Positions 1-59,501 of a stretch of DNA of 59,501 nt are shown piece by piece. The notes below the pieces were generated by a model, which was not told where the DNA came from, made no database searches, and saw nothing but the letters and a program-made list of their open reading frames with translations. Numbering within the stretch: position 1 is the stretch's first letter; every line of letters starts with the position of its first letter. The DNA lies in the IMG/VR virus record IMGVR_UViG_3300025767_000017, positions 1 to 59,501 of that record, one strand, 5' to 3'. The DNA comes from a virus. Lineage: Duplodnaviria > Caudoviricetes. The position numbers were made by a program, and so were the translations under genes.

Positions 1-646
1 TGATGCGTAATTCATCTAAACTTTCTGATAAGCCGTTGTCCCACCATTTCCAAAATGCTTGAATGTATGGATTGTCTTCATCATTTTTATAAGGCTGTGT
101 CCAATCTCCGTTTTGACGGAATGCTCCAGCGCCGTCACTGACAAGGTTTTCGTATTCGCCGTTGTTGTTGATATCTTTAGCCCAGGTAGTTGAAAAACTT
201 GCATTACAATAACTACATGCTAAATTACACACTCTATCAAACGCAATTTCAAATGTTTTAAGATTAACGCTTTTATTCCAGTCTGCTCTATACGCTGCTT
301 CTAATTCTTCGTCAGTATATATGATACTCTTAAAGGTGCGATCACTAACTGCATCTTTTTTCATGTCTTCCATTTTCCAACAGTATTCACATTCGCTAGG
401 CCGCTCGCCAGTTTGCATCATTCGACGCATTTCTTTTTTATGTTTAGTGTTATGAATAGCAGTGTAATCTTCTTGTACTTCTACAATAGGAATCGTGTGC
501 GCAGGTGGGTGATGACAACTTGCTGTTGTTCCACTACCTAGCCAAGTTGTAGCATTATACCATTTTGCACCACAAAAACTTGCACTTTTAGTATCTATTA
601 CACGTTGTCTATATTGTACTAAATTTTCATCTTTTTTAGCTGGCAT
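1..646 (-). CDS. Radical SAM protein (N-terminal twitch/SPASM-like Cys cluster), 3' end runs off the window
   Basis: Not in the ORF track. Manual translation from ATG at 646: MPAKKDENLVQYRQRVIDTKSASFCGAKWYNATTWLGSGTTASCHHPPAH...CEYCWKME...FEIAFDRVCNLACSYC. It has a CxxxCxxC motif, is open to the window edge and is paralogous to 636..2012. Confidence 0.9.
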   Translation of the reverse strand, partial: MPAKKDENLVQYRQRVIDTKSASFCGAKWYNATTWLGSGTTASCHHPPAHTIPIVEVQEDYTAIHNTKHKKEMRRMMQTGERPSECEYCWKMEDMKKDAVSDRTFKSIIYTDEELEAAYRADWNKSVNLKTFEIAFDRVCNLACSYCNASFSTTWAKDINNNGEYENLVSDGAGAFRQNGDWTQPYKNDEDNPYIQAFWKWWDNGLSESLDELRI

Positions 647-2012
647 GCCAATCCTTTAATAATTGTGCGTATTCGGGAAATATTTTTACAAAGTCTTTAT
701 TTCTTCTTTTATCGTATGCATATATGTATCTTACAAAGTCAGGTCTGTGTTCCAGTGCTGGCGCTGTGTTACGCAAATAGTCGCATAATCTTTGAATTTG
801 GTCAAATTCTTCTAGATATAATCTTGCATGTTTTTCAGCAGTATAATATTTTAACCAGCTATTACAAACTTGTTCGACGTTATTTGCTATTACTGTTCTT
901 ATATCTTTATCTAACAACGTACATTGTAGATGCGGTGGCCAGTGCATAATATTAATGCTTAACGGAATTCTATTCCATGCAGAACTTGTATTATATACAG
1001 CTCGAAGCTCCATAATAGCATTAATAAAATCAATAAACGTAGAAAGACTTAAAATATTAACTGTTGTCATTATTGCAACTGTTGACTGTGTATTCTTTAA
1101 TATTTTATGTATGTTGATTAACCATTGTTTGTAATTTAGGCCATCTCTTGCATATTCAGCTTGAACGCCTGTACTTTCAAGGCTAGTGTATATGTCGACT
1201 TTTACACCGACTTCAGCCAGTTGATTAATTTTAAAGATTAGTCTTTCAATTAATGCATCTTCAACACATCCATTTGTATTAATTGCAATGTCCAGTCCCT
1301 TGCGTGGATTTTCAATTAAGTAGTCAAGCAACTTCCAGGTGTCTTTGCTCATTGTGGGCTCGCCACCAGTAATGCGCAATACTTTTAAATGAGGCAATGC
1401 ATTAGGAAACCATTTCCAAAATGCTTCTACGTAAGGGTTGTATTCCCTATTCGGTATCGGCATTTTTCCTGTTCGTTCTAAATAATCTAAATTATGAGCA
1501 CCGTGTTTAGTAGGATAAGGTCCATTTTGTTTTACATCTTCCATCCATTTGCTGCTAATCTCTGGTGAACAATATGCACATGCAAAGTTACATGCATTTG
1601 AAAAACTAACTTCTAAATAACTGGGATATACATTGTCCCGGGGATCACTTTTTGCAATGTCTTCAAATCTATCCCATGCCCACGAATCACTTGTTTTATA
1701 GTGTCTATCACTAAAATAGTCTTTACCTAAATCTTCAATTTTCCAGCAATATCCACATTCACTAGGACGTTCGCCCCTTAGCATTTTAGCACGTTGTTCT
1801 TTTTTAAACTTGCTGTTGTGCAGGGCCGCAGGATCTGCTTCAATTTCTTCTAAAGGAATCTTGTGAGGAGCAGGATGATGACAACTATGATTGTATCCGT
1901 TTTGTAGCATCAATGTAGTTTGCAGCCATTTAGCCGTACAGAAGCTACAACTTACATTGTCAATTTTATCACGTTTATTTTTTAGTAGTTGTATTTTCTG
2001 TTCGTTACTCAT
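636..2012 (-). CDS. Radical SAM protein with N-terminal twitch/SPASM-like domain
   Basis: CNFACAYC (CxxxCxxC), ITGGEP motif, INTNG, and N-terminal FCxAKW...SCHHP...CGYCW Cys cluster. Confidence 0.92.
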   Translation of the reverse strand: MSNEQKIQLLKNKRDKIDNVSCSFCTAKWLQTTLMLQNGYNHSCHHPAPHKIPLEEIEADPAALHNSKFKKEQRAKMLRGERPSECGYCWKIEDLGKDYFSDRHYKTSDSWAWDRFEDIAKSDPRDNVYPSYLEVSFSNACNFACAYCSPEISSKWMEDVKQNGPYPTKHGAHNLDYLERTGKMPIPNREYNPYVEAFWKWFPNALPHLKVLRITGGEPTMSKDTWKLLDYLIENPRKGLDIAINTNGCVEDALIERLIFKINQLAEVGVKVDIYTSLESTGVQAEYARDGLNYKQWLINIHKILKNTQSTVAIMTTVNILSLSTFIDFINAIMELRAVYNTSSAWNRIPLSINIMHWPPHLQCTLLDKDIRTVIANNVEQVCNSWLKYYTAEKHARLYLEEFDQIQRLCDYLRNTAPALEHRPDFVRYIYAYDKRRNKDFVKIFPEYAQLLKDWHAS

Positions 2013-2929
2013 TCCGGGTCTATTACCATTTGTTTAGCCAACGGCTGTCTTGTATATTGATATACTGTTTTAAAGAATTTACTTTGTTGTGCATTTAACG
2101 GATCTCGAGCAATAGGAATATCTAATTCGTTAATTAGCTTATTACCGTATTCTTTTATTTCGTGATTAACGTCTTCAATTGTACTAAATGAAGTTTTCCA
2201 TAATTCGTTTAGATATTCAAAGTCTCTTACTTGGATGTAATCCCAGTCTGTACACATTGTCATATACAATCCTGCACGAGCACCTAATATTGCCCATACT
2301 CCGTGTTCAACGTCAGCGCCGATCATTGTCCAGACATATAGCATATGCAAACATCTCCAATGATTATTTTTAAAGTTGTCTTTAGTTATTCTTGCTCCTT
2401 GGTCAGTAGCAAGTTTTACACCCTCTCTAAATCCTGCTCTCCAAGCCTGAGCAGCCGTTTCATTATTGTATACATCTGAGTAACAACTGTTCATTTGAAT
2501 GTATTCTGCATCCCAACAAAACTCAACTTGTGCATGAATATTGCTAGGATCTGCGGCTTCGTGTGTACGCATGTTCAACACATATTCTTTAGGCCAACAT
2601 TTTAGGCCGCCGTTGCCGTAGGTTAACCCATTTATTACATTTTTTCCACACCAACTAATTACAGTATTCTTTAAATCTGCATGTACGTCAAAGTCAATTT
2701 CTTGATTTAAAAATTCTTCACGTATACGGTTGTCTCCGTCGACTGTGATAAATCGATCTGTTTCGCTTAGTCTAGCACAGGCTTTGTGCGCAGCATCGCT
2801 ACCTTTAACTCCATGAACCCGTTTAGCCCAAGGTACTTTTTTACACAAGTCTGCGTAATTTTTTTCTGCGTTTGGTTCATCGTAACTAAGGTAGATGATG
2901 TCGTAGTCAATTGGTTTAAATTTATTCAT
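2009..2929 (-). CDS. Putative GT-A fold glycosyltransferase
   Basis: IIYLSYDEP start, AHKACA helix followed by FITVDGDN (DxD), late AWRAGFREGVKL motif. 4-bp overlap with the downstream gene. Confidence 0.65.
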   Translation of the reverse strand: MNKFKPIDYDIIYLSYDEPNAEKNYADLCKKVPWAKRVHGVKGSDAAHKACARLSETDRFITVDGDNRIREEFLNQEIDFDVHADLKNTVISWCGKNVINGLTYGNGGLKCWPKEYVLNMRTHEAADPSNIHAQVEFCWDAEYIQMNSCYSDVYNNETAAQAWRAGFREGVKLATDQGARITKDNFKNNHWRCLHMLYVWTMIGADVEHGVWAILGARAGLYMTMCTDWDYIQVRDFEYLNELWKTSFSTIEDVNHEIKEYGNKLINELDIPIARDPLNAQQSKFFKTVYQYTRQPLAKQMVIDPE

Positions 2930-3542
2930 TTATAATCTCGTAACTATACGTGTCAAAATATTTAAAGGTGTATATGCTTATATTTTCAATATCCTTAGGT
3001 ATACTAATTTGTTCTGTAACATCAAATTCTACCGATTCTATTAAGTCATATAGTTGAACTACAAAACTACTATGCAGTACATTAGGATCATTTTTGTCAG
3101 TGATGCTAAAATTAAATGTTAAATTATCGATTACATTTAACATCGATTTAGAATGATTACGAAATTTAGAATTTAATCCTAAAATCCACTTATTATTATA
3201 ACAGTTAACATATAAATCTGGATTAGGTATACTTTTAGGTATTTTATATAATTTGTCAGTTACAGATATAACTGACGGTAATGCATATTCTCTTAATTCT
3301 AGTTGCTTTGTTTTAAGATTAAAGTTTACAGTAAAGTCTATTATCCGTTTTTTACCTGATAAAATATCATCAACTCGTTCAGCATCAACTGCAAGACATT
3401 CGTAGCCTGGCGTCGAAATAGGCCGATTTGTTATTTTTTCAATAATTCCTGTACCTGGCGTAAAATAAACATACTTTGTAGTTGCACGTTCACGTTCTAT
3501 TGTTAAATTATCAAAGAATTTTTGTAGATTATTTTCTGTCAT
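2922..3542 (-). CDS. Hypothetical phage protein
   Basis: 206-aa ORF overlapping both neighbours; no motif recognised. Confidence 0.75.
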   Translation of the reverse strand: MTENNLQKFFDNLTIERERATTKYVYFTPGTGIIEKITNRPISTPGYECLAVDAERVDDILSGKKRIIDFTVNFNLKTKQLELREYALPSVISVTDKLYKIPKSIPNPDLYVNCYNNKWILGLNSKFRNHSKSMLNVIDNLTFNFSITDKNDPNVLHSSFVVQLYDLIESVEFDVTEQISIPKDIENISIYTFKYFDTYSYEIINE

Positions 3543-4383
3543 GTTCTAATTTTCCATAGTACGTACTTAACATATAAGGTTTTACAAAATCATTTTCTGT
3601 ATAATGCAATATTCCTGTTTGTTGGTGATTGCCTATTTTAAGTCCAGCATTATTATTAAAATATGTACCTACACAATCTTGCCATTTATCTTTATTAGTA
3701 TACCATTCTTGTATATTAGGCTTCATGTGAGTAAACGATGGAAATTTTACAACCTTATTTGATATTTTATCTTCACAATTTAAAATAACAGTTACAATAG
3801 CAGCACATACATCAACACTACACCAAGTAGGCCTATCATGTTCTATAAAAATCTCGTAAAATTTTTGCCAATTTTGCATTACTAATTCTAACCATGTATA
3901 AAATTCTAATGCAAAATCTGATTTTTCAAAATAATGAACTCCGCTATAAAGATTAGGCAAATTGTTATTTACAAATGCTTTTCTATAATAATCTCCCGTG
4001 ACTCTTTTGCCTCTATACGTGTAAACGTTAGTAGTAAAAAATAATTCATAGTTAGATAAAAAATCCCACCAAGTCGATATGTCTTGCAGGACTAACATAT
4101 CTGTATCCATTACTATAGTTTGCTCATATGGCGAGCAATGATATAACTTCCATCTGTTTTGTATTTTCCATTCTGTATCTTGAGCATCATCTTGCCACGG
4201 TATTTCAATTATATTATCAAATAAATTTTTATATTTTGCTGAAATACTGTCGTCAGTAACTATACTAATTTTACAATCTGGATTAGTGTGTTTTAAGCTC
4301 AGTGCTAACAAACATGCTTGTTGTACATAGCTTGTTTTTTCGTTATTTTGTGCTAGAACTAAGATGCCTTTAGATTTATTCAT
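3529..4383 (-). CDS. Nucleotide-diphospho-sugar transferase (GT8-like, GT-A fold)
   Basis: KGILVLA...Y..QA.LLALSLK, SPYEQTIVMDTDML (DxD), NLYSGVHYF; paralogue of 4376..5215. Confidence 0.8.
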   Translation of the reverse strand: MNKSKGILVLAQNNEKTSYVQQACLLALSLKHTNPDCKISIVTDDSISAKYKNLFDNIIEIPWQDDAQDTEWKIQNRWKLYHCSPYEQTIVMDTDMLVLQDISTWWDFLSNYELFFTTNVYTYRGKRVTGDYYRKAFVNNNLPNLYSGVHYFEKSDFALEFYTWLELVMQNWQKFYEIFIEHDRPTWCSVDVCAAIVTVILNCEDKISNKVVKFPSFTHMKPNIQEWYTNKDKWQDCVGTYFNNNAGLKIGNHQQTGILHYTENDFVKPYMLSTYYGKLEHDRK

Positions 4384-5215
4384 TATCTATTACTCGCTCT
4401 AAACTAAATTTATTCATTACATGAATACTTTGTCCTTCAGTTGACACTGCTGTATATTCACCTGCGTAATCTTTCTTTTCAACTAAAAATATAAATTTGT
4501 CGTCTGTTAATTTCCACAATATATCTTTGTCAATTGTATAAAGATGTTTTCCAGGCAGCGGCGAAACAAAGTCTCCGCTTGAAAATCCGTTCATTATGTG
4601 TATTGCAATACTAAATGCAAAATCATTTCTAAATAATGTCGAGTTTAATTGATATACAGATACATAATGATACCAATTTTCTTGTATATGTTTTATTAAA
4701 TCAAAAAATATCTTATTAGTCGGCGTCTTTCTAAAAAATACAACTGTTGCCCAATAAAAGTCAATACTATATTCGCTTAGATGAATAAACTCTCTCGGAT
4801 CTCTTATATTAGCAACATCGTGTGCCTTTGTAAACATTTGTAAATCGTTAGAAGATGCAAAACATGATTTAAATAAATCGTTTGAAATTATATAATCAGT
4901 ATCTAATAACAATGTCTCATCGTATGGACTAAGATCGTATGCATTTATTCTATAATTGTTTTTAAAATTGGCAGTTTTGTAAAACATTGTGCCGTCATAA
5001 AAATTTCTAGTATTTAAATCATTAGTATATTCAACCTTAATAATCTCATCAAATACAGTTTTGTCAAACGACTCTTTTATATAATCAACACTATCAGTAA
5101 TGATACTTGTCGGTATATTAAGATATTTTTTTATACGTTTAGCTAGAAAAACTGCTTGTTTAACATAATCAAGTTCGCCGTTGTTTCTTGCAATAAGTAA
5201 AGCACCTTTAGTCAC
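4376..5215 (-). CDS. Nucleotide-diphospho-sugar transferase (GT8-like, GT-A fold)
   Basis: KGALLIA...YVKQAVFLA, SPYDETLLLDTDY (DxD), RNDFAFSIA. Confidence 0.8.
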   Translation of the reverse strand: MTKGALLIARNNGELDYVKQAVFLAKRIKKYLNIPTSIITDSVDYIKESFDKTVFDEIIKVEYTNDLNTRNFYDGTMFYKTANFKNNYRINAYDLSPYDETLLLDTDYIISNDLFKSCFASSNDLQMFTKAHDVANIRDPREFIHLSEYSIDFYWATVVFFRKTPTNKIFFDLIKHIQENWYHYVSVYQLNSTLFRNDFAFSIAIHIMNGFSSGDFVSPLPGKHLYTIDKDILWKLTDDKFIFLVEKKDYAGEYTAVSTEGQSIHVMNKFSLERVIDNE

Positions 5216-5567
5216 TGTTTAACCCTACTAATTTTTCTACAGAACGTTGTTTTTTTAAATTATCATATTTTGTAAAATAACTATTAGATGCAGAAAAATA
5301 GGCATCGATTACATCTTCGTAAAACTTTGAAAGATCTTTTACATTTATCGGAATACAATTATCATCAGTTAGAACAACATTTTCTGTGTTGCCATTATTT
5401 ACAAGCAAGCCAACAAATGTAACTAATTCTTTGGTAATTGTAAATTGTCCACCGTCATAATAATACAATAAATTTTCTTCGTATTCTTCTTTTAGTAATC
5501 GTTTTTGATTGTTAAGTGTAACTACATAATTAGAAAATTCGATAGCTTTTTCTAAACGTTCGTCCAT
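5208..5567 (-). CDS. Hypothetical protein (first gene of the GT/radical SAM operon)
   Basis: 119 aa with a strong SD (AAGGAG, 5575-5580) and a sigma70-like promoter upstream. Confidence 0.8.
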   Translation of the reverse strand: MDERLEKAIEFSNYVVTLNNQKRLLKEEYEENLLYYYDGGQFTITKELVTFVGLLVNNGNTENVVLTDDNCIPINVKDLSKFYEDVIDAYFSASNSYFTKYDNLKKQRSVEKLVGLNSD

Positions 5568-5590
5568 ATAGAGTCTCCTTGTATTATAGT

Positions 5591-5619
5591 AGTATATAAC
5601 ACATTTATTTGTTAGTCAA
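5591..5619 (-). promoter_or_regulatory. Sigma70-type promoter
   Basis: Minus strand TTGACT (5619-5614), 17-nt spacer, TATACT (5596-5591), upstream of an AAGGAG SD. Confidence 0.75.
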
Positions 5620-5630
5620 GTGATATCTGG

Positions 5631-6365
5631 CTATAGTTTTCGTTGGTGATCTACAAACTTGTTGCCCTGTGTGTCTTCGCCTCGCCAATATCGTTTACCG
5701 ATTCCATGAGGTTTTTGTTTATCACTGCCGGCTCGTTCATCACCTGCGTTACGCATTTCAAGTTGTTCGTTATGTATTATAGAATGATCAAAGTAATTTT
5801 CAGCTAATTCTACATCAAACCCATCGACAAAATATCTAGGAATAGGTATAACAGCACTAAGATAATCTCCTTTTTTAACGTTAACTTCAACATTTGGTGT
5901 GGTTATTTTAAGATTAAATGTAAAGTCCCTACGCAGGTTATCAGTCTCTACTACTGCAAACATATTGGTTAAATTTGGAATAAAATAATTAGGCGGGTTT
6001 AATATCATTAAATTAATGTTAGGCGGAGTTCTAAATGTAAATCTGTTTTGAACAGTAATTAATCCAGATCCAAAATGACTATTAATTATTTGTTTAGACT
6101 CAGAATTCAGTTTAACTGTTGTTGCTGAAGGCGAACTATCGCCGTCCCATATTGCTGTAAAATCAGCAGTACTTTTAATTGCAAATCCGTATTGGTTGCC
6201 AATTGTTATAGGAAGACAATGTATTACGTGTTGACTAACCCAATCTCTAGTTTTATGACCTTTAAGAGATTCAACAATGTCCAAATAATCATCTTTATTA
6301 TGATCGCTTTCTGGAACTATTAATATTTTGTTCTCTGGTACAATATTAGGATATTTATTAATCAT
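5631..6365 (-). CDS. DUF6065-like protein (possible dUTPase-like beta fold)
   Basis: HCLPITIGNQYGF, SHFGSGLIT, FRTPPNINL...PPNY, VVETD...FTFNLK, resembling DUF6065 from memory. Confidence 0.6.
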   Translation of the reverse strand: MINKYPNIVPENKILIVPESDHNKDDYLDIVESLKGHKTRDWVSQHVIHCLPITIGNQYGFAIKSTADFTAIWDGDSSPSATTVKLNSESKQIINSHFGSGLITVQNRFTFRTPPNINLMILNPPNYFIPNLTNMFAVVETDNLRRDFTFNLKITTPNVEVNVKKGDYLSAVIPIPRYFVDGFDVELAENYFDHSIIHNEQLEMRNAGDERAGSDKQKPHGIGKRYWRGEDTQGNKFVDHQRKL

Positions 6366-6885
6366 TTTTTGTTAGAAATAACACTATAGTATACCGTTCT
6401 CCAGATGTTACTTCTGTGACCCCGTGCAAGTATTCAGCTGTTCCTTTAAACTGCACCAACGTTCCTGGCACAGTTTTTGGTGTTAAATTTTGATTAGGAA
6501 AAAATATTTGTCCGCCGGTGTAGTCTGTGTTAAGATATATGAGTACACTATAGTGTCTGTTTGGATACGGATGAGGTGATCCGTCTAAATTTTCACAGTC
6601 TGCGTGTGGCGGATCAAGCGTGTCTCCCTTGCGCCATCGTACCAATTGACAAGTTTCTACGCTAACTGACACTTTGTCTTTTTGTTCAATAAAAGATTTT
6701 ACTTTATTTGAAATATTTAATATTATGTTAGATATTTCTTGATCACTTATTAGTAACGAATGTATAAATTTTTCTGACCAGTCATCATCAGTAACCACCC
6801 AATCATCTGTAGTTGTTACATATTTAACAATGCTTGAAATTGTGTTAATATCTAAAAAGTTATTGTCTACATAAATGTCTGTCAT
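6358..6885 (-). CDS. 2OG-Fe(II) oxygenase, prolyl 4-hydroxylase-like
   Basis: HAD (HxD)...SVLIYLNTDYTGGQIFF...LHGVTEVTSGERYT (distal His and 2OG-binding Arg), typical of P4Hc/2OG-FeII_Oxy_3. Confidence 0.88.
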   Translation of the reverse strand: MTDIYVDNNFLDINTISSIVKYVTTTDDWVVTDDDWSEKFIHSLLISDQEISNIILNISNKVKSFIEQKDKVSVSVETCQLVRWRKGDTLDPPHADCENLDGSPHPYPNRHYSVLIYLNTDYTGGQIFFPNQNLTPKTVPGTLVQFKGTAEYLHGVTEVTSGERYTIVLFLTKND

Positions 6886-6919
6886 ACATTATATATGTTA
6901 ATATATGACAGACATTTAT
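6871..6919. repeat. Perfect 16-bp inverted repeat covering the oxygenase start codon
   Basis: ATAAATGTCTGTCATA (6871-6886) / TATGACAGACATTTAT (6904-6919) with a 17-nt loop. Confidence 0.9.
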
Positions 6920-6932
6920 TAGATGTGACGTG

Positions 6933-9900
6933 TTAACCGACGCTAAAACTTGTAACTGCGCACGGACTACACACTGCTGCACTATAAGAACCAGCAGGCA
7001 ACGGCGCACTTAAACTTGCATTACCACTAGCATCCATTGTAATGGTGCCGTTCATACTCGCTGTGCCTCCAAGTGCCCAACCGTAAGTAGCATTTGGTGC
7101 TCCGCTAAAGAACACAGTAACGTTTGATGTAAATCCATCAAATGGCCCAACGCTTGCACTTATCGACGGTCCAACAGGTGGTGGAGGGGGCGGCGGTGGA
7201 GGGGGCGGCGGTGGAGGCGGTGGCGGTGGAGGGGGCGGCGGTGGAGGGGGCGGCGGTGGAGGGGGCGGCGGTGGAGGGGGCGGCACACCTGCCACTGTTA
7301 CACTATCACTGCGAGTTGTTGTTCCGCCCGGTCCGGTTGCCGAAACTGTAAGACTATGTGTACCTGCAGGCAAGGTATTACTAAATGTTCCCGTTGCAGT
7401 AGATCCTAGATCAACTGTTGTTCCAGCGAGGTTGCCAGTAGCAGTAATACTAGTATAGGTCCCGCTAACACTCCACCCAGCATAAAATGTTGTTGCTGTT
7501 GTTCCACTGCTAGGAGTAAAGTATACACTAACATCTGGTGCAGCCGGAGGCGGTGGTGCATTTGATACCGAAACAGTATCCGTAGATACCACTTTTCCAT
7601 TTACACTTAATCCTGCGCCGTATGTTCCCGCAGTTAATGCTTCGTAGGCAAGTGAACCATTTGGTTTAGTATTAGCAGTTACAAGATTTGTGCCGCTTCT
7701 TGATATAGATGCTGTTACAGTAGATGCATTTTGAGTTGTATAATTAGCAACTATTGTTTCACCTACAAAATAACCACTTGGGGAATCAAAAGTAATCGAT
7801 CCATCGCCTGCGGGTGGCGGCGCAGCCGATACTGTAACACTTGCACTTCTTGTGCCGCCTGCTGTTACAATTGTAGCAGTCCATGTGCCAACTATACCTA
7901 GTGTACTTGTTACACTTCCGGTAAGATCCGTAGATGTAGTTGTTTCTCCATTTGAAGCATTTATTGTTACAGTAGCCGATGGTGCTCCGTTAGCATTCCA
8001 AGATAGTGTGTATGCTGTATTATTTTCTGTTCCAGTAGACGGAGTAAAACTAATAGACGGTGCTGGAACCGGTGCAGCTGATACTGTAACACTTGCACTT
8101 CTTGTGCCGCCGGCAGTAGTTATTCTAGCTGTCCAAGTACCAACTAGGCCAAGCGATGACGTTATAGTTCCGCTAGTATCTGTACCTGTAGTTGTTTGAC
8201 CATCTGGAGAAGTTAATACTACAATTGCTGACGGTGCACCGTTGGCATCCCACGTCATTGTATATCGTGTGCTATTAATTGTTCCAGTAGATGGTGTAAA
8301 GCTAATAGTCGGTACTGGAACTGTTGATACTACTGTTGTATCTTTGGTGCCGACTCCAACGCCGCTGGTATCTCCTCTATATAACACATCTACAAGTGCA
8401 GTATATGTTCCTGCAACAGTGGCAGTTACACTAAGGGTGTGTACTGCTTGATATATCGAGCTTGTTACAATGGTACCATTAGGATCTACAATGCGACTAT
8501 AACTACTATATGTTCCGCCGGCACTATCTGGGTTAACAGATGCTTGGATGGTGTCACCTACAGTATATGTAGATGCTAGAAACTGAACTGTCGGGTTAGG
8601 TGGTGTAACTCCAGTACTAGTATCTCCAATAGTTGTACTTGCAGATGCTACAATAGTACCACTTGTACTTCCTGTTCTTACTCGAACAGTAAAGGATTCT
8701 TGTCCTTCAGTTAGTTGATCAGCAACAGTACCTACGCTAAATGATCCGGAATTGTTATTAATTGTAAAACTTCCGCTTCTAGAAGTAAAATCTGCACTAT
8801 TTGTAAGCAAGTCTGTAATAGTCCAATATAGCGTAGTGCCATTTGCAACATTAGCAGTAGTAACTGTATAAGTTCCGCTGCTTCCTTCAGCAATAACATT
8901 AGGAGATGGATTAATTATAGAATACGACGGTGCTAGATAATTAGCACTAGCTGTTCTAGTATGTCCGGTGCCTGTAAATGTTACTGTTATACTTCCGCTG
9001 TAATACGACTGGACTGGATTTAACGAAAAGTTAGCGTTGCCGCTTGCATCAAGTGATCCGCTGCCACTATTTGGAGATGTATTTGTAGCTGTCCATGTAA
9101 ATCCTGTACCTGGCTGACCGTCTGTTATAAAACAACTTACTGAACTGCTTCCTGGTATAGGCTGAACTAATGTTACTACTTCATCGTATACAACACCCTG
9201 TATAACTGGAATAGAGAATGAACTACCAATGTCAGGAGCCGGAACTGATATATTATAAGACCTAGTTCTCGCAGTACTATATGCTCCAGTTACACTATAG
9301 TTGCCACTACTATTAAATGATAGTCCTACATAACTCGGTATTCCATCTAATCCAACAATGTCAAAGAACCCGTTTGGACGGCCGCCTGTAATTGTAACAG
9401 TTACGTCCTGTCCTACAACTGGGTTGGATGGCGTAAATGTTGCTGTCGGGCTATATATAGTGTTTACTACTACTGAATACGTTACAGTTCCTCCGCAGAA
9501 TCCTTCTGTAATAGAATATGTATATGTTCCTGGAGTACTTGGTGCTGTTGTATTTACTGTTGCGGCGCCGGTAGCACTAAAAGATAATATAGCAGTGCCA
9601 GCGCCAACACGAGAAAAACTATATGACCCGTTTGGCAATCCGCCTGTTATTGTAAATGTAAACGGTTCTCCGGGATTAACGCTAGTAGGGCCAGATACAG
9701 ACAACACCGGACATATTTTTACGCTTGTTGGCAGATTAATTGGAGATCCGGAATCAAAGGTAAAGGCGTAAGTAAATGTTCCTGGACTGCTATGATTGCT
9801 CTGACCACTATAATTTCCTGCGCTGTCTAGTAAAAAAGTTCCGCCGGGAAGATTATAATCCGGAACCGACGACACTGTAAAGGTTGCAGAACCATTAGGT

Positions 9901-12900
9901 GTACCTGAAATGTTAAAGTTCCATAATTCGTTTACTGCTGCTTGTGAAGGTGTAATTGATACAGAATTAACTATCGGTCGATCTGTAAGTGTCCAAGTTG
10001 CATAATTAGGTACAGCAGTCGAGTCTGATAAGTAAAATCCTTCAGTTCCTTCAACATTAGTGTCTATTACTGATGTAATAGATGCCGAAGCAGTACGATA
10101 TACATTATCTTGTGCGGTGTTCAATCCAGTAAATGTAATTCCATTGCCGCCGGTTGAGTATTCAGGCCCAACTGGATCACCTAAATTTGGATTTCTAAAG
10201 AATCTAAAATCTTGTGTACTAGCAGTAGCATTCTTGTATCTCAAAGTGAATGTAATAGAATCACCTTCGGTATACGAAGTTCCATTAGGAAGACTTATGC
10301 TAAAAGCAGGTTCTACAGAAATTACTGTAACTGTGCCTGATGCAGTGTCAGTTTGCCCATCTGGGGTGCTTGCAATAATTGACCAAGTTGCCGTGCCTGC
10401 ATTAGTAAATGTAATATAGTCAGTGTTTGCATCAACGTTTAGCCAGTCTGGTCTCAACCCATTATCAAATGTTTGAGATACACTTGCTGGTATTGCTGTG
10501 CCCTCAATAGTATACTCTAGTTTTGTAGCATTGTCAGTTTGGTAATATAATGTTGCAGGTGTATTAGCAACAATTTGTTCTGAAGGTGGACTAAATCCTG
10601 CACTTGTAATTACTGGGGCCGTCCAGTTTCCTGTTGTACCAGTATAATACAATCTAGATAGAATTGTTCCTCCGCTATACGGCGCATTACCTTGATACAA
10701 ATACACCTGGCCTGTTTTCGCAGCATGTGGACCATTTTCAGCCTTAACTGATATTGTTATAGTTTCTGTTGATCCAGGTGTTAGTGCAAACGTATGATAT
10801 GCAGAATTGTTTCCAGCAATCGCTACCGGACTTCCATTTATTGTAACTTCCCAGTCTGTATACCAGCTTGCAACGTTGGCAGTAAATGTAACTGGATTAT
10901 TATTAGGAGAACTATTTATTGCAACTGTTGTACTCCATGTTTCTGTTTGTCCTGGAATCAAACTAAATGTATGCGTAGTATTAGCAAAACTTGCTGTTAT
11001 AGGAACAGGTAACGAAGTGTCAGCAATACTAACAGTTCTTACTTGCGAACTTGTTGTAGGGTTTGTTGATGGCCAACGAACTTGTGTACCAAATGTCTCT
11101 GTACCTTCTGTTGTTTGGTCTGCTCTTATTGAACGAGTAAATGAATATGTGCCGTCTCCTGCATTCGGACTGTTAGTAATTGTAACATTTGCACTTCCAG
11201 ACACAATACTGCCAACAAAGTCATTTGCATTTGCAGTGCCGGCAACATTTTGCCAATAAACTGGTCCCGATGCCGCAGTCCAATTTCGTACTGTTCCGGA
11301 GTAATTTATAGTAGCTGTAGTAGTTTCATTACCACTAACTGTACTCGCAGTAAGAGTATTATCAATTGTCGGCACTCCTGGCTCTGCAATACTATTTCCA
11401 GTCCAATATATTGTATAAGAGTCGCCTGTGCCGTCTGCTTGAAGAATTTTAAAATCGAATTGTCTATTTACACTTCTAAAGTCAAGAATTGTTCTCGGTA
11501 TTACGCTAATAGGAACACTTATCGACTGCCCAGCAGGAATAGTATAATTTTTGGACGCTAGCTGTGTTTCACTTGAAATACTATCTACTGCTACATCCCA
11601 TGCTAGAGGTCTAGATGTTTCTTGAACTGTAACTGTTCCAGACGTTTCAGATGTATTTGTAATTGTAATAGAAGTTGTTGCAGTAGTATTAACCACAACA
11701 TCTCCAATATCCCATGCTGTTGCTTGAGAAGTATATGATTCTGGACTTACACTAAAAGTAAATGGCGGTTGATACCCACATGTTGGACTATTTGCTTCAA
11801 TTAGCTGAGTATACGTCCCGCCTGAGCCGTCTGCATATGTGCCAACTAAGTCAAACGGCTCTTGACATACTTGACTTAATAATGTTCCAGCAGCAGGCGG
11901 TGTTAATGATGTATCGTTAATTGTTATACTGATATTCGCTGCGCCGTTGCTTAGTGCCAATCTAAGAGTTTCTGTACCTTCTGTTACTAAATCGGCTGCA
12001 AAAACAATGGTTACTGTATTAGATGTACCTACTATAAACTGCCCGTCTAGTGGAATGTTTATATCGTTAGCACTTACTCCAGTTATAGTGTAAGGAATAA
12101 CAGTACCATTAGAAACATTAGTAGTTGTTAAAGTTATTGATGCTGAACTTCCTTCGCTTACTGTTGCTTGAGATCTTGATAGGCTATAACTAGGTGTTGG
12201 AGGATTAGCTGCACTTAATTGAACAATTGTACTGCCTGCTGGTAATTGATTATCTGCAATTACAACAGTGTCATATATTGTTCCGTTTATAGTTACAGAT
12301 CCGTCTGGTACTAATAGTGTAGAACTACTTGTCCAGTCTCCAAAAACCACTTCGTCGATTCTATATCCGCCTGGAGCAGGATCTGTAAATAACACCTTAA
12401 ACTGAATAGTTCTATCACTCGTTTGCAATGCATATAATTCGTATGCGCTTTGTGAATATGTCGAACCTGCATCTTTTCTATAGCATAATTTATAGGTATT
12501 TGTTAGATTATTATTTCCGACACTAGTCGGTGATCCTACATTAGAATTACTAAATGTATCATCTGCTGTAAAACTAATAACACCCATTGCAGCCATAGAT
12601 GACTGCCAGTCTGCTGTTTTTTGCTGAGAGCCAGTATATGCTACACCTGCACTAAATCTTATTTCACCGCCGCTATTGAAAAAATGTCTTCTGGCTGCTG
12701 CACTAGGAAAAGTTACAGTAAAAATTTGATTAAGAAAGCTAGTCCATGTTCCGCTTACACTTTGACGATAAGTGCTAGTTATTTGAGTGCCACTACTGTT
12801 TAACAAATTTGTAGTAGTTGCTTGATCTGCTGTATCGATCTTGAAGCGATTTGCTTCAACTATGGTCATTAATGACTCAAGCCCACTAATGTATGCTTCT

Positions 12901-13208
12901 TCTATTTTATCAGTATCTTGCGCATTAGTATCAAAATCACCGATCACAAATTCATCTATAGAAACAGCACTGCTTCCAATCTGGTGTGCTCTGCATCGAA
13001 TAATGTCTACATATAACTCTTCATACTGCTGTGCTGTAATCTTGTCTGAGTTTGGTATTGTGTTTGAGCGTGTTCCAGCAACATCAATATCTGCATTAAG
13101 CAGTTGCCCGTATCCAAAAGTAGGTGTTGCAGATGTCGATGTACCAAGTACAGCAGCAAGTCTGTTTTGTAAGTTATTAAACCGGGTAGCTAATATAGTA
13201 GTGGACAT
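6933..13208 (-). CDS. Large virion fibre/adhesin-like protein with Ig/Calx-beta-like repeats and a poly-Pro tract
   Basis: 2091 aa, S/T/G-rich beta-type repeats, recurring 'AD..TEG.E.F' motifs, N-terminal RRHFFNSGG domain shared with 13279..17136, and 36 consecutive Pro near the C-terminus. Confidence 0.8.
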   Translation of the reverse strand: MSTTILATRFNNLQNRLAAVLGTSTSATPTFGYGQLLNADIDVAGTRSNTIPNSDKITAQQYEELYVDIIRCRAHQIGSSAVSIDEFVIGDFDTNAQDTDKIEEAYISGLESLMTIVEANRFKIDTADQATTTNLLNSSGTQITSTYRQSVSGTWTSFLNQIFTVTFPSAAARRHFFNSGGEIRFSAGVAYTGSQQKTADWQSSMAAMGVISFTADDTFSNSNVGSPTSVGNNNLTNTYKLCYRKDAGSTYSQSAYELYALQTSDRTIQFKVLFTDPAPGGYRIDEVVFGDWTSSSTLLVPDGSVTINGTIYDTVVIADNQLPAGSTIVQLSAANPPTPSYSLSRSQATVSEGSSASITLTTTNVSNGTVIPYTITGVSANDINIPLDGQFIVGTSNTVTIVFAADLVTEGTETLRLALSNGAANISITINDTSLTPPAAGTLLSQVCQEPFDLVGTYADGSGGTYTQLIEANSPTCGYQPPFTFSVSPESYTSQATAWDIGDVVVNTTATTSITITNTSETSGTVTVQETSRPLAWDVAVDSISSETQLASKNYTIPAGQSISVPISVIPRTILDFRSVNRQFDFKILQADGTGDSYTIYWTGNSIAEPGVPTIDNTLTASTVSGNETTTATINYSGTVRNWTAASGPVYWQNVAGTANANDFVGSIVSGSANVTITNSPNAGDGTYSFTRSIRADQTTEGTETFGTQVRWPSTNPTTSSQVRTVSIADTSLPVPITASFANTTHTFSLIPGQTETWSTTVAINSSPNNNPVTFTANVASWYTDWEVTINGSPVAIAGNNSAYHTFALTPGSTETITISVKAENGPHAAKTGQVYLYQGNAPYSGGTILSRLYYTGTTGNWTAPVITSAGFSPPSEQIVANTPATLYYQTDNATKLEYTIEGTAIPASVSQTFDNGLRPDWLNVDANTDYITFTNAGTATWSIIASTPDGQTDTASGTVTVISVEPAFSISLPNGTSYTEGDSITFTLRYKNATASTQDFRFFRNPNLGDPVGPEYSTGGNGITFTGLNTAQDNVYRTASASITSVIDTNVEGTEGFYLSDSTAVPNYATWTLTDRPIVNSVSITPSQAAVNELWNFNISGTPNGSATFTVSSVPDYNLPGGTFLLDSAGNYSGQSNHSSPGTFTYAFTFDSGSPINLPTSVKICPVLSVSGPTSVNPGEPFTFTITGGLPNGSYSFSRVGAGTAILSFSATGAATVNTTAPSTPGTYTYSITEGFCGGTVTYSVVVNTIYSPTATFTPSNPVVGQDVTVTITGGRPNGFFDIVGLDGIPSYVGLSFNSSGNYSVTGAYSTARTRSYNISVPAPDIGSSFSIPVIQGVVYDEVVTLVQPIPGSSSVSCFITDGQPGTGFTWTATNTSPNSGSGSLDASGNANFSLNPVQSYYSGSITVTFTGTGHTRTASANYLAPSYSIINPSPNVIAEGSSGTYTVTTANVANGTTLYWTITDLLTNSADFTSRSGSFTINNNSGSFSVGTVADQLTEGQESFTVRVRTGSTSGTIVASASTTIGDTSTGVTPPNPTVQFLASTYTVGDTIQASVNPDSAGGTYSSYSRIVDPNGTIVTSSIYQAVHTLSVTATVAGTYTALVDVLYRGDTSGVGVGTKDTTVVSTVPVPTISFTPSTGTINSTRYTMTWDANGAPSAIVVLTSPDGQTTTGTDTSGTITSSLGLVGTWTARITTAGGTRSASVTVSAAPVPAPSISFTPSTGTENNTAYTLSWNANGAPSATVTINASNGETTTSTDLTGSVTSTLGIVGTWTATIVTAGGTRSASVTVSAAPPPAGDGSITFDSPSGYFVGETIVANYTTQNASTVTASISRSGTNLVTANTKPNGSLAYEALTAGTYGAGLSVNGKVVSTDTVSVSNAPPPPAAPDVSVYFTPSSGTTATTFYAGWSVSGTYTSITATGNLAGTTVDLGSTATGTFSNTLPAGTHSLTVSATGPGGTTTRSDSVTVAGVPPPPPPPPPPPPPPPPPPPPPPPPPPPPPPPPPPPPVGPSISASVGPFDGFTSNVTVFFSGAPNATYGWALGGTASMNGTITMDASGNASLSAPLPAGSYSAAVCSPCAVTSFSVG
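7176..7283 (-). repeat. Poly-proline (P36) coding tract built from ~6.6 copies of a 15-bp unit
   Basis: + strand unit AGGGGGCGGCGGTGG at 7185, 7200, 7215 (variant), 7230, 7245, 7260 and 7275 (partial); 108 nt = 36 Pro codons. Confidence 0.95.
7820..8320 (-). repeat. Tandem 252-bp (84-aa) Ig-like domain duplication
   Basis: Identical 32-mer GATACTGTAACACTTGCACTTCTTGTGCCGCC at 7828-7859 and 8080-8111; protein repeat ISFTPSTGT...W.ANGAPSA...GTWTA.I.TAGGTRSASVTVSAAP occurs twice. Outer boundaries approximate. Confidence 0.9.
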
Positions 13209-13235
13209 TCATTCTCTCTAAATTTATTTACTGTG

Positions 13236-13243
13236 TATTTATT
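13236..13243 (-). promoter_or_regulatory. T4-like late promoter (AATAAATA)
   Basis: Resembles the T4 gp55 consensus TATAAATA, ~30 nt upstream of the 13208 start; the motif recurs before other structural genes. Confidence 0.55.
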
Positions 13244-13278
13244 AAAATAAATACCCACTACTATTTTTCATGAATAGC

Positions 13279-16200
13279 TTATTGCCTATACAGTGTTAAT
13301 GTATATGTTGGATAAGTTCCAGGATACCCTGCTGCAAGAATTCCAAATCTATATGTATATGTACTTGTAAATACACTGCCTGTGCTACCAGCTACTCCTA
13401 CAATCTTAGATGCACCCGGAGCGAGCGTAAAGCTAGTTGGAACAATCCCTGTAGTTGTTCCGGTCAGTCGTGATATTTCCTGCACTGTTATATTAAGTGT
13501 TTCAGACGTTGGATTTGTAACTGTAAATGCCGCTCCCTTGACCGCGAGTCCAGTTAATGGAATTGCAACCGAGCCCGAACTAGGACTAATTGTTACCGGA
13601 GTATCTCTTAGCACAGGTGTTGGATCTTCTACTCTAATCGAAACAGTATCAGTTGCAGATGTAGGATCCGAGTATGTTATCGTGTAAGTATATGATCCAG
13701 GCGAGTTAATCCGCGCTGGTCCGGACCAGTTGCCGTTACTATCAAATGTTCCACTTACCTGATCTACTCCGTTATTTGCATTCCAAGTAGTGTTTGGTGC
13801 GCCACCTGTAATGCTAACTGTAAACTGTTCATTAACGTTTACAGTTGATGGTGTCGTCCATATTGGATTATAAGTTGTAACAGGCGGCGGTGGCGCAGGG
13901 GTTTTTGAAGTATCTTGTATTGCTGCAAATCGCCCTGATACTACCACCGGTCCTGCTACACTTCCAGTTCTCAATTCTGTTCCAAAATATTCTGTGCTTT
14001 CAGTCGTCTCATCAGCTATTGCTGTTCTAGTAAATGATCCCGAATTATTATTAATTGTAACAGTACCTGTAAATCCGTTAACATCATTTGCTTGTATTGG
14101 AGCGTTAGCAGATGATTGTATAGTAGTCCAGTACAACACTGTTCCATTTGGAACATTAGTAGTAGTTACCGTATACGTAAATACTGAATATGTTGTTTCA
14201 TCACCTACTGTTGGATAGTTAGGTTTGCCGCTGTCAACAGTCATACTATACGTTGGTATTGTAGCAGTTTCTGCTGTCCAGTTAAGTGCTACAATCTTAG
14301 TGCCAGCTGTTGTTTTAATAGTCAGTATTGAGGTACCTGAAGTACCAAATCTGTAAAATGTAACATCTATATATCTGCTTCTAGTAGAAGTAACTGTAAA
14401 CGGGGTTCCGCCACTTGGAGTCCCGCTTGCGCCTGTATAATCAATACTTGTAGCAGATCCGCTAGGCTGACTAACAATTATACTATTTACTGTTACATTT
14501 GCATTCGAAGTAAATATAATGCGTTGCGGGCTAGGTCTTACACCTGATAGTGAAGTAAATTGTAATGAACTAGAAGAAGTAGATATTGCAGGAACTATTG
14601 TCGGTGTCGGTGCTGGCACTGGTGCCCATGTTAATTTAATTGCACCATTTCCGCTAGCACCGGCAGCTGCACTACTGCTTCCGCCGCTTGCACCACTGCC
14701 GCCGCCTGCATTGCCGCCGCGGCCGCCTGTAATTATTGCAGTGTCACCTGATTCGCCTCCGCTGCCGCCGCTGCCTCCTGTGCCAACCTGGCCGTTAGCT
14801 GTTCCAAATGTTCCGTTAGAAATTGTGCCGAATCCAGTGCCGCCGCCTCCGCCGGCTCCATAACTTGGACTAACTGTGCCGCCACCGCCGCCGCCGCCAG
14901 CTGCGCCGCCTGTGCCTGCTGTACCGTTAGTAGCTGATATACCAGATATTGATCTGCCGCCCGCACCGCCGGTGCCGCCTGTTCCTTGTGGGCCACCGGC
15001 TCCGCCGCCTCCGCCACCGCCATAAGTCCAGTAACCTGCTCCGCCGCTGCCGCCAGCGCCGCCTGATGTTCCGACATAGCCGCCGCCGGCGCCGCCTGGT
15101 GTTAATTGAGTGTTGTTAGATATAAACAATCCACGTGCGCCGCCTCTTCCTGACACAGTGTTTAATGTTCTAAAATATGTGTCTGCACCGCTGCCAAATT
15201 GGCCGCCTGCGCCAACAAGTACATCATATTCTTGTCCCGGAATAACGGTAACAGTTGCTGATCCGAATCCGCCTCCGCCGCCTCCGGCGCCGCCGTTGCT
15301 ATATCCTGCGCCGCCGGCGCCAACTGCTTGAACTTGAACTTCATTTATGTGTGATGGTGCAATCCATTTATATATACCAGGGGTAAATGTCTCAACTGTA
15401 GTTCCGGTATTAGACAGGTAACTAACAGTCGGCGGAGTTAATGATGTATCAGATATAACTGTTGTTGCGCCGCTGCCTGAAGTTAGTACAACTGTACCGT
15501 TTATTGAACCAGTTCTAAGTTGTATGTCAAACACTTCCGAACCTTCAGTTAAACTATCTGCTCTTGCAGTTCTAGTAAATGTTCCAGTGCCGCCTGACAT
15601 TACAACTGTTCCACTAAGTGTGTTGTCTGTAAAATCGCCAGCAGTTATACCAGAGCCAGTTGTTGTCCAATATAAGTTTCCATCTGGTACATTAGATGTT
15701 GTTACTGTAAAGGTTACAGTGCCGCCTTCATTTATTGACGATGTCGAACGTGTAATTGCATATGTTGGTGACGGTGCAGGTGTTTCGCCTATAGAATTAT
15801 CAATAATAGTAACAACACCAGTCGAATCAACAAAATTTAATAATGAAGCATCTGTATACAATCTTAATCTAAAACTTTCATTTCCTTCAGTGAAGTTGTC
15901 AGCTAGTAGTGTTCTATTAATTGTTCTTTCAGCTTGTGTATAATCCGCAGTGATTGTAATGCTTCCTGAAAGTGTGTTATCGTCAAAATCGGCAGCAGTA
16001 ACATTACCACTAATAATTTCTGTATCCCAATATAATGTAATTGGATAGTCTACATTGACAGCATTTACAACATAGTCTACACTTGCATATTGTTGATTAT
16101 TAATATCTTCAATTTCGTATTGATTTCTTGCTAGATCAATGCCAATAGAATATTCTGGCAATTTATTAGGTTCAGCGGGCGAACTAAATCCTGATACTGA

Positions 16201-17136
16201 AGTAGTAATATAAAAACTAGGATTCTTAACTGATACATAATTGCCTTTAGCGATATATAATTGTACGTTGCTTTCAAGACGACCGTCGACGTTATTATCT
16301 ACACGATTATCAAATACTGTATCATTAAATTCAACTCTAAATTCAATTACTTTATCAGAAACTTCTCTAACTTTAATTTCATATGTATTGCCGTTATATA
16401 CGCCGCCTGATATAGTCGATCCAGTACGTGCTGTATAATAAATTCTTTGATATGCAGATGTAAGATCATAGTTACCTATAGGATACCCCGTTGATATACC
16501 GGCTACAAGAGATTCATTTGCTTCAAAAGACATAGTACCAACTTGAGCAAGCAACTGTGCCCAGTCAAGGCCTTTATGAGTTCTTGCTGCTGAATTAGCT
16601 GCTGCTATTCGTATCTTGCCGCCGCTGTTAAAAAAGTGACGTCTATGGTCTGCATCATCAAAAGTTACTGTAAATACTTGATAGATTAACCCATTCCACG
16701 TTGCTGTTCTTATATCAGTTAATGCTAATACTGTTTCTGCTTGCGAAGTATGTACCTTAAATTTTTCTTCTTCTACTGTAGACATTAGCGCTTCATAATC
16801 AGCTATACCTTTTTTAAAGCCAGTAGGATCATTACTAAGTGTGCCATCTTCAGGATCAACATATGCGCTTGTATCTTCAGCTACTGTGTTTGACCCAGCT
16901 AGTACTGTATCGATTGGAATACTAGCAAGTCCGCCTGCGCCAACTTGGTGTACTCTAGCATTTAAAATATCTGTATATATGTTATTAAGATCAGCAGCTT
17001 GTACGGTGCTATCTAATGAACTAACTTGACTACTTACAAGAGTCTGTCCGTATCCACTTTGTCCTGCGCCTTGTCCGTAAACTAATGATATTCTGTTTTG
17101 TAGATTGTTAATTCGTGCTGCTGTAATATTTGCCAT
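13279..17136 (-). CDS. Virion fibre protein with Calx-beta-like repeats and a glycine-rich domain
   Basis: 1285 aa; N-terminal domain paralogous to 6933..13208; 'LYWTT...ADSLTEGSEVF' repeats; TFTPGIYKWIAP...AVGAGGAG glycine-rich domain at ~14630-15390. Confidence 0.8.
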   Translation of the reverse strand: MANITAARINNLQNRISLVYGQGAGQSGYGQTLVSSQVSSLDSTVQAADLNNIYTDILNARVHQVGAGGLASIPIDTVLAGSNTVAEDTSAYVDPEDGTLSNDPTGFKKGIADYEALMSTVEEEKFKVHTSQAETVLALTDIRTATWNGLIYQVFTVTFDDADHRRHFFNSGGKIRIAAANSAARTHKGLDWAQLLAQVGTMSFEANESLVAGISTGYPIGNYDLTSAYQRIYYTARTGSTISGGVYNGNTYEIKVREVSDKVIEFRVEFNDTVFDNRVDNNVDGRLESNVQLYIAKGNYVSVKNPSFYITTSVSGFSSPAEPNKLPEYSIGIDLARNQYEIEDINNQQYASVDYVVNAVNVDYPITLYWDTEIISGNVTAADFDDNTLSGSITITADYTQAERTINRTLLADNFTEGNESFRLRLYTDASLLNFVDSTGVVTIIDNSIGETPAPSPTYAITRSTSSINEGGTVTFTVTTSNVPDGNLYWTTTGSGITAGDFTDNTLSGTVVMSGGTGTFTRTARADSLTEGSEVFDIQLRTGSINGTVVLTSGSGATTVISDTSLTPPTVSYLSNTGTTVETFTPGIYKWIAPSHINEVQVQAVGAGGAGYSNGGAGGGGGGFGSATVTVIPGQEYDVLVGAGGQFGSGADTYFRTLNTVSGRGGARGLFISNNTQLTPGGAGGGYVGTSGGAGGSGGAGYWTYGGGGGGGAGGPQGTGGTGGAGGRSISGISATNGTAGTGGAAGGGGGGGTVSPSYGAGGGGGTGFGTISNGTFGTANGQVGTGGSGGSGGESGDTAIITGGRGGNAGGGSGASGGSSSAAAGASGNGAIKLTWAPVPAPTPTIVPAISTSSSSLQFTSLSGVRPSPQRIIFTSNANVTVNSIIVSQPSGSATSIDYTGASGTPSGGTPFTVTSTRSRYIDVTFYRFGTSGTSILTIKTTAGTKIVALNWTAETATIPTYSMTVDSGKPNYPTVGDETTYSVFTYTVTTTNVPNGTVLYWTTIQSSANAPIQANDVNGFTGTVTINNNSGSFTRTAIADETTESTEYFGTELRTGSVAGPVVVSGRFAAIQDTSKTPAPPPPVTTYNPIWTTPSTVNVNEQFTVSITGGAPNTTWNANNGVDQVSGTFDSNGNWSGPARINSPGSYTYTITYSDPTSATDTVSIRVEDPTPVLRDTPVTISPSSGSVAIPLTGLAVKGAAFTVTNPTSETLNITVQEISRLTGTTTGIVPTSFTLAPGASKIVGVAGSTGSVFTSTYTYRFGILAAGYPGTYPTYTLTLYRQ

Positions 17137-17147
17137 GACGGTTCCTT

Positions 17148-18734
17148 TTATACTTTAAGTACGCATTCGACTAATTTTTCACCCTCATCGCTATTACTTT
17201 CTAAAGCAACTCCTACTAGTGCAGACGTTGCTAGTGTAGTGCATACACCGTCTGCTAATGCATATACCGCTTGACCTTTTTTAACTGCACCTTTAACACG
17301 CACAGGAAGACGTCCCTTAAGACCAATGTATTGACCTTCAGCTTCACTGTTCATCATTACAGCCGGATTTGTTGAAACAACTCCAATACAGAAATTACTT
17401 GCACTTGCTGGTTCTACTTCGTAATCTTCATGAGCGCATACTGCAACTGCTGTTCCTGGTGCTAGTTCTTCGGCTGTAGTATATTTTTCTGCCAAGTCAG
17501 CATAACGTGCAGCAGTTGCTATACCTTTAAATAAGTTAGCAACTAAATTACCATCACTGTCTCTTACGGCTACTGAATTTGGTGTTGCAGATGTTGATGG
17601 ATATTTTGCATTTGCCAACGGATTTGTTGGATCATATGTGCCAAGAAGTAATGAACTTGCAATACTTGCTAAACCATTAAAGTTGTTTGCATAAACTGTT
17701 TTCCATCTTAAATCAGCTGTACCAATATCAAATTTCGGCACGTATAGAGGCTGTGGTTGGCCTGCTGCTGCGGCCGGACGTGTATCTTCTGGTATAATTC
17801 CAAGTATATTAATATCAGCAATCGTAGTACTAGTACCAACTGCACTAGTTGTCTTCAACAATATTTTACTATTAGTACCATTAGTGTTATGAATTATGCC
17901 TGAATTAGATGCAGCGTCGTATTTTAAGTTTAGTTCAGAATTTTCGCCAACATTTATTCCGGCAGCATTTTTAAAGTTAGTTACTGATGTAAAATTACTT
18001 TCTACTCCTGCGCTTGATACAACTAAATCGGCTGCATTTATAACTCTATTAATTGTGCCGTTGCCATTATAGATAACAATTTTTTCTGCTGCTGTTGCAG
18101 TTCCGTGGAATCTATGCTCACTTGTTGTAACACCTGGATATTGTCCAGTGCTCGGAGTATTAACTAAAGTAATACCTTTGTTAATTTTAGAAAATCCGGG
18201 TACAGTATTAGTAGCATCAATATCAAATGATTCAGCGTTACTTGAAACAGCTATAACTACATCATTAATAGTTGTAGCAATAATATTGTTATTAACAGCG
18301 TTTTGTCCTAACAAATCTGTACTTTGCATTTGAGTTAGGCCTTCGCCTGCGTTTTGTGGACCTATAAGAGTAAATGTAGTTCCGTTGTATACATACAGTT
18401 GTTCATTAGCATTATCCCACCAAAAATCTCCAACTGTTGCAGCAGTCGGGCTAGTTGCTGCCGACAATGCGCCGCCTGATGCTTTCCATGTATTACCGTC
18501 ATAAAATTTTAATTTAGTACTTGCACTATCGTACCATATCTGACCTGTTAATGCTCGAGGCGGCGCAACAGTACCAGAAAAGTTTTCAAGTAAAAACAAC
18601 ATGTTTTCATTTTGAATTTCGCCATATCCTGCATAATTTTTACCGATAAATTTAAGATCAGTTGTTTGATCAACTGTGCCGTCTTCTACTGTAGTTAGCA
18701 GTGTATTGTTGTATCTGTCTATTTGATAAGCCAT
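17148..18734 (-). CDS. Tail fibre-type protein with C-terminal ADLAEKY (intramolecular chaperone-like) domain
   Basis: Shared N-terminal GKNYAGYGE..NENxLxLLENF...P...GQIWYD module; C-terminal YADLAEKY...IGVVSTNPA.MMN...GRLPVRVKG. Confidence 0.75.
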   Translation of the reverse strand: MAYQIDRYNNTLLTTVEDGTVDQTTDLKFIGKNYAGYGEIQNENMLFLLENFSGTVAPPRALTGQIWYDSASTKLKFYDGNTWKASGGALSAATSPTAATVGDFWWDNANEQLYVYNGTTFTLIGPQNAGEGLTQMQSTDLLGQNAVNNNIIATTINDVVIAVSSNAESFDIDATNTVPGFSKINKGITLVNTPSTGQYPGVTTSEHRFHGTATAAEKIVIYNGNGTINRVINAADLVVSSAGVESNFTSVTNFKNAAGINVGENSELNLKYDAASNSGIIHNTNGTNSKILLKTTSAVGTSTTIADINILGIIPEDTRPAAAAGQPQPLYVPKFDIGTADLRWKTVYANNFNGLASIASSLLLGTYDPTNPLANAKYPSTSATPNSVAVRDSDGNLVANLFKGIATAARYADLAEKYTTAEELAPGTAVAVCAHEDYEVEPASASNFCIGVVSTNPAVMMNSEAEGQYIGLKGRLPVRVKGAVKKGQAVYALADGVCTTLATSALVGVALESNSDEGEKLVECVLKV

Positions 18735-18762
18735 TGCTTGTAAACCCCTAGTGCTGTTATAT

Positions 18763-18770
18763 TATTTATT
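18763..18770 (-). promoter_or_regulatory. T4-like late promoter (AATAAATA)
   Basis: Intergenic motif ~30 nt upstream of the 18734 start. Confidence 0.55.
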
Positions 18771-18773
18771 CAA

Positions 18774-20726
18774 TTAAAATGAATACGGTGTTGTTGTACT
18801 TGTGTGAGTCCAAGTAGCGCCGTTCGAAGTGTATGTCATTAGTGTGCGTGATGGTGTTAAGACAACACTACCACTTGCTGTGTTTGTAGCAGCAATATCT
18901 TGTATTGCTTGTCCATTTAATGTGCCATTTTGATCAACTGCTACAGTATTTTTAGTTAACACGCCGCTTGTATTAGGACTTTCTGTTACAGTAACATTGA
19001 TACCCGTAACTGTAGCTCCTGCATATGAAGTAGTATGTATTTTTGCAACTTTTCCTATAGTAAGAGGCGTTGCTTGGTACATTGACTGTATAACCGAAGC
19101 CACATTTGTGTTTAGTGTTTCGCCGGTCCCCATACCAGTAACGTCTAACGAAAATACTATAGTTTCGTTAGCAATTTCAGTATCAGCATAAATTTTAGTT
19201 ACTACATCTTGATCGTCTGTAGGATTTGCTACCCCTGTAATTTTTTGATTATCTTGTACAGCGATATCTCCAAACGATGTAATATTAATACCATTAGTTC
19301 CAGTTAAATTTAATGCTTTAAAACTATCAGTTTGATCACCTAACGAAATTGCAGAACCTGATTTAATTGTTATACCATCAACACTAATATCATCAACATT
19401 TAAATAAATCAGCGTTCCAATTTCGTCTAATTGCGGGGCCTTTTGAATATTAACTAAACTTGTATTTGTTAATTTGTTTACTCCGCCTATTTTTAATGCT
19501 TTGGTAGCATCACTCAAATCTAAATTAACATTAGTAGTCCATGCATCTTGTGCTTGCTTCCAAGTCCATAATTTTTGACCAACATCTGAAGTATCTAATA
19601 TTAAGCCAGCATTGTCTGCATCTACTCCTGTAAGGGTTGCGCCTGTTGATGTTTTGGCAATTTCAATATTTTTATCTTCTACTCTTAGTGTATTAACATC
19701 AATACTTGTAGTAGTACCTTCAATTAAAAGATTTCCAGTTACTCTTAAATCGCCGCTGACATCTAGAGTATATTGAGGCAATCTAAGATCGCCTGAAGGA
19801 GTTCGATTAAATATACCAATTCTAGCCGTTGACGCATCTATATAAATTGCATCAACTGTGTTTGAACCAAACGCACTTGACTTAACTCGTAGACTCATGT
19901 CTTCGTCTGTAATTTGATTTTCTAAGTAATATCTAGGTCCAACAATCTTTTGTACATGATTTTGCGATACACCAATAGTTATACCACCTGAATTTGATAT
20001 CCTTAATGTTCCAGTTGTTACGCCGTTTGCTGTGGAAGGAAGGAAACTGTCAGCGGTTCTTACAACTCCGCCTGCTGTAACAAGAGCGTTTGCTGATTCT
20101 GCAATACCTCTATATTTAAAATTAGCTTTGTCAATAACATTAATACCTTGATATATAATGCCATTAGGATTGGCAACTGTTACTAGTCCGTCAATCTGTT
20201 GACTATAAACTGGTGTAAACTCTAATGCACTAACAACTGCTGTTAGTGTGCCGCCCACATATAAATTTGCAACTGTTCTAGAACGACTTTGTGAATCTAG
20301 AATACTTTCTACTCTAAAGCCTGTTTCGCCTTGAGTTGTAGTATACGATGGTCCCATTAAAATAAGGTCAGTACCGTCATATGCATACACTTGATTATTT
20401 AGACTATCAATCCATAGATCTCCTGCAACCATTTGTGGTCGTGTAGATTGTACAAATGGACCGCCACTAGCTTTCCACTGTGCGCCGTCATAAACTTTTA
20501 AACGTTGATCCCCTGTATCCCACCAAGTTTGTCCAGTTAACGGATTACTAGGAGAAGCTGTGTTACTAAAATTTTCTAATAATTTAATAAAGTTTTCATT
20601 AAAATATTCACCATATCCAGTATAATTTCGACCAATAAGTACAAGATTAGTACTAGTAGTGTCTATTTGACCATCAATTAAATCTGTTAATATCGTGCCG
20701 TCTGTTTTGTTTAGTTGATAGCTCAT
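18774..20726 (-). CDS. Tail fibre/baseplate-associated structural protein
   Basis: Same N-terminal GRNYTGYGEYFNENFIKLLENFS...GQTWWD module; beta-rich body. Confidence 0.75.
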   Translation of the reverse strand: MSYQLNKTDGTILTDLIDGQIDTTSTNLVLIGRNYTGYGEYFNENFIKLLENFSNTASPSNPLTGQTWWDTGDQRLKVYDGAQWKASGGPFVQSTRPQMVAGDLWIDSLNNQVYAYDGTDLILMGPSYTTTQGETGFRVESILDSQSRSRTVANLYVGGTLTAVVSALEFTPVYSQQIDGLVTVANPNGIIYQGINVIDKANFKYRGIAESANALVTAGGVVRTADSFLPSTANGVTTGTLRISNSGGITIGVSQNHVQKIVGPRYYLENQITDEDMSLRVKSSAFGSNTVDAIYIDASTARIGIFNRTPSGDLRLPQYTLDVSGDLRVTGNLLIEGTTTSIDVNTLRVEDKNIEIAKTSTGATLTGVDADNAGLILDTSDVGQKLWTWKQAQDAWTTNVNLDLSDATKALKIGGVNKLTNTSLVNIQKAPQLDEIGTLIYLNVDDISVDGITIKSGSAISLGDQTDSFKALNLTGTNGINITSFGDIAVQDNQKITGVANPTDDQDVVTKIYADTEIANETIVFSLDVTGMGTGETLNTNVASVIQSMYQATPLTIGKVAKIHTTSYAGATVTGINVTVTESPNTSGVLTKNTVAVDQNGTLNGQAIQDIAATNTASGSVVLTPSRTLMTYTSNGATWTHTSTTTPYSF

Positions 20727-20727
20727 G

Positions 20728-22866
20728 TTATTGTCCAGTATATATTATATAATTAACAGCTAGATAAGGATTCATAGTATCTAGCGGGGCACCAACAAGT
20801 TCTGGTGCAGCAACTGATCCTATGTTTCTAAAGTCTCCTGTACCAGTAACGCCGCCGCTATTAATACCTCCGCTAGAAGCTAGACCTTGTGTTCCACCTA
20901 ATCCAGATTCAACTGTTAATGAAATTGCATTGTCGTCAGCAGGTTCGCCCGCTGCTTCTCTTATTGCGTAATATTGGTTGCCGCTTGCGCCTTCTAAATT
21001 ATGTTCGTGTTCTGGTAAATTATTACTTCTAACTGTGACTGCTTCTTGTCCTGCATTACCGCCAAGTGCATCAGCAGCCGTATTTGTAACTCTGTTTGCA
21101 CTAGAGCCATTCATATTATCGAGACCTAGTGCAAATCTTCCTCTAAAGTCTGGTAATCCAAATGTTGTAGCACCATTATTATTTAATAATGATCTATCTT
21201 TAAATGAGTATGCAATTGCAGCAAATAAAACACTGTAATCAGAAATGTTAACAACAGAACCATCACAAAATAGCCACCCTGCCGGCAATGTAATTCCAGC
21301 AAATGGCATAATTGCGCCTGCCGGAACTAGCGGAATAGTACTTAGGAAAGTGCTTTTCTTAATCTTGTAAACACCTGCATCATAACCGCCAGACGTATTA
21401 AGTTTATTAATTAGCAATTCGTCTTCATTAGATGAAAACGGCAATGTTGTTTTATTAGATATAAAACTGTTAGCAATACGTATATCGAATGTTTTTGTTG
21501 TGCCGCCAGTTTGTCCATCAAATTCAAAACTATTATTAGTAACATCACCGGTTACTTGGAATGTAGATGCAGTTGCAAGTCTATCAGCTGATCCTGCGCG
21601 GCCACTGACTGTACCACTTACGTTACCTTGTAAATTTCCAAAGAATGTGTTAGCATGAACATTATCATACTTCAATGTTACCGTGCCAATATCCCATCGA
21701 CTATTAGTAGTAGGATAGATATTTCCACTTTCTATGTAGCCTGCGGCTGCAGGATTAATTGCACCGAAATCAATATTGCCGCCTATTTGTATATCTTTCC
21801 GAACAGCAATTCCGCCTTTGGTAATAATAGTACCTGTATTAAGATCAATGCTATTAAATGTTGTATCAATTAATATTTGTCCGGATGTTGGATCACCTGT
21901 TGCCTGATTTACTTTAATATTTCCCTTAACATCTAATGCATCGTCGGGTGCTGTATTATTAATTCCTACATATCCTCTAGCATCAAGCCTTAATACAGTA
22001 TTATATGATGTATCATTGAGCATCCTAAAATCTATACTAGATGTATTACTATTTTGTCGAAATACAGTACTTTGATTTTCAACTTGAATACCTAGTTGTC
22101 CACTAGTACCTACAACAATTCCTTGATCGTTTTTAATATTAAGTGGAAAACTCGAATTTGATGCTGCATCACCTCTTAAAAAGCTGCTTGCCGGAACTGC
22201 TACATTTCCAACAACAAGTGCTTCTGCTTTTTCAGCAGTACCGTAATATTTTAAAGTTTCTGTACCAATTAATGCAGTTGAACTAAGATTCATGCCTGCA
22301 TTTATACCTCCGGTAAATCCAGGAATAACACTTTTTGGTGTAAAAGACTGAGAACTAATAATTATTCCAGTCTGATTATTAATTTTAATAGAAAGTACAC
22401 TATAAGTTAAATCGTCAGTTCCGACGATTGATTCTGATTGTGCTCCGGTTAATAGTCCGTCACTAAAATCAGGACCAACTAAAATCCATGCTGCACCAGT
22501 AAACAAATAAAGTTGTTGCGTTTCGGTGTTAACCCATAAATCTCCTGCACTTGAATTAGCTACCGCAGGTTGATTAGTTGCTTTTTTAACACCGCTAGCA
22601 GCAATCCATGTTGTTCCGTCGTAAATTTTAAGTTGGTCAACTCCTACTGTAGTATCATACCATAACTGTCCTTCTACAGGACTATTTGGAGAACTACTGT
22701 TTGCAAAGTTTTCTAGTAAATGTAAAAAGTTTTCATTTACTGCTGTGCCGTATCCTGTGTAATTTTTGCCAGGAAGTGATACTGACGTTTCTTGGTTGAT
22801 AGTATTATCTTCAACTACTATAGTACCTTTGTTAACAGAATCAGTATATGATATCGTATATGCCAT
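20728..22866 (-). CDS. Tail fibre protein with phage tail-collar domain (short-fibre-like)
   Basis: Same N-terminal module; collar motif VPAGAIMPFAG...GWLFCDGS...YSVLFAAI...TFGLPDFRGRF, then LPEHEH and NPYLAVNYIIYTG at the C-terminus. Confidence 0.85.
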   Translation of the reverse strand: MAYTISYTDSVNKGTIVVEDNTINQETSVSLPGKNYTGYGTAVNENFLHLLENFANSSSPNSPVEGQLWYDTTVGVDQLKIYDGTTWIAASGVKKATNQPAVANSSAGDLWVNTETQQLYLFTGAAWILVGPDFSDGLLTGAQSESIVGTDDLTYSVLSIKINNQTGIIISSQSFTPKSVIPGFTGGINAGMNLSSTALIGTETLKYYGTAEKAEALVVGNVAVPASSFLRGDAASNSSFPLNIKNDQGIVVGTSGQLGIQVENQSTVFRQNSNTSSIDFRMLNDTSYNTVLRLDARGYVGINNTAPDDALDVKGNIKVNQATGDPTSGQILIDTTFNSIDLNTGTIITKGGIAVRKDIQIGGNIDFGAINPAAAGYIESGNIYPTTNSRWDIGTVTLKYDNVHANTFFGNLQGNVSGTVSGRAGSADRLATASTFQVTGDVTNNSFEFDGQTGGTTKTFDIRIANSFISNKTTLPFSSNEDELLINKLNTSGGYDAGVYKIKKSTFLSTIPLVPAGAIMPFAGITLPAGWLFCDGSVVNISDYSVLFAAIAYSFKDRSLLNNNGATTFGLPDFRGRFALGLDNMNGSSANRVTNTAADALGGNAGQEAVTVRSNNLPEHEHNLEGASGNQYYAIREAAGEPADDNAISLTVESGLGGTQGLASSGGINSGGVTGTGDFRNIGSVAAPELVGAPLDTMNPYLAVNYIIYTGQ

Positions 22867-22876
22867 TATCTACTCC

Positions 22877-23479
22877 TTATCCTGCTAAACTTTGTACACG
22901 AACTGTGTAGTCAATTTGAATTAATCTGTTAAGCGACTTTTGCACTGGGTGGAAGATAACATGCGTAATTAATCTACCTGTACCACTTGTGCTATAACTA
23001 CGCAAACCTAGTTCATCAAAAACATAATTATTAGTTTGTGTTGAAGCAGTATCAAATGCATCTTGTCCATTTGGTTCGCCGTAATCTAACAAACAACTTA
23101 CTACAATATCAGTATAGTTAGTTCCACTTAAATGCCTAACTTCAGTCTTATTTCGAACAGGGTCTGTATTATTAACACTTCTTTCGTCTACAACCTTTGA
23201 ATATGTTTGATTGTACAGTGTTGCATTTGTACCAGTACTGTTAGGCGTAAGATATGTAATAATACCTGTCGGATCAACGCTTGTGCCGCCGTTTCCGAAA
23301 CTCATTTCGTATATAAATCCTTGGCCTGCATTGCTCAAACTTTCAGCAAGTGCAATACTCATATTTTCATAATGAATTGCATTGCGCTTGTCAATGTATA
23401 CTTTTTGTGATTCAGGGTCGAATATCTTAATATGCCCCTGAACCAATACTCCGTTTGTGTCTTGCATGTTATCGCTCAT
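22877..23479 (-). CDS. Putative baseplate/virion structural protein
   Basis: 200 aa within the structural module; GHIKIFD...NAIH and FDELGL...ITHVIFHPVQKS motifs. Confidence 0.65.
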   Translation of the reverse strand: MSDNMQDTNGVLVQGHIKIFDPESQKVYIDKRNAIHYENMSIALAESLSNAGQGFIYEMSFGNGGTSVDPTGIITYLTPNSTGTNATLYNQTYSKVVDERSVNNTDPVRNKTEVRHLSGTNYTDIVVSCLLDYGEPNGQDAFDTASTQTNNYVFDELGLRSYSTSGTGRLITHVIFHPVQKSLNRLIQIDYTVRVQSLAG

Positions 23480-23496
23480 TTATTTTTCCTATACTG

Positions 23497-23504
23497 TATT
23501 TATT
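23497..23504 (-). promoter_or_regulatory. T4-like late promoter (AATAAATA) overlapping the giant gene's stop codon
   Basis: Motif upstream of an AGGA SD and the 23479 start. Confidence 0.5.
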
Positions 23505-26500
23505 CAGGTAGCTCAGATGTTCCGGCACGTAAGAATCTTGCAATTGCATTTTCAGTTTTACCTAAGGACTTAGTACCTTCATTCCAAATTTTACCTTGTT
23601 TCTTAATAATAGTCACTCTTGACCCTTCTACAGGAACAACTTTTAACTCTATTTGTTGAGTTTCTATATTAAATATTACTTCAGCGGTATTTTCATAATC
23701 ACCTTCAGGACTATCTAACTCAAAGACAGGTATAAATGTATTAATACTGTTTTTGCGCATGCGTTGCCCTGCAACAAATACTTCTAACTCATTTATAGAG
23801 CTCGTCGATGCACTAACATCAAACAAAGCTGTGACACCATCGGCAGTAAAGTTTTGAACAATATTACTATCACTGTAAGGTATAGTCTTACTTATATTTT
23901 GATCAAATACTTTTGATCCTACTGCATGAGTTTCTTTAATTCCAGTACCTAACGTACCTCTACGTATCTGTCGTAATAAGTTTCCTTCTTTAACAAAATA
24001 TTCAATACGCTCGCCATTGATAAAGATTATGCCTGGCAAATTTTGTCCTTTATTTGGTTCACTTAATAAACTACTATCAGTTACTTCAATTCTTAAATCA
24101 TAATAATTAAGTGGCTGTGCTAGTGTAGTTGCAGAAGCATCTAAACGTTTAAAGTGTGTTCTATTTAATATATCTTTAAATTGTCTATACGAAAACTTTG
24201 ATACATTTTCTTCGGCTGTAAAATGCATTACATCAATTGTATCAAATTTATCTGGAATTACTGCCAATTGTACTTTATTTTTACTATCAGAAATTGCATA
24301 ATCAACATCAGGTGTTAACAATATACCGTTTTTAATAACCCAAACATATTTTGAATCAATTGCAGGTACTCTTAAGTTAATTTCTCCTACAGACAATCTA
24401 TTATAGGTATTATAATCTGGATTTTCTAGTTGTAGTGTTACTCTCGATACAACATTATAATTAATACGTTCGATTCCTAATATGTCATGATTACTAAACT
24501 GGAATATTTCAACTGTTGCTTCATCTGCAGGAGCATTTGTTAAAGTTACAGTAGTAGGCGACGTTAATGTATATTCGCCGTCTGTGATTACATATAATTC
24601 AACAATGTCTCCTGGAATACCCACGTCATCAGTTAAAACAACACTACTATTTGCAATATCAAATCTCCAACTAGTAGGCGTAAATATTTCGGTACCATTT
24701 AAAAATACTTTAATATCTTCAGTTAACAAAGAGCCTGGTTGATTTTGGAACGTTTCTAACAAATATTCGCGTTGACTATTTGCAGGAATAGTATATTGAA
24801 CATTATAGCCCGGACTTAAAATATTATTTCCTACTTTTACAATTAAGTTGTGCTGTGTAGGTCTATTATAAAATGGTGCAGATGATAATGTAAAATTAAC
24901 TGTAGATCCGTTTCCAGTAAATGTATCTTTTTTCATTTGACTATAGTTAATTTGTGTGTTACTATCAAATAGTGCATAGTAAATTACAGAATCAACAGTA
25001 GGTACAGTATCAAATGTAAAAGTAACATTACCAGTAAGCGGTGATTCATTAAATGTTACTGTTTGTTTTACACCGTCAACACTAACAAATATATCTAAAT
25101 CAGCTTGGAATCTAACTTGTGTTTCGAATGTTATAGTTGATTCGTCAGCAATGTAATTGCCAAAGTCTAAAATGTTTTGGCCAGCTTGTGCTACAGTTAC
25201 AATACTAAGTGTTGCATTATCTACAAAACTAGGTATAGTGTTATCGATAGTCACTGTGCCTAATTTCCAGTTAATTGTATAATCAGCATTTTCTCTTGAA
25301 AGAATTACGTTATCAATTTTAACAATTATAGAATCTACACTACTTGGAATAACTCCCAATTCGTAAGTTGTTACAGTTGTATCCAAACGATAGCTTTGAC
25401 TGAAGATTTTTCCTTGGCCACCGCTTTCTCTAGTATAAACTTTAATATCTAACGTATCAAAAATTTGTCCTGGTACTAATTCTTCAGGTCCTGCGCTTGC
25501 AGCAGCTGAAATAAATCCGTCACCGTCAGTTATTATATCTTCTGCATTTACGCCCGTTGCACTAGTGTATAAAAGATCGCCACCGCTTAGAGCAGTATCA
25601 TACCCAGTTTCGTCAGGTATAATACTACCGTCGCTTGTGATTTTTCTTACAACAAATAGATCACCTTCTAATATTTCTATGCCCAAGTCTTGCACATAGA
25701 TTACATCAGTTACTCCGTCACCTGTAATGCTATTTGTAATAGCATTTACGTTTGTAGCGGATGATCCCGGAACTTCTGGAATAGCTGCTACTTCCGGAGT
25801 TCCGCCTACTAATTCATCAACAACATATCCTGACACGCCTGTATCATTTTCACCAAAAATACTTTCTATTGTAGCAAAATCTGGTTTGCTCAACACTGGG
25901 GCAAAGTATGTATTGAACAATGCATAACCTAATGGGTTGTTTGCTAACATACCTGCTGGAGTTTTTAGACTATCATCCCATTCAGGAGAAAGAGTGCCGT
26001 TGTCCCAGTATACACTCATATCCCACATTGACCAGTTTACCAAGTAGGTGTATTCTGTGTATGCAACTGCTGCTTTCTCTGGATCTGTATTCCAATCAGT
26101 AGCATAACCACTTGGATCATATAATCCTGCATCAATTGCTTCTTTCATTGCTAAATGTATTGCTGTGTTTTTCCAGTCAAAACTTGGTTCATTATTAATT
26201 CTAATATCTGGATTCATTTCCACTGCGTCTATACTGCCAGGCACGGCACCCGGAATACCAAATGCGTGTACGGTGTGGAATACGTGTTCGAATATTTCTT
26301 CAATATCTCTACGCTGTGTTGGAGGATTGTTTCCGTTGATATTTTTATACCATACCATATCCTTTTGAGCAACACTATCATTAAATGCTTGTAGTCCTGC
26401 ATAACTTGCCACGTTAACATCTTCTAACCAGTTAGGTGTATATGTACTACCACCGTTATATGCAACTCTTTGTATTGTAGGTATTCCTGCATGCCAAGTT

Positions 26501-29500
26501 CCTGCGTCACCACGTAGTGTTTTAATAAAGTTACGTTGATGTGTGGTGTTAATGCCAGCACCGTTAGGATCAGTTATTAATTCAAATGTTCTTGCAGTTT
26601 TCTTTGCCCATTCATCTGGTACTGCAAGTTGTCCGCCTACTGCTCCTGCAACAACTAGTTTCAATCCGTTTACAGTTAAGGCTCTGTCAAACACTGTACC
26701 ATTGTTCTCAGTAATTAATGCACCATTGTTGTATTCTGCATCTGCCGGCAAACCAGGTACTGCTGGAACACCCGGTACTGCTGGTGTTCCTGCTACAAAA
26801 TCAGTTGCGTCAATTCTTACACCGTTTTTGTAAAGGTTATAAACTGCGCCAGCTTCTAGAGGAGCACTTAATTGAACTGCAATTGTAGATCCGTCAGCTG
26901 TAAACACTTCGTCTTCGAATGTGTTATCAAATTGATCCCATTGATCTGAGAACCAGCCCCTTGTATCCCATCCAGATACTCCTTGGAAGTCAAAACTACG
27001 AACTTCAACCCCGCCGTAGTCTATGCCAGACATTAACTGTGATAGTTCTCTACTGTACATATTTGCACTAGGGTTATAAGAATGTAAAATTCTATCTTCT
27101 GCACTTAACATACTCATAGGTAATTGATATTTAATTTCAATCACAGCACCTAGACTAGGAGGTTTTGCAAAAATTATTCTACCCTTTTCTCTTGTGTATG
27201 TCGAAGTGTTATCTTCAACATTAGAATACGTATATTTACTACGTAACTGTTCGATCCCATCAACAAATATTTGAACTTTGTCATTATTAAGATCGATTGG
27301 ATATGGTAGATTGAATCGTGTTTCTGCTCCAGTTCCTGTATGTAAGGTTTGTTTTAAAATAGTTTCATAAGTATATTTTCCACTAAGTCTGTCAAACTTA
27401 ACTCTTATATGAGGAGTTCTAACAAGTCCGTTACCTAATATTGCAGTTGCAGCAGCCGGGGTAGATATTTCATTTTGTGGGCCTTCAATAATTACAGATG
27501 GTGCTGTAGTATATCCGTTACCTGTATTAGTAACTAATATGTGTGTCACTTTACCATAAGCAATTACTGCTTTTGCAGTGGCGCCTGTGCCGCCGCCGCC
27601 TTCAAAACGCACAGTTGGTACAAATGTATATCCGGTACCCGAGTCGCTTAATTTGATTTCTTTAATTTGATATCCTAAATTATCACTCCAATGCTTTCTA
27701 GGATATACTGTTGTATTATCTTCGGCACCAACAATGACGTTAGAGTCAATTGTAGCATTACTTGGTGTAATTTTTCCTGTAATAGTATTATAATAAGGCG
27801 GAAGATCAAAATCAGAAATACTACTACGTGTATTATCTAAATTTTCATAATTGTCAACAAATTCTCTTATGTTTGTACTGTAAGGTTTTACTTCTCTAAC
27901 ATAGCTTTCAAAATCTTCTAAGTTATTGTATTGGAATGTAATATCTTGCTTAAGAGCTCCTAATTTGTGCGTAGCCGAAATAAAACTTGTCTTAAACATC
28001 CAGTCAACATTTGGCTGCTCTGAAAGAATATATCTTAAAGAAGCGAAGAACAACTGATTATATTCAATTTCTAAGTCAGTTACAAAGATATTATCTCTTA
28101 TAGTTTCAAGGATAATTCTTAATTCTTTTACAGGATTATTATCATAAAACACACTATCATAACTTTTGTTATCATACCCTGTTGTATTTTTAGCATAGTC
28201 ATACAAACTATCTTTAAACTGAATAGTTCCGTTTTGTCTGCCAACAGTTTTATAGTTTATTGTATAATCTTCTGTGTTTTGGTTAGATTCTTTTTCTAAT
28301 AATAACCAACCGCCTGTGCCTACATTATTAATTTTAATAATATCGCCGATTGTATCGTTTATTGAACTAAGCTGATATGAACTATCAACTGTATAATCGA
28401 CATCTGTAAATTGATTGTATCCAGCATCATACCAATCTATATAATCCCAGTAAGCAGTTACATTATAATCTTGAATAGATGTTCTAAACCATCTATTTAA
28501 CGATGTATTCCATTCATACAAAGCCCATTTATTAAATGATGTGCTGTCAGCTAACACTAATACTGTAAACTTTCTAACAGTTAACAATGTTGCTTCAGTG
28601 TAATCACTACCTTGAGTCAATACTTCTACGTTTGTAATTTGTCCAAGATTATTTATTGTAATATCTAAAGTTGCACCGGTGCCTGCACCTTCAAACTGAT
28701 AACTAGGTGCAACTTTATACCCTCTACCAGGATTGGTTATTGCAACACGAATTACTCTGCCATTGACAATTACTGGAGTTAAAATTGCAGGTGTTAATTT
28801 GTTTGTGCTGATAAATTCAAGTTCTTCAAAAGTATCAATTTGAATGTCATATTCTTTTCCAGCAATTGTAGGGACTTCTTCTTTTAATAGTAAAGGACTA
28901 ATGTTATATTCGTCAACAATTAAGTTTTCAGATAATACTAAATTGATTCGTTCAACTGATTGTTTTAATGCTTCGACTCTATTAACAAACATTCCTTGTC
29001 TTGGACGATTTTGTATACCTTGACGTTTTGCAACAGGTATCTTAGGATCTGGAACTATTCTATTATTGCTATCAAAACCAATTAAGCTATCAAACCACTT
29101 GCGCTCAATGTCAAAGTTAGGCTTACTTGTAGCTAATTTGTCAGATAGTAGTTGATACTGCTTATGCTCATTTTGTGCATCATTATTGCCAGTTGAATAT
29201 CTAATATTCAAAACTAAATCGTCTGATGTAATTAAATTATTAAAGTTATTCAATACAAATTTATTGTCTCCAATAAAGCTGATGTATCTATATCCATTTT
29301 CTCTTGGAGATTGGATTAAGTCTTTAATATTTACACAGTTTAATCTTCTGTTTTCAATTGTAGGTATTGTAAGTTTATTTTCAACCCAGAAATAATATTT
29401 TGTGCTAAACGTTTGACTTATATCATCATAAGACAATTTAGCACTATATTTGGTATCACCGTATAATGCTGTTCCACTTATGCCTAAAGGAACACCGTTG

Positions 29501-32500
29501 TCGGTATCAGCTAGTTGGTTCCACTGACTTGGTAAATAATCACTTTCTACCCATTCATAAATATCAATTGATGCGCCAGGTAACAGCGTGTTCCATTCGT
29601 TACGTTGGAATGTAGTCGAACCTTGGTAGGCATAATTAAATCTAGCATTACTAATATTCCACCAAATTTGTCCAACGTGGGATTGGTTCCAATGTTTTGC
29701 AGGATCTACTGTTTCGTCGCTTAACAATCCTACATTATAAGAAGCCGGATCGTATGGTGTTTTAAAAGTAATTTCTTGATCTGCTACTCCAGCAATTTTA
29801 CCTTGTACTGCGTCAATATAATCTATATATGAAACAATTTGATTAGTACGCTTGTTATATAAGAATACTCCTTTAATTTTAGATATATCGACCGGAGTTA
29901 TACTGCTCCTTAGTATATTCCAAGATTTCTTATTTTTAGTTTTACGATAATCTAAAACTGCACCTCTATAGTCACCACTAATAAAATTAGGTATTCCTGT
30001 ATAGATGTGATTATTATTAATTAACAAGTTTCTACCAAAGTCAGTTTGAGTATCTTTGAATATCAATTGTTCCGAATATACTAAACTATCTTGTACATTT
30101 TCATAAACATATATTGTTCCTTTATCAACTTTAATATTTTTAAAAGAAGTAAAGTTATTATCAAATGTAGTTTCGAGTCTTTCCTCTGATGTAGTGTCTA
30201 ATACGTATGCTCGGTCTGCTAATGTATTAGAATAAGTGTCAAACCTTGTTGGAATAAGTTGGTCGCCATTTTGACTTGATATTAATAAATTTTCGTTGCC
30301 AAATGCAATCGAATATCCAAATCTTTCAACTGCTTCGTTATTTGGAGAATTAATTACAGTATTTGGAATAGTTACCGTAACACCGTTAATGTCAACACCG
30401 TTGATTGTTCCAAATTTTTCTGTCGCGGTATCATAACTATAAATCCACACTGCACCTTGATCTACACTTAAGGCATCATCTAAAGGAACGCTTACTGCTA
30501 TTTTTGTACCTGCTGGATTTATAGACACAGAATCTGCCCACAAGTTTTTGTTTATCCAAACATCAGATGTGCCTGCATTATTATCGTGATCTTGAAGTTC
30601 AAAACTAGATGCAGGTGCATTAATGATTTGATCTAATACATATTTTTTATCATTGAGTCTATAAATTGCTAATTGCTTTTGATAAGAACTATCTGATAAT
30701 TCTAATTTAGTTGTTACCACTAACACTTGTGCATCATCGCTAATATCAAACTTTTCAGCAAACTGAGATATATTTGTTTCAGGGTCATATACTGATTCGC
30801 TATAATAAGCATTTAACGTTAAGTTTGGTAATAGCCCTAAATAATCAATTTTACTATCAACGGTTTCCCATGAAGTATTTGATGCAGTCGGTACACCTTC
30901 TGCCTTAGGCACATTTGTAGTTGCCTTCCAAAAATTAGTATTATAATAAACAATGTCATTTAATTTATAACTAATAGAAGTATCAAATGTTCCTCTATAG
31001 TTTTCGTCCTTTGCTCGTTTCCAACTAATTTTATTCCAATATATGGAATCAGTGATATTATCTTGTGTTACGGTAGACGACTTACGTGCAATATAAAAGT
31101 CATCGCGCCAAACTACAACATCATTAACATTATAAGCAGAATCAAATTGGTACAACCCTTTAAACGTTTGTGAGTTGTCAACACCGTGTTTATATATTTC
31201 GATAGAACCTGGATTTTGTCTCCATTCTAGTGCTTCATCTCTTGCTGCGCCCGTAGGTTCGTTTGATATCATCAATGTATAATCATTGCCAGTTTGTGTT
31301 ATCTTAACTTGTGTACCAAATCGTTTATCCTTAGCTGCGTATTCAGATACCAAAGTTATTTGATATTGATATACTCCATTTGCATCTTTTCTGTAAATTG
31401 AAACAGCACCTTGATTTAATGGTCCTAGTGACCCAGTTTTGTCTGCTGGAATATTATATACCTGTGTGTAATCTTTGTTTAGACTAAACGGAGGATTTGC
31501 AGCTCTAGCAACACCGGTGATAATATCTTCATTAAAGAAATAATATTCTTGATCAGTTACAGGTAGTATATTATCCCACGTAGTTGTTGCTGGGAAGTTT
31601 CTTTCTGCGTCAATAACTAATAGTTTACCAATAAGAGAGCTTCCTAAAACAATATCATTATTAACATCAGATATTCTTCCAGTACTTTGATCAGGGTCAC
31701 TTCCGCTTCTTGATAGACGTTTAATATTAAATCTACCAATATTAGTCAGTTGCTGGAATCTGCCGCCTACTGTTAAATCTGTTCTATTAGTTTTTTGTTC
31801 AAATTCTGCTTGAGTTAAAACATTAACATAAACTCTTACCGCATTAAAGTTGCGCTGATACAGCATTACTTCAGCAGCACTTGTTGTTGTAGAATTTCTA
31901 GCTAGGCCGCCTTGTCCATCTCTAGGAATCTGCACATCAACAAGTATATCACCTACTTCAGGTTCAAATACGTTGCCTTGGAAGTCAAATTCAGTAAAGT
32001 CGAAATCAATATAGCCGTCCCACATGTCTTGTATAACAGCATCAGTACGTGTAATGTCGCTAACTATAAAACCAGATTGAGCTAAATTAAAATTCTCGTT
32101 GTCAAAATATTTAATATTAATTAGTGTTGGATTTTCTGACAGTGGTCCGTTGGCAATAAATCTAGGATAGATAATGTCTGAATATATTTTTGAAGTTCGT
32201 ATAACAAATTTAGTGCTATTTTTAGAACTTTCGATTCCGCCGTTGTCACCAAAGTACGCTAAGTGATTTATAAAACTTGCCTGATTGTTTCTATTAACAT
32301 ACGGTCCAACACTAGTTATTGTATCTTGTATATTACTGTAAACATTTAACGGTTGTTCTGCAATTATATCTGCTAGTTTGCGAACATCTGCATATACTAA
32401 TCCTCGGCCTACATCGTAATAGCGACTGTTATTTGAATATGTAAATCCGTTATTTGAAGAAACTTCTGTAGTTTGAGGTGTAGGATCTTCTCCAATCTGG

Positions 32501-35500
32501 TATGTCTTAAATAGCCAATATCCTGCAACAGCATCACTAGTATTATATGTATTTTCTTCAGAATAAAAGCCTACAAAATTATCTTCAGAATTAAATAATT
32601 CGCCTATAATACCAAATATACCATTAGTGTTTATTAAGTATAAAACAGCACTATCTCTATATGTTGACACATAATACACTTCAGCTGAGCCTGTGTCTGT
32701 TTGTACAATATCTCCTTTGGTAGGTAATGTTACAAATGCTTCAATAAAGAAAATATGATCTATTTTTTGTTGTATAATATGTTCTTTTGACAGTACGCTG
32801 GTAGTTATTTCAGGGATCTGGTTATCAAACGGTAGATATATATCTGTTGTAGGATATGAAAAACTGCGTCTGTTCCAATATAAATTAATTCTGTCGCCAG
32901 CGCTGCTCGCTCCATTAACTTGCGATGTGCCGTTAGTGCCGGTATACATATCTTTAGGAGCTCTTACTAAGAAATGGTCTACAACATTATTAGGTAATCC
33001 AGGATCGCCTGAAACTAGTAATGTTAACGAAGTAGAATCAGCATCTGATTGTTCAGAAATATTAATGTAAGAATCAAAACTCGTAAACGGTTGAGCTTCA
33101 ATTTCTGGAAGTATTTCTCTATTCGCTTTCCATAAGCTTTCTTTATATTTTACAATTGCTCCTTTATTATACGTTACTGTACTATCGAAGTCTCCTGTAA
33201 ATTTAGTTTTTACATTACTTGCACCAGGAATACCAATTACTAAATATTCGCCATCCGGAGACACATCAATACTTTTACCAAATTCACTATTAGTAGGATC
33301 GTATAATGTAATTGGAGAAGCAATTGCAGTCCAATGTGTTGCAATTTCTTCATCGTCGAATTGATCGCCGCTAACATGTGAAGCTATTGCAGTGTAATAC
33401 GTTCTAGAACTATCTAGGTCATAAACTACTTTATCCCCTTTAAAGAAAGTAGTGTTAGATTTCCACGGCAATACTCGATCAGGTGACAGTATTTCTTGGT
33501 CAATCTTTAATTCGCTAGATTCGTTAGTTCTTCTATAATAATCAACCTTTCCGTTGTTGTCAGTTGATGACGATATGAACAAGTTTCTATTATCACTAGT
33601 AACTGCCATACTCTCTGAAAAGTTTTGGCGATCACTTAAAAATGCTGTATTATTAATAATAGTTTGATTTCGACTGTAGACTTTTGAATTTTCAATCACT
33701 GCCCAATCGTTATTATATTGTTCAATCCAGAAACGCTGTCCGTCATATAACTTATTCTGTGCAAGTGTATTTGCTTCTTCAAGTGTAGTTGTACGAACAG
33801 AACGTAGTTTAGTTAACAAGAACTTTTGATTTAAGAAACTAGTAGGTGTTATATCTGTAGAAATTCTAATCTTTATTTTATCGAGATTAACGCTATCAAC
33901 AACATAAAGTCCTTCTAGATCAAATTCAGTTGCAGCTCGAACACCTATAATATCTAACGGTTGTACTAGACTGCTTGCCCATCTATTCAATGTTAGTTCT
34001 ACTAATGGGTCTCCAGACACAATAGATGTTTCGTTGTTATTATCTAACGCAAGAACATCTGTTTCAAGACTAACATGCTGATATACATTCCAAGGATTTT
34101 CTTGTACTTCGGTGACCCATATGTAATCTCCAAGGCCTAACAAGTTAACATTACCTAATGGTAATTCAGCCGTAGTGCCAGCTACAAAAGTAACATCTTC
34201 TTCTCTTACGAACCCGCCAGTTTTGATTACTTCCCGACTTAGCGGCGTTGTTGGAAACGGAGCATGAGTGTAATCTAACGGTTTATCGTATGCTTCATGC
34301 GCTAAAATTCTGTAATGCTTGTCAAAGTTTGTTAATGGTAAGCTAGTAACTAATTCAATTGCTTGAGGCGACTCTTGCATTTTATCTTGTTTTAAGTTAT
34401 ATTCTACTTGTGCAATATCATCAATAGCACCGTATCGACCAACTTGCAATGCCCATTCTTCGTAAAATTCTAACGAGTCTTGCCCTGCGCTACTCAATGC
34501 TGTGAACATTTTTGACAGAGCATTTTTTGTGCCTTTGTCTTGAATGAATCCTTGATAAAATTTATATTGTGACACATCATCAGGAATGATGTTAGCAAGA
34601 TACTGACGTTTTTGGAAACCAGTAAAATGTTTTGCCATCTTTTGCAATTCAGGATCAAACCCTTGCGCATCTAAGCTATAAAAATCTGTAAATTGATTAG
34701 TTCTATAATCAAAGTTTGTAATCAATTCGGGCTCTGGTTTTTCGCTAAGTCTAAACCAACTATTAGTGTTAAAGGTAGCAGCGCCTGGGACGTTCTCAAT
34801 TGCTACATAATAAAACTGTTTGTATTTTACAAGACTTCCAATACCGTAGTCTTTCCATATTGCCCAGTCTGTTACTTTGGCGTCATCGTAAATAAATCCA
34901 GGAATATTCAAACTACCGTTCCAGTTTGCTGCTCGGTATCCGCTGATTTTTATTCTTTCTTGTCTATAACCTGTTCTAGGCTGAAAAATAATATCATTAA
35001 AGACTGTTGTATTATCAATTAATATAACATGTTCTTTTTGGACTAATGGCAAAACAACACTGTATAATCCGTCTTCAGTGTCTACAGTTTCTATGCCAAA
35101 ACTATTTTTATTTCTTAATAAACTGTTAAACTCGCTTGTTAACGGTTGTCCGTTTGCTTGTAAGATGCTGTAATTATAAAATGCATCATTAATGTCGTCA
35201 ACAACATAATAGTCTTTAGTAAAATTAAACTTGTTAGCTGCCGGCGATATAGTTATAACTGTTCCAGATGCCCACCCTTGTGTGGTCCAGAATAAAAATT
35301 CTCTTGCACTTTGGTCCCAGTTATTAACAGATCCGTCTAATTCCACATAATTAAAATCAAAGCCTAAATCATTTAATCTAGCACCGTAACCTAATAAGAA
35401 ATCAACTACTTCTTGTGAAGTTTTAAGAGTTGTTCCGTATGGTAGCGATAATGCCGTAGCTGTATCAAAATTGCGTTTAAATAGTGCAGTCTTTCCTCCA

Positions 35501-38500
35501 ACGATAGGAAGGTCTGGAAGTTTTGCAAGATTATCAGTACTAAAAGCATCACCCGAAGTAAAAGTTTTTATAACTCTATAATAAGAATTATTATTTTCTA
35601 CAATAACATCTTGTGGGAAAACTGTTCGCGCTCTCCATTCTGATGTTACTTCGCTTATTCCGCCTACAGTTATTGGAACTGCTTTAGCTCCAGTGATAGG
35701 TGCGTAGTAATCAAAGAAAGGAACTTGGTTATTATAACCTCTTATAATAAATCCGTTTGCTGACTTTTCAACAACTACTCCACTATATACTGCAACAGAC
35801 TGAGGCGAACTAGTGTTAAGGAATAATTGATAATTTTCTTGAGGGACATAAATGCCGCCTTCTTCTAACTGCTGTTGAGGGCTACGACTATCAAGTATCA
35901 AGTTTATTTTTTGTTTGTCACTAAATCCGCCTAACTTAATGCCTAACTGATTAGTGATCGATTTTACATTAGTTTGATAATCTTGATATACTGTTAAAAC
36001 ATCACTAGCTACTAAGTTGTAAATATAATTTACAAGGCCAGCAGTGTTTATTCTTGTAGTATCGTTGTATGTATTAGGAAATATTAAATCACTAAGTACA
36101 ATATTCTTACCTGTAGTAGAATATATTTTTTGTCCTACTAAGTTAGTAATTGCTCGTGACAAGTCAAATGCTTCTCCAATTGTGCTCGAAGGCTTATTTA
36201 AGACCAAACTGTTAATAATAGCAAATGGATAGTCAGAACTTCTACGCCATGCTGTTTCAACAGGTGCTTCATCACCAAATTTAAAATTGCCAGTTGACTG
36301 TCTTAGAATAAATTGGCGTACATATCCACTTTCTTGTGGATGCTTTAATTTGCCTAATGAATCTACTGGAATAAATCCTAATAATCCCGGTCTAGCATAA
36401 TCTAAGTCATATCTAATATTGCCAGGTTCTGCAATTTTGCCTTCTTGTATATCTGTCCAAAGAATTAAATTGTCTCTAGTGTATGGAGCAGTACCGTACA
36501 CTTCGTTCCACCAAGACGGTTTAATTTTAAAACCTTGCATTTCCCACGGATGACTGTGAGGTCTGTCAGTGTCAAATGCACGTTTGTATAACCCTCTCCA
36601 AAATCCTGGATTGGTTTGTCCTTGAGCATTTGTCGCAGATGAATAGTTAAATGTAAACGGATTTAATCTATCGTAAAAATAGTTGTCAGTATAATCATTG
36701 TCTACATATGCTAACCATTGTGTAAAGTTAGACAATAAACTTCTATCTACTTCTGTTTTTGTAAATTCGTTTGTTCTAAAGTCGCCGCCGACAAATTTAT
36801 CAACATTAATAGTATTAGCATTGTAGTCAACTTTTATATTGTTAAAGATTCTTTTTTCAAAATCTAATAACAATTCGTCTCTAAAGTCTAAGTATGCTCT
36901 AATGTAACTTCCGTCGTGTCCTTTAATAAATGGAATTCCAACAGGATATGCATCATATTCTACGTTGTCTGAAACACCATACGAACTGTCAGTTGTAGGC
37001 ATGTAAAGAACTCTGTTCAGTCCAATGAACAAACTAGTATGTGACGTTCCTGAACCACCATTTGCTAAATCAGCAGCGTTTGCAGCAGCAGGCGTTGTAT
37101 ATATCGGATAGAACCATCCTCTAGTTCCTGCCTTAGTAAATCCGTTTTCTATTTCCCCGTAAATTTTATAAGGACCAGTAGTAGATGGTTCGGCCGTTTG
37201 GTAAGTGTCATCTATTGTTAACTCGGGCGTAAACTTAGGGTACATACCTAATTTGGTAGGTGTTGGTGCAATGTATGTTCCGTCAGTACTTAGATATTCA
37301 TATATTTCAATAATATCATCAACTTCTTGTCCAGCATCTATTAGTACATATCCGTCTGGATCAAACGTGTAATCTAACCCGTGTACCAATTGACGTGAAT
37401 TTAAGTAAACATTAACTGATTTAGCACTTAAAGTAGACAGCGTAAACGGTGTAGTTAATGCATAACTTGTAATTCTGCTATCTAAAACAGTATATGTTAT
37501 TGTATTCGAAGGACCATGCGAAATCATATCGGAAAAATAAAACGGCTGTGTTTTAATTTTATCTTTATTAATTTCTTGAATTATTTTATCAACATGTTGT
37601 TTGGTTTCACCGTCAAATCCTAAAGATTCAGCAGTTTCTAAAAATACTCTTTTAAATTTAGAATATTCATTTCCTGCAAAAGTTAGAGCTTTTATTAGAT
37701 TGTATTCTTTGTTTAATAAATGATACAATGAAAGATTTAACGGACTTGCATGTTTTACAAATCTTTTGCCGAATTTATCTAAATCACCAAGGTCTCTTAA
37801 ATTACTAGTTCCAGGAAATACACCTCTAAACTCAGTAAGTTCTCCAACCATACTATCAACATGGTCAATAACTTCTCCTAGAGTAAATTCTGTTATGTCA
37901 TCGTTTAAAGGATTTCGCTCTAAATTAATAGGCAATTCATAGTAACCATTATTATTTTTATTTGCAGAACTATATGCTTTAATAGTGACAACATCGTCAA
38001 TTAAGAGATCGTTATAAAATCTTACCAATGCTGTTTCATTTATTCTATCAAGTTCGTAATCAGTTAAACGAAATTTTAATTTACTATTAACGTATACAAT
38101 AACTTTTAAATCATTTAAGCTACCTGCATTATTAAAAACATCAATCTCAAAATTATTATTTAAAATGTTTGTTGCAGTATATTGTTTAACTACATACTGC
38201 TTACTCTGAGTAGGAGTGCTTGACCAACCGTTTACATAATCAAACGTTGTTCTATTTTTATACTTTCTTAAATTTGCAGTATCAGTTTTAACAGTAATAA
38301 CTGTATCTACATTTTGTACACTAACCGTGTCATTTAATAAATTAAATTCAAATAAAATGTCTCCGCTGTTTTCTAACTTTCTGTAAGATAACGGAAATCC
38401 TAATTCAACATCATTAGTTGTGTCGCCTTCTTTATAGGAAAATATCTTTGTGCCTCTAAATGTACTAGAATTAAATACATTTAAATCACCATAAGAGTTG

Positions 38501-40374
38501 CCTAGAGGGCAGCATAAATCAAATAGCGGCGGTTGATTAGTTTTTGTTTTTTCTTGAGCAAGGAGCCAAGTATTTTCGTGATAATGGAAAGTTTGGCCTC
38601 CATACTTGTTGCCTTGTGTAACAAAAACAGTCTCTAAGTCTAAAGGCATTGTATCAGAAGTTTCTATTAAACTAATCTGACGAGTATTGTTTATTGTAAC
38701 AAATTTAACTTGATAAATTTTTCCATTAACACGAATGTCAGTGTCGGCTACAAATGCGATTCTCATGCCTTCTGCTAAATCAACACCATCGATATTATAC
38801 CCTAGTTGTCCTTCGATAGTAGAAAAGACATCTTTTGTAAAGGTATCTATTAGATCAATATCAGTTTTTGCTTCAACACCAAAATTATATAATTTTAGTC
38901 CTGCTTCAAATTCAATAATAGGACGCTTGGCTCTAAATGTTTCGTCAATATTAACTGCTAATCCGTTGTATTCATAGCTTTTGATTAAAACATCTTTATG
39001 GAACCATTTATTATAACGACTCCAAGCATTTTTGTCTAAACTTGCACGATTGATTACTAGATAATCTTTGTCAACAGCGTATGCACTCGCATTTGCAAAA
39101 GGCAAATTATCAAAATTTTCTGAATCAAAAGGAACTAGTACGTCTTGGCTATACGCAGCAGGAATGATTAAATCTCGTTCATTTATTAAAACAATCTTAG
39201 ATCCAACGCCTTCGACGTACCACTGATCACGTGCATAAATTGCAGGAGAAACATCGCCTTGGAATGTTATCTTCATTCCGTTTGTTAATTCAACACCATT
39301 TGCACTAGTGTAATATTTTTTTCCTAAAATTTCATCAGTAACATTAAGAACTGTATTTTCTTCAATATCATAAATGCGTATAACTCCGCTTGTATCAATT
39401 GAGTTTTTGCTAATGTAAAATAGACGATTAGGTGCATTTAATGGAATAGTGAATTCAATTATACCTTTTTCGATATAGGCAACTGCAACACTTTCGCCTT
39501 CCTCACCTAGTTTAATAATGCCGTCAGGGTATAGTGTCGAAACATTAGTGTCAGCTTCAAATGATACACTACCGCTAGAAGGAAGAACTATAAATTCTCC
39601 TACATCATACAACGAATCGTTGCTATCATACAGTGTAGTATCAAATAATCCGTCAGTTCTTAGGCCTTCTGAACCAGCAGTAATAATGGAAACGCCAGGA
39701 GTAAAACTTCTACTAATTGCAATCGCCATAGGATGTCCAGGAGTATTGATTTCAAATCGATACTTCTGTCCTCTATAAAGTTTTAAATTAGGATTGCGTG
39801 TTAATCCATCATTGAACACATATGCTAGATTGTCGCCTTGATCTTCTAGTGTTACTGTATATGTACTAGTTACTTCTTTACTTTGACCTCTAACAGCAAC
39901 ACTTAAAGGGCCGTTTGGTGCCCAGTAGTATTCACGAAAGTTTGTAAACTTATCCCAATCAATATTTGGATTCCAAGAATAATATTCACTACTATTCAGT
40001 CTACTTTGATTAGTTGTATTCGCACCAAGAAAACTTAACATACCAATGTAATCATTATAATCTTTATAAAATGTTACATTGTCTAGACCATCTTTAATTA
40101 CAGTTGCAGGTTCTAACTGATAGCTTTCTCTATTTGACGAAACGTCACCGATATAGTTATCTGTTGTCTTGTAAGACTTTGCTGTTTTACGACCAACAAA
40201 TCCATTAAGTTTTTCAGCTTCTCCGGGCTGGATCATTTGATCCATAGTTGCTTGCAAAAACTTCCTATTAGCTTCTGTACGAAAGAATTTAGGGATTAAA
40301 TCACTTGCAGATCTATTATTGTTTGCGCCAGGAACTGGCAAAGAATTTTCGTTTTGATTGTTATTATTTGCCAT
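23500..40374 (-). CDS. Giant (5624 aa) baseplate wedge/virion structural protein
   Basis: Uninterrupted 16.9-kb ORF directly after gp6; FG-GAP/beta-propeller-like repeats (FGKSIDVSPDGEYLVIG, FGYSIAFG); ITNPGRGY..AP/GTGATA repeats typical of T4-like structural proteins; FTGNGSTVNF-type repeats. Confidence 0.8.
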   Translation of the reverse strand: MANNNNQNENSLPVPGANNNRSASDLIPKFFRTEANRKFLQATMDQMIQPGEAEKLNGFVGRKTAKSYKTTDNYIGDVSSNRESYQLEPATVIKDGLDNVTFYKDYNDYIGMLSFLGANTTNQSRLNSSEYYSWNPNIDWDKFTNFREYYWAPNGPLSVAVRGQSKEVTSTYTVTLEDQGDNLAYVFNDGLTRNPNLKLYRGQKYRFEINTPGHPMAIAISRSFTPGVSIITAGSEGLRTDGLFDTTLYDSNDSLYDVGEFIVLPSSGSVSFEADTNVSTLYPDGIIKLGEEGESVAVAYIEKGIIEFTIPLNAPNRLFYISKNSIDTSGVIRIYDIEENTVLNVTDEILGKKYYTSANGVELTNGMKITFQGDVSPAIYARDQWYVEGVGSKIVLINERDLIIPAAYSQDVLVPFDSENFDNLPFANASAYAVDKDYLVINRASLDKNAWSRYNKWFHKDVLIKSYEYNGLAVNIDETFRAKRPIIEFEAGLKLYNFGVEAKTDIDLIDTFTKDVFSTIEGQLGYNIDGVDLAEGMRIAFVADTDIRVNGKIYQVKFVTINNTRQISLIETSDTMPLDLETVFVTQGNKYGGQTFHYHENTWLLAQEKTKTNQPPLFDLCCPLGNSYGDLNVFNSSTFRGTKIFSYKEGDTTNDVELGFPLSYRKLENSGDILFEFNLLNDTVSVQNVDTVITVKTDTANLRKYKNRTTFDYVNGWSSTPTQSKQYVVKQYTATNILNNNFEIDVFNNAGSLNDLKVIVYVNSKLKFRLTDYELDRINETALVRFYNDLLIDDVVTIKAYSSANKNNNGYYELPINLERNPLNDDITEFTLGEVIDHVDSMVGELTEFRGVFPGTSNLRDLGDLDKFGKRFVKHASPLNLSLYHLLNKEYNLIKALTFAGNEYSKFKRVFLETAESLGFDGETKQHVDKIIQEINKDKIKTQPFYFSDMISHGPSNTITYTVLDSRITSYALTTPFTLSTLSAKSVNVYLNSRQLVHGLDYTFDPDGYVLIDAGQEVDDIIEIYEYLSTDGTYIAPTPTKLGMYPKFTPELTIDDTYQTAEPSTTGPYKIYGEIENGFTKAGTRGWFYPIYTTPAAANAADLANGGSGTSHTSLFIGLNRVLYMPTTDSSYGVSDNVEYDAYPVGIPFIKGHDGSYIRAYLDFRDELLLDFEKRIFNNIKVDYNANTINVDKFVGGDFRTNEFTKTEVDRSLLSNFTQWLAYVDNDYTDNYFYDRLNPFTFNYSSATNAQGQTNPGFWRGLYKRAFDTDRPHSHPWEMQGFKIKPSWWNEVYGTAPYTRDNLILWTDIQEGKIAEPGNIRYDLDYARPGLLGFIPVDSLGKLKHPQESGYVRQFILRQSTGNFKFGDEAPVETAWRRSSDYPFAIINSLVLNKPSSTIGEAFDLSRAITNLVGQKIYSTTGKNIVLSDLIFPNTYNDTTRINTAGLVNYIYNLVASDVLTVYQDYQTNVKSITNQLGIKLGGFSDKQKINLILDSRSPQQQLEEGGIYVPQENYQLFLNTSSPQSVAVYSGVVVEKSANGFIIRGYNNQVPFFDYYAPITGAKAVPITVGGISEVTSEWRARTVFPQDVIVENNNSYYRVIKTFTSGDAFSTDNLAKLPDLPIVGGKTALFKRNFDTATALSLPYGTTLKTSQEVVDFLLGYGARLNDLGFDFNYVELDGSVNNWDQSAREFLFWTTQGWASGTVITISPAANKFNFTKDYYVVDDINDAFYNYSILQANGQPLTSEFNSLLRNKNSFGIETVDTEDGLYSVVLPLVQKEHVILIDNTTVFNDIIFQPRTGYRQERIKISGYRAANWNGSLNIPGFIYDDAKVTDWAIWKDYGIGSLVKYKQFYYVAIENVPGAATFNTNSWFRLSEKPEPELITNFDYRTNQFTDFYSLDAQGFDPELQKMAKHFTGFQKRQYLANIIPDDVSQYKFYQGFIQDKGTKNALSKMFTALSSAGQDSLEFYEEWALQVGRYGAIDDIAQVEYNLKQDKMQESPQAIELVTSLPLTNFDKHYRILAHEAYDKPLDYTHAPFPTTPLSREVIKTGGFVREEDVTFVAGTTAELPLGNVNLLGLGDYIWVTEVQENPWNVYQHVSLETDVLALDNNNETSIVSGDPLVELTLNRWASSLVQPLDIIGVRAATEFDLEGLYVVDSVNLDKIKIRISTDITPTSFLNQKFLLTKLRSVRTTTLEEANTLAQNKLYDGQRFWIEQYNNDWAVIENSKVYSRNQTIINNTAFLSDRQNFSESMAVTSDNRNLFISSSTDNNGKVDYYRRTNESSELKIDQEILSPDRVLPWKSNTTFFKGDKVVYDLDSSRTYYTAIASHVSGDQFDDEEIATHWTAIASPITLYDPTNSEFGKSIDVSPDGEYLVIGIPGASNVKTKFTGDFDSTVTYNKGAIVKYKESLWKANREILPEIEAQPFTSFDSYINISEQSDADSTSLTLLVSGDPGLPNNVVDHFLVRAPKDMYTGTNGTSQVNGASSAGDRINLYWNRRSFSYPTTDIYLPFDNQIPEITTSVLSKEHIIQQKIDHIFFIEAFVTLPTKGDIVQTDTGSAEVYYVSTYRDSAVLYLINTNGIFGIIGELFNSEDNFVGFYSEENTYNTSDAVAGYWLFKTYQIGEDPTPQTTEVSSNNGFTYSNNSRYYDVGRGLVYADVRKLADIIAEQPLNVYSNIQDTITSVGPYVNRNNQASFINHLAYFGDNGGIESSKNSTKFVIRTSKIYSDIIYPRFIANGPLSENPTLINIKYFDNENFNLAQSGFIVSDITRTDAVIQDMWDGYIDFDFTEFDFQGNVFEPEVGDILVDVQIPRDGQGGLARNSTTTSAAEVMLYQRNFNAVRVYVNVLTQAEFEQKTNRTDLTVGGRFQQLTNIGRFNIKRLSRSGSDPDQSTGRISDVNNDIVLGSSLIGKLLVIDAERNFPATTTWDNILPVTDQEYYFFNEDIITGVARAANPPFSLNKDYTQVYNIPADKTGSLGPLNQGAVSIYRKDANGVYQYQITLVSEYAAKDKRFGTQVKITQTGNDYTLMISNEPTGAARDEALEWRQNPGSIEIYKHGVDNSQTFKGLYQFDSAYNVNDVVVWRDDFYIARKSSTVTQDNITDSIYWNKISWKRAKDENYRGTFDTSISYKLNDIVYYNTNFWKATTNVPKAEGVPTASNTSWETVDSKIDYLGLLPNLTLNAYYSESVYDPETNISQFAEKFDISDDAQVLVVTTKLELSDSSYQKQLAIYRLNDKKYVLDQIINAPASSFELQDHDNNAGTSDVWINKNLWADSVSINPAGTKIAVSVPLDDALSVDQGAVWIYSYDTATEKFGTINGVDINGVTVTIPNTVINSPNNEAVERFGYSIAFGNENLLISSQNGDQLIPTRFDTYSNTLADRAYVLDTTSEERLETTFDNNFTSFKNIKVDKGTIYVYENVQDSLVYSEQLIFKDTQTDFGRNLLINNNHIYTGIPNFISGDYRGAVLDYRKTKNKKSWNILRSSITPVDISKIKGVFLYNKRTNQIVSYIDYIDAVQGKIAGVADQEITFKTPYDPASYNVGLLSDETVDPAKHWNQSHVGQIWWNISNARFNYAYQGSTTFQRNEWNTLLPGASIDIYEWVESDYLPSQWNQLADTDNGVPLGISGTALYGDTKYSAKLSYDDISQTFSTKYYFWVENKLTIPTIENRRLNCVNIKDLIQSPRENGYRYISFIGDNKFVLNNFNNLITSDDLVLNIRYSTGNNDAQNEHKQYQLLSDKLATSKPNFDIERKWFDSLIGFDSNNRIVPDPKIPVAKRQGIQNRPRQGMFVNRVEALKQSVERINLVLSENLIVDEYNISPLLLKEEVPTIAGKEYDIQIDTFEELEFISTNKLTPAILTPVIVNGRVIRVAITNPGRGYKVAPSYQFEGAGTGATLDITINNLGQITNVEVLTQGSDYTEATLLTVRKFTVLVLADSTSFNKWALYEWNTSLNRWFRTSIQDYNVTAYWDYIDWYDAGYNQFTDVDYTVDSSYQLSSINDTIGDIIKINNVGTGGWLLLEKESNQNTEDYTINYKTVGRQNGTIQFKDSLYDYAKNTTGYDNKSYDSVFYDNNPVKELRIILETIRDNIFVTDLEIEYNQLFFASLRYILSEQPNVDWMFKTSFISATHKLGALKQDITFQYNNLEDFESYVREVKPYSTNIREFVDNYENLDNTRSSISDFDLPPYYNTITGKITPSNATIDSNVIVGAEDNTTVYPRKHWSDNLGYQIKEIKLSDSGTGYTFVPTVRFEGGGGTGATAKAVIAYGKVTHILVTNTGNGYTTAPSVIIEGPQNEISTPAAATAILGNGLVRTPHIRVKFDRLSGKYTYETILKQTLHTGTGAETRFNLPYPIDLNNDKVQIFVDGIEQLRSKYTYSNVEDNTSTYTREKGRIIFAKPPSLGAVIEIKYQLPMSMLSAEDRILHSYNPSANMYSRELSQLMSGIDYGGVEVRSFDFQGVSGWDTRGWFSDQWDQFDNTFEDEVFTADGSTIAVQLSAPLEAGAVYNLYKNGVRIDATDFVAGTPAVPGVPAVPGLPADAEYNNGALITENNGTVFDRALTVNGLKLVVAGAVGGQLAVPDEWAKKTARTFELITDPNGAGINTTHQRNFIKTLRGDAGTWHAGIPTIQRVAYNGGSTYTPNWLEDVNVASYAGLQAFNDSVAQKDMVWYKNINGNNPPTQRRDIEEIFEHVFHTVHAFGIPGAVPGSIDAVEMNPDIRINNEPSFDWKNTAIHLAMKEAIDAGLYDPSGYATDWNTDPEKAAVAYTEYTYLVNWSMWDMSVYWDNGTLSPEWDDSLKTPAGMLANNPLGYALFNTYFAPVLSKPDFATIESIFGENDTGVSGYVVDELVGGTPEVAAIPEVPGSSATNVNAITNSITGDGVTDVIYVQDLGIEILEGDLFVVRKITSDGSIIPDETGYDTALSGGDLLYTSATGVNAEDIITDGDGFISAAASAGPEELVPGQIFDTLDIKVYTRESGGQGKIFSQSYRLDTTVTTYELGVIPSSVDSIIVKIDNVILSRENADYTINWKLGTVTIDNTIPSFVDNATLSIVTVAQAGQNILDFGNYIADESTITFETQVRFQADLDIFVSVDGVKQTVTFNESPLTGNVTFTFDTVPTVDSVIYYALFDSNTQINYSQMKKDTFTGNGSTVNFTLSSAPFYNRPTQHNLIVKVGNNILSPGYNVQYTIPANSQREYLLETFQNQPGSLLTEDIKVFLNGTEIFTPTSWRFDIANSSVVLTDDVGIPGDIVELYVITDGEYTLTSPTTVTLTNAPADEATVEIFQFSNHDILGIERINYNVVSRVTLQLENPDYNTYNRLSVGEINLRVPAIDSKYVWVIKNGILLTPDVDYAISDSKNKVQLAVIPDKFDTIDVMHFTAEENVSKFSYRQFKDILNRTHFKRLDASATTLAQPLNYYDLRIEVTDSSLLSEPNKGQNLPGIIFINGERIEYFVKEGNLLRQIRRGTLGTGIKETHAVGSKVFDQNISKTIPYSDSNIVQNFTADGVTALFDVSASTSSINELEVFVAGQRMRKNSINTFIPVFELDSPEGDYENTAEVIFNIETQQIELKVVPVEGSRVTIIKKQGKIWNEGTKSLGKTENAIARFLRAGTSELPE

Positions 40375-43300
40375 TAGTAACTAAAGCCTCCGCTTGATGT
40401 TGATGAAGTTGTTGTTGCACTTGTTATTCCTGTAGTTGCTGTGGTTACACTTGTGATAACTTTACCGCTAGCTTGTAATTCAGTAGCAGTTATTTCGTCG
40501 ATAATTTCTATATCTGAAACTTGAGCAGAACTTATAAAGATTTCATCTAATTCAGATTTAATTTCAAATAAACTTCCAAAAGATTGTGTTCCTTGTCTAG
40601 GTACAATAATTATACTAAATAGTCTCGGAGTTAACGAATTCATTATATAAGCACTAAGTTCTTGGAAGTAGAATGTTTCACCAAAGTCCCAATTTTCGAT
40701 AGCAAAAAATCTATTAATTGCTTCTATAATATCAGACTTTAGTTCATTTTCGTTAACTACTATATCTTTATTTCTTACAATTTTAAACTTTACTTGAAGA
40801 TCTACGTTGGCTTTGTTTCCAAATAGTATTTTATACTTAACCGGATGATAAATCATTTCGTCACTAATTGACTTAATTGCATTAATATCATTTCCGTAGG
40901 CTCTAAATAATTGATCATTACTGGCAGGCAGCGGCTTGACTGAAATTGCATTATTCACATACTTTCTCATTTCAGTATCATAATTTTTAGTTAACAAATA
41001 TGTATCAATAATATTACTTGCACTTGGATCAATTCTGTAATTTGAGTCTGCAACATGTACATAGTGAAACTTTAAGTTGCTTCTTCCAGTATATGCTTTA
41101 TAATTAGAATTTAGAGTTGTATTTCCTAATGCCTTGTTTAGTGTTTTAAATACTTTTTCTTCTAACAAATAAAATACTTGTCCTTCGTCGTGAAGACTAT
41201 ATGCTCCTATAGCATTTTCGTTTTGTCTAATTTTGATTTCACTAGTAGTATTTGCAAAGTATTTAAAATCTTCTGCGCCATCAGACGTAGTATATTTTTT
41301 TTGAAATATTATTTTGTCAGCATCTTCAACTAAACTATTAGTTGGGTCAACTATTACGTCAAATAAATCTAGATCATCTACAACACCGTCATCGTCAAGA
41401 TCAAAAAACTGTACTTGTATTTTTCTTGTATCTACATATCCTTCAATATCTCTATATGCATCGCTAATGGTCCATGTAAAATCTTTCGAATATGATTTAG
41501 TATCGCCCGGTACTGCATTAATGCTCAGGACATCTATTTTATCACGAACGATTTGACCAATTGACGGATCATAGATTTTATCAGCGCTATCAAAAAAGAA
41601 TCTAATCTCATTTTCACTTTCAAAAATATATCTCTGATTTCTATGTGTAATAGTATATTTTTCGCCGTTTGTTTTAAACCACAACATCCAACTTGCGTCT
41701 AAGTTTTCGCCAGTTATATCTCCTGATTTTCCTAATGAGAAACTATTAACTGTATTAATATTTTCAGCAAGTATTAATGCCCATGCTCTTGTTTCGACAT
41801 CGTATCGTAATGCAAAATCATTATAAGCAAATGTTTGATCGATGATTTGTACTTTTAAATCATCCACTAAAGTATTTGATATCTTAGGCATAACTTGTAC
41901 TATCAAACTTCCATCATTTATCACATCTGATAAAATAACATCTCCTACATTAGTTACACTAACTGTATCGCCTTCGCCTGATACGCTTACTACACTTGTC
42001 CATTTGTAAATTGATGCGCCTTTTTTATTAGCATTAGTAGTAAGTGTGCCGTCTGGGACATAATACTGTTGAACTCCTTGAGATGTGGCCGGAGCAGTAA
42101 ATTTAAGCATTGTTCCTGCTTCGACAAATCTTAAATTATTAGTTGTAAATGTTCCAACTTTAAATACAGAGTTAGTGTCAGACGACGAAGTAAATACTCC
42201 TGTATTTCTATTTGTAGATTGGTCGTAGTTTTTCCAAACTATACTTAGATCAGTTGTTAATATTTTTGGAAATTCACTAAAGTAAAAGTTTTTCAATGAT
42301 GATGATTCTATAATACCATTAATTGTATTATAAATAACGCCTTCAATATCACTCTGAGTTGCAAACGTAAAATCAGTTTTTGTCTCGTATATTTCTTTAT
42401 AAATTACGCCGTCGTCTGCAAAAAGACTTGTATTAGAATACTTTCCACTTGCATCTTTTAAATCAAAGTATCTACTAATACCGCTTGATATTCTGTTAGT
42501 GCTTTTTGTTTTAATAATATCTTGACTAATTGCCAATGGTCCAATATTATAATCTTCACCTGTAATTAAACGGTTTTGTGTATAATATGTAGTAGGTGCA
42601 TTTTGTTTAATACTTGCATTTGATTCAGTAGTGCTGCTGTTAGAAACTGTGTAGTTTAAACGCATACCTAATGTAAGTGTTTCAAGCGTACCATTTCTGC
42701 CTTGATAAGGAATTTCAATATTAACATTGCCGATAGAATTTGGTGTTATAACCATATTAGCATTAGCACTAGTTCTATAATATACCTTAAAGTTACCTGC
42801 TGGAAGGTTGCCAAAAACGCCGTCACTAAAAACTAAGTTAATTCTATCGCCAATTCTAGTAACAACAGAGAATATGTTTCTCACGCCTTCAAATAAGCTG
42901 TTGTAGATTATGTTATTGCCTTCAACGTTAGCTAATTTAGTCCACTGTGTTGTTTCAAAACCGTTAGAGTCTACATTGTAAAGCCAAACATCGTCGTTAT
43001 TAATGTTTTCAGAATCTACTGCAATTATTTGATTTGGAATAGGATTTGAAACACTAAACGGTCCAGAGTCTAGTCTTCCTTGACGGAAGTGCATAAAAAA
43101 TCCTGTATTATTAGAGCCGGCGCCTTGGCCGTCATCTCTAAACAAAAATGCAGGACTTGTACCAGGAAGCGGTGGTTCTTCTACAATACGAGTTCCTTGA
43201 ATGTCAGTACTTACTGCTTCAAATCGTGTGCTTACGCCTTCGATTTGTTTGCTGAACGGGTAGATTGCACTACCAGTGTTGGTTGCATTAAATCTATATT

Positions 43301-43856
43301 TTTGTGTTTGTACTCCGTCAATTTCTTGACTTTTTAATGGATTGCCTATAGAGTTTTGTACAGGTAGCGCTGCATTAAGAATTTTAATAAACTGTTCAAA
43401 ATAATTTAAGTTAGTTTGATCATTCCACTTAACAACTCTACCTGCAAGTTTTGCATTAGCACTATCTGTAATATTTTCAGTTGTTTTAACAGTTACAATT
43501 TTTAACAATCCATTTGCTGCTTGATTTCTGCGAGGATTATAAGATAACATACGTGCAAGACGTAGAATTGATTCTCTACGTTCTGCTGTTTCAAGGAAGT
43601 TTTCTCTAGCATTTAGGTCAATACGGAAAGACAAGTTTTGACCAAGGAATGCAATCATATCAATTAGCGCAAGATATTCGCTTGACTCAATATAATCATT
43701 AAAATCTTCTGGGTAATTTTGACGCAGATAATTGATCATTGTACGACGAAGATTGTCAAAGTCATAACTTTGGAAATCAGCGTTTCTAAATGATTGGTAA
43801 ATTCTTTTCCAGTCTTCAGTTACTAATAACCTTGACTGTCTATCGCTTGAAGACAT
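40374..43856 (-). CDS. gp6: Baseplate wedge subunit, gp6-like
   Basis: YDFDNLRRTMINYL...FNDY...ENFLETAERRESILRLARMLSYNP, FSDGVFGNLP, QNRLITGEDY; adjacent to gp25. Confidence 0.85.
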   Translation of the reverse strand: MSSSDRQSRLLVTEDWKRIYQSFRNADFQSYDFDNLRRTMINYLRQNYPEDFNDYIESSEYLALIDMIAFLGQNLSFRIDLNARENFLETAERRESILRLARMLSYNPRRNQAANGLLKIVTVKTTENITDSANAKLAGRVVKWNDQTNLNYFEQFIKILNAALPVQNSIGNPLKSQEIDGVQTQKYRFNATNTGSAIYPFSKQIEGVSTRFEAVSTDIQGTRIVEEPPLPGTSPAFLFRDDGQGAGSNNTGFFMHFRQGRLDSGPFSVSNPIPNQIIAVDSENINNDDVWLYNVDSNGFETTQWTKLANVEGNNIIYNSLFEGVRNIFSVVTRIGDRINLVFSDGVFGNLPAGNFKVYYRTSANANMVITPNSIGNVNIEIPYQGRNGTLETLTLGMRLNYTVSNSSTTESNASIKQNAPTTYYTQNRLITGEDYNIGPLAISQDIIKTKSTNRISSGISRYFDLKDASGKYSNTSLFADDGVIYKEIYETKTDFTFATQSDIEGVIYNTINGIIESSSLKNFYFSEFPKILTTDLSIVWKNYDQSTNRNTGVFTSSSDTNSVFKVGTFTTNNLRFVEAGTMLKFTAPATSQGVQQYYVPDGTLTTNANKKGASIYKWTSVVSVSGEGDTVSVTNVGDVILSDVINDGSLIVQVMPKISNTLVDDLKVQIIDQTFAYNDFALRYDVETRAWALILAENINTVNSFSLGKSGDITGENLDASWMLWFKTNGEKYTITHRNQRYIFESENEIRFFFDSADKIYDPSIGQIVRDKIDVLSINAVPGDTKSYSKDFTWTISDAYRDIEGYVDTRKIQVQFFDLDDDGVVDDLDLFDVIVDPTNSLVEDADKIIFQKKYTTSDGAEDFKYFANTTSEIKIRQNENAIGAYSLHDEGQVFYLLEEKVFKTLNKALGNTTLNSNYKAYTGRSNLKFHYVHVADSNYRIDPSASNIIDTYLLTKNYDTEMRKYVNNAISVKPLPASNDQLFRAYGNDINAIKSISDEMIYHPVKYKILFGNKANVDLQVKFKIVRNKDIVVNENELKSDIIEAINRFFAIENWDFGETFYFQELSAYIMNSLTPRLFSIIIVPRQGTQSFGSLFEIKSELDEIFISSAQVSDIEIIDEITATELQASGKVITSVTTATTGITSATTTSSTSSGGFSY

Positions 43857-43880
43857 GTACGTTTCCTTGTTTACTGATAA

Positions 43881-43888
43881 TATTTATC
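43881..43888 (-). promoter_or_regulatory. T4-like late promoter (GATAAATA)
   Basis: Intergenic motif upstream of an AAGGA SD and the gp6 start. Confidence 0.55.
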
Positions 43889-43921
43889 TTATAAGAAAAA
43901 GTGCGTATTTAATTTTTATCT

Positions 43922-44359
43922 TTAAAGAAGGCCGTTTTTTTGATCAAATTTAAATTTAAGTTGTTCAGAAATACTATAAGGAATATAGGATATTGAACAA
44001 TCAATGCTTATTCCTTGTTCGTACGTATCAACTACTATTTCGTTTGCTTGTATTCTAGGATCAAAGTTTACAATACTAGTAACATTTTGAACAATTGCTT
44101 CTTGAATAGCTGGCGTAAACGGTTCAAATAATAAGTCCCATATTATACATCCAAATGTAGGATCGCTTAATTTTTCACCTTGTCTTATATGGAAATGATT
44201 AATTAAATCTTGTTTAATGAGCTCAAGATCGTACAGTGAAAAACTGTTATTTGCAGAATTGGATGTACTAAATCCCCTATAGGCTCTACCAGCTACTGCT
44301 GGACGAGCTGTTGCAGGTACTGTAACACGTTGATAAAGATTTTTTTCTAAGCTACTCAT
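43922..44359 (-). CDS. gp25: Baseplate wedge subunit gp25 (GPW/gp25 family)
   Basis: IKQDLINHFHIRQGEKLSDPTFGCIIWDLLFEP...DPRI. Confidence 0.9.
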   Translation of the reverse strand: MSSLEKNLYQRVTVPATARPAVAGRAYRGFSTSNSANNSFSLYDLELIKQDLINHFHIRQGEKLSDPTFGCIIWDLLFEPFTPAIQEAIVQNVTSIVNFDPRIQANEIVVDTYEQGISIDCSISYIPYSISEQLKFKFDQKNGLL

Positions 44360-44371
44360 ACTATATTTACC

Positions 44372-47167
44372 CTACTGTGCATTATTATCTGTGCCATCAC
44401 TATTCTGATTTCCAGGTGTATTTACTTCATTATCTGTAATTTCTGGATCGTCTAAATCATTTCCTCTATCTTCATCGACAACAGGATATTCAGTTTCATT
44501 AGCATTTGCTGGACCTTTTGGTATTGTGCCATTTCTAGGAAAATTAAACGAGCCGCCCTCGCTGGTATGCGCACTAAAGTGCATAGCATCGTCTAGGCTT
44601 CTCCATGCGCCGCCCCAGCCTAAGCCATGTTTGTTGGCAATTGCTAGAGTATTTGCTGGCATGTCTGACATCGGAGCGTTAGCAGGCCTTGGTCTATACA
44701 TACCGTTTGGATATGTATTCATAACCGGATTTGGCCAGTTAATATCAATTGCGCCTCCCGAAGCGTGTACTGACCACGATCTACTGCCTCTAGCTTGACG
44801 TTTAGCATACCCGCCGAGTGCTTTAATTTCATAAACTTGTTCAAATTCATCTAAGAAGGCTTGGAAATTAGCAGCAAATACTTCTGCAACTTGACAACTC
44901 TTGCCAGATCTCTTAGCAGTAATTGTGACTAATTTACCTTCGCCGCCTGCAGGATCAAATGTATCTTCACTTAGCGGTGCTGCATTTCGAAGATTTAGAT
45001 TGCCATCACCGGTGCCTCCATCAAAATCAGCAACATTGCCGCCACTGCCGACAACTGTTCTACTGCTAGTATTAACAGCTTTATTTTTATTAAAGATATC
45101 AGGCGTTTCAATTCTATCTGAAGGAGTTAATGCACCAGGCAGTTCTCTGTCTGTTTCTTCCTTCTTAAATGCAACAGGATTCATATTTTCGTGATGAACG
45201 TATGGCTCGTGTGTAGGAGCCCTTGTAAGTATACTTTCGTATGGCACTGGTTGTTGTGCTCCGGGGAACATGTACGGCAATGTTATAGTAGTTAATGGTT
45301 CTATAGGAGTTGCATCTGTTGCATTAATAGATTTAGTAGCAGCCAGTGCTGTAATTGCTGCAACAGGATTTCCTCCTTCAGTTGCCGATGTAGCTGTTGC
45401 AGCTTCTGGGCCGTTAAGATTAATATTGCCGCCTTTGATTGTTGTATTTGCTGCTCCAACAGAAAAGTCGCCGGCGGCAGTATTTTTAATTGCTGCGCCT
45501 GATAGGTTATTAATTTCTGCTGCTGCATCTGTAAAGATTGATGCTGCTGAAATTGTGTTAATATTGCCAGTTGCCTCGTTATTAATAGTTTGTGCAGAAA
45601 TCACTGTATAATCAGCTGTAGATTGATGCCTTATATTAGAGTTTGATATTAAATGTACTTCACCTGTTACAGATTCGTGTTTATAACCTGCTATAATATT
45701 TTCTATATTTCCAGCAACATATGCTCTGCTGTCGCCTTCTGTAGTTGTTAAATTGTGTGCTGCTGTTTTAACAAAATGTATTCCTGCTGATAAGTCGTTT
45801 ATGTTGCTTGCAGATTCTCTAAACCACGAATAACCACTTTTTTCGTATACTGAGTTATCAGCTTGTAAAATATAATTTTTCTTAGCATGTAGATTGTAAT
45901 CATCGCCAACTGTAGTTTTCATCCCTAGTCCTACAACAGTATCCGATGTTCCTAGTATTGTTAGTTTATAATCTTTTCCTACGTGTATTTTTGTATTAAA
46001 TGCACTTTCAATGTGTACCCGGCCGCTTTCTTTATCATCAAACGTGCCTTGTCCATCACTCCATCGAGCAGATGCTTTCATGTTAATATTACGGCCTGCG
46101 TCAACATTAAAATCTCTTTCTGCTGTAAAGTTAATATCGTTATCAGATGCAATACTGATGCTATCTTGAGCATGAATGTCAATCTTACCATCACTAGTTA
46201 TTTCAATCCACGCTGTGCCGCGGGCATTGGAGATATAAATTAAATCTTCACTATTATGTAAAAGTATTTGATGCCCTGTGCGAGTTCTAAATCGCATAAG
46301 TTCATTGTGTGGAATAGTTTCGTCACCGCCTGCTTCACTATTAAGTTTATTAATATATAATGGAGGACCGTCTTCTGCATGGGTCGCACGAACAAACTTA
46401 TCGTTACCGTCATCCATTACAAAACTAGATCCGCCTAATCTGTTAAACGGTACATTTGCCTTCTTTCCACTTGCACCAATATCAACTCTAGGATTGCCTT
46501 GACGTTTATCTAAAGGTCCCGGCGTGTTAACACCAAAAACAGCACTTGGTATTTCTCTTCTTGCACTTGTGGTTGTTGTTCCTCTAGTTTCGTCAAACAA
46601 CAATCCTTGAACTTCTAATATATTAGTAAAGTCTTTGTTATAAGGCTTATTAAATAGCGTAGGATCAACTAATTCTCCTGTTTCTATTTTTTTATTATAT
46701 TCGCCTACTGGTAATTTTGCACCTTTTAAATTTTGTGGTGTTACTTCAGTTGTGCGCTGGGTGCTTGCTCGACCGTCTGGCACCATAAAATTCATATAGT
46801 CATCTGGAATACAACCTATCCAATAACCAAAGTTTGCGTTTCCTTCTGCAAATATTACAAGAACTCTAGAGCCAACATCAGGCGGAACCATCCACATGCC
46901 ATAGCTTTTTTGTGTGTTTTCGTATCCGTCATTTGCAGTAAGTCCAGCAGTTGGTGTCACTCCGTAAAATGGTGACAAATATCGCACATTCATAAGTTGT
47001 CCGCTACGTTCTGGAGTTCCGCCTGCGCCAGTATAGCGAATAATTTCAACTTCTAATCCACCCATATATTGTGTATCTAGGTGATTAATTACAACTGCCT
47101 CGTAAGGGCCGCTGTCTCGAATTTCAGTAACTCTAGTTGAGGAACGTGTGTAACTACCTTGTGCCAT
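44372..47167 (-). CDS. gp5: Baseplate hub/spike gp5-like protein with C-terminal M15 peptidase domain
   Basis: N-terminal OB-fold (GMWMVPPDVGSRVLVIF...YWIGC), RTRTGHQILL, beta-helix-like repeats, and C-terminal SVHASGGAIDIN...GWGGAW...DAMHF. Confidence 0.85.
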   Translation of the reverse strand: MAQGSYTRSSTRVTEIRDSGPYEAVVINHLDTQYMGGLEVEIIRYTGAGGTPERSGQLMNVRYLSPFYGVTPTAGLTANDGYENTQKSYGMWMVPPDVGSRVLVIFAEGNANFGYWIGCIPDDYMNFMVPDGRASTQRTTEVTPQNLKGAKLPVGEYNKKIETGELVDPTLFNKPYNKDFTNILEVQGLLFDETRGTTTTSARREIPSAVFGVNTPGPLDKRQGNPRVDIGASGKKANVPFNRLGGSSFVMDDGNDKFVRATHAEDGPPLYINKLNSEAGGDETIPHNELMRFRTRTGHQILLHNSEDLIYISNARGTAWIEITSDGKIDIHAQDSISIASDNDINFTAERDFNVDAGRNINMKASARWSDGQGTFDDKESGRVHIESAFNTKIHVGKDYKLTILGTSDTVVGLGMKTTVGDDYNLHAKKNYILQADNSVYEKSGYSWFRESASNINDLSAGIHFVKTAAHNLTTTEGDSRAYVAGNIENIIAGYKHESVTGEVHLISNSNIRHQSTADYTVISAQTINNEATGNINTISAASIFTDAAAEINNLSGAAIKNTAAGDFSVGAANTTIKGGNINLNGPEAATATSATEGGNPVAAITALAATKSINATDATPIEPLTTITLPYMFPGAQQPVPYESILTRAPTHEPYVHHENMNPVAFKKEETDRELPGALTPSDRIETPDIFNKNKAVNTSSRTVVGSGGNVADFDGGTGDGNLNLRNAAPLSEDTFDPAGGEGKLVTITAKRSGKSCQVAEVFAANFQAFLDEFEQVYEIKALGGYAKRQARGSRSWSVHASGGAIDINWPNPVMNTYPNGMYRPRPANAPMSDMPANTLAIANKHGLGWGGAWRSLDDAMHFSAHTSEGGSFNFPRNGTIPKGPANANETEYPVVDEDRGNDLDDPEITDNEVNTPGNQNSDGTDNNAQ

Positions 47168-47185
47168 TTAATCTTTCCATTATTA

Positions 47186-48421
47186 TCATAAGCCTCCAGA
47201 TACAAGACGTTGAATTTCTTGCGGTGTAAGTGTATCGCCGACTCCTAGTTTATTTACATCTCGATTAGAAGCTGCCCAGCTTGATTGTGATGCATTTGCT
47301 GCTGCGGCTGCTGCACCTGATGATGCAGTTGTTGCTGCGGCTGCTGCACCTGATGATGCAGTTGTTGCTACTTTTGCTATCGATACTGGTGCAGGACACG
47401 GCGCTTCTGGAACTGTCGGTGTCGGAGTCACAGGAGCGTTGCCTTCTAGTGCTTGCGTTTGTTCTGCTTCTGAAATCTGACTTGCTTCAGCTGTAGAAGT
47501 TTCAGGCACTGTAACACCAGGTGGTACAACACCAATATTAGTTGATGCAACATTAGATTGTCCAATATTAGTTTCAACATGAGGACTAGCAGCAGCAGCA
47601 CTTACTCCGTGTACTAGAATATCTTTAACTTTTTTACCAGTTCTAAAATCATATCGATCATCAAGAGGATCGATTACTTCGTACACATATACTGTTGTAC
47701 TTCCTGGCAATGTCGAACTAGAAACAGGTTGTGAGTTAGGACGTCCTTGGCCAGATACTGCTCCAACTCCGGCTCCTGCTGTTGATCTAGCAACTTGCGT
47801 TCTAGGAGATGTCCCTAGTTCAGGCAATGCACCACTCGGCCCCGAAGGTAATACATCAACTGTAGTTGATTCGCCAGTTCCTCCATTTAAAATATCATTT
47901 AATTGTTGATACAAGCTATCAGGATCATGATGAGCTTTGTTTAAGCCGTCGCCTGCATAATAACTTTGTCCTTTATTAACAACTCGACTTTGCCCTTGCA
48001 TTTGATACGGAACTGGTATACTAGCAAATTCTTGTGAAAGTTTAATCATAAATCGATCAGTTGTATAAGTGCCAGCAACCCATTCGTTTAACTTTCTATA
48101 TCTTTTTAAGATTGCTAAAATTAAATAGTCTTGTACATCAGGAGTGTAACGAGTTGTGAGGGGATCAATTTCAGCAACTCGTATTGCTTCGGTTAATGTT
48201 TTTTTAATAAATTGATAGCGCCCGCATGCTGTTGATTTATAACCTTGCTGAATTCGTTGATTTTGAAATCGCTGTACTTCTGAACAAGTCATTTGTACAA
48301 GCGAAGGTTCGCTTGTGCCAGGCCATAAACTTGTGTACGGATCTACACCGGCAGCAGCTTCACCTTTAGCAATTAGATTTAACAATGATTTTTCTTGATC
48401 AGTTATTGTTATTGTAGGCAT
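47186..48421 (-). CDS. Lysozyme/lytic transglycosylase-like virion protein (lambda R/GH24-GH104-like) with low-complexity C-terminus
   Basis: LLNLIAKGE...Y...STACGRYQFIKKTL...QD...LSQEFASIP. Start reassigned to ATG 48421 (GAGG SD, removes the overlap with the upstream gene). Confidence 0.75.
   Translation of the reverse strand: MPTITITDQEKSLLNLIAKGEAAAGVDPYTSLWPGTSEPSLVQMTCSEVQRFQNQRIQQGYKSTACGRYQFIKKTLTEAIRVAEIDPLTTRYTPDVQDYLILAILKRYRKLNEWVAGTYTTDRFMIKLSQEFASIPVPYQMQGQSRVVNKGQSYYAGDGLNKAHHDPDSLYQQLNDILNGGTGESTTVDVLPSGPSGALPELGTSPRTQVARSTAGAGVGAVSGQGRPNSQPVSSSTLPGSTTVYVYEVIDPLDDRYDFRTGKKVKDILVHGVSAAAASPHVETNIGQSNVASTNIGVVPPGVTVPETSTAEASQISEAEQTQALEGNAPVTPTPTVPEAPCPAPVSIAKVATTASSGAAAAATTASSGAAAAAANASQSSWAASNRDVNKLGVGDTLTPQEIQRLVSGGL
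47301..47366. repeat. Perfect 33-bp tandem duplication (encodes ATTASSGAAAA x2)
   Basis: GCTGCGGCTGCTGCACCTGATGATGCAGTTGTT at 47301-47333 and 47334-47366. Confidence 0.95.
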
Positions 48422-48435
48422 TGTATTATCCTCAC

Positions 48436-51400
48436 TTATTGTGGTCCATTGCCGGCGGCTGCTCTTGCTCTTAATCGTTCTTGACGAGCACGCCAAGCGT
48501 CTGCTTGATTTCTTGCCACTGTTCCTGGTGCAAGATTCCCAGAATTATTATTCACCGGTGCTGACGGGAATGTAGACTGATTTGGACTATATGCAAAACC
48601 TCCTATTTGAACAACTGGTTGAGAAAATGCTATGTCGTCGCCGCCGCTGGTAGAAGTAGCTGGGAATAAAGGTTGGCTCATTAGTAAATCCTCTGCTGAT
48701 GCTGTTAAATTATTAATTGCACTAATAGGAGAAGTAGTACTACACGGATTTACTGCTCCTGTTGTACTATTTACACTATTATTTGCTGCATTCGGAGATC
48801 CTGGTTCAGTATTAGCATTATTAATGCTCTTAGTACCATCAGCTTTAATTGCAGTTGTACTTTCTGTGGGCTCGTCATCTTGGCCGCGGCGCCTGATCAT
48901 TTTTAAATTTTGCGTAAATTTGCCTTTACTAAAAGTATTAGTTACTGCCCATATACTAAACAGTCCACTAAACTGCGGAACACGTTTTGGCATTTCCATA
49001 GTTGCTCCATTAACTTGATAATCAAACGGCGAATTAAAGTTAACTACACAAAATATTTCGCTTTGTAAATAATTCATAGTACCATCATCTAATACACTAG
49101 GATTTCCTGATGACTTGCCAACATAGTTTCCAGTTTGTTGTGGAAGGAAAAACGGATCTCCCCATATTTCCATTTCAGCAGTAACCATATCAACAGTTTG
49201 ATTTAGTAATGTATTGTGAAATTGTTCTGCAATTCTTAATTTTAGATCGCCACTTTCTGAACCAGTAGGATTGTCAAGTTCGTTGACTTCTTTCAGTTGA
49301 GCACCGGGTTCTCGTCGTTTAGCATTTGAAGTTTCAGCAGCAACTTCAGAACCTGTAGAATCATCACCAGCTTGAAAAGTTGCAACCTTGCTGCCACCTG
49401 TTGCAACAGTTGCAGCATTTTGTCCAAAGTTACTAAATGCTGTCATAAAGAATTGATTATTAAACTGTATATCAAAGTTTAATACATCTTCATTTTTTCC
49501 AGTATAAAAGTAATTGTATTGTTTAGGTGCTAATGCTTTTAACCCTTCGGTATTTTTAGGTCGCTGTGTTGTGCCAGTATGTTTTGCTTCGTCTGAATAA
49601 TACGGAATAATACTATATACATAAATCTTTGGAGACGATCCTACTTGGCGTTCAGCAGATGGATTATTATCTAAAAATACTTGTGTATCAATTTTAAACC
49701 ATTTTCTAACACCGTTAGTTGTTTCTTCTGTAGCGTTATCTCTTGCAAATTTACTCTTTTTAACAATTTTTTCAACAATACTAGTAATTGTTTCACCTTG
49801 TCGAAACTGTGTAGTTCTAGCCTTTTCTGCTTTACTAGTTTCTGCATTACTAATATCTACTACATCACCGTTCTCGTCATATGCTGCACTTTGGTCTGCT
49901 TGCGCTTCTTGCCCGCCGTCTGCTGTATTTTCTACTAATGTGCTTAGTCCAATTTCATTCATGTTGTTTGTATCGCTTGCATACGCCTTTAGTGTATTAA
50001 ACAATAAACTAGGAGCAGTTACAGAATTATTATCAATGCCGCTTTGCTTCCTTGCGGTACTAATATCACCATTTGCTTGTGCTAAACCTCTTTCTCGACG
50101 TTGCTGTTCAGCAGCATTAATAGTTAATGCAGTTTTTTCAGTAGCTACTTGATCTTTTAAATTACCAATTATATTAACTAATGCGTCTGGTGTTTTAGGA
50201 AATGCAATAATAAATCTATCGCCAGACACAATTGTTTTAGCTTGTTCAAGTTCTTGCACTCGTTCATTAAACACTGCCATTACACTTTTTTCATCGCCAT
50301 TTAATACTTCGTGTACTACTGCGCCTGTGACATTAATTTGTGTTTTTGATTTTTGAACATTGTCGTCTAATCCGCTTTCACTGTATGGAACAGCTTGCAC
50401 AGCATATTCGCTACCCTTGGCTTGAACCGAAAAGTCTACCTTAGTAATCATTATAGGAATGTAAATAGGGTTAGCAACTTCCCTACTAGAATTTTTACCG
50501 TATTCGTCATATCCAATAAAGTCAATTTTTAAACAGAAGGGAGCATTTATATAATTTGCATAACCTAATTCCGCTGCCGAACCAATGAGTGCTTCAATAA
50601 ATCCTCCCATACTGTACGGCTCTACAACATCAAATTTTATAGCAGACCCCAACGCAGTGCCAGTATTAGCGTTAGGAGCAATAACTGCATCAATATCTAA
50701 ATTATCAATGTAATATTCTGCATGACTAGTAATAGCATCTCCGAAATCACTATACGTGTTTCCAGCTGTTTCGTCAAATATTTGATAACGCTTGTCTAAG
50801 TTGCCACCACTAGATTTAATAATATAATTTTGTACAAAATCTCCAGAGCTTCGATATACTCCAGGATAATTGAACTCTTCTGAATTTAAGATACCTAATG
50901 TAATTACATAATTATAATGATTGTGTTCTCGCAAAGGATTTGGAATTTTACTAGCTGCGGCGCCTTTGTTAACAACTATATTGCCGCCTGCTGCTACACC
51001 TGCTGTGTCCCAAGGCGATTTAAACGAAAGATCTAAGTAGTCGGCATATGGATTAATTGATTGTTGTGTTTCAATAAGTTGTCGAAGCTTATCAAACTCT
51101 CCGCCGACTGCTCCTACTAATTGTGACACATCTTGAGCAAGGACAGAAATTGGATTTGATATTAAATTACCAAAGTTAGAAAAGCTGCCTACTAACGAAT
51201 TTAGGTTACCAATATCAAACCCGTTAAATTGTGAAATTTTTGACGATATAGAAGAAATACTTGAGCCAAATTCGCTCGATACTCTACTTAAAGTACCAGT
51301 AACACCTTGTATTGTGCCCAATGCATTAGTAATTCCTGCAATATTTCCTCCCAGCGGAGACTGGAATCCACTTGATAATCTAGCATTTACATTAGTAGTT

Positions 51401-51762
51401 CCAAAGTTAGATAATCCTTGTATCTGTTGTGATATTGCTCCTGCTGCTGCTGCAACATTTCCTATATCTGCAGGACTCCGTATCAAGTTATCCAACTGTC
51501 CAGGGTTGAACACTTGTCCTGTAAAGCTAGTTGCAAGAGAATTAAATTGTTTTGGAGACACACTTGTAGAAAGAGAAGTAAAATCACCAACCGAATCTCT
51601 AATTTTATTCATCTCCGGAGTAATTGCTCCTACAGAAGAAGCAATTCTATTTAACTTTGCTGATACATCTTGTGCTGATCGTGTCAAGCTGTTAACTGAT
51701 GCAACTGCATTATTAACCTTGTTTATCTGTGATGTTATTTTTGAAAAACTAAATTTAGGCAT
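48436..51762 (-). CDS. Baseplate hub-like tail protein (gp27/VgrG-type, tentative)
   Basis: Lies between gp53-like and gp5; C-terminal EMEIWGDPFFL...FSGLFSIWAVTNTFSKGKFTQNLKMIR typical of hub proteins; low-complexity S/N/G N-terminus. Confidence 0.55.
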   Translation of the reverse strand: MPKFSFSKITSQINKVNNAVASVNSLTRSAQDVSAKLNRIASSVGAITPEMNKIRDSVGDFTSLSTSVSPKQFNSLATSFTGQVFNPGQLDNLIRSPADIGNVAAAAGAISQQIQGLSNFGTTNVNARLSSGFQSPLGGNIAGITNALGTIQGVTGTLSRVSSEFGSSISSISSKISQFNGFDIGNLNSLVGSFSNFGNLISNPISVLAQDVSQLVGAVGGEFDKLRQLIETQQSINPYADYLDLSFKSPWDTAGVAAGGNIVVNKGAAASKIPNPLREHNHYNYVITLGILNSEEFNYPGVYRSSGDFVQNYIIKSSGGNLDKRYQIFDETAGNTYSDFGDAITSHAEYYIDNLDIDAVIAPNANTGTALGSAIKFDVVEPYSMGGFIEALIGSAAELGYANYINAPFCLKIDFIGYDEYGKNSSREVANPIYIPIMITKVDFSVQAKGSEYAVQAVPYSESGLDDNVQKSKTQINVTGAVVHEVLNGDEKSVMAVFNERVQELEQAKTIVSGDRFIIAFPKTPDALVNIIGNLKDQVATEKTALTINAAEQQRRERGLAQANGDISTARKQSGIDNNSVTAPSLLFNTLKAYASDTNNMNEIGLSTLVENTADGGQEAQADQSAAYDENGDVVDISNAETSKAEKARTTQFRQGETITSIVEKIVKKSKFARDNATEETTNGVRKWFKIDTQVFLDNNPSAERQVGSSPKIYVYSIIPYYSDEAKHTGTTQRPKNTEGLKALAPKQYNYFYTGKNEDVLNFDIQFNNQFFMTAFSNFGQNAATVATGGSKVATFQAGDDSTGSEVAAETSNAKRREPGAQLKEVNELDNPTGSESGDLKLRIAEQFHNTLLNQTVDMVTAEMEIWGDPFFLPQQTGNYVGKSSGNPSVLDDGTMNYLQSEIFCVVNFNSPFDYQVNGATMEMPKRVPQFSGLFSIWAVTNTFSKGKFTQNLKMIRRRGQDDEPTESTTAIKADGTKSINNANTEPGSPNAANNSVNSTTGAVNPCSTTSPISAINNLTASAEDLLMSQPLFPATSTSGGDDIAFSQPVVQIGGFAYSPNQSTFPSAPVNNNSGNLAPGTVARNQADAWRARQERLRARAAAGNGPQ

Positions 51763-51765
51763 ACA

Positions 51766-52065
51766 TTAAATTCCTAATTGCGACTGTAGATTCGATCCTT
51801 GTGGCAGATATATTTTAGTTCCTGCAACAAAATCAAATACTGGATCTTTAATAATGTCAGGATTGCGTTGTGCAAAAATCCACCAAAGTTCTTTTTTGCC
51901 ATACAAGTCGTATGCTAACAAATCAGGTCTATATGTGTATGCAGGAATAATTTCATAAAGCACATCATCGCCGGCGACCGGAACAGGTCTAGGAACAAAT
52001 ATATCTAGATACCCTGCTGGATTTATAGGAGTTTTGCCGTAAGGGCCTTGATTTTTACTTTTCAT
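51766..52065 (-). CDS. gp53: Baseplate wedge gp53-like / LysM-like protein
   Basis: YRPDLLAYDLYGKKELWWIFAQRN...GTKIYLP. Confidence 0.75.
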   Translation of the reverse strand: MKSKNQGPYGKTPINPAGYLDIFVPRPVPVAGDDVLYEIIPAYTYRPDLLAYDLYGKKELWWIFAQRNPDIIKDPVFDFVAGTKIYLPQGSNLQSQLGI

Positions 52066-53033
52066 TATACAAATCCTTCCTCGCCGCCAACAAAGTTTCC
52101 TTTAGCAAAATCAGTTAGACTAAATCTAGCTTGCGATCTACGTGCATATTGTGGAGCTGCTGTAATAGTTATAGTTACCATTGTTGGAACATAGTTGTCT
52201 TCGCCATTAACTGTACATTTGATATAATCAACGTCGTTAGGTAAGTCAGTTGTAAAGTTAGTAATCACAACTGGTATATGATTTAAAACATGTTTACCAT
52301 AACCGTTTAATCTACACACAACTGGTGGCAATCCTAGAGTTCCTTCGTCGCTGCCGCCGTAAAACATTTTTGTAGCCGATCTTAAAAAATGCAAAGCTGC
52401 TATAAAATATTGTCCGTCAGCTGATGTTTCATTTACAAAATCACCAGTAATAGTAAACGCATCTACTTGACTATTTTCATACGAATTATACGGATAGTTT
52501 GTATGGACAGGTTGTATTTGAGAATAATTTGCACTATTACTTACTAATACTGTAGGAGTGAACGGAAAGATCAATCTATTTCCAGTCCCAGCCAACGGCG
52601 ACAATACTGAACTATTTGATATTAGTATTTCTGGTACCGAAATACTAACTCTCCAATCACTAGCATCTGCAGAACTAATGTTACTTGAAATAACTGCTCT
52701 AGTTAGAGTCCGTGTTCTAGGAGCAGCATTATATCCAACTTGTTGCGCTGCGTTGCCTACCATTCTAAGTGCTCTGCCAGCTTGAGCTAAATTTCCGCCC
52801 GAGTTTATAATGTTGTCAATTTGTCCTACGGTATTTTTAATAGATCCTGCAATATTAGATACTTGATTCAGTGTACTACTGAATCCTCCAGAAGTATTAA
52901 AATTTTGTATTTGGCCTGCTGTTCTATTAATGTTAGAAGTAAAATTATTAATAGTACTAGAAACTTGAGTAACATTGCTAAAGGCACTATTTACTTTACT
53001 TGATAATTGATTGAAGGCGCTAAAAATGCTCAT
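52065..53033 (-). CDS. Tail-tube initiator/baseplate gp48/gp54-like protein
   Basis: LIFPFTP...ITGDF...LRSATKMFYG...PPVVCRLNGYG...VVITNFTTD, a tube-like fold signature; first gene of the tail operon, with an AGGAG SD. Confidence 0.55.
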   Translation of the reverse strand: MSIFSAFNQLSSKVNSAFSNVTQVSSTINNFTSNINRTAGQIQNFNTSGGFSSTLNQVSNIAGSIKNTVGQIDNIINSGGNLAQAGRALRMVGNAAQQVGYNAAPRTRTLTRAVISSNISSADASDWRVSISVPEILISNSSVLSPLAGTGNRLIFPFTPTVLVSNSANYSQIQPVHTNYPYNSYENSQVDAFTITGDFVNETSADGQYFIAALHFLRSATKMFYGGSDEGTLGLPPVVCRLNGYGKHVLNHIPVVITNFTTDLPNDVDYIKCTVNGEDNYVPTMVTITITAAPQYARRSQARFSLTDFAKGNFVGGEEGFV

Positions 53034-53053
53034 TATTTGTTCTCCTGTACTAC

Positions 53054-53060
53054 TATTTAG
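53054..53060 (-). promoter_or_regulatory. Late-promoter-like CTAAATA driving the tail/baseplate operon
   Basis: Upstream of the SD of 53033; abuts the divergent sigma70 -35 box. Confidence 0.5.
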
Positions 53061-53089
53061 TTGACAAAATTAAGTAAGTATATTATAAT
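53061..53089 (+). promoter_or_regulatory. Consensus sigma70 promoter for gp55
   Basis: TTGACA (53061-53066), 17-nt spacer, TATAAT (53084-53089); AGGAG SD at 53101. Confidence 0.9.
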
Positions 53090-53111
53090 GTATATATAAC
53101 AGGAGAACTCA

Positions 53112-53957
53112 ATGAGACCCAAGAACTATCTAAACAATAAAGACATACTTAAAGAAATACATAGATCAAAAAACACGTTTAATAGTTACGTAGAACCAAC
53201 ATATGGCGATTATGATATTATCTTACCTAGCGTAGATAAAATTAATCGATTGACAGTTGCAGAAGCGAAACGCAACAAAGCAAAAAAGATGTCTTCGACA
53301 GAATATGATCGAAGAAAATCACTCGGTGAAAAAGTAAAACAAGCAGAGTGCGAAACTCTAGCATCAGAAATTACAAAAGAAGAATTAATCTTCCGTGTTA
53401 TGACTTTTGATCATATTCCAGAAGAACCGGGTCGTAAAAAGAACCCAAAGACCGTAGCAGATACAAAGATTAAACTTCCGTTTCCGCCGTTTCAACATTA
53501 CAAATATAACGAAAACGACGAACTTATTTTAGTTGGTAAAAGTCACTGGGTAGGTGGCATGGACAACGGACATTTTAGCTTAGACCACGGTAAAGCAACT
53601 AATCAACTTGCAATGATGTGGTTAAAACTTGTTGACCGTTACGCAACACGCGGCAACGTTCGTGGTTATACCTATAATGACGAAATGAAAGGTCAAGCAA
53701 TCCTACAACTTGCGCAAATCGGCTTGCAGTTTGACGAATCTAAGTCAGATAATCCGTTTGCATACTATACAGCCGCAGTTACTAACAGTTTTGTACGTGT
53801 TATCAACATTGAAAAGCGTAATCAGAATATTAGAGACGACATTTTAGAAATGAATGACTTAGATCCTAGTTATACGAGACAAAATGCAGGCGAATGGGAA
53901 GCTAGTGTAAAGCGAAATGAAGAAGCAGCACCTACACAGTTCACTGATTCCAAATAA
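53112..53957 (+). CDS. gp55: Late-transcription sigma factor, gp55-like
   Basis: NYLNNKDIL...GYTYNDEM...FDESKSDNPFAYYT...SFVRVINIEK; T4 synteny gp55-gp47-gp46. Confidence 0.85.
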   Translation: MRPKNYLNNKDILKEIHRSKNTFNSYVEPTYGDYDIILPSVDKINRLTVAEAKRNKAKKMSSTEYDRRKSLGEKVKQAECETLASEITKEELIFRVMTFDHIPEEPGRKKNPKTVADTKIKLPFPPFQHYKYNENDELILVGKSHWVGGMDNGHFSLDHGKATNQLAMMWLKLVDRYATRGNVRGYTYNDEMKGQAILQLAQIGLQFDESKSDNPFAYYTAAVTNSFVRVINIEKRNQNIRDDILEMNDLDPSYTRQNAGEWEASVKRNEEAAPTQFTDSK

Positions 53958-53961
53958 GAGG

Positions 53962-53990
53962 TTGACAACTGTTAATTTTTGTTATATACT
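53962..53990 (+). promoter_or_regulatory. Sigma70 promoter for gp47/gp46
   Basis: TTGACA (53962-53967), 17-nt spacer, TATACT (53985-53990). Confidence 0.85.
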
Positions 53991-54017
53991 TTAACAAGTA
54001 TATATGGAGAACTAATC

Positions 54018-55034
54018 TTGTTTAAAAAAGCTGCGGTATTTACAGATATCCATTTTGGTCTAAAAGGCAATAGTCGTGTTCACAACGAAGATTGCGAAGA
54101 ATTTATTGATTGGTACATTCAAACTGCTAAAGATAACGGTTGCGAGACTGGTATCTTCTGCGGTGACTGGCATCATAATCGTAATTCGCTTAATCTTACC
54201 ACTATGGATGCAACAATCAGAAGCATGGAGAAGCTAGGTGCTGCATTTGAGAAGTTTTACTTCTTTGATGGTAACCACGATTTGTACTATAAAGACAAAC
54301 GTTCTGTTAACAGCACAGCATTTGCAAAGCACATTCCAGGCATTACGTTTGTTGATGAGATTCTTATTGAAGATGACGTTGCACTAGTGCCGTGGCTAGT
54401 TGGAGACGAATGGAAGAAGATGGGCGACATCAAAACAAAGTATTTGTTTGGTCACTTTGAACTTCCTAGCTTTTACATGAACGCATTGGTGCGTATGCCT
54501 GATCATGGCGACTTAAAGCCTGAACATTTTAAACATCAAGACTATGTATTCAGTGGTCACTTCCATAAAAGACAAAAACAAGGTGCTATTCATTACATTG
54601 GTAATGCATTTCCGCACAATTATGCAGATGTAGGCGATGATGATCGAGGTATGATGATACTTGACAAGGAAAACAACAAGGAACCAGAGTTTATTAACTG
54701 GCCTAACTGTCCCAAGTACCGTACTGTTACACTCAGCAACTTGATTGATAATGCAGATACCTTTATTAAGAGTAAAATGTACTTGCGTGTTACACTAGAC
54801 TTGCCTATCAGCTACGAAGAAGCAAGTTTTATCAAAGAAACCTTCATCAATACTTACAATTGCCGTGAAATTACACTAATTCCACAAAAACAGCTAGAAG
54901 AAATGAGTACAGAGCTTGATATTGCACAGTTTGAAAGTGTAGATCAAATTGTAAGCAACGAAATTGCACAACTTGACACCAACAACTATGACAAGAGCAT
55001 GCTGTTGCAGATTTATAATGGATTAGAAGCATAA
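54018..55034 (+). CDS. gp47: Recombination endonuclease subunit (Mre11/SbcD-like)
   Basis: FTDIHFG, CGDWHH, DGNHD, GHFE and SGHFH phosphoesterase motifs. Start reassigned to TTG 54018 (GGAGA SD 54006-54010; the ORF-track start lies inside the promoter). Confidence 0.92.
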   Translation: MFKKAAVFTDIHFGLKGNSRVHNEDCEEFIDWYIQTAKDNGCETGIFCGDWHHNRNSLNLTTMDATIRSMEKLGAAFEKFYFFDGNHDLYYKDKRSVNSTAFAKHIPGITFVDEILIEDDVALVPWLVGDEWKKMGDIKTKYLFGHFELPSFYMNALVRMPDHGDLKPEHFKHQDYVFSGHFHKRQKQGAIHYIGNAFPHNYADVGDDDRGMMILDKENNKEPEFINWPNCPKYRTVTLSNLIDNADTFIKSKMYLRVTLDLPISYEEASFIKETFINTYNCREITLIPQKQLEEMSTELDIAQFESVDQIVSNEIAQLDTNNYDKSMLLQIYNGLEA

Positions 55035-55035
55035 T

Positions 55036-56805
55036 ATGATTAAGATCAAGGATTTAACTGTCAAAAACTTCATGAGCGTGGGCAATCAAACTCAAGCAGT
55101 AGACTTTGACCATGAACAACTAACACTTGTGCTGGGTGAAAACTTAGATCAAGGCGGAGATGACAGCGGATCACGTAATGGTACTGGTAAAACTACTATC
55201 ATTAACGCACTTAGCTATGCATTGTACGGTCAAGCACTTACAAACATCAAACGCAACAACTTAATCAACAAAACTAACTCAAAAGGTATGTTGGTTACAC
55301 TGCATTTTGAAAAGGATGGCAACGATTATCGCATTGAACGCGGTCGTTCACCTAATATCTTTAAGTTTTATGTAAACGATCAAGAAACTCTTGTAGACGA
55401 ATCGCAAGGCGACAGTAGACAAACACAAGACGACCTAAACACACTGTTGGGTATGAGCCACGATATGTTTAAACACATTGTTGCACTCAATACCTATACT
55501 GAACCGTTTTTGAGCATGCGAGTTAACGATCAACGTGCTATTATTGAGCAACTGTTGGGTATTACTATCCTTTCAGAGAAAGCAGATGCACTCAAAGAGC
55601 AAACTCGTCAGACAAAAGATGCAATTACAGAAGAAACTCTAAAGATCAATGCTATTCAAACAGCAAATGAGAAGATTGAAGCAAGTATTGAGAGTTTAAA
55701 GCGCACTCAACGTGCTTGGCAGGCTAAACACAAGCAAGATCAAGACAAACTAGCAAGTGCTATTGAAGAATTAGAGAAATTAGACATTGAAGCAGAACTT
55801 GAAGCACACGAAAAGCTAGCCAATTGGACAGAACACAACAATGCTATTACGGCTCTTAGAAAAGAACTAAGCACACTAGAGCCTGCACTGACTCGTGCAG
55901 ACAAAGCTGTTGAAAAAGTTGTCAAAGACATTGCAGAACTTGAGGATGCAACCTGCTACACATGTGGTCAGGCGTTACATGCAGATAAAAAAGCAGAAAT
56001 TGCAACTCGTAAAGACAAAGAACTACTTGACGCAACTACATACCAACAAGAGATTGCAGGTAAGGTAGTTGAAGTAATGAAAGCACTTGAAGGGATCGGT
56101 GATATCAACGGCAAGCCTACTACTTTTTATGAAAATGCTAAAGAAGCATATGAACATAGAAGTAATGTAGACAATTTAAAGCAGACTTTGGCTAATAAGG
56201 AACAAGATGACGACCCTTATGCTGTACAAATTGATGAATTGAATGAAACTGCTATACAAAAAGTCGACTGGAACGTTGTAAACGAGCTTACCAGCTATAA
56301 AGAGCATCAAGAGTTCTTGCTGAAGCTGTTAACAAACAAAGATAGTTTCATTCGCAAGAAGATCATTGATCAAAACTTAGCTTACCTAAACAACAGACTT
56401 ACATATTATCTTGACAAGATTGGATTGCCGCATCAAGTTGTGTTCCAAAACGATTTGAATGTTGAAATTACACAGCTAGGTCAGGATCTAGACTTTGATA
56501 ACTTATCACGTGGCGAACGCAACAGACTTATCTTAGGTTTGAGCTTTGCATTCCGTGATGTTTGGGAAAGTCTATATCAAAACATTAACTTGTTGTTCAT
56601 CGACGAGCTTATTGACAGCGGCATGGACACAGCAGGCGTTGAAAACTCACTGGGCATCCTTAAAAAGATGGCACGTGACCGTAATAAAAACATTTACCTT
56701 ATCTCACACAAAGATGAACTCATTGGACGAGTCAATCATGTGTTACGAGTTGTAAAAGAAAATGGATTTACTAGCTACGCCAACGATTTGGAGGTAGTAG
56801 AGTGA
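55036..56805 (+). CDS. gp46: Recombination ATPase subunit (Rad50/SbcC-like)
   Basis: Walker A NGTGKT, coiled coil with CYTC zinc hook, LSRGE signature, LLFIDE Walker B, ISHK. Confidence 0.95.
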   Translation: MIKIKDLTVKNFMSVGNQTQAVDFDHEQLTLVLGENLDQGGDDSGSRNGTGKTTIINALSYALYGQALTNIKRNNLINKTNSKGMLVTLHFEKDGNDYRIERGRSPNIFKFYVNDQETLVDESQGDSRQTQDDLNTLLGMSHDMFKHIVALNTYTEPFLSMRVNDQRAIIEQLLGITILSEKADALKEQTRQTKDAITEETLKINAIQTANEKIEASIESLKRTQRAWQAKHKQDQDKLASAIEELEKLDIEAELEAHEKLANWTEHNNAITALRKELSTLEPALTRADKAVEKVVKDIAELEDATCYTCGQALHADKKAEIATRKDKELLDATTYQQEIAGKVVEVMKALEGIGDINGKPTTFYENAKEAYEHRSNVDNLKQTLANKEQDDDPYAVQIDELNETAIQKVDWNVVNELTSYKEHQEFLLKLLTNKDSFIRKKIIDQNLAYLNNRLTYYLDKIGLPHQVVFQNDLNVEITQLGQDLDFDNLSRGERNRLILGLSFAFRDVWESLYQNINLLFIDELIDSGMDTAGVENSLGILKKMARDRNKNIYLISHKDELIGRVNHVLRVVKENGFTSYANDLEVVE

Positions 56806-57008
56806 TAGAAGATGATGCACATGACTTACTTGTGAAAGCATACCTTGAATATTTTAAAGCAAACGAAAAGTTTGTAAGACGAAACAGTGTACGAACACAT
56901 CGCGCAGTACGAAAGTGCCTGCGTGATATTCGTGCATTAGCCAAAGAACGTGCAGACGAAATACACGAACTGCACAATACAACACGAGTAACCAGAAAAG
57001 ACAAATAA
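56802..57008 (+). CDS. Small basic helical protein (possible nucleic-acid binding)
   Basis: 68 aa, Arg/Lys-rich (RTHRAVRKCLRDIRALAKERA); GTG start with GGAGG SD; 4-bp overlap with gp46. Confidence 0.7.
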   Translation: MIEDDAHDLLVKAYLEYFKANEKFVRRNSVRTHRAVRKCLRDIRALAKERADEIHELHNTTRVTRKDK

Positions 57009-57033
57009 CAATTTAGGCTCTGGTAAGTAACTG

Positions 57034-57483
57034 ATGCAGTGGACTTACCAAGGACAAACAATTGACACAATACCAGAAGAGTATGAAGGCTTTGTTTATC
57101 TTATCACCAATACCACTACAGGCCAGAAATACATAGGCAAGAAACTAGCAAGATTTAAAACTACTAAGCCACCACTCAAAGGCAAGAAGAATAAGAGACG
57201 CGGTACTAAAGAAAGCGATTGGAGAGACTACTGGGGTTCCAGTGATAGACTCAATGCAGACGTAGCCGCACTAGGCGAAGATAAGTTTACAAGAGAAATA
57301 TTATACCTATGTAAAGGTAGGGGCGAAATGTCCTACATAGAGGCAAGAGAACAATTTGACCGCAGGGTACTTGAAACTGATGAATACTACAACGGTATTA
57401 TCAATGTTAGAGTTGGCGGATCAGACAAACTCAAACAGGCATTGCTAGAACACTCCATCAAGGCAAAACAATCCAACACCTAA
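57034..57483 (+). CDS. Stand-alone GIY-YIG endonuclease (Seg-like catalytic domain only)
   Basis: GFVYLITN...KYIGKK, YWGSS, FTREIL, conserved Glu (YIEAREQ) and YYN. Confidence 0.85.
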   Translation: MQWTYQGQTIDTIPEEYEGFVYLITNTTTGQKYIGKKLARFKTTKPPLKGKKNKRRGTKESDWRDYWGSSDRLNADVAALGEDKFTREILYLCKGRGEMSYIEAREQFDRRVLETDEYYNGIINVRVGGSDKLKQALLEHSIKAKQSNT

Positions 57484-58004
57484 GGTTAGCGGGCCAGTTT
57501 GCAAATACCGCTGTGGAAAAGGTCCCCTGAGAAGGACACACGTAACATATTGATCAACGCACCGGAGTGCGGAAGCCATCAGACAAATTGGGCTCACTGG
57601 TTGATATAGGTTGATTGTTGGCAATCGAAAAGCACATATGTTCATAAAAACTTCTTAGCAACAGGAACGAAGCGGAAGGTAAGAATATAGTGTACAAGCT
57701 ATAAATTTGTTTTATAGTTTATGTACTATATTCTGATGTCGACGTAGGTTGGGAAAGGTCAGAGCCCATTGAACTGTGTAATACAAATACCTATTTCCAA
57801 TGTCTATGGCTGGATAAGACTCACATGAAGTTATATCTTTTTAGACGACGGGGCCGTAACAGGTTCCGTCTGACTGAAACGATCTACATGAAATTAATAC
57901 AATATCACTTCGTAATATTGCTTGTTCATATATAAATCATTTAATTAAAACGAAGTGTAAGTAGTTTGAGCGTTAGCGAAAACTTGTATGAGCTTGCTCA
58001 TACA
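57484..58004 (+). ncRNA. Putative large structured non-coding RNA (or structured DNA element)
   Basis: No credible ORF, more G/C-rich than the other spacers, many nested stems with G-U pairs and a 7-bp long-range pairing (see findings). Strand inferred from G-U pairs and flanking gene direction. Confidence 0.55.
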
Positions 58005-58026
58005 TTAGTTGTTTAAGTAAGTTTGA

Positions 58027-58034
58027 AATAAATA
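58027..58034 (+). promoter_or_regulatory. T4-like late promoter (AATAAATA)
   Basis: ~30 nt upstream of ATG 58065, with an AAGGA SD in between. Confidence 0.55.
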
Positions 58035-58064
58035 TATAATAATTGATATTAAGGAATAATCACA

Positions 58065-58337
58065 ATGAAGATATCTGAGTTTGCTGTTGATAGACAGGTA
58101 GATGAATTAACTGCTGGTGATGTCGGTACTGCTGCTGGAAAAGCAACTAGAGCTGTTGGTTCTGGTATTAAAAACTTTGCTAAAGGGTTTGCAAGTGGCG
58201 TTACTGGAAAAACAGCAGCACCTGCAACTAAATCTAATCCTGTACTTGATCCTATTAAGGCATCGATTGCAAAACTTAATCCTAAACAACAGGCAGCACT
58301 TAGAACACAACTTGCTAAGAAAGCAGGAGTACAATAA
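58065..58337 (+). CDS. Small Ala/Lys-rich protein, putative internal head protein
   Basis: MKISEF...VDEL N-terminus followed by a basic A/G/K-rich amphipathic region; late promoter and SD upstream. Confidence 0.65.
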   Translation: MKISEFAVDRQVDELTAGDVGTAAGKATRAVGSGIKNFAKGFASGVTGKTAAPATKSNPVLDPIKASIAKLNPKQQAALRTQLAKKAGVQ

Positions 58338-59501
58338 TGAGACAGTCACAATTTAAAAAACGCACACTAATTACTGAAGGATGGAATGATCCTCGACTTA
58401 GTTTACTAGAAACAAAATATATTATTCCTTTTGTTGCTGATGTTGAACGTTATATCGTAGAAGCACAACTTACTCCAGATCAAATTAAACAATTGTTTAC
58501 CTCAGTTGAGCAAGGTGCAACTGATGCAGGCGGTAATAGAACTATGGTTGGCAAAGGAAAAGATGCTGCAAGTTTTATTAGTAAAAAGATCGATGAACTT
58601 GGCGCTCAACTAAAGCAAGCAGGCCCTGTTAAAAATGCAGATGCTAAATTTAAAGAATTAAAAGCTAAAATTGGTGCTACTGACAGTAAGGTTGTTAAAG
58701 CAATACAAGGTGTTAGTGACTGGGCTATAGCTAATCCTGGTAAAGCAAGTATTGCTGTAGGTGTGTTAACGGCAGCAGCGTCAATGGCCGGCGGACCATT
58801 AGGTGGTGCCATCGGCGGCTTCTTAGCAAGAGCAACTAAAGATTTGTTACAGGGTGCTGACCTTTCAACTGCTGTAGGAAAAGCTGCTAAGACTGGTATT
58901 GTTGGTGCCCTAGTTGGATTTGGTCTTGAAAAAATAGGTGACGTATTGGGAGATGCTCTTGCTTGGGGTAACGACACAATTAATCCGTCTTACATGACTG
59001 CTAAATGGGACTACATGGATACTGATATTGGATCAGGTGACTGGATGACTGCAAAACTAGTAGGTTATCCTGAAGACATTGAGCCTATTAGAGATATGTG
59101 GACACAAGCAAGTTCTGCGTTAGAAGCAGATAACTATGCTAAATTTGATGCAGTGTGGTCAAAAATAGAAGCAGCAGTTGACCAATTAAATAATCCAGAA
59201 TATCTTGCTTCGCTTGATGGCACTGACAAAGCAAGAGATACTTGGCAAGCTGGAATGCAAGCATTTAGTAAAATGATGGATGGAGTTGCTGCTGGCGCAC
59301 AAGGTGCAGCACAAGCAAGCGATGACAAAAAAGAAAGTGTACAACTTAATCCGTTACAAATTGAAATTGTTCTAGAATGGTGCGAAGGAACACCTGCTGT
59401 AATTCTTAACGAAGGTCCAATGGATGTACTTAAAAAAGGTGCAGACGCTGTAGGCGGAGCTCTTAAAAAAGGTGCTGCTGCTGTAGGTGCTAAAGCAGCA
59501 A
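58337..59501 (+). CDS. Ala/Gly-rich protein, putative internal head/ejected protein (3' truncated by the window)
   Basis: Not in the ORF track. Manual translation from ATG 58337 (AGGAG SD, TAATG coupling): MRQSQFKKRTLITEGWND...IVEAQLTPDQI...IAVGVLTAAASMAGGPLGGAIGGFLA...ILNEGPMD; open to the window end. Confidence 0.85.
   Translation, partial: MRQSQFKKRTLITEGWNDPRLSLLETKYIIPFVADVERYIVEAQLTPDQIKQLFTSVEQGATDAGGNRTMVGKGKDAASFISKKIDELGAQLKQAGPVKNADAKFKELKAKIGATDSKVVKAIQGVSDWAIANPGKASIAVGVLTAAASMAGGPLGGAIGGFLARATKDLLQGADLSTAVGKAAKTGIVGALVGFGLEKIGDVLGDALAWGNDTINPSYMTAKWDYMDTDIGSGDWMTAKLVGYPEDIEPIRDMWTQASSALEADNYAKFDAVWSKIEAAVDQLNNPEYLASLDGTDKARDTWQAGMQAFSKMMDGVAAGAQGAAQASDDKKESVQLNPLQIEIVLEWCEGTPAVILNEGPMDVLKKGADAVGGALKKGAAAVGAKAA

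Follow-up and report, generated by a model that had tools for sequence, protein, structure and literature searches.

A modular non-coding RNA gene with twin direct-repeat boxes lies downstream of a GIY-YIG nuclease gene in aquatic jumbo phages

What occupies the long gap behind a small nuclease gene in a phage genome? The window analysed here, a stretch of 59,501 nucleotides from a virus of the Caudoviricetes (IMGVR_UViG_3300025767_000017), contains a gene for a stand-alone GIY-YIG nuclease whose stop codon is followed by a gap of 581 nt (57484-58064). The preliminary description of this DNA had noticed about 580 nt without a credible ORF among spacers otherwise shorter than about 80 nt, and both observations are borne out: the remaining spacers of the window stay below ~80 nt, and no ORF of the gap is conserved across 62 relatives, whose open frames vary from locus to locus. 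The upstream gp46-like ORF is intact with 589 aa, the downstream genes are not the same among relatives, and ARAGORN finds no tRNA or tmRNA genes in the window. Two readings had been proposed, namely a GIY-YIG ribonucleoprotein comparable to HEARO/OMEGA systems or a new large class of phage non-coding RNA, and the question is what this locus encodes.

The nuclease matches the Pfam family SegE_GIY-YIG (PF19835, E=2.9e-35; residues 3-123 on profile positions 1-123 of 123) and PHROG 447 (E=1.5e-39), whose profile comprises 148 positions, and the protein is therefore full length. Only 26 residues lie C-terminal of the GIY-YIG domain and there is no C-terminal DNA-binding domain, in line with the earlier view that the protein is essentially the catalytic domain alone. 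Homologues occur in 792 cultured phage records, and a sequence comparison with the PDB returned no match. A length of 149 aa is thus usual for this widespread family of phage proteins.

The region downstream of the nuclease gene is almost as conserved as the gene itself. Among 62 related loci the identity per 30-nt bin amounts to 0.54-0.80 over most of 57484-57993, compared with 0.73-0.91 in the nuclease ORF; it falls to 0.27 (gap fraction 0.44) in the bin of a variable hairpin (57694-57723) and drops to 0.06-0.44 past 57994. The length of the element ranges from 354 to 608 nt across loci with frequent indels, and 63 sequences of the region have no open frame in common. In fold energy the region stands out only modestly (z of -2.6 for the plus and -3.5 for the minus strand), and the case therefore rests on comparative evidence. 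In the helix cells of the type-1 alignment, i.e., that of the RNA type found in the window, 497 G-U stand against 76 A-C combinations, and in the helices P2, P3, P4, P5 and P12 together 433 against 2; this excess places the RNA on the plus strand. Its 5' end is estimated to lie at or before about 57445-57461, and where an insertion follows the nuclease gene, homology picks up again at 57434-57461; the 3' end is placed at a terminal hairpin. The stretch from about 57445/57461 to 58004 is thus a conserved, non-coding and structured RNA gene of roughly 550 nt (Table 1).

Table 1. Positions of the nuclease gene, the RNA gene and its structural elements in the window.
Feature	Position	Strand	Basis or remark
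Stand-alone GIY-YIG nuclease gene (149 aa)	57034-57483	+	Pfam, PHROG; last codons overlap the 5' part of the RNA
Structured non-coding RNA gene, type 1	57454-58004	+	Conservation, no conserved ORF, helix table, G-U excess
PK1, 5' strand CCAACA	57473-57478	+	In the last codons of the nuclease ORF; partner TGTTGG (57616-57621) in the P5 loop
P2, weak P3 and hairpin P3a	57488-57542	+	Pair counts, 73 sequences
P4 enclosing P4b and a variable subdomain, then hairpin P5	57547-57626	+	Pair counts, 73 sequences
Long-range P6 closing the central domain, P7 inside	57640-57774	+	Pair counts and top mutual-information pairs
Variable peripheral hairpin	57682-57734	+	Length and sequence differ; missing in many relatives
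P9 with inner P10	57744-57794	+	Pair counts, 73 sequences
Shared 3' twin-box module	57809-57897	+	Match of model R1, 76.9 bits, E=2.6e-12
Hairpin P13	57900-57920	+	87% paired, 7/9 pairs changed on both sides
G-A hairpin: AGTTT/AAACT outer helix, putative tandem G-A/A-G, GC/GC inner stem, GNNA loop	57963-57984	+	
3'-terminal hairpin, terminator-like in the window	57985-58004	+	8 pairs, loop of 4

The fold was assessed with explicit pair counts in 73 type-1 sequences (MAFFT, type-1-only alignment). At least 12 helices, including a pseudoknot and a long-range helix, exhibit compensatory changes. PK1, P2, P4, P4b, P5, P6, P7, P9, P10 and P12 are 94-100% paired, most of them with one to four pairs changed on both sides; sliding the partners lowers the pairing, and the peaks of mutual information coincide with the same helix pairs. 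P3a, P13, P15 and the terminal hairpin are paired to 81-87% in the MAFFT alignments, which may favour or blur helices. RNAalifold on these gappy alignments yielded a poor consensus, and helix detection across mixed type-1 and type-2 sequences was noisy.

Six stems of the preliminary description are confirmed in this fold, with the long bulged hairpin (see below) counted among them. AGCGG/CCGCT corresponds to P2 (57488-92/57508-12), which is 100% paired with zero pairs changed on both sides, and GTCC/GGAC to P3a (57522-25/57534-37), in which four of four pairs have changed on both sides; the register of the weak P3 (57513-15/57539-41) is ambiguous because a slide by two columns also pairs. CGCAC/GTGCG is P4b (57558-62/57567-71; 94% paired, double changes in 4/5 pairs), enclosed by P4 (57547-53/57601-07; 100% paired, three double changes) together with a variable subdomain (57572-57600) that takes two alternative forms among relatives. 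TAGGT/ACCTA (98% paired) is part of P9 (57744-49 GTAGGT / 57789-94 ACCTAT; 99% paired, one double change), and the hairpin at 57847-70 is 100% paired. Two stems and the proposed pseudoknot are not supported. AACATAT/ATATGTT is only 30% paired, and ATGTTCA pairs instead with TGAAC (57770-74) in the long-range helix P6, whose strands GTTCA (57640-44) and TGAAC are 98% paired with double changes in three of five pairs. GATTG/CAATC is 76% paired, compared with 99% for the register GGTTG/CAATC, which defines P5 (57609-13/57622-26; three double changes). The suggested pseudoknot TGGGCTC/GAGCCCA is 80% paired with zero compensatory changes, and GAGCCCA is invariant even in relatives that lack the TGGGCTC segment. 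The long-range pairs that do find support are P6 and PK1 (57473-78/57616-21): PK1 is 100% paired and four of its six pairs have changed on both sides, while a partner slid by one or two columns reaches only 17-36%.

Inside the central domain, P7 (57651-54/57675-78; 98% paired, 3/4 double changes) surrounds the conserved loop TTAGCAACAGGAACGAAGCG. P10 (57750-53 TGGG / 57765-68 CCCA; 100% paired, no double change), the inner helix of P9, encloses the invariant AAAGGTCAGAG; the loci L203 and L208 add compensatory changes in the P9/P10 region. The long bulged hairpin noticed between these elements is a variable insertion that is absent or different in many relatives: BLAST alignments stop at 57682 and restart at 57735 in several loci, yet its basal pairs 57683/57733 and 57684/57732 co-vary. 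Read by eye, the stable RNA tetraloops GNNA and UUCG cap hairpins of the element. The stretch GGGAAAGGTCAGAGCCCA has some likeness to RNase P, but Rfam shows no RNase P match at E <= 10.

The 3' part of the RNA consists of a module that is common to all subtypes in the order box 1, G+C-rich hairpin, UGACUGAAAC, box 2, variable hairpin(s), tandem-G-A/GNNA hairpin and terminal hairpin. It is the best-conserved part of the RNA and the farthest from the nuclease ORF. In the window both box cores read ACATGAA (57823-29 and 57886-92), and between them hairpin P12 (57847-55/57862-70) is followed by TGACTGAAAC. The covariation of P12 beat 500 of 500 shuffles, a comparison in which related sequences may score higher even without structure. 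The two 7-nt boxes are identical to each other in 74 of 76 loci and occur in 11 variants, i.e., they co-vary as direct repeats, compared with identity in none of 12 chance pattern matches that served as control. Boxes that change in step across 11 variants point to a specific partner, and they offer a direct experimental handle. The RNA itself holds no consistent complement of the boxes, and the 59.5-kb window has no conspicuous one. The variant GGATAAT accompanies nucleases that are 75-79% identical to that of the window and others with 50-62% identity. A stop-codon pair, a start-site mimic, a CsrA site, box C/D and a T-box specifier are possible likenesses of the boxes, but none of them fits all 11 variants.

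Two ideas about the boxes were discarded. A rolling-circle "never-ending ORF" between them does not agree with their spacing, divisible by three in no more than 46 of 123 sequences, or with the closure of most frames; a 68-aa Arg-rich upstream ORF as a reader of the boxes is missing from all 13 GGATGAA and all seven AGATAAA loci.

Two hairpins complete the module. Of 142 loci that extend far enough downstream, 132 contain the G-A hairpin; its outer helix has three double changes, its inner pairs are 100% paired, and its centre may be read as tandem G-A pairs. Behind it, 127 of the 132 loci have a terminal hairpin, all eight pairs of which have changed on both sides among the 73 sequences. In the window this hairpin is terminator-like and is followed by TTAGTTGTTT; across the 127 loci, however, most tails are poor in T (median of 3 in 9 nt), and the hairpin is a candidate terminator.

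A search pattern derived from type 1 and the locus L082 retrieved at least 120 stretches in viral contigs, and the RNA is present at no fewer than 149 distinct loci among 202 fetched. Model R1, which was built from both types so that its matches in both are partly by construction, has exactly one match in each of 76 RNA-bearing sources and none in 15 control sources. It detects a single copy in each of five contigs of 120-270 kb. The carriers are jumbo phages from aquatic habitats and form an abundant group; their closest relatives in culture are PA5oct-like, and the carrier genomes are estimated at ~355-370 kb from completeness figures. The whole genomes of the phages Melnitz and PA5oct contain no R1 match, and a blastn search of the window region and a type-2 RNA against 50,697 cultured phage records revealed no RNA copy. 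In a scan of genome contigs, 12 of 18 pattern matches were due to chance, and L288 was dismissed as a coding repeat. Two copies in MAG bins may stem from different phages.

Is this RNA new? The whole window has no Rfam match at the gathering score, and at E <= 10 the region 57400-58100 shows chance-level matches only, among them that of a microRNA model to the variable hairpin. The absence of an Rfam match that was expected for a novel RNA hence applies to the window, but not to its subtype-2 relatives, which match RF01718 (gathering cut-off 37 bits), a model that the RNA of the window does not reach even at E <= 10. RF01718 was detected in four of 12 diverse loci and in all 17 loci picked as type 2, with 58-115 bits. 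In type 2 the match comes immediately behind the nuclease stop codon, with about 140 nt between it and the box module, which is the place of the window's 5' domain. Both subtypes have the same nuclease gene upstream and the twin-box module with the G-A and terminal hairpins downstream; the homology of types 1 and 2 outside the 3' module is one of context rather than of alignment.

RF01718 is the Polynucleobacter-1 orphan motif of Weinberg et al. 2010 (PMC2864571); that paper places it in fresh water and estuaries, assigns it to Burkholderiales and considers it probably cis-regulatory. The habitats agree with those of the RNA described here, one hit of which lies in a contig of a Polynucleobacter MAG. 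The model differs in extent: it comprises 141 nt, whereas the RNA is about 400-550 nt long with its central core and twin-box module outside the model. The context differs as well, since the probable cis-regulatory element of that account (PMC2864571) is here part of a phage RNA gene located behind a nuclease gene and before unrelated genes. In the literature searched, the name of RF01718 occurs only in the founding paper, and keyword searches on phage non-coding RNA, GIY-YIG and jumbo phages found nothing on this RNA. The proposal of a new large class of phage non-coding RNA is thus largely supported by a co-varying plus-strand RNA of ~550 nt, but the class is not wholly new, as subtype 2 holds the orphan RF01718 as its 5' domain. 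RF01718, a motif without an assigned role since 2010, thereby becomes one of the exchangeable 5' domains in an RNA gene of 400-550 nt; the window represents a subtype that the Rfam model misses, and the 3' module common to both subtypes has been undescribed.

How tightly is the RNA bound to the nuclease? Of 130 informative unique loci, 125 have the gene just upstream in the same orientation, and this linkage persists across gp46 identities of 54-90%. The association that an RNA-dependent nuclease presupposes is nevertheless broken in both directions. The RNA stands without a nearby nuclease gene in L203/L290, L208 and L293 (3/130) and additionally in L308, where the neighbours include a class II aldolase gene (L208), hypothetical genes (L203) and an integrase region (L293); conversely, the complete genome of Melnitz encodes a 71%-identical nuclease and has no R1 match. 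The frequency of the association exceeds that of a chance neighbour and, as far as gene order can tell, leaves a functional tie possible.

The transcript that had been anticipated is weakly indicated by contigs from four metatranscriptome runs that cover the RNA, contigs which carry no strand or end information and could include DNA carry-over. One of them, 267 nt long, corresponds to 57742-58004 and ends at the hairpin end, and another continues past 58007 into unlike sequence; the nuclease ORF is covered, too. The depth over 57123-57773 is above that of the rest of 53000-59501, but the runs were picked with this stretch, so the value allows no ranking. A promoter of the form TTGACA-N17-TATACT lies between nuclease gene and RNA in six of 130 loci, compared with 0.1 expected; by eye, none is apparent inside the nuclease ORF of the window.

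We consider it somewhat probable that the locus encodes an independent, trans-acting phage RNA that presents its twin boxes to a partner. The RNA is modular, with a 5' domain that varies between lineages, a central core closed by the long-range helix and the common 3' module; the 5' domain of the window starts in the last nuclease codons and is locked by the pseudoknot, with RF01718 taking its place in the other subtype. Transcription that continues past the nuclease gene may produce the RNA, or, where one is inserted, a sigma-70-type promoter of its own. It might then act in trans as a scaffold or decoy, offering two identical, single-stranded 7-nt boxes to a partner that differs between lineages and has two equal binding sites, which could be a dimeric protein or a nucleic acid that pairs with both boxes. 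The adjacent GIY-YIG gene would be a conserved neighbour, which possibly settled beside a conserved RNA gene, and not an RNA-guided enzyme.

The closest competitors of a trans-acting RNA tie it to the nuclease. As a cis-acting 3' UTR it would stabilise the nuclease mRNA or gate its translation or termination, with PK1 possibly sensing ribosomes at the stop codon. The RNA indeed begins inside or directly after the ORF in both subtypes, an intervening promoter is present in only six of 130 loci and none is seen by eye in the window's ORF, RNA-library contigs also cover this ORF, and RF01718 is listed as likely cis-regulatory by Weinberg et al. 2010 (PMC2864571). We still regard this role as unlikely: nuclease-less copies lie behind unrelated genes (L208, L203, L293), six loci have a dedicated promoter, the best-conserved shared module is the one farthest from the ORF, and an element of ~500 nt that combines pseudoknots with invariant loops and twin boxes would far exceed the needs of known 3' stabilisers. 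The ribonucleoprotein suggested at the outset, in which the RNA binds the 149-aa nuclease and targets, activates or restrains it in the manner of an omega-RNA/HEARO or an antitoxin, with guide-like or nuclease-binding boxes, is in our view quite unlikely. The fixed polarity in 125/130 loci across gp46 identities of 54-90%, the overlap of the RNA with the ORF's 3' end through PK1, the nearly single catalytic domain (residues 3-123 of 149) and the suitability of two identical boxes for a dimeric binder speak in its favour. RNA and gene are separable, however, as documented by the RNA copies of L203/L290, L208, L293 and L308 and by the nuclease of Melnitz; the short protein has the normal length of its family (792 cultured phage records, 148-position PHROG), the 50,697 cultured phage records contain no RNA copy by blastn, box variants and nuclease lineages do not correspond one to one (GGATAAT at 75-79% and 50-62%), and no variable single-stranded guide-like segment was seen. 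An RNA-guided nuclease is hence not supported. A bolder variant, in which the boxes are programmable recognition elements that pair with a target or position a dimer and thereby form an RNA-directed or RNA-gated nuclease with the minimal GIY-YIG protein, or in which the RNA is a new ribozyme or RNP class that is reset by changing both boxes, appears to us as improbable speculation.

Two further readings deny the RNA altogether. Iterons and their initiators co-vary between lineages as direct repeats, and the boxes could resemble them in a DNA-level element such as a replication origin, in which the A+T-rich stretch 57895-57960 would unwind and the hairpins would be DNA structures. The G+C content of 0.275 around 57900-58099 and the unusual fold energy on both strands are compatible with an origin, but the strand asymmetry (497 G-U vs 76 A-C), the compensatory changes in a pseudoknot and in a helix whose strands lie 130 nt from each other, needless for duplex DNA, the RNA tetraloops GNNA and UUCG seen by eye on the hairpins and the presence of two short boxes only make it very improbable. 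A decayed coding sequence is close to refuted. Seg and I-TevI enzymes possess C-terminal domains, of which the gap might hold a DNA-binding remnant of the Seg type, or else a missed small gene, and a 36-aa ORF (57825-57935) of the window spans both boxes in frame; yet 63 sequences have no common open frame, indels are frequent with lengths from 354 to 608 nt, the box spacing is a multiple of three in only 46/123 sequences, conservation tracks helices rather than codons, and the 148-position PHROG profile documents a full-length protein.

Among known systems, the RNA may be compared with the large ornate non-coding RNAs GOLLD, ROOL, OLE and raiA, of which GOLLD and ROOL are linked to phages or prophages. 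GOLLD and ROOL, and also OLE and raiA, are similar in size (several hundred nt), many helices, pseudoknots, conserved loops and phage association, but none of the four matches in the window at the gathering score or in 57400-58100 at E <= 10, there are no nearby tRNA genes in the window, and the twin direct-repeat boxes are not known to have a counterpart among them. Large ornate RNAs are rare, and several proved to be ribozymes, to scaffold RNPs or to assemble into cages by themselves; an RNA that is abundant in environmental phages and present in RNA libraries thus merits structural and functional study. In HEARO/OMEGA systems (IscB, TnpB), too, a large structured RNA adjoins a nuclease gene, and TnpB guide RNAs overlap the 3' end of the TnpB ORF just as the RNA does here via PK1. 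Their nucleases are of the RuvC/HNH type in contrast to the GIY-YIG enzyme of this locus, HEARO has no match, and RNA and gene are separable; neither transposon ends nor a variable guide segment were seen at the locus. A group I intron with a homing endonuclease was also rejected, given that RF00028 has no match at E <= 10 in 57400-58100, that the gp46-like ORF is complete (589 aa) and that the downstream genes differ.

With the Seg proteins of T4-like phages the nuclease shares the SegE-type GIY-YIG domain (PF19835). The locus is reminiscent of SegB, whose gene lies among clustered tRNA genes, in placing a nuclease beside a conserved RNA gene, and of T4 endonuclease II in that the protein consists of the catalytic domain only. 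Unlike Seg-type homing enzymes, the nuclease lacks a C-terminal DNA-binding domain; with its presence in 125/130 loci it does not look sporadic. The identities of nuclease and gp46 to those of the window are discordant (79%/59% in L240, 57%/59% in L242), a pattern that fits lateral exchange.

The element downstream of the GIY-YIG gene is a bona fide phage RNA gene, large and pseudoknotted, and it is a new subtype and large extension of the catalogued but uncharacterised motif RF01718. The ORF-free gap noticed in the preliminary description is real and exceptional in the window, where the remaining spacers are shorter than about 80 nt. The fold energy of the single sequence is moderate on both strands (z = -2.6 on the plus and -3.5 on the minus strand, relative to shuffles) and by itself would not carry the claim of a structured RNA. 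Relatives were collected from viral contigs by gp46 and by the nuclease (at least 600 matches each, 80 loci kept per search). By blastn, almost every locus that extends far enough conserves the sequence 3' of the nuclease stop at 73-87% as far as about 57985-58007. Aligning 63 sequences gave an identity per 30-nt bin of 0.54-0.80 over most of the element, 0.27 in the bin of a variable hairpin, 0.73-0.91 in the nuclease ORF and 0.06-0.44 beyond 57994. The relatives in this alignment share no open frame; element length ranges from 354 to 608 nt with numerous indels. The IMG/VR contigs of many relatives stop within the RNA, at about 57548-57553 and 57611-57646, with the end 578-613 nt past the nuclease start in about 15 of 121. 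These ends adjoin a subdomain with two alternative forms and thus probably reflect strain variation that broke the assembly.

Features of the window, with pairing and number of pairs changed on both sides in 73 type-1 sequences (the RNA subtype of the window)
Feature	Position	Strand	Paired	Changed on both sides
Late sigma factor gene, left of RNA region	53112-53957
SbcD/gp47-like gene, left of RNA region	53979-55034
SbcC/gp46-like gene, left of RNA region	55036-56805
68-aa basic, Arg-rich ORF, overlaps gp46 stop	56802-57008	+
149-aa GIY-YIG gene	57034-57483	+
581 nt without credible ORF	GIY-YIG stop to next gene at 58065
PK1 (pseudoknot)	57473-78 / 57616-21		100%	4 of 6
P4	57547-53 / 57601-07		100%	3
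P4b	57558-62 / 57567-71		94%	4
P5	57609-13 / 57622-26		99%	3
P6 (long-range)	57640-44 / 57770-74		98%	3
P7	57651-54 / 57675-78		98%	3
P9	57744-49 / 57789-94		99%	1
P12	57847-55 / 57862-70		100%	2
P13	57900-08 / 57912-20		87%	7
Hairpin with tandem G-A and GNNA loop	57963-84
Terminal hairpin	57985-58004
5624-aa ORF	23500-40374	-
2091-aa ORF	6933-13208	-
1285-aa ORF	13279-17136	-
1160-aa ORF	40374-43856	-
1108-aa ORF	48436-51762	-

The complex fold is backed by mutual information and explicit pair counts. Covariation, which the preliminary description had proposed to look for, was found in many type-1 helices, including PK1, in which the 3'-terminal codons of the nuclease ORF pair with the P5 hairpin loop, and P6. 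Sliding the partners by one or two columns makes pairing drop sharply in most of the best-supported helices. Cells with G-U outnumber those with A-C (497 vs 76 overall; 433 vs 2 in P2, P3, P4, P5 and P12), indicating that the plus strand is the folded one. Pair counts uphold the stems AGCGG/CCGCT, GTCC/GGAC, CGCAC/GTGCG, TAGGT/ACCTA and the hairpin at 57847-70 that had been read from the single sequence; the long hairpin is a real stem but a variable peripheral insertion. By contrast, AACATAT/ATATGTT is paired in only 30%, GATTG/CAATC was in the wrong register, and the suggested pseudoknot TGGGCTC/GAGCCCA lacks compensatory changes, with GAGCCCA invariant even in relatives without the TGGGCTC half.

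The 3' module has the order GAC-TC-[box]-spacer-hairpin-UGACUG-AAC-GAUCU-[box] and is, as far as our searches reached, undescribed. Both 7-nt box cores are identical in 74 of 76 model-confirmed loci and unlike at the last position only in the other two, while the box itself occurs in 11 variants, among them ACATGAA, GGATAAT, GGATGAA, GAATAAT, AGATAAT and AGATAAA. No complement of the box was found within the RNA, and none stands out in the window. Direct repeats that change in step would imply, from the sequence pattern, either a shared reader that has two equal sites or a single pairing partner for both boxes. In the window, a 36-aa plus-strand ORF (57825-57935) opens at the ATG inside box 1 and stays in frame across box 2, which lies 63 nt further on; it was rejected as a conserved gene, occurring in the window only, and box spacing in the relatives is 48-67 nt and not in multiples of three. 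R1, a model of the module with 84 positions, gave a single match in each of all 76 RNA-bearing sources, one copy per contig in five contigs of 120-270 kb, and none in 15 control sources, made up of the loci of Melnitz and PA5oct plus 13 pattern matches that are false or due to chance. The covariation score of P12 exceeded 500 of 500 shuffles in two alignments; in the mixed-type one the register is partly lost, and 83% of cells pair.

A gapped pattern drawn from the best-conserved part, as seen in type 1 and in L082, a divergent locus, retrieved at least 120 stretches among viral contigs, including phages whose gp46 is just 54-65% identical to that of the window. Among 596 Gb of prokaryote genomes it matched 18 times: 12 matches, with unlike boxes and no nuclease gene, are due to chance, and one of the six with identical boxes is a protein-coding repeat. 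The phages with such distant gp46 carry a second subtype (type 2), which has the same 3' module and differs in the 5' domain and central core. Its 5' domain is the Polynucleobacter-1 RNA, RF01718, an orphan motif of 141 nt, which matched 4 of 12 diverse loci and all 17 loci chosen as type 2, beginning directly after the nuclease stop and ending about 140 nt 5' of the box module. In Table 1 of Weinberg et al. (2010, PMC2864571), RF01718 is listed as a probable, probably cis-regulatory RNA of Burkholderiales from fresh water or estuary; among the papers searched by name, no other mentions it. The absence of Rfam matches, taken beforehand as a sign of novelty, holds for the window (the RF01718 model included) but not for its type-2 relatives; ARAGORN likewise finds nothing in the window. 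The window RNA is treated as a sister subtype of the RF01718-bearing RNA, joined by gene context and the common 3' module. Modules recombine among lineages: the L082-type 5' domain occurs with a type-2-like core in L082 and with a type-1-like core in the loci L203 and L208.

The proposed linkage to the nuclease was counted in the 130 unique loci whose upstream sequence is 1 kb or longer. The gene lies within 1.3 kb upstream on the same strand in 125 and about 1.4-1.5 kb away in two, but is absent from three (L203, of which L290 is a duplicate, L208 and L293). Another RF01718-bearing RNA, L308 (G010:C51:8997-12132), has neither nuclease nor gp46 gene in its 3.1-kb locus; by eye its diverged boxes are not quite identical (GGCGAAA / AGCGAAA), and the G-A/GNNA and terminal hairpins are kept. 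Conversely, the nuclease, a member of PHROG 447 (profile of 148 positions), has homologues in 792 cultured phage records, and in the Melnitz phage, whose copy is 71% identical, R1 found no match in the whole genome. RNA without gene and gene without RNA indicate separable units that usually travel together, and the discordant nuclease and gp46 identities of several lineages fit a laterally moving nuclease gene. The RNA may or may not be functionally tied to the nuclease. An RNA-guided nuclease, in line with the GIY-YIG ribonucleoprotein of the preliminary description, is the boldest reading remaining, and we consider it quite improbable; the favoured reading is a trans-acting scaffold or decoy that would be read via the twin boxes.

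Six loci (L003, L021, L137, L146, L254, L272) carry an insertion of ~85-115 nt between nuclease gene and RNA with a canonical TTGACA-N17-TATACT/TATAAT promoter (TTGACA-N17-TATACT: 6 loci vs 0.1 expected). Parts of the stretch occur in 20 public runs, six of them RNA libraries, and contigs from four metatranscriptome runs cover nuclease ORF and RNA. One of 267 nt corresponds to 57742-58004 (2 mismatches, 3 gaps) and ends with the terminal hairpin; another continues beyond 58007 into unlike sequence. The sequence of the predicted RNA is present in RNA libraries, but these are contigs from runs selected with the same stretch, which tell presence and not strand, ends or level.

The window, an entire IMG/VR viral contig, is rated 16% complete at 59.5 kb, implying a genome of roughly 370 kb. 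Its closest cultured relatives by gp46 are the jumbo phages PA5oct (50% identity), then Phosso and Atu_ph07. PA5oct shares the sigma-SbcD-SbcC order, with neither nuclease gene nor RNA downstream, and R1 had no match in its entire genome. The contigs of L203 and L208 hold 11-13% of a genome (CheckV), so that these are also jumbo phages; the gene surroundings of their RNA are quite unlike those of the window. In L208 (2234-10534; rated viral, 13% complete) the nuclease-less RNA lies amid cell-type genes (UvdE, NifU/IscU, Bax1-I, class II aldolase, cytochrome c, SHMT, FAD oxidoreductase). L293 (1808-5668), from a bacterial MAG contig, is a distant module homologue (box AAATGAG); integrase-family genes, two in all, flank it on both sides, and two tRNA genes lie about 2.7 kb away. 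The 68-aa ORF has no match in Pfam or PHROG; its homologues occur at the majority of loci whose box is ACATGAA, GGATAAT or GAATAAT and at none of 13 GGATGAA or 7 AGATAAA loci. Downstream genes vary between loci, conservation among relatives collapses directly 3' of the RNA (57994-59501), and the window products of 90 and 388+ aa have no significant family match. The short GIY-YIG family is labelled 'NAD synthetase' in PHROG 447 and many cyanophage and FelixO1-like GenBank records, a misnomer given its Pfam GIY-YIG match. Giant minus-strand ORFs occupy most of the window.
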